Origin: Phycisphaerae bacterium
GTDB lineage: Bacteria > Planctomycetota > Phycisphaerae > UBA1845
Assembly: GCA_963666835.2 (NCBI GenBank)
Contig: CAXXGO010000006.1
Coordinates: forward strand, 2,176,001 to 2,240,000
Reading direction: 5' to 3'
DNA: 64,000 bases
The notes beneath the pieces are model-generated. The model had not been told where the DNA came from and made no database searches. It worked only from the letters and a program-made list of their open reading frames with translations. Position numbers and translations under genes: made by a program. Shown one piece after another: positions 1-64,000 of this stretch; the stretch's first letter is position 1; the number at the start of each line of letters is the position of its first letter.

Positions 1-257
1 CGCAGGTCGCCGGGGACGTAGCCGACCTGGGCCTTGACGGTGTCACTTTGTTTCCAGCAATCTTGTCCGAAGACCCGGGCTACGCCGGCGGAAGGTCTCA
101 GCAGGCCCAATAGCAGCCGGATCGTGGTTGTCTTTCCGGAGCCGTTAGGCCCGAGGAACCCGAACACCGATCCTTCCGGGACGGCCAGATTGAGCCTCTC
201 GACTCCGACGCGCCGTCCATACCGCTTACCCAGTTGTTCGGTCCGGATCACGCTCAC
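1..257 (-). CDS. ABC transporter ATP-binding protein (runs off window edge; not in ORF track)
   Basis: Manual translation from GTG at 257: VSVIRTEQLGKRYG...VFGFLGPNGSGKTTTIRLLLGLLRP...VGYVPGDL; Walker A GPNGSGKT. Confidence 0.9.
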   Translation of the reverse strand, partial: MSVIRTEQLGKRYGRRVGVERLNLAVPEGSVFGFLGPNGSGKTTTIRLLLGLLRPSAGVARVFGQDCWKQSDTVKAQVGYVPGDL

Positions 258-283
258 CGTTTGGTCTCGAACTGCAACATGCG

Positions 284-1006
284 CTATCGGTGCTGTCGGA
301 CGACTTCCCGTTCTATCGTCATGAGGGTCTCGAGCATGGCATCGGCGGACTCGGCCTCGAAAAGTGACTCCGCTCTGGCATCGTTGAGGATCCGCATGAG
401 ACGCGCCAAAACGTGCAAATGATGGCGGTCGTTGTGGCAGCAGATCAGAAAGAAGAGGCGGGTCAGTTCCGGCGTAGGCCCGCCGAACGGGATGCCCCGC
501 TGGTGCCGCGCTACGCAGATGAGGGGCTCGGCCGAGACGTACGGCATCGGCTGCCGTGGGTGGGGAATGGCGATGCCGCCGGGCAATGCGGTGGAACACA
601 TCGTTTCCCGCTCCCGCACCGCGTCCAGAAGCCCCTCGCCGTCGTACAACAGGCCGGTGCGGTCCGCGAGGCGGACCAACTCCTGCAAGACCGAGGGTTT
701 CGTCTTCGCTGCAAACGACACGTCGATCCCCTCCGTGCCGATTAACTCCGTGACAACCATGCCGTTCTCGTTCGTGGGATCGTCCACCTGCCCACTCATG
801 GAGTCCTCCAGCGCGATAAGACGCTGTTCGTCCAGGGTGTGCATTTCCTGCTGGAGCCACTCGGTGACTTTCGTGCGGTGGAAACGCCACTGACCCCCGA
901 TCAGGCGGCCGGGGAGCTGACCCCGATCGGCCAGGCGGCGCACTTGGCGTGCATCCATGCCGACGTATTTGGCGAACTCCTCCAGACTCATAGTGCGGTA
1001 CGGCAT
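284..1006 (-). CDS. PTS IIA (PtsN/fructose-type) domain with N-terminal excisionase-like HTH
   Basis: N-terminal MSLEEFAKYVG...LPGRLIGGQWRF HTH; IIA motifs ERE...STAL..GIAIPHPR and HLHVLARL. Confidence 0.85.
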   Translation of the reverse strand: MPYRTMSLEEFAKYVGMDARQVRRLADRGQLPGRLIGGQWRFHRTKVTEWLQQEMHTLDEQRLIALEDSMSGQVDDPTNENGMVVTELIGTEGIDVSFAAKTKPSVLQELVRLADRTGLLYDGEGLLDAVRERETMCSTALPGGIAIPHPRQPMPYVSAEPLICVARHQRGIPFGGPTPELTRLFFLICCHNDRHHLHVLARLMRILNDARAESLFEAESADAMLETLMTIEREVVRQHR

Positions 1007-1095
1007 CAGCAACGCCTATATAGAGCAATGCCCACACGAAATCCACTTAAACGTATTGTAGAGATTTCACGCGGCGAAGCCAATGACCGGCGGGC

Positions 1096-1299
1096 TTACC
1101 GGGGGCAATCGTCGTCGTTTGGGCAACGCCGGGTCGGGTCAGCAGGGCAGGGGCCGGCGGCAGGCGGGGACGGGCAATTGTGGCACCCCGAACACGGCGG
1201 GCGAGCCTGCTGTGAGCCGACCCTGCTTCGAGTGAATCGAATCACGTATGCCAAAGCACAGGCCGCCAGCGCGAGCGTCAAGTAGTCTTCCCCAGTCAT
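1096..1299 (-). CDS. FeoB-associated small Cys-rich membrane protein
   Basis: N-terminal TM followed by CSGCHNC, immediately downstream of feoB. Confidence 0.7.
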   Translation of the reverse strand: MTGEDYLTLALAACALAYVIRFTRSRVGSQQARPPCSGCHNCPSPPAAGPCPADPTRRCPNDDDCPR

Positions 1300-1312
1300 C
1301 CTGTGTTTCTGC

Positions 1313-3784
1313 CTAGATCATCCGGGACGCTATCTGATAAGTCACCAGAGCGCCGATATAAGCCAGGACGGTCATGTACGAGAAGGTCAGAATAGGCCAT
1401 CGCCAGGAGTTAGTCTCGCGTTTGATAGCCGCCAGCGTAGCCGCGCACTGGCAACACAGGGCGAAGAACACCATGATCGAAAGTGCTACCGGCAGGCCGA
1501 AGGTGGGTTGTCCATCCGGTCCCGTCACGGTGCGGAGCTTGGCGCGGAGACCCTCGGAGGCCTCGCTCTGGTCGCCACCGAGATTGTAGAGCGTGCCCAA
1601 AGTGGCTATCACGACCTCCCGGGCGGGGAAGGATGCGATTACGGCGGTTCCGATTCGCCAGTCCCATCCCAGCGGTCTTACAGCCGGTTCGATCCAGCGC
1701 CCGGCCCGCCCTAGTATGCTCTGGCGGAGGAGCGATCCGGCCTCGGCGCGGTCGATCTCGGCCAGCCGGTCGTTTAGCGCCGCGCGGCTCTCATGCAGGG
1801 CCAAGGCGATCTCCCCGGCCGTGCCGTGCTGACGAGCAATCCCGGCGATATCCGCGTCCGCGGCGGATCTGGCGGTCTCCCAGGCGGTTGACCCCGGTTG
1901 GGTCTCGTTCCGGTCGATTAATGCAGTAAACGCCGCCTCGCGGGCCTCAATCTCTGTAAGCGCTGTTGCGATGGCCCTTTGCGCGGGCAACTCGGCGGGC
2001 GTTACCGCAGGATTTGCTCGTCGGGCCAGCTTCGCCAGGGTAGCCCGGTGCGTTTCCTTCGCCTCTGTCCGCATGGCGGCGTGCGAGGCGAAGATCGATG
2101 CCGGTCGGGGGTAGTACGCCAGAGCCCAGATTACGATGGTCACCGCGAAGATGATGGTCCCCGCGGAAACGCAGAAGACCTTGCCTTGCTCGTACATCCG
2201 GTGCAGTACGGTTGGGGCTGACGGCCATTTGTAGCCGGGGAGCTCCATCAGAAACGGGGCGGGCTTTCCTTGCAGCACAGTGGCCTTTAGCGCCAAGGCC
2301 ACCGCCACAGCTACTAGGCCGCCAATGACGTACATGGTCAAGAGCACCACCGTTTGCAGCCCCAGAAAGCCGCCCAGTAAAGGCGTTGGCGGAACGAACG
2401 CGCTGATGAGCAGCACATAGACCGGTAGTCGGGCACTGCAACTCATCAGCGGAGCGATGAGCATGGTAACGAATCGGTCGCGGCGATTTGCGATGGTTCG
2501 TGTTGCCAGGATTCCCGGTACGGCGCAGGCGAACGAGCTGAGCAGGGGTATGAACGACTGCCCGTTGAGCCCGAGCCGGCGCATCCATCGGTCCAAAAGC
2601 AGCGCCACACGGGGCATGAAACCGCAGTCTTCCAGGATGGCGATGAACAGAAACAGAATCAGGATCTGGGGCAGGAAGATAAGAACTCCGCCGACTCCCG
2701 CCACGACGCCGTCCACCAGGAAACTCTGAATAGCTCCGGATGGAACTACGCTTCGCAGGAATCCGCCCGATGCTGTCACACCGATGTCAACCGCGTCCAT
2801 GATCGGAGCGGCCCACACGTAGATGGCCTGGAAACAACCGGCCATGAGCACCGCAACGATAGCGAGCCCCCACACCGGGTGGGTAAGGACGACGTCGGCC
2901 TTCTCGGACCGCGGCCGGCGGTCCGGTCGACTGCACCTGACCGTTTGAGCGAGCACCTTCCCGACCCAATCGTACCGGGTTCCGGCTTCTACCTGGGCTA
3001 ACGAGACTCCCGCCGCGCGGATTCGTTCACGGCGCGACTCGAGGTCCGCCGAAATCCAGTCTCCGTGGCGCTTCCGCATGACGCTCTCGTGGTACCCTTC
3101 CGGTTCGAGCAGGGCTTGGAGCAACTCCACCTGCGCGCTGCCGCGGGCGGCGGGATTGGCATTGTCGGCCACGGCGGCGGTCAGCCCCGCCAGTTCCTCT
3201 TGGATGCACTCGGGAAATGGTAGGCGATGCTCCACCAAAGCGGGCGCATGCGTCTGGAGCGTGTCGCCGATCGTGGTGATTAAGCTCTCAAGTCCGGTCC
3301 GCCGGTTCGCCACGACCGATATTACCGGCACTCCGACCTGCTTGGCCAGCGAATCAGCGTCGATGTCGATGCCCGCATGATCTGCCAGGTCGACCATGTT
3401 CAAAGCGATAAGCGTGGGATGGCCGATCTCGAGGATCTGGCTTACGAAGAAGAGACTCCTGGCAAGCTGAGTGGCGTCCACGACGACGACGATAACGTCC
3501 GGCGCCGAGTGCTCTTCGTAATGACCGCAGAGCGCGTCGAGGACGACGGCCTCATCCGCTGAGTTCGCCGCCAGGCTGTACGCCCCGGGCAGATCGATTA
3601 TCTCTACCGGGGATGCGATGAGGTTTGTGCGAAGGAGCCCGGTCTTTCGTTCGACGGTAACCCCGGCGTAGTTGCCTACCCGGCCCCGGAAACCGGTGAG
3701 GGCATTGAAGAGCGTTGTTTTCCCGGTATTGGGGTTGCCGACCAGGGCTACTACGGGTTGTTTTCCGGACGGGTGTTGGGGCAT
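1313..3784 (-). CDS. feoB: Ferrous iron transporter FeoB
   Basis: GNPNTGKT, NYAGVTVE, DLPGAYSL, NMVD G-motifs; PLMSCSARLPVY membrane domain. Confidence 0.97.
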   Translation of the reverse strand: MPQHPSGKQPVVALVGNPNTGKTTLFNALTGFRGRVGNYAGVTVERKTGLLRTNLIASPVEIIDLPGAYSLAANSADEAVVLDALCGHYEEHSAPDVIVVVVDATQLARSLFFVSQILEIGHPTLIALNMVDLADHAGIDIDADSLAKQVGVPVISVVANRRTGLESLITTIGDTLQTHAPALVEHRLPFPECIQEELAGLTAAVADNANPAARGSAQVELLQALLEPEGYHESVMRKRHGDWISADLESRRERIRAAGVSLAQVEAGTRYDWVGKVLAQTVRCSRPDRRPRSEKADVVLTHPVWGLAIVAVLMAGCFQAIYVWAAPIMDAVDIGVTASGGFLRSVVPSGAIQSFLVDGVVAGVGGVLIFLPQILILFLFIAILEDCGFMPRVALLLDRWMRRLGLNGQSFIPLLSSFACAVPGILATRTIANRRDRFVTMLIAPLMSCSARLPVYVLLISAFVPPTPLLGGFLGLQTVVLLTMYVIGGLVAVAVALALKATVLQGKPAPFLMELPGYKWPSAPTVLHRMYEQGKVFCVSAGTIIFAVTIVIWALAYYPRPASIFASHAAMRTEAKETHRATLAKLARRANPAVTPAELPAQRAIATALTEIEAREAAFTALIDRNETQPGSTAWETARSAADADIAGIARQHGTAGEIALALHESRAALNDRLAEIDRAEAGSLLRQSILGRAGRWIEPAVRPLGWDWRIGTAVIASFPAREVVIATLGTLYNLGGDQSEASEGLRAKLRTVTGPDGQPTFGLPVALSIMVFFALCCQCAATLAAIKRETNSWRWPILTFSYMTVLAYIGALVTYQIASRMI

Positions 3785-3838
3785 CTGGACGAGGCTGCCG
3801 GTTTCTTTGGATGGTCGGTCCGGGCGTCCGCGAGAAGG

Positions 3839-4063
3839 CTATTCGGGGCTGAGCAGAATGCTCTGCTGGTGTCCGCCTCCGAGACCCACACAGCGACCAC
3901 CCAGCCGCACCACGCAGGGTTCTCCGGGGCGCACCATCATGACACAAGCCCCATGCACGAAACCCAGGTCGGCCAGACGCTTGGCTGAGCCCTGCGAATC
4001 AAGCACCGAAGACACGGTTCCGAACTCACCCGCCTTCAAACCTGGCAGCGTCTGTTCAGCCAT
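3839..4063 (-). CDS. feoA: FeoA
   Basis: RLADLGFVHG...PGEP SH3-like FeoA pattern; GAGGAGG RBS before ATG 4063; upstream of feoB. Confidence 0.88.
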   Translation of the reverse strand: MAEQTLPGLKAGEFGTVSSVLDSQGSAKRLADLGFVHGACVMMVRPGEPCVVRLGGRCVGLGGGHQQSILLSPE

Positions 4064-4298
4064 CCCGACCTCCTCATCGAACCGGTGGAACCAGAAGCAA
4101 TTTCGGTCTCTACCGGCGACAACTGAGACTGTGTCTCGGGCACACCCGCGATGGAAACGCAACGGACCAAACGCCGCGGCCCGTCTTTTAAACCGAATAT
4201 CGGCGGGTCGCATCGCCTACTGCAAGACCAAAAGGCGACTTAGGGGGGGCGCCAGCACACTAATACGCCGGAAATCCAACCACGCGACCCACTTGTGG

Positions 4299-4359
4299 AG
4301 TATACGACAGGACTGCGGGAAGTCCAGGGCGTTTCCGTGAAAATTGAGACGAATTCTCA
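4299..4359 (-). promoter_or_regulatory. Putative feoAB promoter (-10 TATACT at 4299-4304) with a Fur-box-like 7-1-7 palindrome TGAGACG-A-ATTCTCA (4345-4359)
   Basis: TGAGA/TCTCA inverted repeat resembling the Fur 7-1-7 consensus, upstream of an iron-uptake operon. Confidence 0.55.
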
Positions 4360-4670
4360 GGTAGGCGGTCGTCAGGGGCTGGCTGCTTGTCGTCCTATAA
4401 CCGAGCGTGGAATCAGAGGACCTCTTGGCGGAAGAAGACAGAGCCGTCGATTGGATGCTGCCGGCGGGGAGCCGACGTGTGGGGCGAGTGCTGAGGAAAT
4501 CCACCGTCAGGCCTTTTATGGCGCCATGCAATTCTTAATTGACTCCCTCTTAGTGTACGGATATGTTTCGCTGATACACAGCGGGCCCGAACTTGGAGGC
4601 CGCGGTCGGACCCGCCGATCCCATCACTTGATTCACTTAGGCAGCGGCCCAACAGAAGGGAGTACAGGTC

Positions 4671-5942
4671 ATGAATGTGCGTCGTACGACGGCCAGCGCT
4701 GCGATGCGCCGGGGCGGGCAAACGGGTTTTTGTCCTTTGAACAGGGGGGGGGCACGCACTGCCGCCCTTGTGAAAACGGCGCTGGTCGCCGGGCTTGGCG
4801 TGGTTCTCGCCATGCCTAGCACCGCGTGGGCACAGGCGGCTCCGATCTACCTGGGAAGCGATCGGAGCATCGACGGGTGCTACCGGGATGAGATGGGAAA
4901 CCTGCACTGCGGGCCGGCAGTTGCGGACCCCGGTCCCCCGGGGCAATACGATCGGATCGAGCACCTCGCCGATTACTTCGCGTGGGCCGACGTGGATTTC
5001 GCCTTAACCAGCGGTAGTCTCGAAGTTGGCGAGGCGACGATTCATGCGGACCTGACCGGCACGGCGCCGGTGCTGGTGTCGGAGGGCGGGTTGCTCGTGG
5101 CGACGGGCACGGTTACCGCGGTGTTCGAGAGTTGGGGCTCGTCGGTCGACGCGGTCGTGCAGCTTACCGAGGGCTCGGTAACCCGCACGCTGGAGCTTAC
5201 GGTCTCGGTCACTCCGAGCGGGCTGGCAGTCTACGGCACTTTGACGACCACGGCCGGTGACCCTCCGGTGTCCGGGGGCTGGTTGTATTCGCCTGCGGAG
5301 GGCGTCTGGGAGGATCCTACGTCGGAGTCGGGCTTTCACGACGCCGTCGAGGCGATGCTCCACTGTCAGTTGCTGGACCGTCAGAATGACCCTCGGGGTC
5401 TGAGCCTGGGCAACACATTCATTCTGATCGGCAATATCATCGGGCAGGTGGTCACGTCCATCTTGGACATGATGATTCCCTATACACCTCCGCATGCATA
5501 CCAGTGTGACGGTCCCTTGGTCAACGACGGCCCGGGTCAAAGCTGCGAGGGCAGCACACCCCCGTGCATCGATAACCTGTCCAGCGTATACGAGAAGATC
5601 GACAAGATCCCGGACGTCACCCTGGCGTTCAAGAAGTGCATGAAAGGCCGCCTCGGCTGCGGCGGCTCACACTTCCGCCGGACACGAATCGATTGCGCGC
5701 CGGAGAGTGACTGCGGGCCATGCGAACCATTCGGTTTGGCCGGCGGATGCAGTTTGGGTGGATCGCTTATGTGGTATTGCGAGACTAGTGCAGACGAATG
5801 TGATTGTGCCAATGTTGTGTTTCACGAGACGGCACATTCGTGCGGCGCGTTGGATCAGACTGGTGAGACCTCTAGGATTGGCGAGTGGTTTGCGGATCAG
5901 CTAGGCCAGACGAACCCGGGGCTTTGCTGGCCGGTTGATTGA
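4671..5942 (+). CDS. Secreted protein with Cys-rich C-terminal HExxH (zincin-like) domain; putative toxin/effector
   Basis: Signal peptide ending ...PSTAWA|Q; many Cys in C-terminal third; VVFHETAHSCG near C-terminus. Confidence 0.7.
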   Translation: MNVRRTTASAAMRRGGQTGFCPLNRGGARTAALVKTALVAGLGVVLAMPSTAWAQAAPIYLGSDRSIDGCYRDEMGNLHCGPAVADPGPPGQYDRIEHLADYFAWADVDFALTSGSLEVGEATIHADLTGTAPVLVSEGGLLVATGTVTAVFESWGSSVDAVVQLTEGSVTRTLELTVSVTPSGLAVYGTLTTTAGDPPVSGGWLYSPAEGVWEDPTSESGFHDAVEAMLHCQLLDRQNDPRGLSLGNTFILIGNIIGQVVTSILDMMIPYTPPHAYQCDGPLVNDGPGQSCEGSTPPCIDNLSSVYEKIDKIPDVTLAFKKCMKGRLGCGGSHFRRTRIDCAPESDCGPCEPFGLAGGCSLGGSLMWYCETSADECDCANVVFHETAHSCGALDQTGETSRIGEWFADQLGQTNPGLCWPVD

Positions 5943-6017
5943 GGGGATCGCCGCAAACAACCAGGGCTTTCATCTGCTTAGGCCTGATGCGGCAACATGC
6001 CTGATGAGGAACGGAAA

Positions 6018-6518
6018 ATGAAAATAGGACGTATGAAGGTCACGGCCATACTACTGGCCTCGGTAACTGTAGGAGTAGCATTCGGTCTCGGATGCTCTCC
6101 TTGCCCGCTTACGTTTGCCGGCATGCTCGTGCGCGGTAGCGTCGAGACGGATAGTCAAGACACACTCGGGGACTTTGTCGTTGACGCATACACGTGGACG
6201 GGCGACACACGGACCGCGTCGGGGTCAACCAGTCTGGGCTATAGTGACAACAACTTTACCTGGCAGGACGGGACCTTTCAGATCTCTCTTGCATCACCTG
6301 ACCGCGTAGCGGTCTGTGACGACCCGTTCTCGGCACAGGTCGAAGTCCCTGAGTACCCGGTGCCGGACGAGGTACACCTCGTGATCACACACGACGGTTG
6401 CGAGTACACCTTCGAGATACAGGTGACCGCAGACATGCTGACCGACTACGACTATCCGGAGTACGACATTCTCCAACTGACCGAGCCGCTGGTAATCGGC
6501 GCGTGCCCGGAAGAATGA
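6018..6518 (+). CDS. Exported/lipoprotein paralog 1 (putative immunity or partner protein)
   Basis: Signal/lipobox FGLGC; shares NFTWQDGTFQ, VPEYPVPD, TADMLTDYD.PEYDI, PLVIGACPEE with the two downstream paralogs. Confidence 0.8.
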   Translation: MKIGRMKVTAILLASVTVGVAFGLGCSPCPLTFAGMLVRGSVETDSQDTLGDFVVDAYTWTGDTRTASGSTSLGYSDNNFTWQDGTFQISLASPDRVAVCDDPFSAQVEVPEYPVPDEVHLVITHDGCEYTFEIQVTADMLTDYDYPEYDILQLTEPLVIGACPEE

Positions 6519-6541
6519 CGAGGATATGTCCCGGCCGGGTG

Positions 6542-6603
6542 CCCCATCCATGCCGGCGTTTTGCGCGCTGGAATCGCCGCATCGCCCGCCGGCATGGGTG
6601 GGG
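6542..6603. repeat. Long inverted repeat (CCCCATCCATGCCGGCG / CGCCGGCATGGGTGGGG); related copies follow paralogs 2 and 3
   Basis: Similar arms at about 7428-7535 and 8555-8621; 6586-6678 is also nearly identical to 8603-8694. Confidence 0.75.
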
Positions 6604-6682
6604 GACGGATTGGAGTCCTGAAGTTGCGTCGGTCGACAAACGAGAGCTTCCACAAAGGCGCGTGTTGCGTTAGAGGTCTCAA

Positions 6683-6832
6683 TGCGATTGCGCGAATACA
6701 GTCTTTCATGAAATGGCCCATTCGTGCGGCGCGTTGGATCAGACCGGAGATTCGCGTCGGATTGCTGACTTCTTTGAAGACGAGTTTGAGACGGCAAACC
6801 CCATTGCTTGCTATCAAACGAAGCGACCCTGA
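6683..6832 (+). pseudogene. Orphan C-terminal fragment paralogous to the 4671-5942 HExxH domain
   Basis: Translates CDCANTVFHEMAHSCGALDQTGDSRRIADFFEDEFETANPIACYQTKRP* versus CDCANVVFHETAHSCGALDQTGETSRIGEWF...; in-frame TAG at 6671 and no start codon ahead of the motif. Confidence 0.88.
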
Positions 6833-6900
6833 GGGAAGAACTTGGGAGTATAACAATGTGTGCTAGAAGATCCCATAACACGCCGATCTGGAAACAAGCG

Positions 6901-7404
6901 ATGAAGAACACGATTCGAATAGAAGTAGCGGTCATGCTCACAGTCGCAGGTGTCATCGGTCTTGCGTCCGGCGTGGCGCGTTCTCCTTGCCCGCTTACTT
7001 CGGCAACCATGGTGGTTCGAGGGAAGGTCGAGGCAGACATCGCGACTACGTTGGGAACTTTCGACGTCGACGCGTACACGTGGACGGTTGGCGAACAGAC
7101 GGGGGCAGGGTCAACTCGCCATTCGTTGAGTGAGCAGAACTTCACCTGGGAGGACGGCACCTTCCAAGCCTTTCTCGGGGCCAGCGGGTCCGTCAGTGTA
7201 TGTTCCGACCCGTTTTCCGAGGAGGTTGAGGTCCCGGAGTATCCGGTTCCAGATGAAGTGCGCTTGGTCGTTATTCACGGCGGTTGCGAGCATACGTTCG
7301 AGATAACGGTAACGGCCGACATGCTCACGGACTACGACTTTCCGGAGTACGACATTGTCCAATTGACCAAGCCGTTGGTAATCGGAGCGTGCCCGGAGGA
7401 GTGA
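6901..7404 (+). CDS. Exported paralog 2
   Basis: Clear paralog of 6018-6518; N-terminal hydrophobic segment; ends PLVIGACPEE. Confidence 0.82.
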   Translation: MKNTIRIEVAVMLTVAGVIGLASGVARSPCPLTSATMVVRGKVEADIATTLGTFDVDAYTWTVGEQTGAGSTRHSLSEQNFTWEDGTFQAFLGASGSVSVCSDPFSEEVEVPEYPVPDEVRLVVIHGGCEHTFEITVTADMLTDYDFPEYDIVQLTKPLVIGACPEE

Positions 7405-7543
7405 CAAGAATATGTCCCGGCCTGGTGCCCCATCCATGCCGGCGTTTGGCATGCGGGGTGCGGGGTGCCCCATTCATGCCGGCGTCTGCTGGGCTGGAAT
7501 AGCCGCATCGCCCCGCGGCCGGCATGGGTGGGGGGCGGATTGC

Positions 7544-7573
7544 GTAGGGCACGGTCGAGGTACGAGACCTGCC
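7544..7573 (+). repeat. GTAG-type REP-like palindrome, family A (GTAGGGCAyGGTCGAGGyACGAGACCTGCC)
   Basis: Inverted copies at 7757-7786, 8698-8727, 8957-8986, 40770-40799 and 40909-40938; partial copy near 7945; GTAG foot plus GGCA-GGTC/GACC-TGCC stem. Confidence 0.85.
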
Positions 7574-7605
7574 GAGATGTCGCGTGTCGCGCGAATCCCT
7601 AACCG

Positions 7606-7786
7606 CGTCACGCGGCCACCCGGTGAACGGTCCCGAAGGGACTGTGGGCACGTAGCCACGGGTGGAGCGAAGCGGAACCCGTGGGGTGATTCGGCCCCCA
7701 TACGCTCCCGTCCCGAAGGGCCGGAGGAGGATTAACGGCATGACGCAAAGAACAACGGCAGGTCTCGTGCCTCGATGCTGCCCTAC
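7606..7786. repeat. About 180 bp composite REP block duplicated at 8806-8986; contains family B REP GTAGCCACGGGTGGAGCGAAGCGGAACCCGTGG (7652-7684, 8852-8884)
   Basis: Direct comparison: two near-identical copies 1200 bp apart with several hairpins. Confidence 0.85.
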
Positions 7787-8012
7787 AGAATGCTCTGGGC
7801 GGGTTGCGCAAGCCGAACGTCGTTGTGCAACCCACTTCGGGGTTGGTGCGGAAGGGGGCTTTGTGCCCCAGGGTGGCACTTCACGGCTGCGCCGCTTTGT
7901 TTACCCTGGGCTTCGTTGTTTAACGCCTTCGGCGTACGTTCAAAAGGCACGAGACCTGCCGCGAAAGCGCGCGTCACGCAGAGGATTAAGCATGCATTCT
8001 GAGGATCTGGCA

Positions 8013-8513
8013 ATGAGGACAACGAATCGAATAGAAGCCGCGGTAATGGTCGTGGTTATAGGTGCCATCGGGCTGGTGTCCGGTTCAGCTTGTTGCTCGT
8101 GCCCGCTCATCTCGGCGCAGATGCTGGTTCGCGGCAGAGTCGAGGCGGATGCCACGATCACATTGGGGAGTTTCGAGGTCAGCGCCTACACCCGGACTGC
8201 CGGCGAATGGACCGGAGCAGGGGCGACGGGCCATTCGTTGAGCGAGCAGAACTTCACCTGGCAGGACGGGACCTTTCAGGTCCACCTTGGGGGCGGCGAG
8301 CTCGGCAGATGTCCCAATCCATTCTCTTCGGAGGTTGTGGTTCCCGAATACCCCGTGCCGGATAAAGTCCACTTAGTGGTTACGCACGACGGCTGCGAGC
8401 AGACCTTCGAGATACCTGTAACGGCCGACATGCTCACGGACTACGACTTTCCGGAGTACGACATTGTCCAATTGACCAAGCCGTTGGTAATCGGAGCGTG
8501 CCCGGAGGAGTGA
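8013..8513 (+). CDS. Exported paralog 3
   Basis: Paralog of the two above; 8418-8517 identical to 7309-7408. Confidence 0.82.
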   Translation: MRTTNRIEAAVMVVVIGAIGLVSGSACCSCPLISAQMLVRGRVEADATITLGSFEVSAYTRTAGEWTGAGATGHSLSEQNFTWQDGTFQVHLGGGELGRCPNPFSSEVVVPEYPVPDKVHLVVTHDGCEQTFEIPVTADMLTDYDFPEYDIVQLTKPLVIGACPEE

Positions 8514-8805
8514 CAAGGATATGGCCCAACCGCGTGCCCTATTCCGGCCGGACGCCCCATCCATGACGGCGGCTGCTGGGCTGAAACAGCCGTATCGCCC
8601 GGCCGCCGGCATGGGTGGGGGGCGGATTGGAGTCCTGAAGTTGCGTCGGTCGACAAACGACAGCTTCCACAAGGGCGCGTGTTGCGTTAGAGGTCGCGGC
8701 AGGTCTCGTACCTCGACCGTGCCCTACAGGGTGCCGGGTGCCATGGTCCACGCTTGCGTGGCCATGAAGGTCGTTTGGGTCGGGCGAGCGCAAGGGTGTC
8801 AACGT

Positions 8806-8986
8806 CGTCACGTGGCCACCCGGTGAACGGTCCCGAAGGAACTGTGGGCACGTAGCCACGGGTGGAGCGAAGCGGGACCCGTGGGGTGATTCGGGCCCCA
8901 CCTACTCCCGTCCCGGAGGGCCGGCGGAGGATTAACCGCATGACGAAAAGACCAACGACAGGTCTCGTGCCTCGACCATGCCCTAC
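8806..8986. repeat. Second copy of the composite REP block
   Basis: Matches 7606-7786. Confidence 0.85.
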
Positions 8987-9085
8987 GGGGCGGGGTTGAA
9001 TTGACGTTCTGCGCGCATAGACCAGCAAGGCCCCGGCCGCAGCCGCAAGCCCGATGGAGGGATATCCTGTATCTCCGACGGTCTG

Positions 9086-9292
9086 CTACGAGTCGGTCTC
9101 GGTGGCGTCTTCGGTGGCGGCTGCTACCTGGGTCGCCAGGGACGCCAGGAAGTCGTTTAGGAAGTAATCTTTGGTACCGGCGACCAGAGCTTCTTTCAGC
9201 CGGGTCTCGCACCCCCCGAACATGGTACCGCCGCCCAGGGTCACCGCGAGCATAGTTGCCACTTTCGTGCGTATTCTTGCAGTGCGCTTCAT
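9086..9292 (-). CDS. Small putative lipoprotein
   Basis: Basic N-terminus, hydrophobic stretch, MFGGC lipobox-like, amphipathic helix, acidic tail. Confidence 0.6.
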   Translation of the reverse strand: MKRTARIRTKVATMLAVTLGGGTMFGGCETRLKEALVAGTKDYFLNDFLASLATQVAAATEDATETDS

Positions 9293-9397
9293 GTGTCGCT
9301 TCCGTTGGGGAGAAGAACCAAGCTCACAGACGCAGCCGAGAGGGACTCCCGCATGCGCAATCTGTAACGTCTGCAGGGTGGGTCCGTGCCCGGCTCG

Positions 9398-10141
9398 CTA
9401 TTCGTCTGAAGTCTGAGCCTGGGATTCGAGGAACTCCTGGTAATTCACGAACGTGTTAGGCCCGGTGAAGATCGAGGGCTGTTCCGCTCCCGGTAGCAGG
9501 AACGATTCCAGCCGGACCCCGCCGGCGACCCGCGTGTCCGCGATGGCGCGGAAGATAACGGTATCTCCGCAATTGAAGTTACTTGGTCCTTCGTCGGGAA
9601 CGCGCGACAGAGGACTGAGAGTCTCGGCGGAGATTCCTACGCCGCCTGGCTGACCCACGTCTCCACCGCCAACGAAGACCGCGGTGTCGCTCGACAAGAG
9701 GTTCTCCCCCAACCCCACCCGGTTGATTGCGGAAGTTGAGCAGGGAAACAAGGTGCTCAGTTCGTTCGCCGGCGACGCTGCTCTGGTTTGGATGCGGACG
9801 GATTCGATGGTCGGCTCTGTGACGATTACGCCGTCGTCGATTACCGGCTCGCCATCGTCATCTAGCCTGACCGATTCTCGTTCGATAGCAACAACGAACC
9901 GTGCGTTCTGCCCGGTATCATTGACGCACCGGACCAGCACGAAATCTGCGCGAGGTCCCGGCGTGAGCGGTACGTATCCGCCGGACGTCGTGGTGACGAA
10001 CGCAGGATTGAACAGGGTACCGCTGTCGCATGCGACCGCCAGCAGCAGGCCACCGATCGCCGAAGCGATCAGCATCGATTGGGTGAACTTCCTGGTGCCC
10101 ACGAGAGTGATCCTCCAATCCCCGGACCGGGGAATCGCCAA
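9398..10141 (-). CDS. Hypothetical lipoprotein
   Basis: LAVAC lipobox; CDSGTLFNPAFV, FPC and FNCGDTVIF motifs shared with the neighbouring gene. Confidence 0.7.
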   Translation of the reverse strand: MAIPRSGDWRITLVGTRKFTQSMLIASAIGGLLLAVACDSGTLFNPAFVTTTSGGYVPLTPGPRADFVLVRCVNDTGQNARFVVAIERESVRLDDDGEPVIDDGVIVTEPTIESVRIQTRAASPANELSTLFPCSTSAINRVGLGENLLSSDTAVFVGGGDVGQPGGVGISAETLSPLSRVPDEGPSNFNCGDTVIFRAIADTRVAGGVRLESFLLPGAEQPSIFTGPNTFVNYQEFLESQAQTSDE

Positions 10142-10157
10142 CGCAATAGTACTCGAC

Positions 10158-10973
10158 CTATTTGATTTCCGTCACGAAGCGGTAGCGACCGCCGACTCCC
10201 GCCACCGTGGACTCGTCGTCCCTATCGTAAGACGGCGAATCATCTTCTCCGGTAAGGAACGGAACGCTGAACTCACCCTCCAACACGAACGCCACCACCG
10301 AGCCACAGTACGGTGAAACCGGTGCCGGGGTGTCACCCGGGGCGAAGTTGCGCTGCAAGGTCACATAATTGTCCTCGTCTACATCATCCACCTCCAGCGC
10401 CTGGAACCCCGGGGCGATTCGCTCGCGAATCTCAAACTCCGTGGTAACTGCTCCACCCACTCCCGTCGCCTCGACCAGCTCGTACACCGCTATCTCAACC
10501 GGAATGTACACTTCAATCGGGCGATCCGGATCCAACTCGACTTGGACGACGTCGCACGGGAACACGACATTCGAGACCACTGACTCGGCGAAATCCGTCA
10601 CCTCGACCAGCTCGGCCGTTCCTACGGCGTATTGGAAGCTGGCTTCGGTGCCGTCCTGGTAGGTTACCAGTAGTCGCATGCGGACTGCAGGCTTGATGGA
10701 GTCCGAAGCGATACTGGACAGCCCATCGAGATTGGCGAGCATGTACGCGAGCGTCTGCTCCTCGATTTGGGCGTTGTTAATGAAGGTTACGATGATGGGC
10801 CCCGTACCGTTATCGATGCTTGCCAGGGCGTTCGCAGTCTCCGCGTCCAACAACGTTACAAACGCGGGGTTCAGCGAATCGCACCCCAAAAAAGGGATGG
10901 TAACGCATGCGGAAATCAGTAGGACGCGCGCGATCGCCGGCCGCATGTTTCTAATGCCAGAAAAAACAGTCAC
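10158..10973 (-). CDS. Hypothetical lipoprotein (distant paralog of 9398-10141)
   Basis: FLGC lipobox; CDSLNPAFV, VFPC, YCGSVVAF; start uncertain (10973 or 10946). Confidence 0.7.
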   Translation of the reverse strand: MTVFSGIRNMRPAIARVLLISACVTIPFLGCDSLNPAFVTLLDAETANALASIDNGTGPIIVTFINNAQIEEQTLAYMLANLDGLSSIASDSIKPAVRMRLLVTYQDGTEASFQYAVGTAELVEVTDFAESVVSNVVFPCDVVQVELDPDRPIEVYIPVEIAVYELVEATGVGGAVTTEFEIRERIAPGFQALEVDDVDEDNYVTLQRNFAPGDTPAPVSPYCGSVVAFVLEGEFSVPFLTGEDDSPSYDRDDESTVAGVGGRYRFVTEIK

Positions 10974-11254
10974 GAGTGAACCCTCTTTCTGTTTACCAGT
11001 CTGCAGGAGCCACCAACGGCTCGCGCCACGCAGACGCAGAGCACAGCTTCCCCCAACGCACGTAGTATCTCTCACCAGAATGTCAGGTCAACCCCTGGAG
11101 CGGCAACACAACGCCGCGACCTTGAGAATAGACCTTGAAGATGCTCCGGCGCTCGGGGGGGCGGCGGTGGCTGCGGAGCCCGATTGATTTTCCGGGCCAC
11201 AAGCCCTACAAGACTGCTCGGAGGACACGAGAATCTCGTTTTAGGAGCAGGTAA

Positions 11255-13063
11255 TTGGCCGTTGCTTATAACCAGCGAAGCCACCGTTGCGGTGAGCTCA
11301 GGCTGTCCGATGTAGGCGCAGAAGTCATCTTGGCCGGCTGGGTCCACTCTACGCGGGATCATGGCGGCATGGCCTTCGTGGATCTACGCGATCATACCGG
11401 CATGACTCAGCTCCAGTTCGCTTCCGATCACGCTGCTGTCCACGAGATCGCCCAGGGTCTGCACAATGAGGACGTAATCGCGGTTTCGGGAAAGGTCGTG
11501 GAACGCCTTAAATCAAACCCGAAGCTGCCTACCGGCGAAATAGAGGTCGAGGTCACCGAGGTCGACGTTCTGAGCCCTGCCGACCCGCTCCCTTTGCAGG
11601 TAAACGATGAGTTTGACTCCGGGGAGGACATGTGCCTTCGCCATCGCTTTCTGCACCTGCGACGGCCGGAGATGCAGGAGAAACTGCGTCTAAGGCACAC
11701 CATTGGGCGCGCGATAAGAGAGTATTTCAACGACAACGGGTTCGTGGAGGTCGAGACGCCGTTTCTGACCAAATCGACCCCGGAAGGAGCCCGTGACTAC
11801 TTGGTGCCTTCGCGCGTACGCCCCGGGACGTTCTATGCGCTTCCGCAGTCGCCGCAGATTTTCAAGCAACTGTTAATGGTTGCTGGGTTCGACCGATACG
11901 CTCAGATCGTCCGCTGTTTTCGCGATGAGGATCTCCGCGCCGATCGGCAGCCGGAGTTCACTCAGCTTGATATGGAAATGGCGTTCGTGAAGCGTGACGA
12001 GGTCATGACCATGGTCGAGGGATCGATCAAGCGGATATTCAAGGACGCCCTCGGTATTGACGTGCCGGTCCCGTTCCCGCGGATGACCGAGAAGGAGGCT
12101 ATGGACCGGTTCGGCACGGATCGCCCTGATACGCGCTTCGGGATGGAGCTTCAGGACGTTGCCGAGATTGCCCGCGAGACCGGTTTTGCAGTCTTCACCG
12201 ATGCGATCAAGGCCGGGGGGACGGTCAAGTGTTTGGTGGCCAAGGCGGCGGCCGACCGGCTCACGCGGAAGATCACCGACGGGTTGACGGACGAGATCAA
12301 GGGTATCGGAGGTGCCGGGCTGCCGTTGGTCAAGGTGACGAGCGAAAACGGTGAGGTTTCGTTTGCAACTGGGATTGCGAAGTTCGTGAAACCGATGGTG
12401 GGTGAGCTATGTGCCAGGGTCGGCGCCGAGCCCGGCGATGTGATCTTCTTCATGCCCGGCACGGTTGCCGACGTCAACAAGTACCTGGATTACCTGCGCG
12501 GGCGGTTGGCAAGAACGCTGGATGTCATCCCCAAGGACCGGTGGGATCTTCTATGGGTTATCGACTTCCCTCTCGTGGCTTGGGATGACGAGGAGCAGCG
12601 TTGGACCAGCACGCACCATCCATTCACGGCACCTTTGGATGAGGATCTTGCCCTTCTGGACACTGATCCCGGCAAGGTGCGCGACCAGGCCTACGATCTG
12701 GTATTGAACGGCGTGGAAATGGCCGGTGGGAGTATTCGAATCCACCGCCGCGACGTTCAGCAGAAGGTCTTCCGCCTGCTGGGGATCAGCGACGAAGAGG
12801 CCCACGCCAAGTTCGAGTTTCTCTTGGAGGCGTTGCGGTTCGGGGCTCCGCCGCATGGCGGGATTGCGTTCGGGTTTGACCGTTGGGCGATGATGCTAAC
12901 CGGGTCGGACAGTCTCCGCGAAGTCATCGCGTTTCCCAAGACCCAGCGAGCGGTGTGTCCGCTGACGGAAGCGCCGAGCGAGGTTTCAAAAGCGCAGCTC
13001 GACGAGCTGTTCATCTCGACCAAGGTGCCGGCTGAGAAGACGACCGGGGAGCCTCGCGGATAG
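11255..13063 (+). CDS. aspS: Aspartate--tRNA ligase (RDHGG suggests the non-discriminating type)
   Basis: TPEGARDY, ALPQSPQIFKQ, FRDEDLRADRQPEFTQLD, GAPPHGGIAFG. Confidence 0.98.
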   Translation: MAVAYNQRSHRCGELRLSDVGAEVILAGWVHSTRDHGGMAFVDLRDHTGMTQLQFASDHAAVHEIAQGLHNEDVIAVSGKVVERLKSNPKLPTGEIEVEVTEVDVLSPADPLPLQVNDEFDSGEDMCLRHRFLHLRRPEMQEKLRLRHTIGRAIREYFNDNGFVEVETPFLTKSTPEGARDYLVPSRVRPGTFYALPQSPQIFKQLLMVAGFDRYAQIVRCFRDEDLRADRQPEFTQLDMEMAFVKRDEVMTMVEGSIKRIFKDALGIDVPVPFPRMTEKEAMDRFGTDRPDTRFGMELQDVAEIARETGFAVFTDAIKAGGTVKCLVAKAAADRLTRKITDGLTDEIKGIGGAGLPLVKVTSENGEVSFATGIAKFVKPMVGELCARVGAEPGDVIFFMPGTVADVNKYLDYLRGRLARTLDVIPKDRWDLLWVIDFPLVAWDDEEQRWTSTHHPFTAPLDEDLALLDTDPGKVRDQAYDLVLNGVEMAGGSIRIHRRDVQQKVFRLLGISDEEAHAKFEFLLEALRFGAPPHGGIAFGFDRWAMMLTGSDSLREVIAFPKTQRAVCPLTEAPSEVSKAQLDELFISTKVPAEKTTGEPRG

Positions 13064-13132
13064 GCCAACTCCAGGCGTGGCGAGGCCGTTGCCCATTGTG
13101 CCGGCCGACGCGGATGGGCGAGCCATGCCGGT

Positions 13133-13591
13133 CTAACCGGCGTTGTGCTTTCCGGTTGTCTCGTAGGAAGAGATCTTTTGGAGCCGCCGTTCGTGACGGC
13201 CGCCCTCGTAGTCGGTGCGGAGCCAGACATCGATAACGCGGTGGATCAGCTCCTCACCTATAAGGTCTGCGGGAAGGCACAGGACGTTGGCGTTGTTGTG
13301 TCGACGCGACATTTCTGCGGTGAGCTCGTCGTGGCACAGGGCCGCCCGGATGCCGCGGACCTTGTTGGCGGTGATGGACATACCGATGCCCGTTCCGCAG
13401 AAGAGAATCCCGCACTCGGTCTTGCCCTCGGCTACGGAAACGGCGCTGGCCAGCCCGATGTCCGGGTAATCACAGCCGGCGGGGCTGTCGCAGCCGAAAT
13501 CCTCCACTACGTGTCCTGCCTCCGTGAGAAAGACCTTGGTCCGTTCCTTGGCGGCGAAGCCGCGGTGGTCACTCGCCAGAGCGATCTTCAT
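13133..13591 (-). CDS. rpiB: Ribose-5-phosphate isomerase B
   Basis: IALASDH, DYPD, CGTGIGMSITANKVRGIRAA, HNNANVL, GGRH; start overlaps upstream stop (ATGA). Confidence 0.96.
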   Translation of the reverse strand: MKIALASDHRGFAAKERTKVFLTEAGHVVEDFGCDSPAGCDYPDIGLASAVSVAEGKTECGILFCGTGIGMSITANKVRGIRAALCHDELTAEMSRRHNNANVLCLPADLIGEELIHRVIDVWLRTDYEGGRHERRLQKISSYETTGKHNAG

Positions 13592-14700
13592 ATACTCATC
13601 TCCTGCAGCCGCGCCCTGAGGCCCTCCTCGATGGTCCGCGCGCATGCCTCATATTCCTGTTCATCGCCGCCAATCGGATCCCGAACGTCGATCCCGTCCA
13701 GCAGGGTTGCGGTTCGGTCGTGGGCGGAGGGTACCATATCCAGCACCGCGTTGCGATGTGCGCGGGTCATTGTGAGAATCAGATCGGCCTCGCGGATGCG
13801 CTCAACGGTCAGGTTCGAAGAGCGGTGTGCGGCGATATCCGCCCTGCGCCGCTCGGCCGCAGTTAAAGCGTGTGCAGATGCGGAACCCCAACCTCCTGCA
13901 ATGCCGGCCGAGGTGACCAGGATACCACGGTCGGGAAGTTCGCAGACTTCGCATTTCACTCTTTCCGCCAACAGCGCGGCCGCGATTCCGGCGGCCATCG
14001 GGCTTCGGCACGTATTCCCGGTGCAGACGAAGAGGATGTGCTTGGATGCGAGGCGTCGGATGGTCTTTGCGGTGTAGACCCCTTTCCGGATGATATCGTA
14101 ATCATCGCCGTCAATCCGAACGACCGTGGAAGCTTTCGCGTGCTCAGTGGGTCCCGCATCCACAAGGACGTCCACCAGTCCGTCGAAATGTTGGAGCACT
14201 TCATCCCCGGTTCGTGGGGGCGGCAGCCCGGGGGGGTTTGCGCTGGCGGCAACGACGGGTGATCCGGCCATTCGGAGGATATCGCGCGTAATCGGGTGGT
14301 CCGGGCAACGCAGGCCTACGAAACCGTCGACATACACCGCCGACAGGTTCAATCCGGCGTCATTCGGGGATGCGTCGCCTACCGTGCCGCGGACCACCAA
14401 AGTCAAGGGCCCCGGCCAGGCTTTACGCATAAGGCGGCTGGCGAGTGGCGGCGGGTCGGGAACGAGCTGTGCGACGTCTGCGGGATCGGCGATATGGACC
14501 GCAAAAGCCTTGACGGGGGGGCGTTGCTTCAATTCTCGCAGGCGTTCGAGCGCCCCGGCCACCGCGGTACAGGCACCGACTCCGTAGACCGTTTCCGTTG
14601 GGAAAGCCACCAAGCCGCCATTGCTGAGCACGGCACCGGCCCGGCGGGCGATCGCATCCCGACTGGTCTGCGAGTCAAGGCTGAGAACCTCCGTTGCCAT
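13588..14700 (-). CDS. tsaC: TsaC/Sua5 threonylcarbamoyl-AMP synthase fused to an LMW phosphatase (YwlE-like arginine phosphatase)
   Basis: PTETVYG, KQRP, WPGPLT, SAN; C-terminal ILFVCTGNTCRSPMA and DPIGG. Confidence 0.9.
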   Translation of the reverse strand: MATEVLSLDSQTSRDAIARRAGAVLSNGGLVAFPTETVYGVGACTAVAGALERLRELKQRPPVKAFAVHIADPADVAQLVPDPPPLASRLMRKAWPGPLTLVVRGTVGDASPNDAGLNLSAVYVDGFVGLRCPDHPITRDILRMAGSPVVAASANPPGLPPPRTGDEVLQHFDGLVDVLVDAGPTEHAKASTVVRIDGDDYDIIRKGVYTAKTIRRLASKHILFVCTGNTCRSPMAAGIAAALLAERVKCEVCELPDRGILVTSAGIAGGWGSASAHALTAAERRRADIAAHRSSNLTVERIREADLILTMTRAHRNAVLDMVPSAHDRTATLLDGIDVRDPIGGDEQEYEACARTIEEGLRARLQEMSI

Positions 14701-14921
14701 AAGCTCCTCCCTGTTGGGGGGAAAGTAAGGGCGGGGTCCACGGCGGTCAAGCTGGGGAGGCGGACGGTTTGTCGCGTGGCGGAGGCGCGGCGTGTCCGGG
14801 GCTTTTCAACGTGAACAGCAGGGTGTAGGGTGCTGCTGTGTAATGAGGATGCGGGCCGCCGGCCCGCCTGGGGCGTTGCTAGGCACGCTCCGCTTCTGCG
14901 AGTAGCACGGAAAGGAACAAC

Positions 14922-17780
14922 ATGAGAACTTACGACAGACTGGGCAAGGTCTTTGCCGTGTTTGCGGTTTTTGTTGCATGCGTTCTCCCGGCTCAGGCGG
15001 GGCAACTGCCGAGTGACCCGAAGATCGTGCAAGGAGAGCTTGCTAACGGCGTGAAATGGCTCTACCGGCAGCACGACAACCCGCCGGGGAAGATGGCGCT
15101 GATGATCCACGTGGATACCGGCTCGTTGAACGAGACGGAGGAGCAACGTGGTCTGGCCCACTTCTTAGAGCACATGGCTTTCAACGGCACGGAGCATTTC
15201 GGTCCGGGCGAACTGATCAAGTACTTCGAGGGCATCGGAATGGAGTTTGGGGCCGATCTGAACGCCTTTACCTCGTTCGATCAGACTGTGTATATGCTGT
15301 TCACGCCCGACACGAAACCGGCGCAGCTCGATAAAGCCCTGACCGTGTTGAGCGACTACGCATTCCGGATGCTTCTGCTGGAAGAGGAAATCGAGAAGGA
15401 GCGAGGTGTCATTCTCGAGGAATCCCGCTCGGGCAAGAATGCCTTTCAGAGGATTCGCGACAAGTTGTGGCCGGAGCTGTTCGCGGGGTCGCGCTTTGCC
15501 GAGCGATTGCCCATCGGATTGGAAGAGGTCATCATCAACGCCCCCAAGGCCGTGTTTGAGGATTACTACCGGGCTTGGTATCGCCCGGAGAACGTGACCG
15601 TGCTACTTGTCGGTGACGCCAGGTCGGACGAGATCATCCCATTTGTCGAGAAGTGGTTTGGCGAGTATCGGTCACCGGTTCCGGCGCGCGAACCGCTCGG
15701 GGCGGAGTTCACCCCCTTCACGGAACAGCGTGCCATGGTGGTGACGGATCCGGAGATGGCGTTCTGCGAAGTTGGCATGATGAACATTTACCCCGGGCGG
15801 CCGCCGACGACGACAGTGAGCGCCTGGCGCACCGAGCTGGTGGAGTACATCGGCACATGGTTGGTGGACCGGCGATATGAGAACCGGGTCAACGAGGGCC
15901 TTGCCAGTTTCCGTGGAGCGTCCTCCAGCGTTTCGGACTTCTTCGACGAGGCGCTCCTGGTTTCCGCCAACGCCGAGGGCGAACCGCAGGATTGGGCGAA
16001 GATGATCGAGGAACTGGTTGTGGAGGTGAGCCGGGCACGCTCGTTTGGTTTTACCGACCGGGAGCTGCAACTAGCCAAGAAGGAAATCCTCGCCGAAGCC
16101 GAGCGCGCGGTGCGGACTGAGCCCACGCGCGCCGCCCGGGGTTTCCTTTTCGGAATGCTCTCAGCGGTCAACAACAAGGAGCCGATTCTCTCCGCCCAGC
16201 AAGAGCTGGACTTGCTTGAGGAACTGTTGCCCTCGATTCAGATTGCGGAAGTCAGTGAGACGTTCAAGAAGCACTTCCGCCCTGGGACATTTGCTTACAC
16301 CGTGGAGATGGTGGAGAAGGACGGAGTGCCGGTGCCGACGCGTGAGGACGTGCTGGCCTGCGCCGGGGCCGCGTGGGCTCGCCGAGTCGAACCGATCAAA
16401 GAAGACGCTGCTCCCACAGAGCTGCTGGCGTCGATGCCGACGCCGGGGAAGGTCGTTGAGCGCGTGGTCGACGCGGACCTCGATGTGACTTGCGCGTGGC
16501 TGGACAACGGCGTTCGGGTGCATCATCGGTTCATGGACTACAAGAAGGACACGGTATTCGTGAGCGTTGCGCTGGCCGGAGGCGAGATTGAAGAGACTGC
16601 CGCAAACTCCAAGATCACGGATGTCGCGTCGCTGGCAATCAACGAAGCCGCTACGAATCGGCTGACTTCGACCAACATCCGGGACATCATGACCGGGAAG
16701 AACATCCGGATCGGGGCGCGGGGCGAGGGAGACTCGCTCACCATTCAGATGACCGGATCGCCGATCGACCTGGAGGCCGGGCTGCAGGAGGCGCATGCTC
16801 TGCTGACCGACGGGAAGATCGAGGAGTCGGCGTTCAAGAACTGGAAACTCGGGATGCTGCAGCAGATTGAAATGATGCAGACCATGCCGATGTTCAAGGC
16901 CTACGAAGCGATGATGAGCCTGCTAACCGGGGATGATCCGCGGCTCAAGCCGATCACGAAGGAAGACGTCGAGCGGCAGTCAATCGCCGCCGCCCAGGCG
17001 TGGTTCGACCGTTTGTGTCGCGAAGCGCCGATTGAGGTTGCGGTCGTTGGCGACATCAGCGTTGATGCGGCGATGAGCCTCATTGAGAAGTACATAGGAT
17101 CACTTCCCAAACGAAGCCGGACCGCGGATCACCTGAGCAAACTCCGGCGCCTGGCCCGGCCGACCGGTCCGCTGGCGCGGCATGTCGAGGTGGAGACAAT
17201 GACTCCGCAGGGCATGGCCTTTGCCGGTTTCGTAGGATGCAACGGGCGCGATGCGGCGGATCGTAGAGCCTTGGACTTGGCCGCGAACGTTCTGGATAGC
17301 CGGCTGATCAAGACGATCCGCGAGGATCTCGGGCTGGTCTACTCCATCGGAGCCCGCAACAACGCGTCTTGGGTCTTCGAGGATGCCGGGCAGTTTGGCG
17401 CCGGGGCGCCTTGCGATCCGGCCAACGCTGAGGCAGTGGCCGAGAAGGTCCATGAGATGTTCCAGGCCTTTGCCGACGACGGTCCGACGGAGGAGGAGCT
17501 GCAGAATGCAAAGAAGCAAATCGCCAACAATCTCGACACCGAGATGAAGGAGCCGAACTACTGGTGGCGGGTGTTACGGCATATCGACCTTCACGGAGGT
17601 AACCTGAACGATGAGAAGGTGGAGAAAGAGGCGTTCTCGCAGTTCACGACCACCCAGGTTCGGGACGTCTTCCGGAAGTACTACAAACCCGCCCGGCAGT
17701 TCCGGGTGACGGCCGTTCCGACCAAGGCCGATGTCGCCGTCGAGGAGGAGGCGGGCGAAGCAGCGACCGCGGGTTCCTGA
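14922..17780 (+). CDS. Secreted M16 family (PqqL/pitrilysin-like) zinc peptidase
   Basis: Signal peptide; GLAHFLEHMAFNGT (HxxEH), NAFTSFDQTVY, IREDLGLVYS. Confidence 0.93.
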   Translation: MRTYDRLGKVFAVFAVFVACVLPAQAGQLPSDPKIVQGELANGVKWLYRQHDNPPGKMALMIHVDTGSLNETEEQRGLAHFLEHMAFNGTEHFGPGELIKYFEGIGMEFGADLNAFTSFDQTVYMLFTPDTKPAQLDKALTVLSDYAFRMLLLEEEIEKERGVILEESRSGKNAFQRIRDKLWPELFAGSRFAERLPIGLEEVIINAPKAVFEDYYRAWYRPENVTVLLVGDARSDEIIPFVEKWFGEYRSPVPAREPLGAEFTPFTEQRAMVVTDPEMAFCEVGMMNIYPGRPPTTTVSAWRTELVEYIGTWLVDRRYENRVNEGLASFRGASSSVSDFFDEALLVSANAEGEPQDWAKMIEELVVEVSRARSFGFTDRELQLAKKEILAEAERAVRTEPTRAARGFLFGMLSAVNNKEPILSAQQELDLLEELLPSIQIAEVSETFKKHFRPGTFAYTVEMVEKDGVPVPTREDVLACAGAAWARRVEPIKEDAAPTELLASMPTPGKVVERVVDADLDVTCAWLDNGVRVHHRFMDYKKDTVFVSVALAGGEIEETAANSKITDVASLAINEAATNRLTSTNIRDIMTGKNIRIGARGEGDSLTIQMTGSPIDLEAGLQEAHALLTDGKIEESAFKNWKLGMLQQIEMMQTMPMFKAYEAMMSLLTGDDPRLKPITKEDVERQSIAAAQAWFDRLCREAPIEVAVVGDISVDAAMSLIEKYIGSLPKRSRTADHLSKLRRLARPTGPLARHVEVETMTPQGMAFAGFVGCNGRDAADRRALDLAANVLDSRLIKTIREDLGLVYSIGARNNASWVFEDAGQFGAGAPCDPANAEAVAEKVHEMFQAFADDGPTEEELQNAKKQIANNLDTEMKEPNYWWRVLRHIDLHGGNLNDEKVEKEAFSQFTTTQVRDVFRKYYKPARQFRVTAVPTKADVAVEEEAGEAATAGS

Positions 17781-18038
17781 GATTATGCGGCCCGGAGAAT
17801 GGTCTCGTTGGGTGGGGCGTTTTCTGACAGGATAGTCCGGTGGGAAACGTCACCCATGTTTGAGCCATGCCTGCGCTGCTGCTGCCGGTGTTTTCGGGGT
17901 GTAACGGGTAGCGCAGGGAGTGCTTGACAGCGGTTTTGGTAGCGCGTTATTTTCCCGGCGCTGAGTGTGTCTGCAACGCGATTCTCGCGGTGCATAGGGC
18001 ACGGTCTCCTTGGATATACATGGGTAAGGGGCCTGTTG

Positions 18039-19001
18039 ATGATTCAGGTGAGGAATCTAACCAAGAGTTTCGGTCCGCTGGTCGCCGTGAACGACATATC
18101 GTTTGACGTCGAGCGCGGCGGCGTGGTCGGGTTTCTTGGCCCGAACGGCGCGGGCAAGACGACGACGATTCGCATTCTGACCTGCTATCATCCGGCGACG
18201 AGCGGGTCGGCGACGATCGCGGGGTTTGATGTCTTTCGTGATTCGATCGCCGTGCGGCGGCGAATCGGTTATCTGCCGGAAAGCACTCCGCTCTATCCCG
18301 AGATGCGGGTGCGTGAGTACCTCGACTTCCGGGGGAAGCTGCGCGGGATGTCGCGACAGGATCGTACCACAGCGGTGCGGCGGGCGACCGAGCGGTGCTG
18401 GTTGGGCGAGTTTATTGAACGTCCCATCGGCCAGCTTTCCAAGGGAATGCGACAGCGGGTGGGGTTGGCTGATGCCATCCTGCACGAGCCGGAAGTGCTC
18501 GTTTTGGATGAGCCGACGATCGGGCTCGATCCGAACCAGATTCGCGAGACGCGCAATCTGATAAAGGAGCTAGGGGAGCAGCATACCGTTCTGCTCAGTT
18601 CGCATATTCTGCACGAGGTGGAGCAGGCTTGCTCGCACGCGCTGATTATCGCTTCGGGTAAGATCGTCGCCAGCGGCTCTCCCAAGGAACTGCGGGACCG
18701 GTTTAGCTCTCAGGGGCAGGTGATCGCCGAGATCCAGGCCCCGCCGGAGGACGTGGAGAAAGCCGCGTCGAACATCCCTCAGGTACAGGGTGCCAAGGCC
18801 TCGTCGGTGGATGGTTGGACGCATCTCGCGGTGACGCCTAAGCCCGATGCCGATGTTCGCGCGGACATCTTTCGAATGGCGGCCGACAAGAGCTGGCTGT
18901 TGCGCGAGATTCACCGAGAAGGGGCGACCTTGGAGGACTTCTTCGTTCAGGTCACGGCGCGGCAGCAGGACGAGCAGCGGGAGAGAGTGGCGGGCCGCTG
19001 A
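18039..19001 (+). CDS. ABC transporter ATP-binding protein (GldA-like)
   Basis: GPNGAGKT, LSKGMRQRVG, LDEPT. Confidence 0.92.
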   Translation: MIQVRNLTKSFGPLVAVNDISFDVERGGVVGFLGPNGAGKTTTIRILTCYHPATSGSATIAGFDVFRDSIAVRRRIGYLPESTPLYPEMRVREYLDFRGKLRGMSRQDRTTAVRRATERCWLGEFIERPIGQLSKGMRQRVGLADAILHEPEVLVLDEPTIGLDPNQIRETRNLIKELGEQHTVLLSSHILHEVEQACSHALIIASGKIVASGSPKELRDRFSSQGQVIAEIQAPPEDVEKAASNIPQVQGAKASSVDGWTHLAVTPKPDADVRADIFRMAADKSWLLREIHREGATLEDFFVQVTARQQDEQRERVAGR

Positions 19002-19075
19002 TCCGTCGATCTGCCCCGGCGGAGAATACTAGTAATGACAGGGAACTTTGGGTTTTCTAAAGGACGGAGTCGCTG

Positions 19076-19795
19076 ATGCGAAACATCTGCACCATGGCGC
19101 AGCGTGAACTCGGCGCGTTCTTCCTATCGCCGATCGCATACGCGGTGAATGCGATCTTCCTGTTCACCGCAGGGCTGGCATTCGGTTTGGGTACGTTCGG
19201 GCCGGGCTTGGAGGTGTCTTTAAGGTCGCTCCTGGATTTCTGGATTGTGCTGATTCTCGTGTTCGTGTTGCCGATGCTGGCGATGCGATTGGTCAGCGAG
19301 GAACTCAGGAATGGGACGATTGAGACGTTAATGACCGCCCCGATCACCGAGACCGAGGTGATCCTCGGGAAGTTTCTGGGGGCGTTGGGCTTCTACGTGA
19401 TTATGATCGCGGCTTTGTTGCTGTACCCAATCATTCTGGCGGTCTACGGGGACCTCGATGTGGGGCTGTTGATCTGCCATTACATCGGGCTGCTGCTGCT
19501 GGGGGGGCTCTACCTCGCGGTCAGTCTGTTCTTCAGCACACTAACGAAGCATCAGGTGATCGCAGTACTGGCCAGCTTCGCCCTGCTGGCCCTGATGACC
19601 TTCGCCTTTCAGGCGATGTCTCAGCTTGTGGAGGGCTGGCCAAAGGTGGTTCTGCAGCAGCTTTCGATTCGAAGCCACTTTCACGACTTCGTCCGGGGCA
19701 TGCTCGATTTGAATCATGTTGTGTTCTTCCTGAGCACGACCGGTCTGTTTCTGTTCCTGACCGTCAAGTTGCTGGAGGTGCGCCGATGGCAGTAA
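19076..19795 (+). CDS. ABC-2 permease (GldF-like)
   Basis: RELGAFFLSPIAY, SEELRNGTIETLMTAP, GKFL; multiple TM segments. Confidence 0.9.
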   Translation: MRNICTMAQRELGAFFLSPIAYAVNAIFLFTAGLAFGLGTFGPGLEVSLRSLLDFWIVLILVFVLPMLAMRLVSEELRNGTIETLMTAPITETEVILGKFLGALGFYVIMIAALLLYPIILAVYGDLDVGLLICHYIGLLLLGGLYLAVSLFFSTLTKHQVIAVLASFALLALMTFAFQAMSQLVEGWPKVVLQQLSIRSHFHDFVRGMLDLNHVVFFLSTTGLFLFLTVKLLEVRRWQ

Positions 19796-21930
19796 ACACT
19801 CCGGATCCGAAACCTGCTTCGTCCGGGCGTCGTCTGTTCATTGGGACGAATGTCCTGGTCGCGGTTCTTCTGGTGGTTGGTATTGTCGCGGTGCTGCAGG
19901 CCTTCGCCTTCTCGATGGCAGCGCATTGGGACATGACTACCTCGGGAGTGAACAGCTTGGGCGAGGGGACGCAGAATCTGCTCAAGGAACTGGACACGAA
20001 CATCCGGCTGACTTCCCTTTATTTCGAGACCGATCGCGAAGAGGAGGATCAGCAGCGCTACCGCCAGGCGGCACGTAACCTGATCGATCTGTACGAGGTC
20101 ACCAATCGTTCGAAGGTAACGGCGAATTGGATCAACCCTCTGAAGGACCACGATAAACTGAACGCCCTGCTGACGCGGCTGCGCGAGAAACCGGCGTTCA
20201 AGGCGGGGATCGATGCCTACCGGGCGCGCCTGGACGAGTATTCCACGTCGCTGGATCAGAAGATGAAGGCGCTGGTGAAGGCGGAGCTGGATCGCTTGGG
20301 TACGCTCGGCGGCGGAATCGGCGCAGCTCCCGGCCAAGCGGTTGCCTCCGTGGAGAACCTGTTCCTTCGCTGGTCCAGCGAGTTGGAAGCCGCTCCCGAG
20401 CAGATCGAGGCTCTCGTTGCCGGGGACAACCCACAATATACCCTTGCGGGTGAGGAACTCAAATCGCTCTATCGTCAATTCAGCAAAGCGCTGAGCGACG
20501 TGGCGGGTTTCGGCACCAACCAGGTGGCGCGGAATGCGGATCTGCCGGACGACGAGGCCGAGTTCCTGCGTCAGGCGGGCACGCGCTATGCCGACGTGGT
20601 GTCAGCCATAGAGACCGAGCTTACGAAGCTGGAGGAGCTGGAGCCGCTTGAGATCGACGACGTGATGGCTGAATTGGCGCCTACCGGGAACCCGATTCTC
20701 GTGGAGACTGACAACGATGCCCGCGTGGTGGATTTCAGCTCCGTTTGGCCGCCGATTGACCCCAATGTCAGCGGAGCCCGGGCGTCGATCAAACATCGGG
20801 CGTTCAAGGGTGAGGAGAAGGTCACGGCCGCGATTCTCCGGGTGACTCAGAAGGAGCAGACGGCGGTGGTCTTTGTGCGCTACGGAGGAACGCCGCTGTT
20901 TGCCGGCGGTTTCGCACCGGGGCAACCCGTGGGGGCGTACGCGGCAATGAAAGAGCAACTGGAGGACGCGAATTTCGTCGTGTCCGAATGGGATCTCAAG
21001 ACCAGTCCGACCCAGCCGCCGCTCGAGGGCGAACCGACGCGGACGATCTTCGTAGTACTAAAGCCTACGGCGCCGCCACGCGGACCGATGGGGCAGCAAT
21101 CGTCGGAGCCGCCCTTTGTCGACAGTCATCGCGAAGCGCTGGTTAAGGCCATGGGGGACAATCCGCGAGCCCTGTTCATCACCGGTTGGTGGCCCGGCCC
21201 GTTCGGCGTAATCCCGTCCTCTTACGAATACAACGAGTATCTGGAGAGCAACTGGGGTATCGCGGTGGATACGACGGCTTTGCTGGTGCAGACGACAAGC
21301 GTAGAACCCGGGAAGTACAACGTCATGCGCCGGGACTTCTACAGCATGCCCGATACGAATGTAGCGGACCACGAGATCGTTCGGGGGCTCCAGGGCGTGC
21401 GGTTGATCTTGCCGTGGTGCGCGCCCCTTGAACGGGTCGACGACCGCCCCGAGGGCGTGGAAATAGTCGACCTGGTGACCCAACCAGCGGTCGACGGCTT
21501 GTGGGGTATCAAGAACATCAAGAAGTATGAGGATCAGCTCCGCGAGCGCCAGTATTTGACCAAAGTGGATGAAGACCTTGAAGGGCCGTTCACCTTGGCT
21601 ATGGCGGCGACAAAGGGTGAGGGGAAGATCGTTGTGATCAGTGCCCGGGATTTTGCGGTGGACGATGTCGCATTTGCCCGAGAAATGTCCCTGACTCCGC
21701 AAGGCCTCTCGCTTCATTCCCGCAACCCGGGGAACGTCGGCCTGCTCGCCAATTCCTTGCACTGGCTTAACGACAACGTGGAGTATATGAACATCGGCAA
21801 GCCGATTGACGCGGCGGTTCTGGAGGTGGACAAGACGGCCGTCCGGGTCGTTCAGGGGCTTACGATTCTGGTTTGGCCGGTATTGGCTTTGGTCTGTGGT
21901 TTGGTGGCATGGCGCGTTCGACGCAGGTAG
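19786..21930 (+). CDS. GldG-like ABC auxiliary protein
   Basis: N-terminal TM, WDMT...SL..GT, GEEKVTAAI, N..L..NSLHWL, C-terminal TM plus RRR. Confidence 0.8.
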   Translation: MAVNTPDPKPASSGRRLFIGTNVLVAVLLVVGIVAVLQAFAFSMAAHWDMTTSGVNSLGEGTQNLLKELDTNIRLTSLYFETDREEEDQQRYRQAARNLIDLYEVTNRSKVTANWINPLKDHDKLNALLTRLREKPAFKAGIDAYRARLDEYSTSLDQKMKALVKAELDRLGTLGGGIGAAPGQAVASVENLFLRWSSELEAAPEQIEALVAGDNPQYTLAGEELKSLYRQFSKALSDVAGFGTNQVARNADLPDDEAEFLRQAGTRYADVVSAIETELTKLEELEPLEIDDVMAELAPTGNPILVETDNDARVVDFSSVWPPIDPNVSGARASIKHRAFKGEEKVTAAILRVTQKEQTAVVFVRYGGTPLFAGGFAPGQPVGAYAAMKEQLEDANFVVSEWDLKTSPTQPPLEGEPTRTIFVVLKPTAPPRGPMGQQSSEPPFVDSHREALVKAMGDNPRALFITGWWPGPFGVIPSSYEYNEYLESNWGIAVDTTALLVQTTSVEPGKYNVMRRDFYSMPDTNVADHEIVRGLQGVRLILPWCAPLERVDDRPEGVEIVDLVTQPAVDGLWGIKNIKKYEDQLRERQYLTKVDEDLEGPFTLAMAATKGEGKIVVISARDFAVDDVAFAREMSLTPQGLSLHSRNPGNVGLLANSLHWLNDNVEYMNIGKPIDAAVLEVDKTAVRVVQGLTILVWPVLALVCGLVAWRVRRR

Positions 21931-21936
21931 GACACG

Positions 21937-24279
21937 ATGAATCCGAGAACTACGATCATACTAGCGGTAGCTTTGGCCTTTCTGGGGCTGGGGTACTTCA
22001 CTTTTAAGCTGTCTTCCTCGTCCACCTCGGATAATGTGGTCGAGGCGTCTACCGAAAGTGACACGGGTGTGGCCCGAAAGGTGCTGGGAGCCGACCTGGG
22101 CGATGTGGTCAAGATCGTCTGCCGGCACGCCGCCGGGGACGAGTGGGTGTTCGAGAAGCAAGATGCCGCCGACGGCGAAACTCCGGCGGCAGGACAGTGG
22201 CGGATGACCGCTCCGCGAGATCTGCCGGTGGTTCGGTGGGAGGTTGAACGGATCAGCAATCGCCTCACCCGTCTGGACTACGAGGTCGACTACCCGGCGG
22301 GGGCTCCCGGTGGAGTCACGCCCGCGGCCGCCGGATTGGATCAGCCGGAAGTTACGGTGGTTTTGCACGACGCCGAAGGACAGACAGAAACGGTGGAGAT
22401 TGGAAAACCGGCATCGGCCGAGGCGACGTACGTGCGTGTAGCCGGCAGCGATACGATCCTTGTGGGGAAAGACTCGCTCGATGACCTGCTCAAGGCGCAT
22501 GCCTGGGAGTATCGCGACCGGCTGTTGTGGTCGTTTAAGGCCGAAGACGTTACTCGGGTGGAAATCGCCGACCAGGCGGGCGCCGATGAGGCCAACAGCT
22601 TCGTTTTCGCCAAGGATGGGGCTCGGTGGATGATGGAGGCGCCGGCCGCGGCGCGGGCAACCTCCAAGGTGGACGAGCTGTTGCGGAGCATGGGGAATCT
22701 GCGAGTTACCGAGTGGTTGGACGACCGGCCGGACCGGGTAGCCTCATACGGGCTCGATCCGGCGGCGTTGACGCTGCGCATTACGGTGACGGAGGAGGTT
22801 GCCCCGCCGGAACCGGACGAGGAGGAAGGCGAAGACGCTACGAGCTCTGAAGAGGGCGAAGAGCCGGCGGAGCCGCAGTTGGTGACGAAGGTCTACGAAT
22901 TGGACGTGTCGGATCGCTCGCCCATCGGCGATGAGACGAAGGTCTATGTTCGAGTGAGTGGCGAGACGGGAGTCGGCACGATTCCGAAGACCACCGCGGA
23001 CCAGTTCCGCCCCGTGATGGCCGAGTGGCGGGAGATGGGCATAACCAATGCGGACGTCGGGGCGGCGGAACGCGTTGAGCTGACCACGCCCGAGGGTGGG
23101 GTGATCCTGGCAAAGAAAGACGGCCACTGGCTGTTTGCTGAGGATGACGCCCGGGCTGAGGACTCGGCGGTTCAGGATCTGTTGGATGCGATCGCCGGGT
23201 TGAAGGCTGTCGTGTTTGTGGATGGTCCCGTGAATGACCCGGCTGAGTTCGGCTTGGATGAACCGGTTGCACAGGTTCGATTGACGATCCCCGGAACCGG
23301 TGATGTTGAGCGTATTGCCGTCGGTGGATACACGGACCCCGGCACGAAACGTCTGGTCTATGTCCGACGTGGGGAGGGGGCGGTAGCGAAGGTGCGGGCC
23401 GGCGACGTGAAGCTGCTCCTGCGAAATCCGCGCGATTACCGCGACCGTACTGTGTTTGATGTTGCGGCGGTCGATATTGGAGTGATTACGCTGGATACCC
23501 CGGGGGCGTGCGGTGATGGCCGCGGTTCGGTTACTTTGGGCCGGGCGGGGGAGTCGTGGGCGATTACCGCTCCGGCGGAGGCGCCGGCTCGTGAGCAGGA
23601 TGTGGTCAAGTTGGTCGACGCCCTGGCGGGGCTTCGAGCGGAGGAGGTTGTGGCCGCTTCGGGCGATAGCGCTGAGTATGAGTTTGGTGATCCTGCGATC
23701 GAGATTTCGTTAACGAATACGTCGACTTCGGAAGTTACGTCGCTCGCCGTCGTTGAACAGGGCGGGAAGATCTATGGCAAGCGAGGTGACGAGCCTACGG
23801 TCTACCGACTGACGCGGGCATTTTACGAACTTCTCTCGGGAGAGTATCGCGACGGCCGGGTGATGACCTTCGAAGACGGCGCGGTAACGAGAATGTCAAT
23901 ACGGTCCGGTGAATCAACCCATGTATTCAATCGCGCTGCCGGCCAGTGGACGTACGAGGCCGAGCCGGATCTGCCGCTCGATTCGGCGAAGATCGAGAAC
24001 CTGTTGTTGCAGATTGGTGATTTGCGAACGAGTCGTTTCGTGGCGTACGTTGCCGACGAGCTTTCTGCGTACGGGCTATCCGATCCGGTCCACGAGGTCA
24101 CCATATCGATGGACGATGAGTCGAGCGTGACTCTCTTTGTTTCAGGTCAAACCTGCCGGTCGTCACCGCGCGAAGGGTACTACGCTACGGTGCAGGGATC
24201 ACGGTCCGTTTTCCTGCTGACCTCGGATACAATCAACCGTTTTTCGGTGTCACTCGATCAACTTGAGGCTGAGAAGTAG
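21937..24279 (+). CDS. Repeated DUF4340-like domain protein
   Basis: N-terminal TM; repeated W.M.AP / (Y/F)GLD.P / RDR units; usual position after a GldG-like gene. Confidence 0.78.
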   Translation: MNPRTTIILAVALAFLGLGYFTFKLSSSSTSDNVVEASTESDTGVARKVLGADLGDVVKIVCRHAAGDEWVFEKQDAADGETPAAGQWRMTAPRDLPVVRWEVERISNRLTRLDYEVDYPAGAPGGVTPAAAGLDQPEVTVVLHDAEGQTETVEIGKPASAEATYVRVAGSDTILVGKDSLDDLLKAHAWEYRDRLLWSFKAEDVTRVEIADQAGADEANSFVFAKDGARWMMEAPAAARATSKVDELLRSMGNLRVTEWLDDRPDRVASYGLDPAALTLRITVTEEVAPPEPDEEEGEDATSSEEGEEPAEPQLVTKVYELDVSDRSPIGDETKVYVRVSGETGVGTIPKTTADQFRPVMAEWREMGITNADVGAAERVELTTPEGGVILAKKDGHWLFAEDDARAEDSAVQDLLDAIAGLKAVVFVDGPVNDPAEFGLDEPVAQVRLTIPGTGDVERIAVGGYTDPGTKRLVYVRRGEGAVAKVRAGDVKLLLRNPRDYRDRTVFDVAAVDIGVITLDTPGACGDGRGSVTLGRAGESWAITAPAEAPAREQDVVKLVDALAGLRAEEVVAASGDSAEYEFGDPAIEISLTNTSTSEVTSLAVVEQGGKIYGKRGDEPTVYRLTRAFYELLSGEYRDGRVMTFEDGAVTRMSIRSGESTHVFNRAAGQWTYEAEPDLPLDSAKIENLLLQIGDLRTSRFVAYVADELSAYGLSDPVHEVTISMDDESSVTLFVSGQTCRSSPREGYYATVQGSRSVFLLTSDTINRFSVSLDQLEAEK

Positions 24280-24852
24280 TCCGGCACCTGCGTTCACCGG
24301 ATAGTCGGGCTGAGGGGCGCATAGGGGAGATGTGTTCCGAATCGGATCGGAAATACGTCATCAGTTAATTTTGGTAAGTATTCGCCCGGTTTTTTCCCAG
24401 AGATTCATAGTAGCTTTGCTGGACTAGCTTGCTGGAATCTATTAAGGTGTCGATGGACGCAGTGGTGCTGCGGGTGGCTTCGTCTTTCGCTTGAATCCCG
24501 TCCAGTACTGCATTAGCATCCTACGCATGGTGCTTGATGACAGCCGTTGAGGCCGTATGTTGTCGCCCACAACGGAGCGCGTCGTCGGCCGGACTTCGGG
24601 AGTTATCTCCATTCCGCGGAGCTGGCGTCGGCGATCGAAGGATGTTGTGGGACACGGCGGTTGCAAGACGGCTGCGGTGGGGAAGGGCGCGCCGTGTACG
24701 AAGGTGTGGCCTCTAAGTGGGAGGCGATTCGAGAGAGGCGGGTGGTTTGATGAGAGCCGCTCGTTCAGGAAGGTTCGGTTTCCGGCGAATGTTCGCGTGC
24801 GCTTGTGCCGTGAGCGTCAATGTCGGCTGGGCTCGTGAAAGGAAGGGTTAAC

Positions 24853-25458
24853 ATGGCTGTGCGACATCATATCAAGGTGCTGGTAATCGATGACGATCCG
24901 TCAATCTGCAAGACCGTAGGCCTTCTGCTGGAGGACCACGGCTACAACCCGCGGACCTTTACGGATCCGGAGGAAGCCGTGGCGGCGGCAGCGAAGGAGT
25001 CTTTCCAGGTATCGCTGATCGATCTGCGCATGCCGTCGATGGATGGTGTCGAGGTGGTCGAACGGCTCAAGAAGATTGATACCCGGATGAGCTGCATCGT
25101 TATGACGGCTTATCCGGATCTCGACAGTGCTACGGAGACGATGCGTCGCGGATCGTGCGACTACATCTCCAAGCCGTTCAAGCAGGAGGAACTTGTTGCG
25201 TCAGTGGACCGGGCGTGCCAGCGCATGGGCATCATCTATACGGATGAGGCCGAGCTGAATCGTCTGATTGGCCAGCGCATTCGGAGCCATCGTCTGAGCC
25301 AGAATCTGACCTTGCGTCAGTTGTCGGATCGGACGGATTTGACGACGTCGCAGTTGTCGCAGGTCGAATTGGGCAAGAATGCCGCGTCTATCTGGGCGCT
25401 CGCGCGGATCAGTAACTCGCTGGGGTTGCAGGTTTCGGAGTTGCTCGCGGGGCTGTAG
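24853..25458 (+). CDS. Response regulator: receiver plus C-terminal XRE HTH
   Basis: VLVIDDD, DLRMP, MTAY, KPF; IRSHR...LTLRQLSDRTDLTTSQLSQVELG. Confidence 0.9.
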   Translation: MAVRHHIKVLVIDDDPSICKTVGLLLEDHGYNPRTFTDPEEAVAAAAKESFQVSLIDLRMPSMDGVEVVERLKKIDTRMSCIVMTAYPDLDSATETMRRGSCDYISKPFKQEELVASVDRACQRMGIIYTDEAELNRLIGQRIRSHRLSQNLTLRQLSDRTDLTTSQLSQVELGKNAASIWALARISNSLGLQVSELLAGL

Positions 25459-25595
25459 CGATAAGGCGTCTTCCGGCGCCGGTTGTAGAAGGTGCCCCGG
25501 GGCTATTGCGTTATTAGAACGTACAGACGGCCTGTCCGGCCGCCCATTTCAGGTGGGCCGGGCGGGCCGTAGTTTTGTGCGGGCAAGTAGCCGGT

Positions 25596-26648
25596 TCAGT
25601 TGTTGATAGCGCGCCGAATGTAATCGGCGCGAGCGATGCCGCGTTCTCGTCCTTCGAGCGGGCCGCCGCACACTTTCTGAATATGCGCGGGTTGGGTGCG
25701 GAGGAAGATGTCATTGAGCGTGTCGAGACCGAACCGGTCGAATCTGCCCATGTGAATTGCCATGCGAATGGGCGAAAGCAGCGATTGGGTCTCGGTGCTG
25801 CTGATGCAGCGGGCATTCGTAAGAGTGCCGTAGGCTCGCCAGATTCGGTCGTCGAGCTGATGGGCGAGGTTCTTGGCCAGCGAATCCCGCGCTGCTCGTT
25901 CGTATTCGACTATCTTGGGGATTATCTTGTTTCCGAAAACGTTGATGATCTCCGCCTCGGTTTGCCCGAGGGTGATCTGATTCGATACCTGATAAAGATC
26001 GCCGATGGCCTCGGTGCCTTCGCCCTGCATGCCGCGGACCGCCAGGCGGAGGTCTCGCACCGCGCGGTCCACGCGGTCTATTTCCTTAGTCAGTTTCAAG
26101 GCCGGCAGATGCACCATGACCGAAACCCGCATGCCGGTTCCGACGTTGGTGGGGCAAGCCGTGAGGAAACCGAACTCGCTATCGAAAGCGAAGGCCAGGC
26201 TTGCACTCAGAGTATCATCAAGGTGGTTTACCTCTTCCCACAGCGAGTCGAGCTGAAGGCCGCTGCGCAGCACCTGGATCCGCAGGTGGTCTTCCTCGTT
26301 GATCATCAGGGCTTGAGTCTCGGACGATGAGATGCTCACGCCCCGCGGTCCCTCTGCCAGGGCGTGCTGGCGGCTGATTAAGTGCCGCTCGACCAGCGCC
26401 TGACGATCACCGGAACTCGCCTCCGCCAAGTCTACTATTAGGGCGTCGGACCCGATTGACGAGCCGGCTATCGTGTGCGTCAGGGAATCGTAGATGTCTT
26501 TACGTTCCGCTTCGTCGGCGGTAGCAAGAAAACGATGCTCTGCCAAGTTGCGGGCGAGACGGGCTCGGGAGGAAATGACGACATCCGCGAGAGGACCGAC
26601 CCCCCGCAACCACTCGCCGGTATTCCCCGTCAACTCGTTGAGAGTCAT
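25596..26648 (-). CDS. mcsB: Protein arginine kinase McsB
   Basis: SSRARLARN, LVERHLIS, NEEDHLRIQ, TACPTNVGTGMR, YQVSNQITLG. Confidence 0.96.
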   Translation of the reverse strand: MTLNELTGNTGEWLRGVGPLADVVISSRARLARNLAEHRFLATADEAERKDIYDSLTHTIAGSSIGSDALIVDLAEASSGDRQALVERHLISRQHALAEGPRGVSISSSETQALMINEEDHLRIQVLRSGLQLDSLWEEVNHLDDTLSASLAFAFDSEFGFLTACPTNVGTGMRVSVMVHLPALKLTKEIDRVDRAVRDLRLAVRGMQGEGTEAIGDLYQVSNQITLGQTEAEIINVFGNKIIPKIVEYERAARDSLAKNLAHQLDDRIWRAYGTLTNARCISSTETQSLLSPIRMAIHMGRFDRFGLDTLNDIFLRTQPAHIQKVCGGPLEGRERGIARADYIRRAINN

Positions 26649-27151
26649 GCGGATTCCCCGGAATCCAGAAGCCGGATTTTGTCGCGGATTTGCGCGGCTA
26701 GCTCGTAATTCTCTTGTTCGATTGCGTCCTGGAGGGCACGTTGCAGGCGGAGCGACTCGGTCTGGCGTTTCACCGTCGAGCCTGCATTCTGCGGGACCTT
26801 CCCTATGTGTTGAACGGCGCCATCGTGAGCTCGTTTGATCAAGGACTTGAGCGGCTCTCGAAACACCTCATAGTCGTTGGGGCAGCCGAGCTGGCCTTTC
26901 GTGCGGAATTCCCGAAAAGTCAGACCGCACTCCGGGCAAGCGTAATCATCGGCACTACTACTTCCCCCGGCGGTTTTGTGTTTGATGAACTCCTGCAGAA
27001 TCGCGTTCGTGGTCGGTTGGGAGTGTTTGATAATCACTCCTTCCTTCTCAGCGCAATCCTCGCACAGATGCAGCTCACGCTTCTCCGGGAGCGTGTCCGT
27101 GATGTGTACGGTAGCTTTCGCTTGCTTGCAGTGTTGACAGAGCATGCTCAT
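26645..27151 (-). CDS. mcsA: McsB activator McsA
   Basis: CQHC, CEDC, CPECG, GQLGCPNDY; UVR motif ENYELAAQIRD. Confidence 0.93.
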   Translation of the reverse strand: MSMLCQHCKQAKATVHITDTLPEKRELHLCEDCAEKEGVIIKHSQPTTNAILQEFIKHKTAGGSSSADDYACPECGLTFREFRTKGQLGCPNDYEVFREPLKSLIKRAHDGAVQHIGKVPQNAGSTVKRQTESLRLQRALQDAIEQENYELAAQIRDKIRLLDSGESA

Positions 27152-27220
27152 GCGCGACGTTGTTCTTTCCGACTGACTACCGGTTCCAGACGGGGATTCT
27201 ACGAATCGCCCATTCTGCCG

Positions 27221-27610
27221 TCAATCAGGCGAGGTGTCCGGCTCGGGGTCGGAAGTTGCAGCGGCAATACAGCCGGGAGTCTCGGTTACTTCGACACGGT
27301 GCGCCGCGGTCAATCCACCGGCGCAGATTCGGCTTAACAGATACCCCGCGAGCACCTCGGCCGTGGGGTAGGGGCGCGCCAGCTCTGGTACGGTGTTCAG
27401 ATCCCTTCCGTCGATATCGGCCAACACGGCGCGGAGGTGGTCTTGGGCTATCTGGAAGTCGAGGACCATGCCGAATTCGTCCAGCTCAGGACGCGAAACG
27501 TGCATGCGAACTGTCCACGAATGCTCGTGCGGCGGCTCCGTCGTTCCGTCGTGGAGGCGAACATGATGAGTTGCGTCAAACCGAGCCTCGACGATGATCG
27601 TGTGCAACAT
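27221..27610 (-). CDS. queD: 6-carboxytetrahydropterin synthase / PTPS family
   Basis: FDATH, HEHSW, GMVLDF, LN...PTAE, V.ETP. Confidence 0.85.
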   Translation of the reverse strand: MLHTIIVEARFDATHHVRLHDGTTEPPHEHSWTVRMHVSRPELDEFGMVLDFQIAQDHLRAVLADIDGRDLNTVPELARPYPTAEVLAGYLLSRICAGGLTAAHRVEVTETPGCIAAATSDPEPDTSPD

Positions 27611-27739
27611 GGTTGAGAGATCCTGGAGGACCAGGAGCGGGTTTCTGTCATCCCGCCGCCAACGCGGATTGTATGCGAGCTGAGCCAACAGGGCACGTGC
27701 GGGATTGACCCTGCCGAGGGGCACATGTAGCATCGAAAC

Positions 27740-29257
27740 ATGCTGCACTTTCAGCCAACTCGTGCCGAGTTTGCCGATTTCGCGCGCGATGCCAACGCGA
27801 TTCCGGTGTCTTGCAGCCTTCTAAGCGATCAACTTACGCCCGTGTCGGCGTTCGACCGGATTTCGGAGGGTCAGGAGCACGCCTTTCTGCTCGAGAGTGT
27901 GGTCGGGGGAGAGAAGATTGCGCGGTACTCGTTCCTTGGCGTAGGACCTATCGCGCGAGTTGAGGCGACCGGTGATGCGACAACGGTGGTAACGCCGGAT
28001 GGTCGCCGGGAGTACACCGGATCCGACCCGCTGAAGAGCCTGGAGCAGCTTCTGGGCAGGTATCGGGCGGTGCATCCTGCGGGGCTGCCGCGTTTCTGCG
28101 GCGGGGCGGTCGGGTATGCCGGTTACGATATCGCCCGGTATTACGAGAAGCTTAAAGAGCCGCCCGCCGACGATCGCGGACTGCCGGATTTGCAGTTCGG
28201 TATTTATGACCTGATGGTCATCTTCGATCACGTGTGCAAGCTCGTGCACGTTGTAGCTCATGCGCATGTTGACGGAGCTACTTCGCTGGAGGCGGCTTAT
28301 GATCGGACCTGTGCGCGACTGCAATCGGTGGTGGAGCGACTGGCGGAGGTCCGTGCCGCGCCGTTACGCCCACTGGGTGCGATGACATCCGAAGGGGCGG
28401 CATACGAGAGCAACTTCGCTCCCGACGAGTTCGCGGAGGTAGTAGACCGGTGCAAGGAGTATATTCGCGCCGGGGACATCTTCCAGGTAGTGATCTCGCA
28501 ACGGCTTACGGCGGTGACCGAGGCGTCCCCTTTTGACGTCTACCGGGCGTTACGCGTCATCAACCCGTCACCTTTTATGTTCTTCATGCAAACACCGGCG
28601 GTTACCCTTGTCGGGGCTTCTCCGGAGATCCTTTGCCGTCTCGAGGGGCGGACGGTGTCGACCCGGCCGTTGGCGGGAACGCGTCTACGGGGCAAGACGG
28701 AAGCGGAGGACCTGGGGCTCGAGAGGGAGTTGCTGGCGGATCCGAAGGAACGCGCCGAGCATGTTATGTTGGTTGATCTGGGGCGAAACGACCTTGGCCG
28801 CGTGTGTGAGCCGGGCAGCGTGCGGATTGACGACCTGATGTCTATCGAGCGTTACAGCCATGTCATGCACATCTGCAGCAACGTCTCCGGAACGCTGGCC
28901 CCGGGAAAAACCGCGTTCGACGCGATTCGGAGTGTACTTCCGGTAGGGACGGTGAGCGGGGCGCCGAAAGTCCGGGCGATGCAGATCATTGACGAGTTCG
29001 AGACCGTGCGCCGCGGGCCGTACGCTGGGGCGGTCGGCTATATCGACTTCGCCGGCAACATGGACACGTGCATCGCGTTGCGGACCCTGGTGATTACGCC
29101 CAACCCGGCCGGGGGGAACAGGGTCGATGCCCAGGTCGGCGCGGGGATCGTGGCCGACTCCGAACCGGTCAGAGAGTATCAGGAGACCTTGAACAAGGCC
29201 CAGAGCACACTGGAAGCTCTGCGGGTGGCCAATGCGTGGATCCGCCGCGACGTTTGA
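27740..29257 (+). CDS. trpE: Anthranilate synthase component I
   Basis: LLESV, GDIFQVVISQR, NPSPFM, PLAGT, AEHVMLVDLGRND, GTVSGAPK. Confidence 0.95.
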   Translation: MLHFQPTRAEFADFARDANAIPVSCSLLSDQLTPVSAFDRISEGQEHAFLLESVVGGEKIARYSFLGVGPIARVEATGDATTVVTPDGRREYTGSDPLKSLEQLLGRYRAVHPAGLPRFCGGAVGYAGYDIARYYEKLKEPPADDRGLPDLQFGIYDLMVIFDHVCKLVHVVAHAHVDGATSLEAAYDRTCARLQSVVERLAEVRAAPLRPLGAMTSEGAAYESNFAPDEFAEVVDRCKEYIRAGDIFQVVISQRLTAVTEASPFDVYRALRVINPSPFMFFMQTPAVTLVGASPEILCRLEGRTVSTRPLAGTRLRGKTEAEDLGLERELLADPKERAEHVMLVDLGRNDLGRVCEPGSVRIDDLMSIERYSHVMHICSNVSGTLAPGKTAFDAIRSVLPVGTVSGAPKVRAMQIIDEFETVRRGPYAGAVGYIDFAGNMDTCIALRTLVITPNPAGGNRVDAQVGAGIVADSEPVREYQETLNKAQSTLEALRVANAWIRRDV

Positions 29258-29296
29258 CAGGGTTGGCAAGGGGCGAGACTGGCCAACGCAAAGGGC

Positions 29297-29716
29297 TCAG
29301 ACCGATTCAGTTCTCTCCAGCGGGTCCGCCCCGAGCACTTCGCAGGCTCGGGTTGCGTCGTCGACGCTAAGGACCAACTCACAGGCGGCTCCTGAAGCCC
29401 CGGCGCCGTAGATGTAGCTGATATTGACGCTTGCCTCGGCAAGAGTTGTGGCGATTCGCTCGAGTTCCCCGGGCTTGTTGGCGACTTCGAGAGTTAAGAC
29501 GTTTTCGGTAAGAAAACGATACCCCTTTCCCTCCAATGCGACGGTTGCCCGATCCGCAGGAGTGGCCACGATGTTCACCCAGACACAATCCGTGTCCTCT
29601 GAGATGCAGAGGGCCTCGATATTCACGTCAACGCTACGAAGATCGTGGCAGAGCTTGGCCAACATTCCAGGCTTGTTGTCGATCCCCACACAGAACTGCG
29701 TCTTCTGGAACATCAC
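29297..29716 (-). CDS. Tandem ACT-domain protein
   Basis: Two NKPG.L repeats with VNI motifs. Confidence 0.88.
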   Translation of the reverse strand: MMFQKTQFCVGIDNKPGMLAKLCHDLRSVDVNIEALCISEDTDCVWVNIVATPADRATVALEGKGYRFLTENVLTLEVANKPGELERIATTLAEASVNISYIYGAGASGAACELVLSVDDATRACEVLGADPLERTESV

Positions 29717-30042
29717 ATACTCCCCGGGCCACTGAGACCCAAGCCCTTACCGCCGCGGTCCGGCCGACCAGCCACAAGCGGCGTAGCGTCCATGCCCGTC
29801 CAGTATACCAGTTTGTCAAGTCAGCGCGAAGGCGACTTCGGATGCGCTGATGCGGCATTGGCGCGCGCTTCCTCCATCGTCGCACTATAGCTGCCTACGT
29901 ACACACTGTAATTCGTGCTTGGCGATTGCGGGGTGCGGACGTTCGGCGGGGAGGATCGAACCGTTGGTTGGCGGCGGTCGTCGGGTAGATTGCAGCTCCG
30001 TTCGGCTTGCCCAAGCGCTTCGGAGCCCGGATGATCGGGGGC

Positions 30043-30648
30043 ATGCTTCTTCAGCGACGCGAATGGCCGGTCCTGTTCGTCAACGTGGCGTACCTCTCAG
30101 TGTTCACAACGATTGCGCTGGGGCGGGCCAACTACGAGTTTGTGCTCTATGCCGGGGTTGTGCTGGTAGCGGCCGGGTGGGTTCTGTGGAAGCAGAGCGC
30201 CGTTCGGTTCGATTCGGGCGTCCTTTGGGGGCTTACGCTCTGGGGTTTTCTGCACATGGCCGGGGGCAATATCTCGGTGGGTGACGGGGTCCTTTACGAT
30301 GTGTGCCTGGTCCCCTTGGTGCCGGCGCCGTATCACATTCTGCGGTTTGACCATGTGGTTCACGTGGCGGGGTTCGGCGTAATGACGCTAGTGTGTCATC
30401 ACATTCTGGGCTTCTATCTGAAGGACCGAATCACGCGCTGGTGGGGGCTGGCGATACTGGTTGTGATGATGGGCTCGGGGGTGGGGGCGCTTAACGAGAT
30501 CATCGAATTCGCGGCGGTGCTGTTGGTTCCCGAAACCGGCGTGGGCGGGTACTACAACACCTTGCTGGATCTCGTGTGCAACCTGATCGGAGGAATCGTC
30601 GCAGTCTGTTGGATCGGCTGGCGCCGGCCGCACGAGGTGTCAGGATGA
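30043..30648 (+). CDS. DUF2238-like inner membrane protein
   Basis: LH..GG, FDHVVH, NEIIEF and DL motifs within TM helices. Confidence 0.7.
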   Translation: MLLQRREWPVLFVNVAYLSVFTTIALGRANYEFVLYAGVVLVAAGWVLWKQSAVRFDSGVLWGLTLWGFLHMAGGNISVGDGVLYDVCLVPLVPAPYHILRFDHVVHVAGFGVMTLVCHHILGFYLKDRITRWWGLAILVVMMGSGVGALNEIIEFAAVLLVPETGVGGYYNTLLDLVCNLIGGIVAVCWIGWRRPHEVSG

Positions 30649-30709
30649 TTCCGCAGCCGTTGCTAGAACCACCCTGACACCTTCTCTCTGACTTCTCTCT
30701 GCCCCTGGG

Positions 30710-31978
30710 CTAACCCGTCTTCTCCTTGGGAGCGTCGGCCTGGGCGATCGGCCCGGGCCTCATCTTCGGGAACTTGATGTCTTCGTCGTGGCACTCTGAG
30801 CACGAAGGCGCGGGAGCGAACTGGCCGTCCTCGTGGCAATCCGTGCAGTCGGCGTCCTCGTGGTTATCGTCAAGGACCTGCCCGGTCAGGCTATGGTCGA
30901 AGGAGTCTGCGTCCCAATCCGTATGACACGTGGCGCATTCGTGGTCGAGATCACGGGCAAACAGGAGCCGCTTGTGGCACGCCCGGCACGAAAGCTCCCC
31001 GTGGTGTTTCTGCAAAGCGAATCCCGTCGAGGCGTGATCGAAATGTTTAGGCGAAGGCGTTTCCTCCGTGGAATGGCAGCGTTCGCACGTGTCTTCCCCG
31101 TGGCAGTTGAAGCAGCCGTCATGTGTCATGGGGCCGGTCCCGGCGACCCGCTCGCGCGGCGTATCCGACCGCTCGTGGCACTGGGCGCAGCTCTCGTCGC
31201 GATGGCACCGCTCACATTCGAAGCCGTAGCGCTCGATATGCTCGCGATGCCGGAACATCACGTTGGGCCCGTCTTCGTAGTCCACCTTGCGCAAGATATG
31301 CTCAGGGTTGTCCAGCGGAGGGTGCGCTCCGGCGATGTCCCCATGGTTGAGCAGGTCATTGACCGGCAAAGACTTAGTAGCGTTTCCCTTTGGGAGGTGA
31401 CAGGCCGAGCATTTGGTGTTGTGCGCCCAGGTGCGGTGGCAACCCATACACTGTCGATGGTAAGCGCCTTTGAGGCTCGGCATGCGCATGTCTTCCATCT
31501 TGTCTTTCGAGAAGGTGGCTTTGTGGCAAACGCTGCAGTTGGGATGGGCCTCGCCCGGCGTGGAGTGGTGGTGGCAGGTTTCACACCCGTCGCCCATGTT
31601 GGCCATATCCGCATGCGACTTGTGGGTGAACGGAACGGCCATGAACCGCCGATCCTCCCAGTCGAAGGCATCAAGAAGAAGGACGTCATCCGGCAACTCG
31701 TCGTTGTTAGCGGTGGCGGGAGCCGGCGCAGGACGCGGACACTCTCGCAGGCACGGGGTGGTTTCGGTCGGCTCCGCGCACGCGTGGCACTTCGCGCAAT
31801 CCATTGCGGCAGAGTCTGCGGCGGCGGATCCGGCTTCGCCCGCCGGCGTGGTTGCGGGGCGCGGTCGCGCCGCCGGCCAGGAGCTCGCTAAGGCGACAAG
31901 CGGAATAGCCACCAAGGCGACTACCGCCAAACCGACGAGTTGGGAATAAGCTGCTCGTGAATAGGGTTGCTTCTTCAT
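30710..31978 (-). CDS. Periplasmic multiheme cytochrome c (13 CxxCH, c3/HmcA-like)
   Basis: Signal peptide; 13 CxxCH counted; VPFTHKSH and LKGAYHRQCMGCH c3-type motifs. Confidence 0.92.
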   Translation of the reverse strand: MKKQPYSRAAYSQLVGLAVVALVAIPLVALASSWPAARPRPATTPAGEAGSAAADSAAMDCAKCHACAEPTETTPCLRECPRPAPAPATANNDELPDDVLLLDAFDWEDRRFMAVPFTHKSHADMANMGDGCETCHHHSTPGEAHPNCSVCHKATFSKDKMEDMRMPSLKGAYHRQCMGCHRTWAHNTKCSACHLPKGNATKSLPVNDLLNHGDIAGAHPPLDNPEHILRKVDYEDGPNVMFRHREHIERYGFECERCHRDESCAQCHERSDTPRERVAGTGPMTHDGCFNCHGEDTCERCHSTEETPSPKHFDHASTGFALQKHHGELSCRACHKRLLFARDLDHECATCHTDWDADSFDHSLTGQVLDDNHEDADCTDCHEDGQFAPAPSCSECHDEDIKFPKMRPGPIAQADAPKEKTG

Positions 31979-33168
31979 TTCGCCCTCGCTTTTCCAGGAT
32001 GGGTGATTACGGGGAAGAAGGTCACGATCGTTCGGTAGATGAACATCAACAGAGAGACCAGCCCGATCGACACTGCGAACTCGCCTATCGACGGGAAGTA
32101 GCTCTTCACCGGGTAGAGCGGCTGGTAGCCGATGAGGAAGACGTTAATCCGATTTAGCGTTACGCCCAGGACGATCATCAAGGCGGCGATAAACAGCCAC
32201 TTCGGCGAGTTACGCACTTCTGGTGACAAGAGCATGACAAAAGGTGCGATGACCCCGAAGAGCATCTCGATGATGAACATCGTGCTTTGTACGGAACCCT
32301 CGACTAAATATACGTAGCTGCCCCGGATTGCCATGTCGCCAATCTTGAAACCCAGGTAAATGCCCAGAAGGACCGGGATGTACTTGGCGAGAGCACTGAG
32401 TATCTCCATCTCGGGCTTGAGCTTCAGAGCCCACGAGGCGAACATGGATTCGAATATGACCATCGGGAATCCGACGGCTATGGCCGACAGCAGGAACATG
32501 ATGGTCAGGATCGGAGTCCACCACAGGGGGTGCACCTTCGAAGGCGCAATAACCATCAGGTTCCCCAGCGAGGACTGGTGGGCACACGACAACACCACGC
32601 CCGCGATAATCAGCAGGAACATTATCTTATCGAGCCAGGCGTTCGCCGCTTTCAGGAAACTCCCGATCGGGGCAAAGAACTTGTCGCCCATCAGTCGCTC
32701 GCACACGATCGGGGCGAACTCGAGGTACAGGACGGTCAGGTAGCACGTCACGCAGATACCGACCTCGAACAACGCGGAATTCGGGCTCCACATGGTCGGC
32801 CACAGCGGGTGCCATATATTGTAATAGCGGCCCAGGTCCGCGAGCAGCCCGATAGCCACGAAGGTGTAGCCCAGCATGGCCGTCAGCAGGGCGGGACGTA
32901 CCACTGCGTGATAGTGTTCCCGATGGAAAATGTGGGCCAGCGCCGAAGTGGTGAACCCGCCGGCGGCCAAGGCGACGCCGGTTGCGACATCGAATGCGAT
33001 CCACAATCCCCAGGGGTGTTGCTGATCGAGATTCGTTGTCGAACTGAGACCGAAAATGAAGCGGTAAGCTGCGACACTCGCACCGATGACCACCAAGGCG
33101 AGCATGACGCACACGCCGGGAGTTATCAACTTGCGGTCGACGGGCAACGGTTGATGATGGTCACTCAC
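31975..33168 (-). CDS. NrfD/HybB/HmcC-family membrane subunit
   Basis: PWGLWIAFDV..GVALAAGG, DLGR, HQSSLG; about 10 TM segments. Confidence 0.92.
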   Translation of the reverse strand: MSDHHQPLPVDRKLITPGVCVMLALVVIGASVAAYRFIFGLSSTTNLDQQHPWGLWIAFDVATGVALAAGGFTTSALAHIFHREHYHAVVRPALLTAMLGYTFVAIGLLADLGRYYNIWHPLWPTMWSPNSALFEVGICVTCYLTVLYLEFAPIVCERLMGDKFFAPIGSFLKAANAWLDKIMFLLIIAGVVLSCAHQSSLGNLMVIAPSKVHPLWWTPILTIMFLLSAIAVGFPMVIFESMFASWALKLKPEMEILSALAKYIPVLLGIYLGFKIGDMAIRGSYVYLVEGSVQSTMFIIEMLFGVIAPFVMLLSPEVRNSPKWLFIAALMIVLGVTLNRINVFLIGYQPLYPVKSYFPSIGEFAVSIGLVSLLMFIYRTIVTFFPVITHPGKARAK

Positions 33169-33228
33169 GCTCAGGGCTCCTCTCTTAATCTGTTCGTTGA
33201 AGGGGAATCGGATCGACCTCGCCGAGAT

Positions 33229-34149
33229 TCAGCATTCAGAGTCGGGTTCGGGATCTTCCTCTTCAGGTTTGCTCAGCCACATGGCTGCGCCGAGCAACCC
33301 GAACCACATCATCGGGGGAAGGAAAAACTTGAACTCAGCGTGCTGGATCTTCTCCGTCAACCGAGGCGGAGCCGTAGTATCGAATTGCCGGAACCCGACA
33401 TCCTTGGGTGGAATGCTGGAGAGCCACAGCCACGAAGTTCCCCCGGCCTCGTGCTCGCCGTACACGTGGTCGACGTACGTGTCGGGCTCGTTGCGGATTT
33501 TCTCGTGGGCCAGCTTCAGCAGATCGCTTCTCTTGCCGTAGGTCATTACTTCTGCCGGGCAGATCTTCACACATGCGGGGACCGCCTGGTGATCTGGGAC
33601 CAGATGAGCGCACATGTTGCATTTTCGGACCTGCGGTGTCAGAGGCATGTCGTAGTCGTACGACGGAATCTCAAATGGACAGGCGACCATGCAGTAGCGG
33701 CATCCCATGCAACGGTTGGGTTCATAAACGACCGGGCCATCCTCGCGCTTGCTGAACGCGCTGACGATGCACGCGGACATGCACGCCGGGTCGATGCAGT
33801 GGAGGCAGTTGAATTTGTTGTAAATCGGCGCCTCCGGCGTCGCCGGGTTGGCATACTCGTTGATTACCGTGTGCGAACGCGGGTAAGGTCGGCGCGCCTC
33901 GACGAAGACCGACTTATCTTCGAAATCCTCTACCGGGGGCGGGGAAAAGCCGGCCGCCTCCTGGCAGGCAAACTCGCATCTTCGGCATCCGATGCACTTG
34001 GTCGAGTCCACCAGCACGCCCATCAGGTTTTCAGAGACGTGAGGTCCTTCGCTAGCCAGAGCGCTCTTGGTGGCGCCACCGGCCGCAGTGCTTCCGACGC
34101 CGACAGCCGCCAGGTTCTTAAGGAAGTCCCGTCGCGATACCGCCATCAA
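33229..34149 (-). CDS. HybA/HmcB-like Tat-exported 4x[4Fe-4S] protein
   Basis: SRRDFLK Tat signal; CIGCRRCEFAC, CLHCIDPAC, CMGCRYCMVACPF, KCNMC...PACVKICP; C-terminal TM. Confidence 0.93.
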   Translation of the reverse strand: MMAVSRRDFLKNLAAVGVGSTAAGGATKSALASEGPHVSENLMGVLVDSTKCIGCRRCEFACQEAAGFSPPPVEDFEDKSVFVEARRPYPRSHTVINEYANPATPEAPIYNKFNCLHCIDPACMSACIVSAFSKREDGPVVYEPNRCMGCRYCMVACPFEIPSYDYDMPLTPQVRKCNMCAHLVPDHQAVPACVKICPAEVMTYGKRSDLLKLAHEKIRNEPDTYVDHVYGEHEAGGTSWLWLSSIPPKDVGFRQFDTTAPPRLTEKIQHAEFKFFLPPMMWFGLLGAAMWLSKPEEEDPEPDSEC

Positions 34150-34793
34150 TAGGCCTCCTGTTCAATCCGGATTCTTGGTCTCGCCCAACACTCATTCGCA
34201 AAAGTGTACAGTGTATAGTATAGCGATTCGCGCACCACCGCCGAACGCAAAAGTCGGGTTTGTTGGGGTGGAATCACGTATAAAAGCGTGGACGTGCGGT
34301 AAAGGACGACTGGAGGATGAGAGTCGGAGCGATTCTTGAAGTGTGCCGGCCTTCGTTTGCGCGTTGAGTACCGGGGCTGAGGGCGTTGTCGTTCTCCTTG
34401 CCGGGTGAGCCCGACGATGCGACGGTATACGTTGCACGGGGGTGTAAGATGGGCGGTGGTGGGCGAATGGGTAAGTATTGCGCCGTTTCCGTGGGGCTGC
34501 GCGATGTGTTAACGGTGCAATGACCGCCCTTGTGCAGCTTCGCAACGGCTACCGGTTCAGGTGGCGAAAGACAAGCTCATGTCAGTAGGTGCATGGCGGG
34601 CGCCGGTAAGTAGTCGCGTCCGTTGTTGCGGCGGGCGTCCAACGAGCTCGAAGATGCTGGTGTCGACATCCCAGGTTGGTAAAGGAACGATTGCGAAAGG
34701 GGCTTGCACGGTGCGCTCAACCGCTGCAAAATGCGGCGTTTCTGGGCGCGCGCGCGTCTGGGTTGCTCGTTCTTTCTAGGGAGTGTTATCAGA

Positions 34794-35468
34794 ATGACAA
34801 CACGTGGTGTTTGGGATTACGCGTCGCGTACCGTGGCCGTATTGTCTGTGATCGGTTGCCTGACGTTGGTGATCGGTTGTCCTGTTGCTCCGCCGACACC
34901 GGAGTGCCTGGTTGATACGGATTGTGCCGAGGGCGAGGTCTGTACGGATGGCGTTTGCGTAGAGGAAACGACTCCGGAGTGTACCGAGGACGCTGATTGC
35001 GCCGAGGGCGAAGTCTGTACGGACGGCGTTTGCGTAGAGGAAACGACTCCGGAGTGTACCGAGGACGCTGATTGCGCCGAGGGCGAAGTCTGTACGGACG
35101 GCGTTTGCGTAGAGGAAACGACTCCGGAGTGTACCGAGGACGCTGACTGCGCCGAGGGCGAAGTCTGTACGGATGGCGTTTGCGTAGAGGAAACGACTCC
35201 CGAGTGTACCGAGGACGCTGACTGCGCCGAGGGCGAAGTCTGTACGGATGGCGTCTGCGTAGAGGGAGAGACTCCACTGGACGGCGCCACGCTTTACGCG
35301 GACAACTGTGCCGCTTGCCACGGGGCTGACGGCGCGACCGGTTTTGCCAACGACATCACCGGTATGAGTGCGGCCGACTTGACTACGGGGCTTGAGTCCG
35401 CCACCCATGGTGGCATCGACTTGACTGCCGACGAAGTGAGTGCCATCGCGACGTTCCTGGGCGGGTAG
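34794..35468 (+). CDS. Lipoprotein with five Cys-rich repeats and a C-terminal monoheme cytochrome c
   Basis: LVIGC lipobox; 5 x 25 aa repeat; GATLYADNCAACHG. Confidence 0.85.
   Translation: MTTRGVWDYASRTVAVLSVIGCLTLVIGCPVAPPTPECLVDTDCAEGEVCTDGVCVEETTPECTEDADCAEGEVCTDGVCVEETTPECTEDADCAEGEVCTDGVCVEETTPECTEDADCAEGEVCTDGVCVEETTPECTEDADCAEGEVCTDGVCVEGETPLDGATLYADNCAACHGADGATGFANDITGMSAADLTTGLESATHGGIDLTADEVSAIATFLGG
34899..35273 (+). repeat. 5 x 75 bp coding tandem repeat
   Basis: Units start at 34899, 34974, 35049, 35124 and 35199. Confidence 0.95.
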
Positions 35469-35706
35469 GTTTCGGACCGAGGCATCGCGGCCGGGTCACG
35501 GGAGCGGGCTTTGCTGCAGCGGCGGAATTGCGCTGTGCGCGAAAAGGCCCGAAGGGATGCATACGGCCTTCGAAGGTCGTTACTGCGTTCTAACCGGTGG
35601 GCCGTTGTTGATCACTGCGTCATGGAATACGGGTGGGTGCGCCGGGTCAACGCCCGGTGTCCCGCCCGTTCTCTTTCTTGTCGGCGGCTCGCGCCGTAGT
35701 CGGCGG

Positions 35707-36948
35707 TCAGCTTTCCGCGCCCTTGCTCACCTCCCGGGTGACGTTGGTGGCGTACGCTCCCGGTGGCAGGGCGAAAGACAGCCGGAGGAAGGCTCCGCGT
35801 TCGTCCTCGCCGGCGTCAACTTCAGGCTGCTTCAGGGGCACGCGAAGTGGTCGGCGGGCTCCGTCCAGCTTTGTTCCGTCTCGCGTTCGAACCTCGCCGC
35901 GGGACAGTTCGAACGTCTCGAGGACTGCAGTTTCTCTCTCGCCGGGTCTGCCCTTAGCGGGTTTCATCTTCTTGCCGAACAGGGGGCCGGTCGGGGAGAT
36001 CTCGAACTCGTCGCAACGGGGTTGTTCTACATCGGCATCCTCGACGAGAAAGCACGCACCGTTGCGGTGCTTCCACGCGACGTCGCCGGTCTCGATTCGG
36101 TCAAGCGCCGCGATGCGTTCGGCGAGGATCCGGTTGAACAGCTTGCTTTGAACGGCTGAGACGTAGAGCTTCCGCAGCGTGTGGTCGACTGCGCGCCACG
36201 CTTTGCTGAAATCGCCGTCAGTTGTAACGAGGGTCCGACAGACTCGGGCTTGTTGTGCGAACTTTCGTGGCCAGGCATCAGCCGCGGCGTGGAAATCGCC
36301 CGCATCGAACAACTCTCGAGCCCGGCGCATCGGGCCGTGGTCTGCTGCGGTGGGGCTTCCGAGCATTAGCGTTACGGCGAGCTCGAGATCATCGTGCAGT
36401 ACTGCCATGCCGATGTCAGCGTTATCGCCGCGGACTCCGAAGCGTTGCGGGCCGAAGTAATTGGGAACGCCGCGGGTCGCGAGCACGCCGACGATTCTCC
36501 GGGCGTCCTCCAACCCGGATGGCGCTGCCTTGCGGATCTTGATGCAGAAGCGATTGCCGGCCAGGTGGCCGAGTTTGAGCTTGTTTGTGTGGAGGCCGAC
36601 GGAGAGGATTTTGATCTGAGCCAGACTCAGTGATTCGACCTGGGCGGGATCGACGTGCTCCACGCTGAGGGTCTGGCGGGTGACGCCGTGAGCGTCCTTG
36701 AGCCCGGCGTACCCGATCTCGCGAGGCTTTCTTCCGAGTGCCCGGGCGATCAGATCAATGGCCGCCAACGTTGCGAGTCCGCGCTTCTCTATCGTGAAGT
36801 AGACGTGAGTGCCCCGCCCGGTCGGCAGGTATTGCGGTACCTCCTCGACGAAGAAGTCCTCGTCGAACTGTTTGATGACACCGCCCGTACCGGGCAGGTT
36901 ACAGGTCAAGTAGGGCAGTTCGCCGACGGTCTCATGGAACGAGTTCAT
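35707..36948 (-). CDS. truD: tRNA pseudouridine(13) synthase TruD
   Basis: DFFVEE, YAGLKDAHGVTRQ, GNRF, NYFGPQRFG, F.LP.GAYAT. Confidence 0.96.
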   Translation of the reverse strand: MNSFHETVGELPYLTCNLPGTGGVIKQFDEDFFVEEVPQYLPTGRGTHVYFTIEKRGLATLAAIDLIARALGRKPREIGYAGLKDAHGVTRQTLSVEHVDPAQVESLSLAQIKILSVGLHTNKLKLGHLAGNRFCIKIRKAAPSGLEDARRIVGVLATRGVPNYFGPQRFGVRGDNADIGMAVLHDDLELAVTLMLGSPTAADHGPMRRARELFDAGDFHAAADAWPRKFAQQARVCRTLVTTDGDFSKAWRAVDHTLRKLYVSAVQSKLFNRILAERIAALDRIETGDVAWKHRNGACFLVEDADVEQPRCDEFEISPTGPLFGKKMKPAKGRPGERETAVLETFELSRGEVRTRDGTKLDGARRPLRVPLKQPEVDAGEDERGAFLRLSFALPPGAYATNVTREVSKGAES

Positions 36949-37079
36949 GTTGGTCAATCTATCCGGGACCGAGGCAAGACGGAACTGGACGGCGGATTGG
37001 AATAGCTAATCGACGCGCATAGGTGGGCGTATTTCGTCAAGTTGCCGCCGAGGCGGGCGACGACTACGATGGCCCGACT

Positions 37080-38435
37080 ATGCGTTGGTTGGCCGATTTG
37101 GCGTATTTTCTGGCGGGGATGCTATACCTACCGGTTGCGCTCTACCAGATGGTAGTGCTCGGCAAGAACCGGCGCGGATGGGGCGAGCGATTCGGGCTGG
37201 TGGGCCCGTTTGCCCGATCGAAGCCGCGGCTCTGGATTCACGCGGTATCCCTTGGCGAGGTCAATTGCACTCCTCGGTTGGTTTCCGCCTTGCGCGAGGA
37301 TCTCCCCGATCACGAATTCGTCGTCTCGACCACGACTGACACGGGATTCGCCAGGGCCGTGGAGCTTTATGGCCGGGAGCGCGTCTTTCGGTTTCCCCTG
37401 GACTTCAGCCCGGTGATCAGTCGCGTGCTGGCTCGCTTGGCTCCGTCCCTGATCATATTGGTGGAATTGGAGGTTTGGTTCAACCTGGTACGGCTGGCGG
37501 ATCGGCGGGGGGTTCCGGTGGCCGTGGTCAACGGTCGGCTCACGGAGCGAAGCACGCGGCGTTTTCGATGGCTCGGGGCGCTGGGGATGTCGATGTTTAG
37601 CCGTCTGGCGTGGGTTGGGGCGCAGGATGACGCTATTGCGCGGCGGTTTGAAGCTCTGGGAACGCCTCCGGATCGGATAGAGGTGACGTCGTCTTTAAAA
37701 TGGGATACGGCACTAGTTGCCGACCGGATCGACGGCGAGGAGGCTCTGGCGAAATCGATGGGTATCGCTGCGGATCGCCCGCTTTGGGTGTGCGGGAGCA
37801 CGGGCCCGGGCGAAGAGAAGATCATTCTCAGTGCCTATCGTCAATTGTTACAGGAATTGGGCGGTTTGGCACAAGGCGTGCATAGCGGTCCGGAGGTGTC
37901 TGTGGGTATCGGACTACCCGCTCTCGCCGTTGTCCCGCGCAAGCCCGAGCGGTTTGACGAGGTTGCCCGCCTTATCGAGCGGGCCGGCTTCTCATGCGTT
38001 CGCCGTAGTGACAACCCGGACGGCAGCGATCCGGGAGTCCAACCGTCAGCGGTGATGCTCGGGGACACGATGGGAGAGTTGCGGAAGTTCTATTCGCTGG
38101 CCACCGTGGTCTTCGTCGGGCGGTCTCTGGTGCCGATGGGCGGGTCGGACCCAATGGAGGCGGCAGCGCTGGGTAAGCCGGTGCTGGTGGGGCCGCACAC
38201 GGCGAACTTCCGAATTCCGGTCGAAGCGCTGGCGAGGCGTGACGCCATCCGTATAGTAGCTTCTCCGGACCAGCTCTCGGGTGCGGTTCTTGCGATGCTC
38301 CAAGATCCCTCGGCAGCACTGGCCCTGGGGCAGCGTGGCCGGGAAGTGGTGACGCGAAACCAGGGCGCGACGAAACGTACTGCCGCCGCGGTGGTCGGCC
38401 TGCTCGCCGCTGCCCGATCCGGTTCTGTACGGTGA
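37080..38435 (+). CDS. waaA: Kdo transferase
   Basis: WIHAVSLGE, TTTDTG, PLD, NGRL, VPRKPERF, DTMGEL, FVGRSL..GG. Confidence 0.93.
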   Translation: MRWLADLAYFLAGMLYLPVALYQMVVLGKNRRGWGERFGLVGPFARSKPRLWIHAVSLGEVNCTPRLVSALREDLPDHEFVVSTTTDTGFARAVELYGRERVFRFPLDFSPVISRVLARLAPSLIILVELEVWFNLVRLADRRGVPVAVVNGRLTERSTRRFRWLGALGMSMFSRLAWVGAQDDAIARRFEALGTPPDRIEVTSSLKWDTALVADRIDGEEALAKSMGIAADRPLWVCGSTGPGEEKIILSAYRQLLQELGGLAQGVHSGPEVSVGIGLPALAVVPRKPERFDEVARLIERAGFSCVRRSDNPDGSDPGVQPSAVMLGDTMGELRKFYSLATVVFVGRSLVPMGGSDPMEAAALGKPVLVGPHTANFRIPVEALARRDAIRIVASPDQLSGAVLAMLQDPSAALALGQRGREVVTRNQGATKRTAAAVVGLLAAARSGSVR

Positions 38436-38585
38436 TTATGGAATAAGTGGGTGCCGGGTCGATGCTCGGTAGCCCTTGGTAAGCGTGGGGATGTGAAAGA
38501 CCTTACGTATCGAATGCTATAAACGTTGGATGTCGGTGCGAGGCGTCCGTGCCCGGCTGAGTCTACTTGTGCAGGAGTAAAGAAC

Positions 38586-40574
38586 ATGAGCGATAGTGTC
38601 AGCGCGACCTCGGCTCCTTCAGGAGCTGATGTCTATCAACCCCCGAGTGAACTCGCTTCCCGGGCGCACATCAAGTCCTTTGAGCAGTACAAGGAAATGT
38701 ATGAGCGCTCCATCAACGACCCGGATGGGTTCTGGGGCGATGTAGCCAACGAGTTCCACTGGGAGAAGAAGTGGGACAAGGTCCGCGAGTACGATTTCAA
38801 GGGGTCGATTTCGATCAAGTACTTCGCCGGCGGCAAGACGAACATCACGTACAACGCGCTCGACCGCCATTTGGAGAAGCGCGGCGATCAGGTCGCGATT
38901 CTCTGGGAAGGCAACGAGCCGACCGAAGACGCCAAGCTCACCTATCGTGAGCTGTATACCGAGGTCTGCAAGTTTGCCAACGTGCTCAAGAGCCGCGGCG
39001 TCAAGAAGGGCGATCGGGTCTCGATCTACATGCCGATGGTCAAGGAATTGGCCATTGCGATGCTGGCCTGTGCTCGTATCGGTGCGGTGCACTCGATCGT
39101 GTTCGGCGGGTTCAGTCCGGATTCGCTGGCGGATCGGATCGTCGACTCCACTTGTGAGTTCCTGGTCACGACCGACGGCGTGATGCGTGGGGCCAAGGCC
39201 GTGCCGCTGAAGGGCAATGCCGACGCGGCGATGGAGATCAGTGCGAAGCAGGGCGTGAACGTCAAGACCTGCGTGGTATACGAGCGGGTGGGGGCGGACA
39301 AGGCCAAGATCGAGATGAAGGACGGCCGGGATGTCTGGTGGCACGAGGTGATGAAAGACGCCTCAGCCGATTGCCCGCCGGAGTGGATGGACGCCGAAGA
39401 TCCACTGTTCATCCTGTACACGTCGGGTTCGACCGGCAAGCCCAAGGGCGTGCTGCACACGGTCGGCGGTTACATGGTCTATACGACCGTTACGTTCCGG
39501 TACATCTTCGACTACCACGAAGGCGACATCTACTGGTGTACGGCCGACATCGGCTGGGTTACGGGGCATTCCTACATCGTGTACGGCCCGCTCTGTGCGG
39601 GAGCTACGACGTTGATGTTCGAAGGCGTTCCGACTTACCCGGATGCGGGCCGGTTCTGGGATGTGGTCGACAAATACAAGGTTACGCAGTTCTACACCGC
39701 GCCGACGGCCATTCGCGCAATCATGCGTGAAGGCGACGGTCCGGTGAAGGCGCGGAGCCGCAAGAGCCTGCGTTTGCTCGGTAGCGTCGGCGAGCCCATC
39801 AATCCGGAAGCCTGGCGGTGGTATTACGAGGTGGTCGGCGACAGCCGGTGCCCGATCGTCGACACTTGGTGGCAGACGGAGACTGGCGGTATTCTGATTA
39901 CGCCATTGCCGGGAGCCATTGCGTTGAAGCCCGGTTCGGCGACTCTTCCGTTCTTCGGGGTCAAGCCGAAATTGCTCGAGCCGGAAGGCAAGGAGATTGT
40001 CGGCGCCGGTGCGGGTGTGCTCTGTATGGAAGAGCCCTGGCCGGGGATCATGCGGACGGTTTACGGACAGCATGATCGCTTCAAGGAGACGTACTTCAGC
40101 ACCTATCCGGGTTTGTACTTCACGGGTGACGGGTGCCGCCGCGACGAGGACGGCTACTACTGGATCACCGGGCGCGTTGACGATGTCATTAACGTATCCG
40201 GGCACCGCATGGGTACGGCCGAGGTCGAAAGCGCGCTGGTTTCCCATGATAAGGTCACCGAGGCCGCGGTGGTCGGCTTCCCGCACGAAATCAAGGGGCA
40301 GGGCATCTACGCCTACGTCACCTTGAAGGCCGGCGAGGAGTATACCGATGCGTTGAAGAAGGAGCTGGTCATGCACGTGCGTAAGGAGATCGGCCCGATC
40401 GCAGCTCCTGATGTCATCCATTGGGCACCGGGGTTGCCGAAGACGCGGTCCGGCAAGATCATGCGGCGGATTCTCCGGAAGATCGCCGAAGGTGAGCCGG
40501 ATAAGGTCGGTGACGTCTCCACGCTGGCTGATCCGAGTGTGGTGCAGCATCTGGTGGATACGTATAAGAAGTAA
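38586..40574 (+). CDS. acs: Acetyl-CoA synthetase
   Basis: [44 protein letters not shown]. Confidence 0.98.
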
Positions 40575-40646
40575 TCTGCGGTTCTCTCCGGTTGCGGACG
40601 GGTAGCCTGTCCGTGGCAAAGCCGGGTGGACAGGCCGAAGAATCAA

Positions 40647-40684
40647 GCGGGGCGGGCTCCAAGAGTCCGCCCCGCCTTTTTTTT
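40647..40684 (+). terminator. Rho-independent terminator after acs
   Basis: GCGGGGCGGGCTC-CAA-GAGTCCGCCCCGC followed by T8. Confidence 0.9.
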
Positions 40685-40687
40685 GGC

Positions 40688-40941
40688 GAATGACAAGATC
40701 ATGGCAGAATCGTCCGGGGTAAGGTTGTCTGAACATGGGGGGCGATGACGATAGCCGCTGGTAGTCGGCGGCAGGTCTCGTTCCTCGACCATGCCCTACG
40801 GAGGTCGGGTGGCCCATGTTCTCTTGGGTCTGGAGAATGACAAGATTATGTCAGAATCGTCCGGGGTAAGGTTGTCTGAACATGGGGGAGCCGATGACGA
40901 TAGTCGCTGGCAGGTCTCGTGCCTCGACCATGCCCTACGGA
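40688..40941. repeat. Two ~110 bp direct repeats (40688-40802, 40835-40941), each ending in a family A REP
   Basis: GAATGACAAGAT...GAATCGTCCGGGGTAAGGTTGTCTGAACATGGGGG...CAGGTCTCGT.CCTCGACCATGCCCTAC occurs twice. Confidence 0.88.
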
Positions 40942-40961
40942 AGGTGCGGCCCATTTCTGGG

Positions 40962-42080
40962 CTAGCAAGCTTGTCCGGTTGATAACTTGGTAGGGGCGGC
41001 GGCGCTTCGCAGGCCGATCCATAAGGCCGCGGTGGATGCAACGACGAGGCCGAAGGCGATCCACGGATCGCGCAGAATCTCGCCGAATTGCGTGAATACG
41101 GGGAACGCCCCGGCCATCAACGCCAGGCAGGTCATTCCGAACGCGAAGGCGGGTTTGCCGGGGAACCCGGCGACGATCGTAACGAGAATCACCCCGGTGG
41201 GCATCTGGAACAGTAACATCCCCAAGGCGGCCACGTAGACGATCGGCGATCCGAACGACATTAAGGGGATCGAGATCAGCAGGGCGCCGACGGCCGCAGG
41301 TTTCCATCCGTACCGGTCGGCCAGGATCCCGCCGGAGGCCTTGCCTACTGCGGCGGCGAGTGCCAAAAGCATGGCCCCAGAGACAGTCGGCTTCGCCGCG
41401 ATTACGGCGGTCAAGCCCACCAGCGACCGAATGACGGTTGAAAAGAGCAGCAACACGATGACTGCATCGGAGATTGTCGATTCGCAAGGCTCAGTGATCT
41501 TACTTCGAGGCGCCGGGTCCGCGCCGGAACGGAGAATGACGGCGCCGGCCACCAACAGCAACGCCCCGGTTACAAATGGCAGAAGAGGCATCTGCGGACC
41601 CATCGTTACTCCGAGAACCAGCCCCAGTGCCCCGGGGGCGATGAAGATCCCCGGGGCCGCGCATCGCTTTGGAGTGAGGTTCAGGCTGAGCGATCCGGCG
41701 CCGACGTGGAACATGGCGTTTCCGACGCCGGCTACGCAGATTGACGATACCGGGAAAACGCCGACGGTGAGCACCGGCAGGGCGGTCAACAGGCACCCGC
41801 CAGCGGCCGCGAGCCGAGCAGAGTTCTTGCGATCCACGGCGAAGCCGACGAAGGGCTGGATTCCGAAAGCCAGAAAATCATAGGCCATGACCAGAGACCA
41901 GGCGGCCAGAGCGCTGAAGTCGTGTTGCGTTAACGTCTTAAAGAGGATCGCCGCGCACGAGGCGTCTATTAAGAAGTGAGCCACGGAGTAAGCGGCCAAG
42001 CTGCGGCCGGTGTTCTCTGTCGCGGTAGTGGCCGCTCGGGGCGTTGTGCGGCAGGCTATGTCCAAAGCGGGATGTACCAA
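40962..42080 (-). CDS. MFS-like multi-pass membrane protein
   Basis: About 12 hydrophobic segments; HFLID, QP..G..VD, GNAMFHVG, GGILADRYG. Confidence 0.75.
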   Translation of the reverse strand: MVHPALDIACRTTPRAATTATENTGRSLAAYSVAHFLIDASCAAILFKTLTQHDFSALAAWSLVMAYDFLAFGIQPFVGFAVDRKNSARLAAAGGCLLTALPVLTVGVFPVSSICVAGVGNAMFHVGAGSLSLNLTPKRCAAPGIFIAPGALGLVLGVTMGPQMPLLPFVTGALLLVAGAVILRSGADPAPRSKITEPCESTISDAVIVLLLFSTVIRSLVGLTAVIAAKPTVSGAMLLALAAAVGKASGGILADRYGWKPAAVGALLISIPLMSFGSPIVYVAALGMLLFQMPTGVILVTIVAGFPGKPAFAFGMTCLALMAGAFPVFTQFGEILRDPWIAFGLVVASTAALWIGLRSAAAPTKLSTGQAC

Positions 42081-42442
42081 AGTTCACCAAAGGCAAACGA
42101 CGCCAGGTTTGCTACGACGATAGTAGCATAATCGTGCGCCAAGGTGGCGCGGGGCAAGCCCTGTTTGCGGTGGAAAGCCGCCCAAAACAACAGGCATTCC
42201 GAGGCCGGGGCGAAGGTCTCGGCCACCAGAAGATACGTCAGCCGGTCCCCGGCGGGAGAGAAGAAATACGGCAAGACGACAACGACAATCGGGTAGCTGC
42301 AGCTCGTAAGCCAGGCTCCGGCGAACAAACGGTGCCGCCATGGATGTCGCGGCGAAAGCGCTGCCATCAATAACGGAGTCTCGATCAGAACGGTTAACGC
42401 GAAGCCGATCAGAGGCTGCAACCAATACACCATCGAGTTCAT
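42056..42442 (-). CDS. Small four-TM membrane protein
   Basis: LTVLIE, AE....SE, ANLASF; overlaps the next gene. Confidence 0.7.
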   Translation of the reverse strand: MNSMVYWLQPLIGFALTVLIETPLLMAALSPRHPWRHRLFAGAWLTSCSYPIVVVVLPYFFSPAGDRLTYLLVAETFAPASECLLFWAAFHRKQGLPRATLAHDYATIVVANLASFAFGELWYIPLWT

Positions 42443-42493
42443 CAGCCGGGCTTTCCCTACGCCGCTGCCCGCCGTGGAGCTTCCCCGCTTCGC

Positions 42494-42730
42494 CTACTTG
42501 CGGCGCCGCCGGGAATGCAGCGCAAGAAAGCCGGTCCCCACGAGCAACAACGATAGTATTCCGGCGCCTATCGCTCCGCACGTAGCGGACGAACCCGAAA
42601 CGATCGGAGAGGGTACGTCCGCCCATGCGGGATTCGCCAACGCCACAATTGCCAACCCCGCAAACAGGCGGGTGCTGCCCCGGAACAAGCGTCGCGAACC
42701 TCGCCGGTCGTCATGGGGTAGTATTCGCAT
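42494..42730 (-). CDS. Small exported peptide with C-terminal CG-TM-RRRRK tail
   Basis: AAGGAG RBS; signal peptide ...NPAWA|D; TCG, TM segment, RRRRK. Confidence 0.6.
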   Translation of the reverse strand: MRILPHDDRRGSRRLFRGSTRLFAGLAIVALANPAWADVPSPIVSGSSATCGAIGAGILSLLLVGTGFLALHSRRRRK

Positions 42731-43011
42731 GATAGACTCCTTCCGTTTCGTTTATCTGCTGCGCTGAAGTCCAACCACAAGGTGCCGCGCCGAGCGTTAT
42801 CAAGCCTGTATGCTCGGCCCTGTTCGCGGTCGATCGCGCTCAACCATGTGCGAATCAACACTGCAACCATACGCGGCACGAAGTGTCCATGCAACTACGC
42901 AAGGAACACCCCGGTGCCGCGTGGGGCGTTGTTTCCGGTGGGGGCGGAGGGTACGATGTCCATGCTTCACGGCGAGACCGCGTGACCTTGGATCCCGCGA
43001 AAGGAGTTGCG

Positions 43012-43992
43012 ATGGCAGGGAAGAACAGAAAGGCGGAAAAGCACCGGCGGAAGCGCCAGGCGAAGAAGAACGAGGGCCGGATCCGGGCATTGCGGATGGA
43101 GAGCCGCATGAAGAGTGATGCCTGTGTTCTGTATGCTTGTACGGCCAATCGGTACTGGCGGGAGAACGGAGAAGCGACGATTCTGGTGGCGCGCTCGGTT
43201 GGCCCGGGGCGGGTGACCATGGCCGCGTTTCTCGTGGACATCTGGGCGATGGGGCTAAAGGACGCCTGGGGACGGGTCGACATTCCGGTCGGCGAGTTTG
43301 ACGACATGCGTGCCAGACTTTCCCGTGATCTTGACTCGGCACCGCTCGATATTGGCACCGCTCGACACCTGGTTTTCGGAGGGATAGAGCTGGCCACCGA
43401 GCTGGGTTTTCGGTTGCCCCGGCGGTACGAGAGGTGGACGGCGATCCTGGGGCCCTTGCCCGATGGGGAAGCGCCGGACATGAGCCTGTTTCTGGCGGAC
43501 GGGCGCATTCGCCTGATCTGCAGTCAACGGGATCTCGAGGCTCGGTTGGTCGGTAGCAGCATCGAGACATTCCTGCAGCGTCCGGATGTCGACTTGATGA
43601 TGGGTTCCGATGACTTCACGCTGGTTGATGAGGACAAGGATGGTCTTGATGACACCTTGTCGTTGCTCGAGGACCGGATGCTCAACGCCGCCAAGGAGTG
43701 GTGTTTTGCCAATGGGCAGAGCCCGCATCCGCGTCTGGAGGATGTGGTAGGTGCGGCGGTCGAGGCGATGGTTCAGAATATCCCGGAGGGTATCGACGAG
43801 GATGAGCTGGAGGCCATTCCCCAAGAGGCCCATGAGGTAGTCAGTGATCAGATCGCCTCGTTCGTTCGGGCAACCGGACACGACGACCCCGAAGGTATGA
43901 TCGCGGCCACGGCACAGTTCGAGGAGTTCATTCGGGGTACCGAATCACCGGAGAAGTTCATGGAACTTCTGAGCTTGCCGGACCCGCCGTAG
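43012..43992 (+). CDS. Hypothetical protein
   Basis: AAGGAG RBS; basic N-terminus, FLVD...GLKDA motif, acidic C-terminus. Confidence 0.7.
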   Translation: MAGKNRKAEKHRRKRQAKKNEGRIRALRMESRMKSDACVLYACTANRYWRENGEATILVARSVGPGRVTMAAFLVDIWAMGLKDAWGRVDIPVGEFDDMRARLSRDLDSAPLDIGTARHLVFGGIELATELGFRLPRRYERWTAILGPLPDGEAPDMSLFLADGRIRLICSQRDLEARLVGSSIETFLQRPDVDLMMGSDDFTLVDEDKDGLDDTLSLLEDRMLNAAKEWCFANGQSPHPRLEDVVGAAVEAMVQNIPEGIDEDELEAIPQEAHEVVSDQIASFVRATGHDDPEGMIAATAQFEEFIRGTESPEKFMELLSLPDPP

Positions 43993-44544
43993 AATGCCGG
44001 GGCATACCGGACCATCGTTCGCGCGCGGGGTGGTTGACGCGGGTATCTGTTGGGCTGTTAGGCTCGCGACAAGTTGAGACGCAGCAAGTTGGCGAGGACT
44101 TGCTCTTCAACCTGGTTGCGACGGTCGGTCAGCTCGTGTCCCTCGGACAGTGCTCGCCCGGCGCCGGTCTCTACCCAGACTTCGGCCCAGTCTTCATCCC
44201 ATCCCCCGTCGGAGTCGACGGCTTCATAAGCGGCCAGCACAGCGCGATCGAGCTTCTCGTGCGCAAGCCGAAGCCAGGTGGGGCGTTCGTTGTAGAGGTT
44301 GGTCAAAGTGCGTCTCTTCAGGTTGGGGTCTTTGGCGGCCGCCGCGTCGATTGCCGACTGCCGGATCAGGCGCCGAGCCTCCTCGCCGCTGACGCGGGCG
44401 ACGTCGGCGAAATCGTCCTCGGCGTCGATTTGCGCGGCGATTTCCGCGATCCACTCGGGCGGATTGAGCCAGCGCTCGCGTTGCTCGTTGAGTTCACGGG
44501 CGGCTTCGGATATGCGATGCCACGCATCAGACTCCGCGCCGTTT

Positions 44545-44850
44545 GCGCCGGTGTCACCCCCTGAGCCGCGACGTTTGTTCCCTGAGCCGCGCCATTCATG
44601 TCGCGCGGTGTTTCGACATTCATGTCGCGCGGCGTCTTGGCACTCGTTTTGCGCGGAGTCGCGAGAATCATGTTGTGAGGAACACGGTTCGGGTGCGGTA
44701 TCCGGCGCGGTATGGATGTTACGGGCGGCATCGGTGTTCCGCGCGGCATGAATGCCGCGGCTCGGGTCTATGCCGCGGCTCGGGTTTATGCCGCGGCTCG
44801 GGTTTACGTCGGTGCTCGGGTCTATGCCGGGGTTCGGGTCGGATGGGATT
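44545..44850. mobile_element. In-frame non-autonomous REPIN/MITE-like insertion made of the same palindrome family plus 18 bp tandem repeats
   Basis: GAGCCGCGCCATTCATGTCGCGCGG (44584) and inverted CCGCGCGGCATGAATGCCGCGGCTC (44739-44763); ATGCCGCGGCTCGGGT(C/T)T x3 plus 2 degenerate copies. Confidence 0.75.
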
Positions 44851-45909
44851 ACGGGCTCTTTGCCGGGGGCCCAGGGGAGCGGAAACGTCTCGAAACAGGT
44901 TGTCGGGGTGTAGCGAGGTCTGTCCTCAAGCTGGGTTCCCTGGCGTAGTGCCCAAAGCTCGTGAATGCTACTGTGCAGGACACCGAAGAAGTAATCGTCC
45001 GAACGAGCAAAGGCGATCAACTGGTGATCGGGGAGGACTTGTCCAGACAAGATCTTGAAGAGGCGAAACTTTGTGAGGTTAGGTGTTGCGAGGAAACGGT
45101 TGCTCGGAAGAGCCTCGCGCATTGCGGGGCGGGGTTCAACGTGGAGCCACCAGCGCGCGGCGTACGAGGCCCGCCTATTATCTTTACGCGTGGGCCAGAC
45201 GCGTGCTTGGACGAGCGCGAGCGGTTGTTCGTATCCGGCGGCCTGCTCCAGGGTCATGTCACAGCCGAAGTCCACGATCCACATTGCACGAATGCGCTTG
45301 CTGATGTCGCTGCCGTTGGCCCATGGTCTCAGTGTGTCGGCATTGGCGCGACCGTTTGGGTTCGGTTGCCCGAGCATTAGTCGGGCTTCGGTCGGGGCGA
45401 TGTCGAATTTCCCGCCTTTTGTGTCGCCCATGTAGGCGAGGTTCTGATTTTCGCGGAGGACATTCGCTTTTGTGGCGTCCACAGTTGAGGTCAGGTCGGC
45501 GTTGATTCTCTCCGCGGAGATTCCGTCGAGGGTTGGCGGGGTTTCCTGACCACTGCCGAACCCCACAATCGATACATGCACGGCGGCGCCGTCGAGGACC
45601 CACTGGCGGTCGGACCATGCCATGAAGATGTCGCCGGTCTGCTTGATTCGCTCGAGGACGGTTCGGTTGGCGCCGCCGCGGATACCTTGGGTGGCCAGGA
45701 GACCGGCGCGAACGTTCGGCTGTTTCTCGATTACACGGCGGGCGAGTTCAAACCAATAGCAGCACAGGTCCGAGGTGTTCGGCAGGTCGAATGCCTCGTA
45801 TAACGCCTGAATGTACTCGTCCTCCAGCCCTTGCTGGCGGAACAGTTTGGAACCGAGAAACGGCGGGTTGCCGATTATGAACTCGGCTTCGGGCCATTGG
45901 GCGGGTCGC

Positions 45910-46710
45910 GGTGTCTGATCCGCGCCGCTCGCGCCCACCTGATCCGAGCAGCTCGCGCGTGCCCCACCAGCGACAGTCACCCCCTCCCGAGCCGCGACAT
46001 TTATGTCGCGCGGCAGGCAATGCTCTCGATTCACGACATTCATGTCGCGTGGCGTATTGAGATCCACGTCACGTGGATCGTGCTCCAATGCCAGCAGAAT
46101 CGACGGCTGGTCGCGGACGTAATTCACCGCGTTCTCATTCGCGCGGCCGTCACGCAGCAGGCGGCGAGAGCCGCTTGCGGTCCACCAGGAACCGGACGGC
46201 TGACGACCGAAGCGTTGACCTAAACGGCGCGAAGATACGCCCTTGAAGAGATTCAGCAGGCGGGGGCCTTCGTCCTCGTCCGACGCGACGACCAGGTGGA
46301 CGTGCGTGGCCATGATTGCCCCGGCGTGGATGGTGAGATTGTATTTGTCGCAGACTTCACGAAAGGCGGCCGCGCAGATCTCAGCCGCAGCGCGGTCGAG
46401 TCTGACGGGCGGGCCCTTCTGCCGCGACAGGGCGGCCTTGCGGAGGGCGGGTTCGTCGGCGTCGTAGGGTTCGCCGGGAATGTTGTGGATGACGTGACCG
46501 CCGTCGCCGTCCGGGACGCGACTGACGAATCCGCGTTCGTCGCCGGGGAGCCACGTTCCGTAGGTTGTCCAGGTGAGAAGGTAGGTGCCGCCGCGGCGGA
46601 GATCCGCACGGCATGAACGCTGGGAGTCGGGCGGGTTTTTATCCGCACGGCATGAATGCCGTGGCTCGGGGGCGTGACATGAATGCCGGGGGTCGGGGGG
46701 AGTCGGGGGG
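45910..46710 (-). mobile_element. In-frame IS200/RAYT-like HUH (Y1) transposase domain (46107-46586) flanked by inverted palindromic repeats
   Basis: YLLTWTTYGTWLPGD, MATHVHLVV (HUH, 46296-46304), FKGVSSR, WW..S, AVNYVRDQ (YxxxQ); flanks GAGCCGCGACATTTATGTCGCGCGG (45989) and inverted CCGCACGGCATGAATGCCGTGGCTC (46643-46667). Confidence 0.85.
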
Positions 46711-48411
46711 ATGTCGAGGATTGCGTCGCGGCATTCTATTGTTCTCAACGGTTCCAGGATCGGATCGGAGGGAGCTTTGAACCCGTTGTCACGCATCCAT
46801 TGGAGATAGCCTATCCAGATCGCTACTTGGGCCAGCTCGGCGGCGTAGGGGTTGATCTCCAGGCCGTAGAGTTGCGTCGGACGGACCTGCGGGATCAGAC
46901 CCGCGGCGATGTCCGGCCGTGCGGCGAAGGTGATTACCTCCTTTTCGAGGTTCAGAAGCTGCTGGATGGCGACGTACAGAAAGTTGCCCGACCCGCACGC
47001 CGGATCGAGGATTCGGATGGTCGAGAGACGCTCGACGAAATCTTGCAGGAGCTAGGCGGCCGCCCGGTCGGCCTTCTTACGGGTATTCGAGGTTTTGGCC
47101 TTTGTTCGTCGTTCGAGTTGGGCTTCGACCTTGGCCTGGACGTTTGCCCATTCCCGACGGAGCGGGGCCATCACCACCGGCTCGACCACGAGCATGATGT
47201 CCTCCCGGCTGGTGTAGTGGGCACCGATCTGGGCGCGGGTATTGGGGTCGAGCGAGCGCTCGAAGAGGGTTCCGAAAATAGCAGGCTCGACGCTGGCCCA
47301 ATCCTGCCTGGCCGCGGTGATGAGGAGATCGACCTCTCCGATCATCAACTCCAAAGCCGGGGCGTCGTCGAACAAGCCGCCGTTGAAAGTCGGGATGTCT
47401 TCGACGCCCAAGCTGCCGCCGGAACGCATGTTGTCAAAAAGAACCGTGAGGTCTTGCGTCAGCCGCTCCGGGTTGCTCCGCCGGTTTCGCAGGAGTCGCT
47501 CGAACAGTTTATCCGGCAGCAGCCCGACATCCTCGGCGAAGAGGCAGAACATGCACTTCATGAGGAAGTGGGCGGCGATGTGCGGATCGTGGTCTCGATC
47601 GCGCAATGCCTGGGCCAGTGTGCCGAACTGTCGGGCGATCCCCTCGGTGACCGTCTCGGAAGTCAGGTTCGGCCTCAGCGACGCCGGATCGGTGAAGACC
47701 CGGCGGAGCAGGTCGATCGACTCGGCCTCGGCCAAACGGTCGAGTTCGATGACGTGGATCTGCTTGGCCGTGCCGGTGAAGTTGGTGTGAATCTCCGTAC
47801 GGGCGATGTCACTGACGATCAGCAGCGGCGGGTTCTCCAACGCCTCGCGGTATTGGCAGAGCTGGCGGTATGCCTCGCCGAGGTCGCGATACTTGCCCTT
47901 CCGCTTGTATTCCCAGGCGAACTTGCCGCGCCACCATACGTCGGCAAAGCCCCGCTCGCCGCGCGTTCCTTTGGACGCCGGCCCGCTTACGGCCACACCC
48001 TTCTCGAAGGTGTACTCGGCGCCCGTGGCGTCATGCCCGGCTGGAGTCGGCTGGCCGAGCATCCGGCACAGGTCGAGGAAGTGCTCCTGGCTGGCGGCCC
48101 GCTCGGAAAGCGTCACGCGAGACCACTTGGCGGTGAATGCAGAGGGTGTAAGTTCGGTAGTCATACAGGTTATTGTGCTCCAGAACAGCAAAGGTGTCGA
48201 GTGGGTCGGTGAATCTCTCGAGTGACGACGGACGACGGCTGTGCCGCTACTCGAGGACAACGTAGCGAGATGGATGTCGCCCAGCAGGTCAAGCCGGCGA
48301 GTTGCAGGACGGTTCCTCCCCGTTCGCACGAACTTCCCTCTGTCCCTCCTTGGTAAGGGGGGAAGTAAGACCATCGGCACGCGTCTAAGGCACGATATCG
48401 GTTTCGCCGGT

Positions 48412-51400
48412 CTAAACGGCGGTGGTGTCGCCGCGGGCGAGGGTTAGGGGGATAACTCGCTTCTGGGTGCCTAAGACGCATACGGCTTGCGGCCCGACCA
48501 ATTGAACGAGCTTATTCAGAAGTTCCGGGCGGCACCGGACTTTCAAAGAGGCATGGCATTGGATCTGGGCGATGAACTTGTCGGCGGTTTCGACGTTCAG
48601 ATAGACGGGGCATTCCCCCGCCGACGTCCTAAGCAGTGACACCAGCTCGTCAACGGGGGTATCGGGTTTGACGTTGACCAGCAGGGCCTGGGCGAGTTCC
48701 TGGCACGCTTCATCAGCTTCGATTACGCGGGTCGTTCGGATGGACGGCTCTTCGCGTTTGCGATCCACCGTCCCTTGCACGAAGACGACCGAGTCGGGGG
48801 CGAGGATTGCCTGATATTTGGGGAGGTCGTCGGGGAATACGACCGCTTCGACGCGACCCTGCAGATCTTCCAAAGCTATGATACCCAAACGCTTGCCGGA
48901 ATTACGCCCGTTTCTTGCCACTACGGTTCGGAGATTGGAGACCATCCCGCCGACCACCACTTCCGTGCCGTCTTCGAACTCACTCAGCTTTGCTGTCGAG
49001 GTCGTGGCACATGCCTGGATCCGGCGTTCGTGGCTCGCCAGCGGATGGCGGGTGATATAGAGGCCCAGCACCGCTTTCTCCCTGGCGAGCATCTCGGCTT
49101 CGGGCCACTCCGCGGAAGAGAGCTCCGGTTCCGGGGGAGTTGTGTCCGCCAGTCCCCCACCCATCCCGAACAGCCCCATCTGCCCGCTGCGCCGGTCGCT
49201 CTGTAGCTGTTGTCCGGCGGTGACGGCGCGATCTATGGCTTCGAACAGAGCCCGGCGCATCGCCCCGGTGCGATCGAAGGCTCCGGCACAAACAAGGGCT
49301 TCGATAGTGGCGCGATTGACGGCGGAGAGATCGACGCGTTCGCAGAAGTCGAAGAGGTTCTGGTAGGGCCCGTTCTGCTTACGTTCGTCGACCACGGCAT
49401 TCACTGCCTTGGTTCCGACACCTTTAAGGGCGCCCAGCCCGAACCGGATGACTCCCTTTGTCCGGATCTTCTTCGAGCCGCCGTCCGTCGGCGTGGCTGC
49501 GGCGATGAAATTCAGTTCCGACGCATTTACACAGGGCGGCTCAATCTCGATGCCCATCTCCCGGCACTCGTCACGATATTGGGCGATCTTGTCGGTGTTT
49601 GACATTTCCAGAGTCATGACCGCCGCCATGAACTCGACCGGGTAGTAGGTTTTCATCCACGCGGTCTGATAGGCAACCAGGGCGTAGCCCGTGGAGTGGG
49701 CCTTGTTGAAGGCGTACCCGCCGAACTTGAGAATGTCCTCGAACACTTCGTTGGCGACGTTGCGTTTCACGCCGCGGGCCTCGCACCCGTCGAGGAACGG
49801 GGTCCGCATCGCCTCGATCATCTCGGTCTTCTTCTTGCTGATCGCCTTGGCCAGGCGGAAGGCGGCTTTGAGTTCTATTCCGCCCAAGCGGTTCACCAGG
49901 CGCGACACCTGCTCCTGATAGACCATGATGCCGTAGGTTTCCTGCAGAACCTCGGTCATGATCGGGTGAGGCGTGGTCCAGTTGGCACCGTGCTTACGCC
50001 CGATGTACTCCGGAATGTACTCCATCGGTCCGGGACGGTAGAGGGCGTTGGCTGCGATAAGATCTTCGATGCGGTTCGGCTTCATCCGCATGAGCACATC
50101 ACGCATGCCCCCGGACTCGAACTGGAACACGCCCTGGGTATCGCCCCGGGCGAACAGGTCGTAGACCTTCTGATCGGTGAGATCCAGTTTCCCAAGATCA
50201 ATCTTCTCGGTGGTGCTTCGCTGGGCCAGTTCCCGGGCGTGCTCCAAAATGGTCAACGTGCGCAGGCCCAAAAAGTCCATTTTGAGCAGCCCGACCTTCT
50301 CCACCGTCGGGCCGTCGTATTGCGTGATTAGACCTTCCTGTCCGGCCGCCCGGTAGAGCGGAAGGAAGTTGTCCAGCGGCTGATCGGCGACGACGACCCC
50401 GGCGGCGTGAATCCCGGCGTTGCGGGCCAAACCTTCGAGTTTCCGTCCGATGTCCAGAACGTGTCTGATGGTGGCGTTGGTTTCGTATTGCTTGCGGAGT
50501 TCCGGCTCGCGTTCCAGGGCTTTATCCAGAGTGATCTTCAGTTCGGTTGGGATCAGCTTGGTTAGTTCGTTGGCCTGTTCGAAGCCGAGCCCCATCACCC
50601 GGGCGACGTCTTTAACGGCCGCCTTGGCCTTGAGTGTCCCAAAAGTGATGATCTGGGCGACGTGCCCGTACTTGCCCCGAACGTAGTCGATCAACTGCCC
50701 GCGCCCATACTGGCAGATGTCCAGATCGATGTCGGGCATTTCGTCCCGGTCGGGATCCATGAACCGCTCGAAGTAGAGCCCGTAGCGGATTGGATCGGGT
50801 GTGCTGATGTACAGGCAGAAGGCCACGACCGAGCTGCATCCGCTGCCACGAGCTCCGACCGGGATGCCGTGTTCTCTAGCATAGTTCACGCAATCCCAGA
50901 CGATCAGGAAGTAGCTGGCGAATCCCTTGCTCGTAATGACCTCGAGCTCGTAGTCGATTCGCTCACGCAGCTCCTGGGAAATCTCCCCGTAACGCTCGGT
51001 TGCTCCCTGGTAAACCAACTGCCGCAAATACTCGGCGGCCGTGAGCGGCTTACCCGCGTCATCCGTGATTTCCTCTGGGACGCGATAGACCGGGGCGTGG
51101 CGTTTGGAAAGATCCAGCTCCAAATTGCACAGGTCCGCCACCTGAACCGTGTTTGTGATCGTCTCGGGGTGATCCGGGAACAAGGCCGCCATTTCCTGGG
51201 GGCTTTTGAAATAGAACTGGTCGGCCGGGAATCTGAACCGGTCCTCATCGGTGAGCAGGCTGCCGGTGTTGATACAGCACAGGGCGTCATGAGCTTCGAC
51301 GTCGCTGTGGTCGAGATAGTGGACGTCGTTCGTGGCCACGGTCCGCACGCCCATCCGGTCGGCAAGGTCGAGCAGTTCGGGGTTCAGGGTCTTCTGTTCT

Positions 51401-51948
51401 GGCATCCCGTGATCTTGCACTTCGATGAAGAACCGCTCCGGGCCGAAAACCTGCAAATAATCACTGGTGAGCTTCTCGGCCGCCGGGCGATCCTGTTGGA
51501 GCAAGGCGTGGGGGATCTCTCCGCTAATGCACGCGCTCATGCAGATCAGGCCCGCGGCGTTCTCGCGAAGTGCCTCCCAATCGATCCGTGGTTTGCGGTA
51601 GAAGCCCTCCGTGTATCCGATACTGCTGAGGCGCAGGAGGTTGTTGTAGCCCTCGGTATCCATGGCCAGCAGGATTACGTGGAAGTGCTCCTTGCCCTGG
51701 CGGACATCCCGGCCGCGACGGTCTCCGGCCGCCAGATACAGCTCGCACCCAACGATCGGTTTGATCCCCGCCTTGTTGGCGGCGGTGTAGAACTCTATTG
51801 CTCCAAACAGATTGCCGTGATCGGTAACGGCCACTGCCGGCATGTCGTGCTCTTTCGCCCGCTTGACCAGCTCGTTTATCCGGGTAGCGCCGTCAAGCAG
51901 GCTGTAATGCGAGTGGACGTGTAGATGGACGAACGACAAGCTGGACAT
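48412..51948 (-). CDS. dnaE: DNA polymerase III alpha subunit
   Basis: FVHLHVHSHYSLLDG PHP domain, RGSG, MPDIDLD, KMDFLGL, YAFNKAHS, OB fold. Confidence 0.98.
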   Translation of the reverse strand: MSSLSFVHLHVHSHYSLLDGATRINELVKRAKEHDMPAVAVTDHGNLFGAIEFYTAANKAGIKPIVGCELYLAAGDRRGRDVRQGKEHFHVILLAMDTEGYNNLLRLSSIGYTEGFYRKPRIDWEALRENAAGLICMSACISGEIPHALLQQDRPAAEKLTSDYLQVFGPERFFIEVQDHGMPEQKTLNPELLDLADRMGVRTVATNDVHYLDHSDVEAHDALCCINTGSLLTDEDRFRFPADQFYFKSPQEMAALFPDHPETITNTVQVADLCNLELDLSKRHAPVYRVPEEITDDAGKPLTAAEYLRQLVYQGATERYGEISQELRERIDYELEVITSKGFASYFLIVWDCVNYAREHGIPVGARGSGCSSVVAFCLYISTPDPIRYGLYFERFMDPDRDEMPDIDLDICQYGRGQLIDYVRGKYGHVAQIITFGTLKAKAAVKDVARVMGLGFEQANELTKLIPTELKITLDKALEREPELRKQYETNATIRHVLDIGRKLEGLARNAGIHAAGVVVADQPLDNFLPLYRAAGQEGLITQYDGPTVEKVGLLKMDFLGLRTLTILEHARELAQRSTTEKIDLGKLDLTDQKVYDLFARGDTQGVFQFESGGMRDVLMRMKPNRIEDLIAANALYRPGPMEYIPEYIGRKHGANWTTPHPIMTEVLQETYGIMVYQEQVSRLVNRLGGIELKAAFRLAKAISKKKTEMIEAMRTPFLDGCEARGVKRNVANEVFEDILKFGGYAFNKAHSTGYALVAYQTAWMKTYYPVEFMAAVMTLEMSNTDKIAQYRDECREMGIEIEPPCVNASELNFIAAATPTDGGSKKIRTKGVIRFGLGALKGVGTKAVNAVVDERKQNGPYQNLFDFCERVDLSAVNRATIEALVCAGAFDRTGAMRRALFEAIDRAVTAGQQLQSDRRSGQMGLFGMGGGLADTTPPEPELSSAEWPEAEMLAREKAVLGLYITRHPLASHERRIQACATTSTAKLSEFEDGTEVVVGGMVSNLRTVVARNGRNSGKRLGIIALEDLQGRVEAVVFPDDLPKYQAILAPDSVVFVQGTVDRKREEPSIRTTRVIEADEACQELAQALLVNVKPDTPVDELVSLLRTSAGECPVYLNVETADKFIAQIQCHASLKVRCRPELLNKLVQLVGPQAVCVLGTQKRVIPLTLARGDTTAV

Positions 51949-52452
51949 CGTGCGCACGGATTCCTTTCCGGTAACGGACGATGCCGCGGATCGGCTGTCA
52001 GGCTCCAGGCCGCCACACAGCCGCCCGCGACACGACGCGGCATCTTACCCGCGGACGTCCGGGTGGTCCAAGTTTTCTGTTAGCGCGTGGCTGTCCAAAT
52101 GGAGGCACATGCTGTGAATAAAGGGAACTTCACAAGTCGTTGGGAGGGTGAGGCTTTGACGGCTGCCGCGGCCTATCTGGGCGAGGACAAGGGGGCAACA
52201 AGTATGTCTAAGGCCGTGTGGCGGTTGCGGGATGTGTACGCCGCCAATGTCGGCGCCGCGAGGATCGCGAACTCACGATTCGGGGGCGATGTTTGAGCCG
52301 ATGGAGTCCTCGGCGCGGGTTTCGGTGACTCTGGGCGGTGGACAATCAGCGGTGGAGGACCCCGCGCGTAGTAGCGGCGGTCCCCGTCGCAGATCACCAG
52401 GGTTGCAATAGGGCCGATTCAGGCTGCCGTAAGACGCGACGTATCCGGCCGA

Positions 52453-52854
52453 TCAGGCATGGCTTGGGCAGTAACGCCTTAATCGGATATCCACGCCGCA
52501 GATATGCTGTATCAGCCACTTCTGGAGCGTTCTCAGCAGATCCTTGGCGAGTTTGTCGCTGTATCCTTCCGTTTCGGCGCGGTTAAGGAAACCTTCGAAG
52601 ACCTGACGGAACTCGGCGTGCGCTTTCTTGTTGTCATCGGCGGCCGGACAAGCGAATTCATCCATGATGGCCTCTTCGGTTTTGAAGTGGATGGTGACGT
52701 AGTCGCCAAGGAACCTCAGGGCCTCGCAGAACCGATCTTTGGCGGTTTTGTTCCGCACGAGTTCCTCGAAATCATTGACCATGTTGAAGAGCTTCTTGTG
52801 TTGGTCGTCTACTTTTCCGGAGCCGGTGGCGTATTTCTCGATCCAATCCAACAT
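52453..52854 (-). CDS. Bacteriohemerythrin-like protein
   Basis: W...Y.TG...DDQH, HFKTEE, NKKAH, WLIQHICGVD. Confidence 0.9.
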   Translation of the reverse strand: MLDWIEKYATGSGKVDDQHKKLFNMVNDFEELVRNKTAKDRFCEALRFLGDYVTIHFKTEEAIMDEFACPAADDNKKAHAEFRQVFEGFLNRAETEGYSDKLAKDLLRTLQKWLIQHICGVDIRLRRYCPSHA

Positions 52855-53560
52855 AGTCTGTTCCTTATCCGTTTGGCGGACATGCCCCGTACAGAGTACG
52901 CCGGTTAGCAGCCCACCGCCCGCGCGGTGGCGTATTGGTTATGCTCACCGGAGCTGGGTAACGTCACGATTGCCGGGACGACGGCACTCGCCCGTGCTAG
53001 GGGTACTTCGGAGTTCAAGTGCCGTGGCCTTGCGTAACAGACATGAAGTCTCGGGTTTGACCGGGGGGAGCGGCGGCTTACGGGGGAAGCGTACCTCCAG
53101 AACCCGGCGGACGGAGTTATCGGCTTTGGGGAATCCGACGGCCTTACCAGGGACAAACCCCGGTGCGCATCGGAGAGAGCTAAGTGCTCTACCGGCAGTT
53201 GCGGGGGCTCGGCGTTCGGTGGTCTCGACCGTGGTCGGGGGCGAAAAAGGGCCATCGGGTACTTGTCTCCAGCGTAGCCGTTTGGCGGCAACCTCAGGCG
53301 ACGAATCGTCTTCGGCGTACGTTGGGAAATCCAATGCGTGCCCGTAAGGCAGCTTCAACTGCCGGCGAGTCTTGTGAGATAGGGTCGGCGAGGTTATCGT
53401 CTGCTTGTGCTCTCGCCCGAAGGAGCGGGGAGCCGCGGTGGGCTGTGAGTCTCGCAGGCCGCGGAGCTGTGGCTCCAGAGGTGACGGGGAGTATCGCGGA
53501 GGCGGGCGATCCTGCTGCGGGGAGCCCGGATTCGATCCTCTTACGAAGGAGGCTCAAGTA

Positions 53561-53995
53561 ATGTCGACGATCCGAGATGTACTGGCCAAGAAGGACGTTG
53601 ACGTCGCGACGGTCGGTTTGACAGACACCGTTCTAGACGCGGCGAGGATTATGAACGAACGCCGGTTCGGAGCTTTGTGTGTTATGGACGGCGACTCGCT
53701 CGCCGGGGTGTTTACGGAGCGCGATCTACTGACTCGGGTGGTTAGCGCCCGGCTCGATCCCGCCACCACCACCTTGGCCGGTGTAATGACGACCCCGGTC
53801 ACCACGTGCGGGTTGGACGGTCGGACGGACGATTGCGCCGCTGTCATGTCACACAAACGTATCCGTCACCTGCCGGTGGTAGAGGACGGCAAGTTGATTG
53901 GCATGGTATCAACGGGCGACCTGATGGCGCTTCAGGTGGCCGAGAAGCAGGCGTTCATTGAAGACCTCTATCAGTACCTCCACGGACGCACGTAG
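53561..53995 (+). CDS. Tandem CBS-domain protein
   Basis: AAGGAGG RBS; GVFTERD, IRHLPVV, GMVSTGDL. Confidence 0.93.
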   Translation: MSTIRDVLAKKDVDVATVGLTDTVLDAARIMNERRFGALCVMDGDSLAGVFTERDLLTRVVSARLDPATTTLAGVMTTPVTTCGLDGRTDDCAAVMSHKRIRHLPVVEDGKLIGMVSTGDLMALQVAEKQAFIEDLYQYLHGRT

Positions 53996-54002
53996 CATGG
54001 AT

Positions 54003-55214
54003 TCAGGTAACGGGCACGGTTGCCGCAGACGCGGCCGGCGCGCCTGGAAGCGGCAGTTCCGGTTGGGGGCGGCAGACTTCGTGCTTGACCGCGCGGGCTT
54101 CGCGTTCAAACAGCCATGCCAATCGCGCCCCGCAAAGACGCGAGAGCCCCGGGCGGGGATTGGCGAGTTGCGTCTGCCAGAATGTTGAGTACATCTGCGC
54201 GGTACGCGTCCATGTCAACATCTTGGCATGATTGAATGCCTGCGAAACCAGCGCGGCGCGCGCGGGGAGATGCTCGATATAGTATTCCACTTGTGCGGCC
54301 AAATCTTCGCCGGTTGCCACCGTGACCACGTGCGGACTGAAGGATTCCGCCCCGACGTAATCGTGCTTGAGCGGGTCGCCATAGGCGGCGAAGACCAGAC
54401 GCTGCCGGGCCATGGCTTCCTGAATGGCCATCCGCCCGTCGAGGAACGCGAAGCATGAGTCGGTGATGAATCGCTGGGCGTCGGCGACCCGCCCGTGAAA
54501 CTCGACCGGCAGGGCGTCGCGCTCGACCGTGCCCTTCAGGGCCGGCATGAGCGTGCCGTCGCCGTATACGTCCAGCCGAAACCGGCGTTTCTGTCGATGA
54601 GTCAGGATTCGAACGGCGTCGAGGTATATTCCGATGCCGGTGTCCGGTTCAAGTCGGCCGATGTAGACGGCGGATTCAGGTTCGGGTTCGGGGATCGGTT
54701 GGAGATCTGCGGCCGTGGGGGACAGACCCTGGTCAGGGCATAGATCCGGGGCGACTTCCAGCCACTTCTCGATGAAGTTGCCGTCGTGAATGACTCCGGA
54801 TACTAACGCCAGAGAGCGAAAGGCCCGCTGTTTCTGCGAGTCAGGAACCGGATACGTGCAAGCCATGCCGTGGCGGATCAGGAAGGTCTTACGCGGGTCC
54901 ACCCATGGTCCGAGCATCCGCCAATAATACTCCAGCATGTGGGTGTTGCTGACGCTGACGACGTCGGCGCGCTTGAAAAGGTGTCGCATCCGCCAGAGTT
55001 CCCAGCGGCAGCGCAACGGGGAACGCAACGCGGGGAAACGGTGGATGCGGATTCCGTCATGGGCCTCGCGCGATGGAAGGTCAACAGTGTGGGCCCCGGC
55101 CACGACGTCGACTTCATGCCCGGCGTCCACGAGGGCTCGACCCAGTTCATGTACGTACTTCTCGACTCCGCCGACGCTCGGCCAATACCGGTGAACCAGG
55201 AAGACGATCTTCAT
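54003..55214 (-). CDS. GT4-like glycosyltransferase
   Basis: YWPSVGGVE, GHEVDV, YIGRL, YGDG, EAMA. Confidence 0.85.
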   Translation of the reverse strand: MKIVFLVHRYWPSVGGVEKYVHELGRALVDAGHEVDVVAGAHTVDLPSREAHDGIRIHRFPALRSPLRCRWELWRMRHLFKRADVVSVSNTHMLEYYWRMLGPWVDPRKTFLIRHGMACTYPVPDSQKQRAFRSLALVSGVIHDGNFIEKWLEVAPDLCPDQGLSPTAADLQPIPEPEPESAVYIGRLEPDTGIGIYLDAVRILTHRQKRRFRLDVYGDGTLMPALKGTVERDALPVEFHGRVADAQRFITDSCFAFLDGRMAIQEAMARQRLVFAAYGDPLKHDYVGAESFSPHVVTVATGEDLAAQVEYYIEHLPARAALVSQAFNHAKMLTWTRTAQMYSTFWQTQLANPRPGLSRLCGARLAWLFEREARAVKHEVCRPQPELPLPGAPAASAATVPVT

Positions 55215-55226
55215 CCGGTCAACCTC

Positions 55227-56567
55227 TCATGCTCCCGTTCTGGTGTCCGCCGTCAAAGTCGCTCGGCCGGCGGTCTTCTCAGGGGCTATCGGATGTTCGC
55301 AGCCCGCGGCAAACCCTGACTCATCGAGAAAGCGATACAGCTTGCCTGCGTACTGGCGGTGGGCCGCGGCGCTGGGATGGCCGTCGTGCGGTTTGTTGTT
55401 GTATTCGCTGAGGCTCAGGTCCACCGAGATGTCCACAGTAGGAATCCCCTTGCGGGCGAAGTGTTGTAGCATTTCGGCCGTGCCGGGTTGGTCATCGATG
55501 CCGGCAAGTACTATCTTGATTCCGTGCTCCGCGCAGGTTTCGGCGAACTCGGCGATGATGGCCTTGGACACCTCGAAGCTCCGCAAAGCACACGTTTCCC
55601 GCTGGTTATAGTATCGTTCAATCGCGTGAAGGACCGCAGAGTGCCGCATGCCCGGCAGTTCATGGTATGGCAGATGATCGTGAGAGATCACCAGCTCGTT
55701 GTTCTCGTTCAGGCGGGCGTGGGGTTGCTGCAGCGAACCGGTGACCTTGCGCCGGGACCGCTGGAACGTGTTGCGTTCGTCGTGAAACGAGGCATAGGCG
55801 AGCACGGCCAGTGCCGGGTGACGTCCGTTCGCGAGGTTCTCCTGCAGTTGAATCAGCGAATGTAGAGTGCCGTAGCCCGTTACCCCGAAGTTGACCACGC
55901 GGTAGTTCGACAACATCTCGTCCAGCAGCCAGGGGTAAGTTTCGTCGTCATTCACCGACCATCCGTGAGTGAAGGAGCAGCCGAACACCCAGATCTCCTC
56001 GAGGGCCGAGACGTTCTTCGGCGAATCGGCCGGCCGGGTTATTCGTAGCGTGTCGGGTCCGTGAGTGACCGTGAACGTGTAGCCGTCCCAGAGCGTAAAT
56101 GTCATCTTGCCGGGCACGTGCGTGTATCCCAGCGTGGCATGTTTGAGAAAGGCCTTCCCGCCGCCTTCAACGTACGGGTTCTGCCCGCTTGGCTGCCAGG
56201 GCATCTGTCCCGTCACCCGCAGTGCGACTTCCCCGACACCGAACATCAAAACCGCAAAGATCGCACACAGCGTCGCGGCAAACAACGCGCGTTTGGGTAA
56301 GCCGAGTTTCGCAGCCCCAGCGGGGCGTGTCTGCGGAAGCAGGGAGTGGCACAGAAACATCCCGATGCCGGCGATGCTGAGTCCGCCAAGCAGCAGGATG
56401 ACCTGAGTGGAGCCGATGCTGCCAAAGGTCAGGCCGACTTGCGGCCAACCTTGGGGTAGGGCACGACTCATTACGACCAGTCCGGGGACGATCGACAGTG
56501 CAATGAGGATTCTGCCGCTCCGCCCGGAGTCTTTTCGATCTTGTCCGGCGTTTTCCGCCAAGGCCAT
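55227..56567 (-). CDS. Membrane-anchored SGNH/GDSL-like protein
   Basis: Three N-terminal TMs; FGCSFTHG, NFGVTGYG, DGHPS. Confidence 0.8.
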   Translation of the reverse strand: MALAENAGQDRKDSGRSGRILIALSIVPGLVVMSRALPQGWPQVGLTFGSIGSTQVILLLGGLSIAGIGMFLCHSLLPQTRPAGAAKLGLPKRALFAATLCAIFAVLMFGVGEVALRVTGQMPWQPSGQNPYVEGGGKAFLKHATLGYTHVPGKMTFTLWDGYTFTVTHGPDTLRITRPADSPKNVSALEEIWVFGCSFTHGWSVNDDETYPWLLDEMLSNYRVVNFGVTGYGTLHSLIQLQENLANGRHPALAVLAYASFHDERNTFQRSRRKVTGSLQQPHARLNENNELVISHDHLPYHELPGMRHSAVLHAIERYYNQRETCALRSFEVSKAIIAEFAETCAEHGIKIVLAGIDDQPGTAEMLQHFARKGIPTVDISVDLSLSEYNNKPHDGHPSAAAHRQYAGKLYRFLDESGFAAGCEHPIAPEKTAGRATLTADTRTGA

Positions 56568-56581
56568 CTCAGTATTCCCGG

Positions 56582-57382
56582 TCAACTTGTGGTTTCTTTG
56601 CGTGAACCGAACATCAACAGGACGAACCCCATCAGCCCGTCCAACAGAGAGGGCGTATCGGCCCACTTCGGGCGGCGACCGGTGATTCTTTTGCACCAGT
56701 GGTCGGCAATCGATTGCCGGAACCCCATCGCGTGCGTGTTGATCCGTTCGAAGCCGGCGGCGCGGGCCCGGCGGATTAGCTCGGTTCGACTGTAGGGGAT
56801 CTCCATCCCATAAGGCCACCAACCGCGGAACTCCAGATACGCCTTCCAGGCTCGATACGGCAGGCATTGTGCGTGAGGTACGCTGACGATGGCCAACCCG
56901 CCCGGGCGTAACATCCTGTGGTGGGCTGCCAGGGCGGCGGTGCGGTTGTCACCCCGGAAGTGTTCCACCACGCCCAGGGATACTACGACGTCGTAGTCTC
57001 CGGTAAGCGAACGGCATGCCTTGAACATGTCACTTCGTTCCAGCCGGGCGGAGAGCCCGAGCCGAAGAAACCGCTCACGAGCCGCATCCAGAGCCGCCTG
57101 GCTTTGATCCAGCAGGGTGACGTCGGCGCCCCGCTCGGCCAGCAGGGCGGAAAGATCTCCGCGGCCGCACCCCAGCTCGATGGTCCGCAAGCCGCCGATG
57201 CAGCCGAAGGTGGTCTCGATCCGGTCAAGGATGATCTGCCAGCGTAGTCCGCGGCGCTCGCGGGCGAGGATTTCGTCGTCCTTTGTACTGGAAGAGCCGT
57301 TCTGCCACAGCCGATCCCAGACCCCCGCGACGGAAGGCTCGATCGAAGGCTCTGCGCTTATTGCCGACGTGTTCACCGTCAT
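56582..57382 (-). CDS. Class I SAM-dependent methyltransferase
   Basis: ELGCGRG, YDVVVSLGVVEH, LRPGG. Confidence 0.9.
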   Translation of the reverse strand: MTVNTSAISAEPSIEPSVAGVWDRLWQNGSSSTKDDEILARERRGLRWQIILDRIETTFGCIGGLRTIELGCGRGDLSALLAERGADVTLLDQSQAALDAARERFLRLGLSARLERSDMFKACRSLTGDYDVVVSLGVVEHFRGDNRTAALAAHHRMLRPGGLAIVSVPHAQCLPYRAWKAYLEFRGWWPYGMEIPYSRTELIRRARAAGFERINTHAMGFRQSIADHWCKRITGRRPKWADTPSLLDGLMGFVLLMFGSRKETTS

Positions 57383-57634
57383 GTTAGCCCATCTCCGACC
57401 TCGGTGTTCCAATCCGCACACCTGGCGCGGACCCGACGCATGTTTATCGGACGACGAGGCTCGAGGCTAAAGCAACCCGGCGCGTAACGCAGGCTTCCAG
57501 CCCGCCCCCGCTACCAGAAAGCCCGTCGCGTCTCTTCCTCCCCTCCTTACCAAGGAGCGGCCGGGGGACGTTCCTCTTTCTGAATGTCCCTCTTGAGGAG
57601 GGAAGGCCGCATAACGATCATCGTGAAACCGGCG

Positions 57635-58642
57635 TCAGCTTGCCGACGCCGCACGCGGGGCCGGTAGCGGGCGATCGTGACGAGGAGCACCCCCTAATAA
57701 CCAGCGAATGACGGCGTGGCCGGTGTCCCAGGCGACGGCAAGGCTTCTTCGGTAACGCAACGACTCCGCGAAGTAACGGGCGGCGCGGCGATAGTAGCCT
57801 CGGTGATAAGTGTTGAATCCGAGCTGGCGGCAGGCGCCGGCGAGGTTGTCGTCAACGGCCGCCCGTTGTCGACCATCGAGATCGCCAAAGGCCGTTCTGA
57901 TCCGGTGCAGCACGTCACGGTAGCGTTGCATGTTCCGATGCTTATCGGTGCGGGACAGGCTACCGTCCACGTAGTGATGCAGGCAGAGGGGTTCGTCCAC
58001 GAAGCCCGCACGACACGCCCGTGACACCGTCAGATAGAACAGCCATTCTTCGGCATAGGAAAGGTCCGCGGGGAATCGGATCGTCTCGCCGAGAACCGAC
58101 CGCCGGACCATTCCGACGATCGTCGCTATGAAGTACCCGCGAATCAGCGTGTCGAACAGGGTGCCGTCGCACACCCGTAGGTTCGAGCCCACCGTCGTAC
58201 ACGGTACCTCACGGGCGAGCCGTCCTTTGGTGTCGAAAACGCTTTCATGGCGGACGCCGTCGCTATCGATAAACGCGTAATCACTATAAACCAGGCCCAG
58301 CTCCGGGCAGAGTTCGAACAGGCGGATCTGGCGTTCCAGCTTGCGGGGCAGGTACTCGTCGTCGGAGTCGAGGAACGCGATGAACTCGCCCCGAGCGGCG
58401 TCAATTCCCCGATTCCGCGCCGCGCTGCTGCCGGCGTTGTCCTGTCGAAGGTGGATGAACCTCGATCCCAGTCGATTGGCGTAGTCGGCGGCGACGGACT
58501 CGGTCTCGTCGGTCGAGCCGTCGTCCACTAAAACGATTTCCCAGTCCAGAAAGGTCTGGGCGATGACCGATTCCAACGCCCGGGGCAGCAACGCCGCCCG
58601 GTTGTAGGTGGGGATCACTACGGAGACGGTCGGTCTGTTCAT
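57635..58642 (-). CDS. GT2 glycosyltransferase
   Basis: SVVIPTYN, VDDGSTD, ARNRG, FLDSDD. Confidence 0.93.
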   Translation of the reverse strand: MNRPTVSVVIPTYNRAALLPRALESVIAQTFLDWEIVLVDDGSTDETESVAADYANRLGSRFIHLRQDNAGSSAARNRGIDAARGEFIAFLDSDDEYLPRKLERQIRLFELCPELGLVYSDYAFIDSDGVRHESVFDTKGRLAREVPCTTVGSNLRVCDGTLFDTLIRGYFIATIVGMVRRSVLGETIRFPADLSYAEEWLFYLTVSRACRAGFVDEPLCLHHYVDGSLSRTDKHRNMQRYRDVLHRIRTAFGDLDGRQRAAVDDNLAGACRQLGFNTYHRGYYRRAARYFAESLRYRRSLAVAWDTGHAVIRWLLGGAPRHDRPLPAPRAASAS

Positions 58643-60027
58643 GACATTCCCGCTCCCACCGGTTTTGGCGCCGGCTCTTCCTTCTGACGCGAAGCCCCGA
58701 TCAGGCGATTAAGCACCGAGGCGAGCTTCTGCGCCAAACGCAGCCGACTGAATGGTGCCAGAGCCTCGGCCGGGCAGCCGGGGATAGGCCGGCCGATATG
58801 CCACCCGATCATCAGCTGCGCCAAGGCGTCGGCGATCTCATCTTGATCGAAGTTCGTGGTTATGCCGGCCGCGCACGAGTTGACGATCCGCTCTGCTTGC
58901 CCATCCTCAGGCCCGACCACCAGAATGGGCCTTTCCGCCGCCAGGTACTCGAACAGCTTGGCCGGGATCACCGAGTCGGCGTTTGGGCCGTCCGGCACGT
59001 TCAACAGCAGGGCGTCGGCGGTTCTCATCTCGCGAATCGCCTCGGCGTGAGGCACCTCCCCGGCGAAAGAGCAGGGCGTCTTCGTGGCGTCCAACCTGCG
59101 GCGGGTCTCGGCGCTCACATGCCCGACGATACGTAGCTCGAACCGGCATTTCTGCTCACAGAGAGTGTCAACAAAGTGTCTCAGCCCGTTGAACCACGCC
59201 GGTGGAGTCCGCCGGCGATCGAATCGGCCGACGTGCGTTAAGACGAACGGTCGAGAATCCGCACTTCTCGGGGGCATCTTCTCGGTGAAATCCGCCGGGT
59301 CGAAACCGTTGGTGATGGTGATGAACTTGCTACGCTGCGGCGGCGGCAGATGCCCGGAGAGTATCTCCGTCTGTCGCTCGGTCACTGCAATCACTATATC
59401 CGCAGTCTGCAGTATTTGCAGTTCGAGGCGCCGATGGTGGCCGCGGCGCTTTTCGCACGGCTCATCATAGCGGTAATCGTCGGTCCAAAGGTCGCGGAAG
59501 TCGGCCACCCAGGGGAGGTTCGTCCTGCGTTTGACGTCCAGAGCCAGCGTGTGGTTGCAGATCGGGCTGAACGTAGAGTAGATCGCCGCGACGTTTTCCT
59601 CCCGGATCAGTCGGCAAACCGGGGCGACGCTGCTTCGTACCCACGAGCTGCCGTCGTTCGCCGAGTCCGCCGTCGCCAGCCGGGCATCCAAACGCCAGTC
59701 GACCGCCTTGGCCAGCTTCGATAACAGTCCGTCGCCGTCCGACACGTTGCGCAGGGACCTGCGAACCGCGCGGATCGTGCCGCCGTTACCGTGGCGGTAA
59801 ACGCGAACCTCGGTCGGCAAGTCCGCCAGGAGAGTCGGGTCCTGCGGCAGCTCGTCGACGGGCTCCTGCGTCCAGGCGAACGGCTGCCAACCGGACTGCG
59901 GAAGGTACTTGGCGTACTTGGCCGTGCGCTGGACGCCGGGCCCGCCCGTGGGCGGGAACGCCGAGGCGATCATTAGCACCCGATGACCGTCGCCCGGCCC
60001 GCCGCCGTTTAAGAGCCCGTTAGCCAC
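58639..60027 (-). CDS. GT4-like glycosyltransferase
   Basis: FPP.GG.GVQR, WVADFRDLW, TNGFD, PAKLFEYLAA. Confidence 0.9.
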   Translation of the reverse strand: MANGLLNGGGPGDGHRVLMIASAFPPTGGPGVQRTAKYAKYLPQSGWQPFAWTQEPVDELPQDPTLLADLPTEVRVYRHGNGGTIRAVRRSLRNVSDGDGLLSKLAKAVDWRLDARLATADSANDGSSWVRSSVAPVCRLIREENVAAIYSTFSPICNHTLALDVKRRTNLPWVADFRDLWTDDYRYDEPCEKRRGHHRRLELQILQTADIVIAVTERQTEILSGHLPPPQRSKFITITNGFDPADFTEKMPPRSADSRPFVLTHVGRFDRRRTPPAWFNGLRHFVDTLCEQKCRFELRIVGHVSAETRRRLDATKTPCSFAGEVPHAEAIREMRTADALLLNVPDGPNADSVIPAKLFEYLAAERPILVVGPEDGQAERIVNSCAAGITTNFDQDEIADALAQLMIGWHIGRPIPGCPAEALAPFSRLRLAQKLASVLNRLIGASRQKEEPAPKPVGAGMS

Positions 60028-60381
60028 GCGGGTTGTCCCTGTCGCAGATGATGCAATCCGCGCGCGGCAATCCGCGCGCTCTCGATGAGGTTATCGGCAC
60101 AACACAGGGGCCGATGGAGACTCGTAGTCCGATATTGGCCGCGAGAGCGGGGAAGGGGGGTCGACCGACGCGGCGTGGAATCTTCTTGGAAAATGCCGAT
60201 TTTGCTTGATTCAACAATTCCAGTGCGATAGGATCTGGATATGCGGACGTTTGAAGCGAGCGTCCCATGGGTCGGTTCGGAGTATTCACGTCGACCGCCT
60301 CCCCGGGATTCGGCGGTCTTTGGGCTTGAGGTTCGCGCTCACTCGATCGCGGGCCGGACTCACTTTCGGAGACTGAGAATC

Positions 60382-63300
60382 ATGAAAAGGACGTATCACG
60401 GACGAGATCGAAGCCGCCTGAGGCGCGTGCCGCGGCCTCCGTGCTCGCGGGGGCGACCGGGGATCGCCGGCGTTTTCGAGCATGGGCCATCTGTGCGGCC
60501 TCCGCGTTTGACGGGGCGACCGTGGGGGATGCTTCGGCCTATCGCGGGTGGGATAGCCCTGGCCGTGGGGTTGGGGATGCTGATCACGCTGGCGTTCTTC
60601 CCGCAGGTCGAGGCCCGCACGTCGGAAGGCCCCGAGCTTACCGGGGAAGAGCCGTACGTTGCGGTGGTCGATCCGCGGGACGGCCCCGACCCGGCCGAGC
60701 CGGAGCGGGGAGTGCTGCGGATTCGGGTGGTTACCGACGTCGGAATCCTGTTGATCCACGACGGCGGCGGCACCGCGGAGAATCCCGGCCCACCGGCGGA
60801 GTATGCGGATCAATGGCAGGAGCTTGACGACCCGTATGCACCTGCAGATTCGCTTGAGTACCCGAGCGCGCCGCCGGAGTACGCGGGTCTATGGCAAGAC
60901 CCCGATGACGCGACTGCGTTGGAATCGGAGGACTGGGCCGACGAACCGAGTGCGGAATCCGAAGAGTGGGCCGGTGATCCGGCCGCTTGGGAGGATGAGG
61001 AATGGCCCGCCGAGCCGAGTGCTGCGGATTCCGAGGAGCGGGCTGACGAATCGAGTGCTCTGGAAAGGGGAGAATGGGCCGACGACTCGGCTGCGTTCGA
61101 ATCGGACGAATGGGCCGCTGGCTCCGCCGCCTTCGAACCGGAGCAATGGCCGGCCGACCAAGATGACGTTGACGCGGCAGCCGCCCCCGAGGCGGTCGAC
61201 GGGACGAGCGGCGCGTACGTCGCCCTCTGGCACGATTTCGAGAGCCATCGGCTCTTCGTGTTCGAACGCCCGATCTTCGAGATGTTGGACGTCGGCCATG
61301 CGGTCGTAAACCTCGAGCGCGATCTAGGAATCGACGCGCAGAGCCTGGCCGCCGAGGTCGCGGTAGTCTCCGAGGCGATAGACGCGGCCTGGTCGCAAGA
61401 CGAAGACGCCACCACGTGGGAACGAGCCAGCGTGGAGATGATCGAGTACCTGCTGGCGTTCGACCCCCACGGCCACCCTGACCGAGCAGACCCTCCGCCG
61501 CTACGCCCCTGGAAGAGCATAGAGTGCGACGGGCTCATGCGGCTCGGGGCGCTTGGGTGGCAGGTTCTGTTTTTAGGTGACCTTTCGAATTGTGTTCCAA
61601 CTGGCGGCTGTACGGGACCATGCTGCGACGATCCGGACCCCTGCTGTGGAGACCCGGACCCATGCTGTGGCAGTTCGGACCCTTGCTGCGGCGATCCCGA
61701 CCCATGCTGCGGCAGCTCGGACCCTTGCTGTGGCGATCCGGACCCCTGCTGCGGCAGTTCGGACCCCTGCTGCGGCGATCCCGACCCATGCTGCGGTAGC
61801 TCGGACCCCTGCTGTGGCGCGGACCCGTGCGATCCGGTCTGCGGTAATCCTTGCCTGTGTTTGAGCTGTGACGACGGCAATCCCTGCACGGTTGACACGT
61901 GCGATCCGGATACCGGGTGTAGCCACGAGGACATGTCCTGCGGGAGCGGGAATGGAAGCTGCTGCAACCCGCCTGCGGATTGCTGCAACGGAGTATGCTG
62001 CGCGGTAGGTGGAAGTTGCTGCGGCAGCGGCTGTTGCGACCCAGGCCGGGAGTGCTGCGAAGGCGAAACCACGTGCTGCGCGGTGGGTGGAAGCTGCTGC
62101 AACGACGAATGCTGCAATGGCCCCTGCTGCCAAGGTAATTGCTGCCCAGCGGAGAATTCCTGCTGCGGGAGCAACTGCTGCGCTGCAGGCCGGGAGTGCT
62201 GTGAAGGCGAAACCACGTGCTGTGCGGTGGGTGGAAGCTGCTGCAACGACGAATGCTGCAATGGCCCCTGCTGCCAGGGTAATTGCTGCCCAGCGGAGAA
62301 TTCCTGCTGCGGGAGCAACTGCTGCGTTGCAGGTCGCGAGTGCTGTGAAGGCGAAACCGTGTGCTGCGCGGTGGGCGACGTTTGCTGCGGCGACGAATGT
62401 TGTGATGAGGATCGTTGTTGCGGAAACGGGGAGTGTTGCGCGGAGGAGTGTGAGGAGTGCCTGGACAACGGGTCGCTGTCGGGCGGAGCGGTAAGTGTGG
62501 TACCGCAGGTAGTGTGCATCGGGCAGACGATCACCTTTGCCATCGACGGCGTGGTCGATAGCGGCGGTCTGAAGCGGGTTGATTGCTCCAGCACCATCGA
62601 CCTTCCGGCCGTGGAGCCGAGCTACACGTGGGTGATCACGACGCCGGACTCGACCACGGAAAGCGGCTCGGGTGCGTCGGCCAACGTCACAACCGACCAG
62701 GCCGGAGTCTACTCATGCACCTTCACGGCCACCGCCAACCGCGACTGCCCGCCGGCGGATCTGAACGTCGGTCCGGCGACGAAGCAACTGGCGTTTGCGG
62801 CCGAGCTGACGCTTGACCCCTCGTCAATCTCGGCATTTGCCGGCTGGGGCGGGCCGAACTATAGATACTCGCGGATCACGGTAGAGTGGGACCCGCCCGA
62901 GTGCGAGGGACGCGTGGAAATCGCGGAACTCGAGCCGGCCGGGGATTACGTTCCGCCGAACGACGGATGGGTGACAAAGGATGGCGATCACTGGGTCTAT
63001 GAAGCGTTTGCCGAGCCGCAGGATGCATTATGTCCGGAGGCCGTGCGCGTGTGGGTGGCGGCCTTCCAAGGCGATACGGAGGTGGCTCGCCGGAGTATTC
63101 TCGTGCTCCCGGTGCATACGTTCTGGACGACCGGGCACCAGCACGGCCCAGGCGCCCAGCAGCACCCGCCGGACAACGACGACTTCTGGAACGACTACGA
63201 CTTCCTGCGCTGGAAGTACGCCGCGGTTCACGCGACGACGGGAGGGACTTTCGCCGCTGTAAGGATCAGCAATAATCCCTGCGTTGACTGCCGTACCGGC

Positions 63301-63570
63301 CTGTTTACCTGGGTTTGTGTGCCCGCATGCACGCATGACGATGGAAGTGTCGATTTTGGCACGGGTGCGTTTGCCGGATCCGAGAACAGTGCAGCCAGCA
63401 TGATTGGCCACGAACTCACGCACACAATTGGTGCGACTGAGTGTCAGGCATATACATGGGAGTTCAATAACGATGCCGCTACCGGCATCTTTCCGTGCGA
63501 TGCCGACTATCTTGCAGATGTTGTGCAGAAGCTAAACTGCGAGTGCAGCGGGATTGGGTGTCCGGAGTAG
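60382..63570 (+). CDS. Large exported repeat-rich, Cys-rich protein with an Ig/PKD-like module and C-terminal HExxH domain
   Basis: Hydrophobic N-terminal segment; acidic Trp repeats; CC repeats; CDDGNPCTVDTC; MIGHELTH near C-terminus; start uncertain (60382 or 60529). Confidence 0.8.
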   Translation: MKRTYHGRDRSRLRRVPRPPCSRGRPGIAGVFEHGPSVRPPRLTGRPWGMLRPIAGGIALAVGLGMLITLAFFPQVEARTSEGPELTGEEPYVAVVDPRDGPDPAEPERGVLRIRVVTDVGILLIHDGGGTAENPGPPAEYADQWQELDDPYAPADSLEYPSAPPEYAGLWQDPDDATALESEDWADEPSAESEEWAGDPAAWEDEEWPAEPSAADSEERADESSALERGEWADDSAAFESDEWAAGSAAFEPEQWPADQDDVDAAAAPEAVDGTSGAYVALWHDFESHRLFVFERPIFEMLDVGHAVVNLERDLGIDAQSLAAEVAVVSEAIDAAWSQDEDATTWERASVEMIEYLLAFDPHGHPDRADPPPLRPWKSIECDGLMRLGALGWQVLFLGDLSNCVPTGGCTGPCCDDPDPCCGDPDPCCGSSDPCCGDPDPCCGSSDPCCGDPDPCCGSSDPCCGDPDPCCGSSDPCCGADPCDPVCGNPCLCLSCDDGNPCTVDTCDPDTGCSHEDMSCGSGNGSCCNPPADCCNGVCCAVGGSCCGSGCCDPGRECCEGETTCCAVGGSCCNDECCNGPCCQGNCCPAENSCCGSNCCAAGRECCEGETTCCAVGGSCCNDECCNGPCCQGNCCPAENSCCGSNCCVAGRECCEGETVCCAVGDVCCGDECCDEDRCCGNGECCAEECEECLDNGSLSGGAVSVVPQVVCIGQTITFAIDGVVDSGGLKRVDCSSTIDLPAVEPSYTWVITTPDSTTESGSGASANVTTDQAGVYSCTFTATANRDCPPADLNVGPATKQLAFAAELTLDPSSISAFAGWGGPNYRYSRITVEWDPPECEGRVEIAELEPAGDYVPPNDGWVTKDGDHWVYEAFAEPQDALCPEAVRVWVAAFQGDTEVARRSILVLPVHTFWTTGHQHGPGAQQHPPDNDDFWNDYDFLRWKYAAVHATTGGTFAAVRISNNPCVDCRTGLFTWVCVPACTHDDGSVDFGTGAFAGSENSAASMIGHELTHTIGATECQAYTWEFNNDAATGIFPCDADYLADVVQKLNCECSGIGCPE
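61621..61830 (+). repeat. 21 bp (CCG[DP/SS]DP) coding tandem repeat with 42 bp higher-order period
   Basis: CCGDPDP alternates with CCGSSDP. Confidence 0.9.
62044..62400 (+). repeat. 144 bp (48 aa) Cys-pair repeat: two full copies and one partial
   Basis: Units start at 62044, 62188 and 62332 (GRECCEGET...). Confidence 0.9.
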
Positions 63571-63591
63571 ATCAGACTATTGGAGTCAGCT

Positions 63592-64000
63592 ATGATACGA
63601 GTATCAACATTGCGGAAAGCAACGCTTGCACTGTGTGTGTTTTCTTGCAGCCCACTGTGCGCGTTGGACGTGTGTGTAGCACAAGAGCAAGACGTAGTCT
63701 CTAGTGTTCTTCCCTTGAGTGCGACTCCTGTGCCAACTCCGGGGACTACTATCAGGAAGACGTTTCATTCGACAGTGGAGTGGGAAGGGCAGGAGTACTG
63801 CGCACCTGATGGGGCAACTGTTCTGATGGAGGTGATCACAACGCCCGCAACCGACACAGACACGCGTGCAAAAGCACTTCAGTGTTTGAGCCGGTTGCGA
63901 AGCAGAGAGATTACTTCGCGACTAATAACTTTATACGACGTTCTGGAGAAACGCGAGGAAAGGCTCGGGATTATACGATGCCTGACGCTTTCTGAGGATC
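63592..64000 (+). CDS. Exported protein, possibly HEAT-like (runs off window edge; not in ORF track)
   Basis: GGAG RBS; open frame MIRVSTLRKATLALCVFSC...RAKALQCLSRL...RLGIIRCL to the window end. Confidence 0.65.
   Translation, partial: MIRVSTLRKATLALCVFSCSPLCALDVCVAQEQDVVSSVLPLSATPVPTPGTTIRKTFHSTVEWEGQEYCAPDGATVLMEVITTPATDTDTRAKALQCLSRLRSREITSRLITLYDVLEKREERLGIIRCLTLSED

Follow-up and report, generated by a model that had tools for sequence, protein, structure and literature searches.

The window (the whole stretch of DNA analysed here, 64,000 nucleotides of a Phycisphaerae bacterium assembly) carries on its minus strand an MmeI-family (Type IIL) restriction-modification (R-M) gene, the features of which are collected in Table 1. 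The host frame is open from 48380 down to 44058 apart from one stop, and a putative start was placed at the ATG at 48162-48164 (MTTELTPSAF) from orthologs P0001 and P0003. Pfam profiles were matched in order, MmeI_hel at 55.4 bits, MmeI_Mtase in two parts at 73.1 and 36.7 bits and MmeI_TRD at 29.2 bits, while MmeI_C scored 17.2 bits, under its cut-off of 27; MmeI_N gave no Pfam match in this gene and was found in ortholog L032. The D..EYK stretch was picked out by eye and is putatively the PD-(D/E)XK-type nuclease motif known from MmeI-like enzymes. An ortholog lacking the insertions described below (L074) aligned to MmeI (PDB 5HR4) over residues 49-836 with E 8e-50. Domain order and motifs of the host gene are those of MmeI (Type IIL); unlike MmeI, the copy in the window contains two in-frame insertions and one nonsense codon.

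The nonsense codon, an in-frame TAG, occupies a position that is a sense codon in orthologs, was covered by contigs from runs X1, X2, X3 and X5 and was listed as a variant in none of them. The gene does not encode the single uninterrupted polypeptide by which the MmeI family is recognized, and since the TAG interrupts it, a full-length enzyme is impossible here by ordinary decoding, as is a fusion translated from the start of the host gene; the R-M enzyme is probably dead in this genome. After the TAG a 912-codon ORF remains, which begins at ATG 46796 and includes the inserted domain, and translation of the element in this genome could proceed only via this ORF, if at all. Both the TAG and the second insertion (site 2) are additional to the observations of an earlier note on this DNA, which had been made from the sequence alone.

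Table 1. Features of the MmeI-family gene and its two insertions (positions within the window)
Feature	Position	Strand	Detail
MmeI-family (Type IIL) R-M gene	44058-48164	minus	frame read across sole internal stop
D..EYK stretch, DVWWRGKFAWEYK	47904-47942	minus	N-terminal part; kept in orthologs
In-frame TAG	47052-47054	minus	24 codons upstream of motif I
MTase motif I, DPACGSGNF	46980-47006	minus	Pfam MmeI_Mtase profile positions 11-86, 73.1 bits
Site 1 insertion	45906-46712	minus	807 nt = 269 codons, stop-free; between DAILD and PAQWPEAEFIIGNPPF
Upstream hairpin array, IPPTPPDPRHSCHAPEPRHSCRAD..	46584-46712	minus	43 codons
Upstream foot+hairpin units	46643-46669, 46670-46696		foot 5' on coding strand
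Y1/HUH transposase core, YLLTW..NYVRDQ	46107-46583	minus	159 codons; without own start codon
HVH metal-binding motif	46296-46304	minus	
YVRDQ	46107-46121	minus	Tyr codon 46119-46121, Gln codon 46107-46109
Downstream hairpin array, ..PRDMNVVNREHCLPRDINVAAR..	45906-46106	minus	67 codons
Downstream foot+hairpin units	45987-46013, 46026-46052		inverted orientation
Separate palindrome in downstream array	46061-46079		
MTase motif IV, NPPF	45858-45869	minus	Pfam MmeI_Mtase profile positions 135-251
Site 2 insertion	44529-44852	minus	324 nt, 108 codons, hairpins only; between ..FPLPWAPGKEP and DAWHRISEAARELNEQRERW
Site 2 unit, one orientation	44739-44765		
Site 2 units, opposite orientation	44582-44608, 44606-44632, 44654-44680		
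18-nt tandem repeat	44734-44841		5 copies; within site 2

The limits of the site 1 insertion were set against 15 uninserted orthologs, in which alignment mapped a clean empty site in the variable loop just before NPPF, after ..IECRDAILD. The earlier note had reported about 265 extra in-frame codons without a stop (45910-46710) containing a domain of ~160 aa (46107-46586), and both features were borne out with the small corrections to their extent given in Table 1. Its placement of the insertion between MTase motifs I and IV also stood, but not its reading of DAILD as motif I, this being the conserved strand which precedes NPPF. As it had further observed, the domain has no ATG of its own at its start, and no in-frame ATG, GTG or TTG was found anywhere in the insertion upstream of the core; the inverted palindromes which bracket the core are themselves translated (PRHSC.., PRDMNV..). 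The junctions at site 1 are D/IPPTPP.. and ..TPR/PAQW, with residues that vary among orthologs.

Translation of the hairpin arrays gives linkers rich in Pro, Arg, Ser, Gly and Asp. Across the three non-core segments the host frame contains no stop, and the other two coding-strand frames contain 0/1, 4/1 and 5/5 stops. An open frame of this kind could in principle be luck, a transposon having struck an R-M gene that was dispensable or already decaying. The 61% G+C content of the genome, the nonsense codon in the host gene and the frequent breakage of R-M genes in this family (in just the N-terminal part, three further orthologs have a stop) would all fit with chance. We nevertheless regard chance as very improbable, and as the least likely of the alternatives considered here, given that the other frames of the linkers do contain stops, that the catalytic motifs of host and insert are all intact save for the one TAG and that the same in-frame layout recurs in numerous intact orthologs as well as in essential genes.

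With Pfam Y1_Tnp (PF01797), whose cut-off is 23 bits, the core scored 34.8 bits (E 2e-8), and the genome scan gave 35.8 bits. In an alignment of 61 sequences H108 and Y167 were invariant and H106 and Q171 were present in at least 90%. A profile built from these 61 family members recognized IS200 (2F4F, 3e-11), ISDra2 (2XM3, 8e-8) and IS608 (2VHG, 6e-5), and gave no better than E 0.35 for TnpA-REP (4ER8). The AlphaFold model of the core (pLDDT 93) was matched by Foldseek with probability 1.0 to ISDra2, IS200, IS608 and TnpA-REP 4ER8, with TM-scores (target) of 0.51-0.66 against 2XMA, 2F4F, 2VHG and 4ER8. Neither of two narrower NCBIfam equivalogs reached its cut-off, the RAYT equivalog NF047646 scoring 39.6 bits (cut-off 80) and the IS200 TnpA equivalog NF033573 scoring 37.5 bits (cut-off 55). 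When MTase and insert were folded together (550 aa, 24-row alignment) the mean pLDDT was 54 and the pTM 0.36, and only the Y1 part was confident. Ten pairs of cores were compared: dN/dS was 0.09-0.18 in nine of them, at dS 1.3-2.3, the closest pair gave 0.34, and the 159 codons were free of indels. These values demonstrate purifying selection on the core. The principal claim of the earlier note, a RAYT-like Y1/HUH domain in frame within the MTase part of an MmeI-type enzyme, is supported.

Each short hairpin is preceded by a CCGA/CTGA foot, and the arrays are inverted around the core. Searching the window for the 23-mer palindrome with up to three mismatches returned four matches, compared with none in 100 shuffles. 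Folding energies of three units were -9.4 to -10.9 kcal/mol, with z of -3.0 to -3.7, and in two of the six units tested folding was no better than that of shuffles. The genome of the window has eight hairpin units, every one of them within the host gene; elsewhere in its 6.02 Mb only nine weak matches (6-7 mismatches) were found, versus two for the control, and a typical genome-wide REP system was therefore ruled out for this genome, all eight units being in one gene. In related genomes the hairpin family numbers up to 78 copies, versus 0 for the control pattern, with compensatory variants in the stems and some copies located between convergent genes, and on these grounds the hairpins are a genuine REP-type family. 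A single-copy gene with inverted, foot-sharing REPs on both sides, the arrangement of RAYTs and REPtrons, is present in the window; dispersal of the REP family through the same genome was seen in some relatives and not here. As the domain has one close copy in this genome and all of its hairpin units are in one gene, current mobility of the element in the genome of the window is unsupported.

Fifteen of 22 MmeI-like alleles were empty: their site 1 loop is 14-26 aa long and their site 2 lacks a linker. Intact orthologs hold the element at the same two sites as the gene in the window, examples being P0001 (1304 aa, domain 80% identical) and L032. An allele occupied at one site was always occupied at the other as well, and the occupants belong to two unrelated RAYT classes, the second type being found in the same two loops of L078 and L079; this joint occupancy is unexplained by simple independent insertion. 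The tetranucleotide CCGA, only a 4-mer in a G+C-rich gene, is present at both empty sites. In trees of all three host segments occupied and empty alleles were interleaved, and the middle segments paired occupied with empty alleles (L091-L073, L032-L089 and L079-L087, with SH-aLRT of 100, 97 and 95, respectively). Recombination of the NPPF-to-TRD segment is evident. A composite cassette, in which the hairpin clusters at sites 1 and 2 would move the NPPF-to-TRD segment between them as one unit, was considered and is unsupported, as the occupied middle segments do not form a clade.

An assembly chimera, a possibility which the earlier note had raised, was examined using contigs of two studies, and these span the junctions. 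Run X1, which may be the source sample of the assembly, yielded an 8314-nt Logan contig that covers 43900-48500 with no differences, and contigs of a second study (runs X2, X3 and X5) cross the junctions and the TAG and are variant-free there. A strain variant in run X3 lengthens the upstream array by 81 nt (27 codons) and keeps the frame. Excision-like joints (46013>46641/46648, 44608>44740 and similar) were encountered in runs X2 and X3 at high depth, with sides of just 23-27 nt, and were attributed to pairs of hairpins that belong to different loci or different organisms, and not to excision of the element.

These data bear on whether the insert is removed before the host protein functions, as intron-like RNA, as an intein-like protein segment or by programmed DNA excision. 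Essential genes, which also carry this element as described below, are the niche of introns and inteins. Inteins start with Cys, Ser or Thr and end with His-Asn followed by Cys, Ser or Thr. At the site 1 junctions this pattern is absent and the residues are unconserved between orthologs; Rfam 15 gave no matches over 43900-48500 at E up to 1, and under RNA splicing the open frame would be unnecessary. Among the contigs from four runs, none of the joints that would remove the insert had long flanks; their sides were 23-27 nt, and sides this short often stem from repeats or from other organisms. We consider removal of the insert a distinctly unlikely explanation, though less so than chance.

In a survey of 60 related genomes, 14 of the best 17 places were inside open frames, of 490-1427 aa, with Pfam naming the hosts as AlaRS (six, one with two copies), ValRS (five) and LeuRS (one), plus MmeI-like. 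Long database proteins with the domain numbered 55, of which 16 were MmeI-like, 16 PurH, 15 class I aminoacyl-tRNA synthetases and eight other. The domain is contained, for example, in P0029, an 822-aa PurH of a Phycisphaerae isolate, encoded on a 4.3-Mb contig. The survey of other host genes proposed in the earlier note thus returned the domain in frame in AlaRS, ValRS, LeuRS, PurH and MmeI-like proteins. The essential hosts are single-copy: alaS was found once per genome in five carriers, and valS once per genome in three. The valS of the window's own genome has 12 aa where that of a relative has 229. Among the source names of the domain-bearing database proteins, housekeeping genes are labelled 'transposase'. 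No description of a RAYT/IS200-type transposase in frame within host genes was found in the literature searched, whose coverage lay outside subscription journals.

Embedded and stand-alone relatives differ in the region before the core. In at least 90% of stand-alone relatives a Met lies a few residues upstream of the WLLTW motif, and for 8 of the 14 embedded cores the 40 codons upstream are free of ATG, GTG and TTG. The latter count argues against internal initiation, in which the transposase would be made alone from a non-canonical codon or from the host ATG 46796 and the open frame would be tolerated and unused. Such initiation requires neither an open frame after the core nor in-frame clusters of hairpins only, and both are always present. 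The 912-codon ORF left by the TAG, the ATG located eight codons before the core in L038 and the TTG two codons before it in L026 are in its favour, and we judge it unlikely, ranking it above removal of the insert.

A quick tree search with the domain grouped the sequences by host gene type, with the clade of the window and the AlaRS clade on opposite sides of the midpoint root. Clustering of domains by host type is also expected from long co-inheritance or domestication. A domesticated Y1/HUH module would serve the host enzyme as a functional component, for instance in nicking of single-stranded DNA or covalent linking to DNA, and would be inherited vertically and immobile. Purifying selection on the core, the grouping of domains by host gene and the restriction of hairpins in this genome to the host gene are consistent with domestication. 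Sister clades of the domain, however, reside in AlaRS, ValRS, LeuRS and PurH, proteins in which no use for a DNA nuclease is apparent, and because close relatives are in frame at fixed loops of unrelated proteins, a function specific to the defence enzyme is no explanation. Moreover, the interleaving of occupied and empty alleles in the trees of all three host segments, the unrelated second RAYT type in the same two loops of L078 and L079 and the retention of flanking hairpin arrays with a conserved foot, as expected of a transposase substrate, all stand against it. Domestication appears improbable to us, if the foremost of the four alternatives, and the comparative data favour the other possibility raised in the earlier note, a frame-preserving mobile element residing as a domain in a host loop.

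In our view the segment is probably a RAYT/IS200-like element which preserves the reading frame and which host proteins tolerate as a translated internal domain; we give less weight to domestication, splicing and chance. The anatomy and frame of the insertion, selection on its core, the empty sites in orthologs and recurrence in essential single-copy genes of relatives have been demonstrated. In the mechanism that we propose, a transposon of single-stranded DNA would reside within coding sequence and leave the gene unbroken. The unit would comprise the Y1/HUH core, without promoter, start or stop of its own, and inverted arrays of foot-bearing hairpins. As the whole 807-nt unit is in frame in a variable loop of the R-M gene, host ribosomes would read through it, and the transposase would be produced as an internal domain of a host protein which presumably tolerates the insert; a hairpin-only derivative would occupy another loop of that gene. 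TnpA(IS608) and TnpA-REP suggest by analogy that cleavage and rejoining would take place at foot+hairpin sites on single-stranded DNA, and the element may be gained or lost at the same sites. In the genome of the window the host gene has additionally picked up the nonsense TAG.

In E. coli, RAYT genes encoding TnpA-REP (PDB 4ER8) are reportedly flanked by inverted REPs, as Ton-Hoang and Messing are said to have found in 2012. REPtrons, RAYT/TnpA-REP genes with inverted REPs on both sides, are described in Quentin et al. (2018, PMC6006769). Like REPtrons, the element in the window has a single-copy Y1/HUH enzyme between inverted arrays of short hairpins with a conserved 5' foot, a hairpin family which is dispersed and extragenic in related genomes and a fold matching 4ER8. 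Unlike them, it is intragenic, in frame and without its own start or stop, and its hairpins are nowhere else in the genome; it also departs from a strict RAYT in its NF047646 score below cut-off and a sequence profile nearer to IS200-type TnpA than to 4ER8. The same paper (Quentin, Siguier, Chandler and Fichant 2018, PMC6006769) describes a Class 3 TnpA-Y1 of Planctomycetes and Acidobacteria with NHVH, W[TA] and Y----Q motifs and with hairpins whose 5' foot is CnGA. The phylum of the close homologs, (N/T)HVH (THVH in the window), WWT and the CCGA/CTGA foot agree with this class, whereas the clade of the window has Y---Q (YVRDQ); AlaRS-hosted relatives do have Y----Q. IS200/IS605 TnpA (2VHG, 2XM3, 2F4F) gave the best profile and fold matches and shares HUH and Y...Q, subterminal hairpins at both ends and a target 4-mer that resembles the foot (here CCGA, at both empty sites). 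Unlike those enzymes, the core has about 50 extra N-terminal residues with a WLLTWTTYGTWLPGD motif and scores below cut-off for NF033573, and the element has arrays of hairpins instead of one per end and no multi-copy IS behaviour here.

Other elements are also known in frame within genes. Rickettsia palindromic elements, attributed to work by Ogata in 2000, are reportedly in frame within genes. Intragenic REPs are described by Di Nocera (2013, PMC3733652) as palindromic repeats in frame within ORFs. The arrangement described here shares with both the presence of in-frame palindromic repeats in ORFs that stay functional, tRNA synthetase genes included, and the site 2 cluster is of exactly this kind; those elements, however, are short, of non-coding origin and enzyme-free, whereas the site 1 insert contains a complete transposase. 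With inteins bearing homing endonucleases it shares a selfish character, in-frame residence in conserved and often essential hosts, fixed sites and both occupied and empty alleles. It differs from these in having junctions without splicing motifs, in an enzyme that is Y1/HUH and not LAGLIDADG/HNH and in an insert which is presumably kept in the mature protein.

A broader proposal, on which we are evenly divided, is that a clade of Y1/HUH transposons, encountered in this analysis mainly under Planctomycetota labels, is now obligately intragenic, being expressed as an internal domain of hosts that include essential, single-copy tRNA synthetases and PurH, at a few fixed permissive loops. Such elements would have lost any promoter, start or stop of their own, and their terminal hairpin arrays would double as coding linkers. 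Residence in essential frames would shield the element from deletion because imprecise loss destroys the host gene. If true, transposons would have a non-splicing equivalent of the intein niche. A transposon that enters a gene is expected to disrupt it, and the known exceptions either splice out, as introns and inteins do, or are very small palindromes that encode nothing; here an entire element, enzyme included, appears to persist within essential genes in the form of translated protein sequence. For genome annotation, housekeeping genes with such inserts get mislabelled 'transposase', and such inserts would account for the 'unexpectedly long' transposase annotations which earlier surveys dropped as errors (PMC6006769). 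Should this reading hold, it would reveal a new route by which mobile DNA may hide from selection, a natural catalogue of loops in AlaRS, ValRS, LeuRS, PurH and MmeI-type enzymes that tolerate 200-330 residues and a source of novel domain fusions.

The anatomy, reading frame, selection, empty sites and recurrence of the element are all shown by the data below. The gene that carries it runs from 48380 to 44058 on the minus strand as one translated frame of 1441 codons, with a TAG at 47052-47054 as the sole internal stop. Pfam searches placed MmeI_hel in the N-terminal part and an MmeI_Mtase domain which was split in two, profile positions 11-86 lying in the 85 codons following the TAG (73.1 bits) and positions 135-251 past the insertion (36.7 bits); MmeI_TRD scored 29.2 bits, and MmeI_C stayed under its cut-off of 27 with 17.2 bits. 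The solved structure of MmeI, 5HR4, was matched by an uninserted ortholog (L074) at E 8e-50 over residues 49-836, which makes the host gene a member of the MmeI-family Type IIL enzymes. The earlier note had mistaken DAILD for methyltransferase motif I; motif I is DPACGSGNF and DAILD is the conserved strand directly preceding NPPF. Between the methyltransferase halves Pfam Y1_Tnp was matched at 34.8 bits (cut-off 23), in agreement with the HUH transposase domain proposed in that note.

The alignment covered 22 orthologous alleles, all from genomes within the same order, and 15 of them had a loop of just 14-26 residues between DAIL and (D/E)A(D/E)FIIGNPPF, where the window has 275 residues, which maps the empty site for this insertion (site 1). 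Both linkers flanking the transposase core are translated palindromes built from units of a CCGA or CTGA foot, a G and a hairpin, so the inverted, translated palindromes described in the earlier note were borne out on both sides of the domain. When units in the gene were folded as DNA, three gave -9.4 to -10.9 kcal/mol (z -3.0 to -3.7) and one of the remaining tested units -7.8 kcal/mol, while two folded no better than shuffles. The linkers are free of stops in the host frame; in the remaining two coding-strand frames the upstream linker has 0 and 1 and the downstream linker 4 and 1. A contig from sequencing run X3 carries 81 extra nt (27 codons) at 46609-46670, consisting of a 62-nt hairpin-array repeat and 19 other letters, and the upstream array is therefore length-polymorphic with the frame kept. 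A second in-frame insertion, absent from the earlier note, was found further downstream (site 2), where in uninserted alleles ..FPLPWxPGxEP runs straight into the conserved ..RISEAAKELNEQRERW segment. Its hairpin units are of the same kind as at site 1, it includes five 18-nt tandem repeats, and it has no stop in the host frame and five in each of the other two.

Features of the two insertions and of the surrounding methyltransferase in the window
Feature	Position	Strand	Remarks
Site 1 insertion, 269 codons (807 nt)	45906-46712	minus	alignment to uninserted orthologs
Upstream linker, 43 codons	46584-46712	minus	
Core, 159 codons, YLLTWTTYG to NYVRDQ	46107-46583	minus	
Downstream linker, 67 codons	45906-46106	minus	
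Upstream units	46643-46669, 46670-46696		foot at 5' end, coding strand
Downstream units	45987-46013, 46026-46052		inverted
Site 2 insertion, 108 in-frame codons (324 nt)	44529-44852	minus	hairpin units only
Site 2 unit	44739-44765		one orientation
Site 2 units, n=3	44582-44680		opposite orientation
Motif I, DPACGSGNF	46980-47006	minus	
NPPF	45858-45869	minus	

A profile built from 61 family members matched IS200-type transposases (2F4F, 3e-11; 2EC2, 1e-10; ISDra2 2XM3, 8e-8; IS608 2VHG, 6e-5); the match to E. coli TnpA-REP 4ER8 was weak (0.35). The AlphaFold model from the same alignment had a mean pLDDT of 93, and Foldseek related it with probability 1.0 to ISDra2, IS200, IS608 and 4ER8. Within the 61 members H108, K126, W146 and Y167 were invariant, and H106 and Q171 were conserved in at least 90%. 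The NCBIfam equivalog cut-offs were missed for both RAYT (39.6 vs 80) and IS200 (37.5 vs 55), and the domain belongs to a separate class of Y1/HUH enzymes. The closest published description, within the excerpted text of Quentin et al. 2018 (PMC6006769), is their class 3 from Planctomycetes and Acidobacteria, with NHVH, W[TA], Y----Q and flanking hairpins that carry CnGA as a foot at the 5' end; the window domain is alike in THVH, WWT and the CCGA/CTGA foot but differs in having Y---Q. The family is large and mainly stand-alone, with 1321 representatives at E <=1e-3 and only five of the 150 best exceeding 400 aa. One stand-alone member of 343 aa (P0017) contains about 15 copies of a tandem peptide, ..PGPNA(G/R)VPKDATT.., in frame between the HUH and Tyr motifs, reminiscent of the REP insertions within tnpA-REP genes in the excerpts of PMC6006769.

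The 193-aa domain was then used as query against 60 related genomes. Of the 17 best places, three lay in frames of 205-234 aa and 14 in longer open frames, of 490-1427 aa. ORF reading and Pfam identified the hosts as leucyl-tRNA synthetase (L034), valyl-tRNA synthetase (L035, L036, L037, L015 and L016, always past ..S(D/E)QWFV..), alanyl-tRNA synthetase (L038-L042 and L026, with two copies in L040) and MmeI-like genes (L032, L091). Precomputed Pfam domains for 55 matching longer database proteins gave 16 MmeI-like, 16 PurH, 15 class I tRNA synthetases and eight other; one PurH carrier of 822 aa, so named by NCBI for a Phycisphaerae isolate, was confirmed by Pfam. Every embedded copy in the LeuRS, ValRS, AlaRS and MmeI-like frames has its own translated palindromes at its flanks, for example EPRASARAD or SRDRKGA/PLPYGRGS. 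The recurrence of the arrangement contradicts in-frame insertion by chance, which the earlier note had named as a possible refutation. The carrier genes were the sole copies found (alaS one per genome in five genomes, valS one per genome in three). The L040 frame (2789-7453, minus) is an AlaRS of 1555 aa with one Y1 domain spanning residues 353-503 and a second spanning 762-907, the sole alaS found in a 4-contig genome. In the window genome valS is uninserted (12 residues vs 229 in the related genome G015), as is the 958-aa alaS ORF. Five proteins carry the Y1 domain at an end, N-terminal in P0025, P0044, P0051 and P0052 and C-terminal in P0047, with its own Met and joined by repeat-encoded linkers to proteins that are unrelated, namely an aaRS-like protein (PF00152), a PfkB kinase, an HTH regulator and a UPF0261 protein; in-frame residence thus extends beyond internal loops.

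HxH and Y..Q were retained in all embedded cores read. Five MmeI-hosted cores had no indel over 159 codons and, in all but one of their ten pairs, a dN/dS of 0.09-0.18 at dS of 1.3-2.3, near saturation; the closest pair gave 0.34. That the hosts are unrelated weakens the case for domestication, in which the domain would serve the host enzyme. Separate production of the transposase by internal initiation is likewise weakened, since start codons are missing and frames stay open downstream of the core. The earlier note saw no separate ATG at the start of the domain, and we found no in-frame ATG, GTG or TTG within the insertion upstream of the core; the nearest are ATG 46796 and a TTG 16 codons on, both host sequence. 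All three codons were absent within 40 codons upstream in eight of 14 embedded cores examined, and a Met a few residues ahead of the WLLTW motif is found in at least 90% of the stand-alone relatives. Splicing out of the insert is weakened too, as no Rfam match was found over 43900-48500 at E <=1, the junction residues are variable and an open frame would be needless.

A quick maximum-likelihood tree was built from 160 domains; in it the embedded copies grouped by host type (MmeI, ValRS, PurH, LeuRS, AlaRS) into clades nested among stand-alone genes. Host trees from the whole protein and its N-terminal, middle and C-terminal segments all interleaved occupied and empty alleles, with 5-6 label changes and clustering no greater than with shuffled labels; well-supported branches forced at least three changes in the N-terminal and at least five in the middle segment. 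The segment trees were mutually discordant; recombination has therefore acted on the MmeI-like gene, and the trees do not fix the count of gains and losses. In the MmeI family both sites were filled in all six assessable occupied alleles and empty in all 15 empty ones; site 1 holds the transposase in the window, L032, L077 and L090, site 2 in L091. The alleles L078 (1092-5378) and L079 (551-4636) have in the same two loops a different RAYT type (MPDHVHL.. / WQ), which resembles class 2 and has different repeats (PGAAVPHQ.., AQPPPAG..); this transposase occupies site 1 of L078 and site 2 of L079, the other site holding repeats only. Both empty sites contain CCGA (TCC GAC CCC GAC at site 1, GAG CCG A at site 2), which agrees with the foot, over four nucleotides only.

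With up to seven mismatches the hairpin had 17 matches in the window genome, eight in the MmeI-like gene and nine elsewhere with 6-7 mismatches (reversed control, 2); hairpins in this genome are confined to the MmeI-like gene. Within this bacterial family, matches were present in 42 of 101 genomes, with up to 78 in one genome (control pattern, 0), with compensatory stem variants, and L099 has units between convergent genes. Precisely over the palindromes (44516-44823, 45902-46055, 46518-46671), the depth of contigs from runs X2 and X3 rose several-fold, with many short inter-hairpin joints. The hairpin family is far more abundant in these samples than the MmeI-like gene, its further copies lying at different loci or in different organisms, consistent with a dispersed family in relatives.

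Run X1, which may be the sample of origin, gave a Logan contig of 8314 nt that covered 43900-48500 with zero differences, and contigs of a second study spanned the junctions (X2 record 10, 45884-46633; X3 record 19), which speaks against the assembly chimera considered in the earlier note. The TAG was covered by X2 record 12, X3 record 19 and X5 record 29 with no variant listed at 47052-47054, and it is therefore a real nonsense codon in the population. A sense codon stands at this place in intact orthologs, P0001 (1304 aa) being one example. The break looks recent, since D..EYK, motif I and NPPF are otherwise intact. Because the N-terminal ORF of 442 codons lacks the methyltransferase and TRD parts, the enzyme is probably inactivated; a 912-codon ORF from ATG 46796 still includes the element. 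Stops in the N-terminal part alone occur in three other orthologs, including the element-bearing G056 allele, and the gene family is commonly broken. The G056 stop is a single in-frame TAG (L091:3987-3989) at another position than the TAG of the window gene, before YREALENPP; further orthologs have TGA (two) or TAA (one) in their N-terminal part. Immediately upstream of the R-M gene on the same strand lies a 1181-aa DNA polymerase III alpha (DnaE-like) ORF (48412-51957, minus), and no mobile-element or defence-island context was seen among the listed ORFs from 42000 to 51000.

REPs and Rickettsia palindromic elements are described in frame within genes in the excerpts of PMC3733652, and REPs in frame within tnpA-REP genes in those of PMC6006769, where Quentin et al. 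left 'unexpectedly long proteins' out of consideration, taking them for fusions or errors of annotation. Full-text literature searches turned up no account of a whole Y1 transposase lying in frame within host genes. We infer a RAYT/IS200-like single-strand transposon that has adapted to coding sequence. The host ribosome would read through it, giving the transposase as an internal domain on flexible hairpin-encoded peptide links, which host proteins would tolerate. By analogy with TnpA(IS608) and TnpA-REP, the Y1 domain may cut and rejoin foot and hairpin sites on single-stranded DNA, which would explain the turnover at fixed loops.
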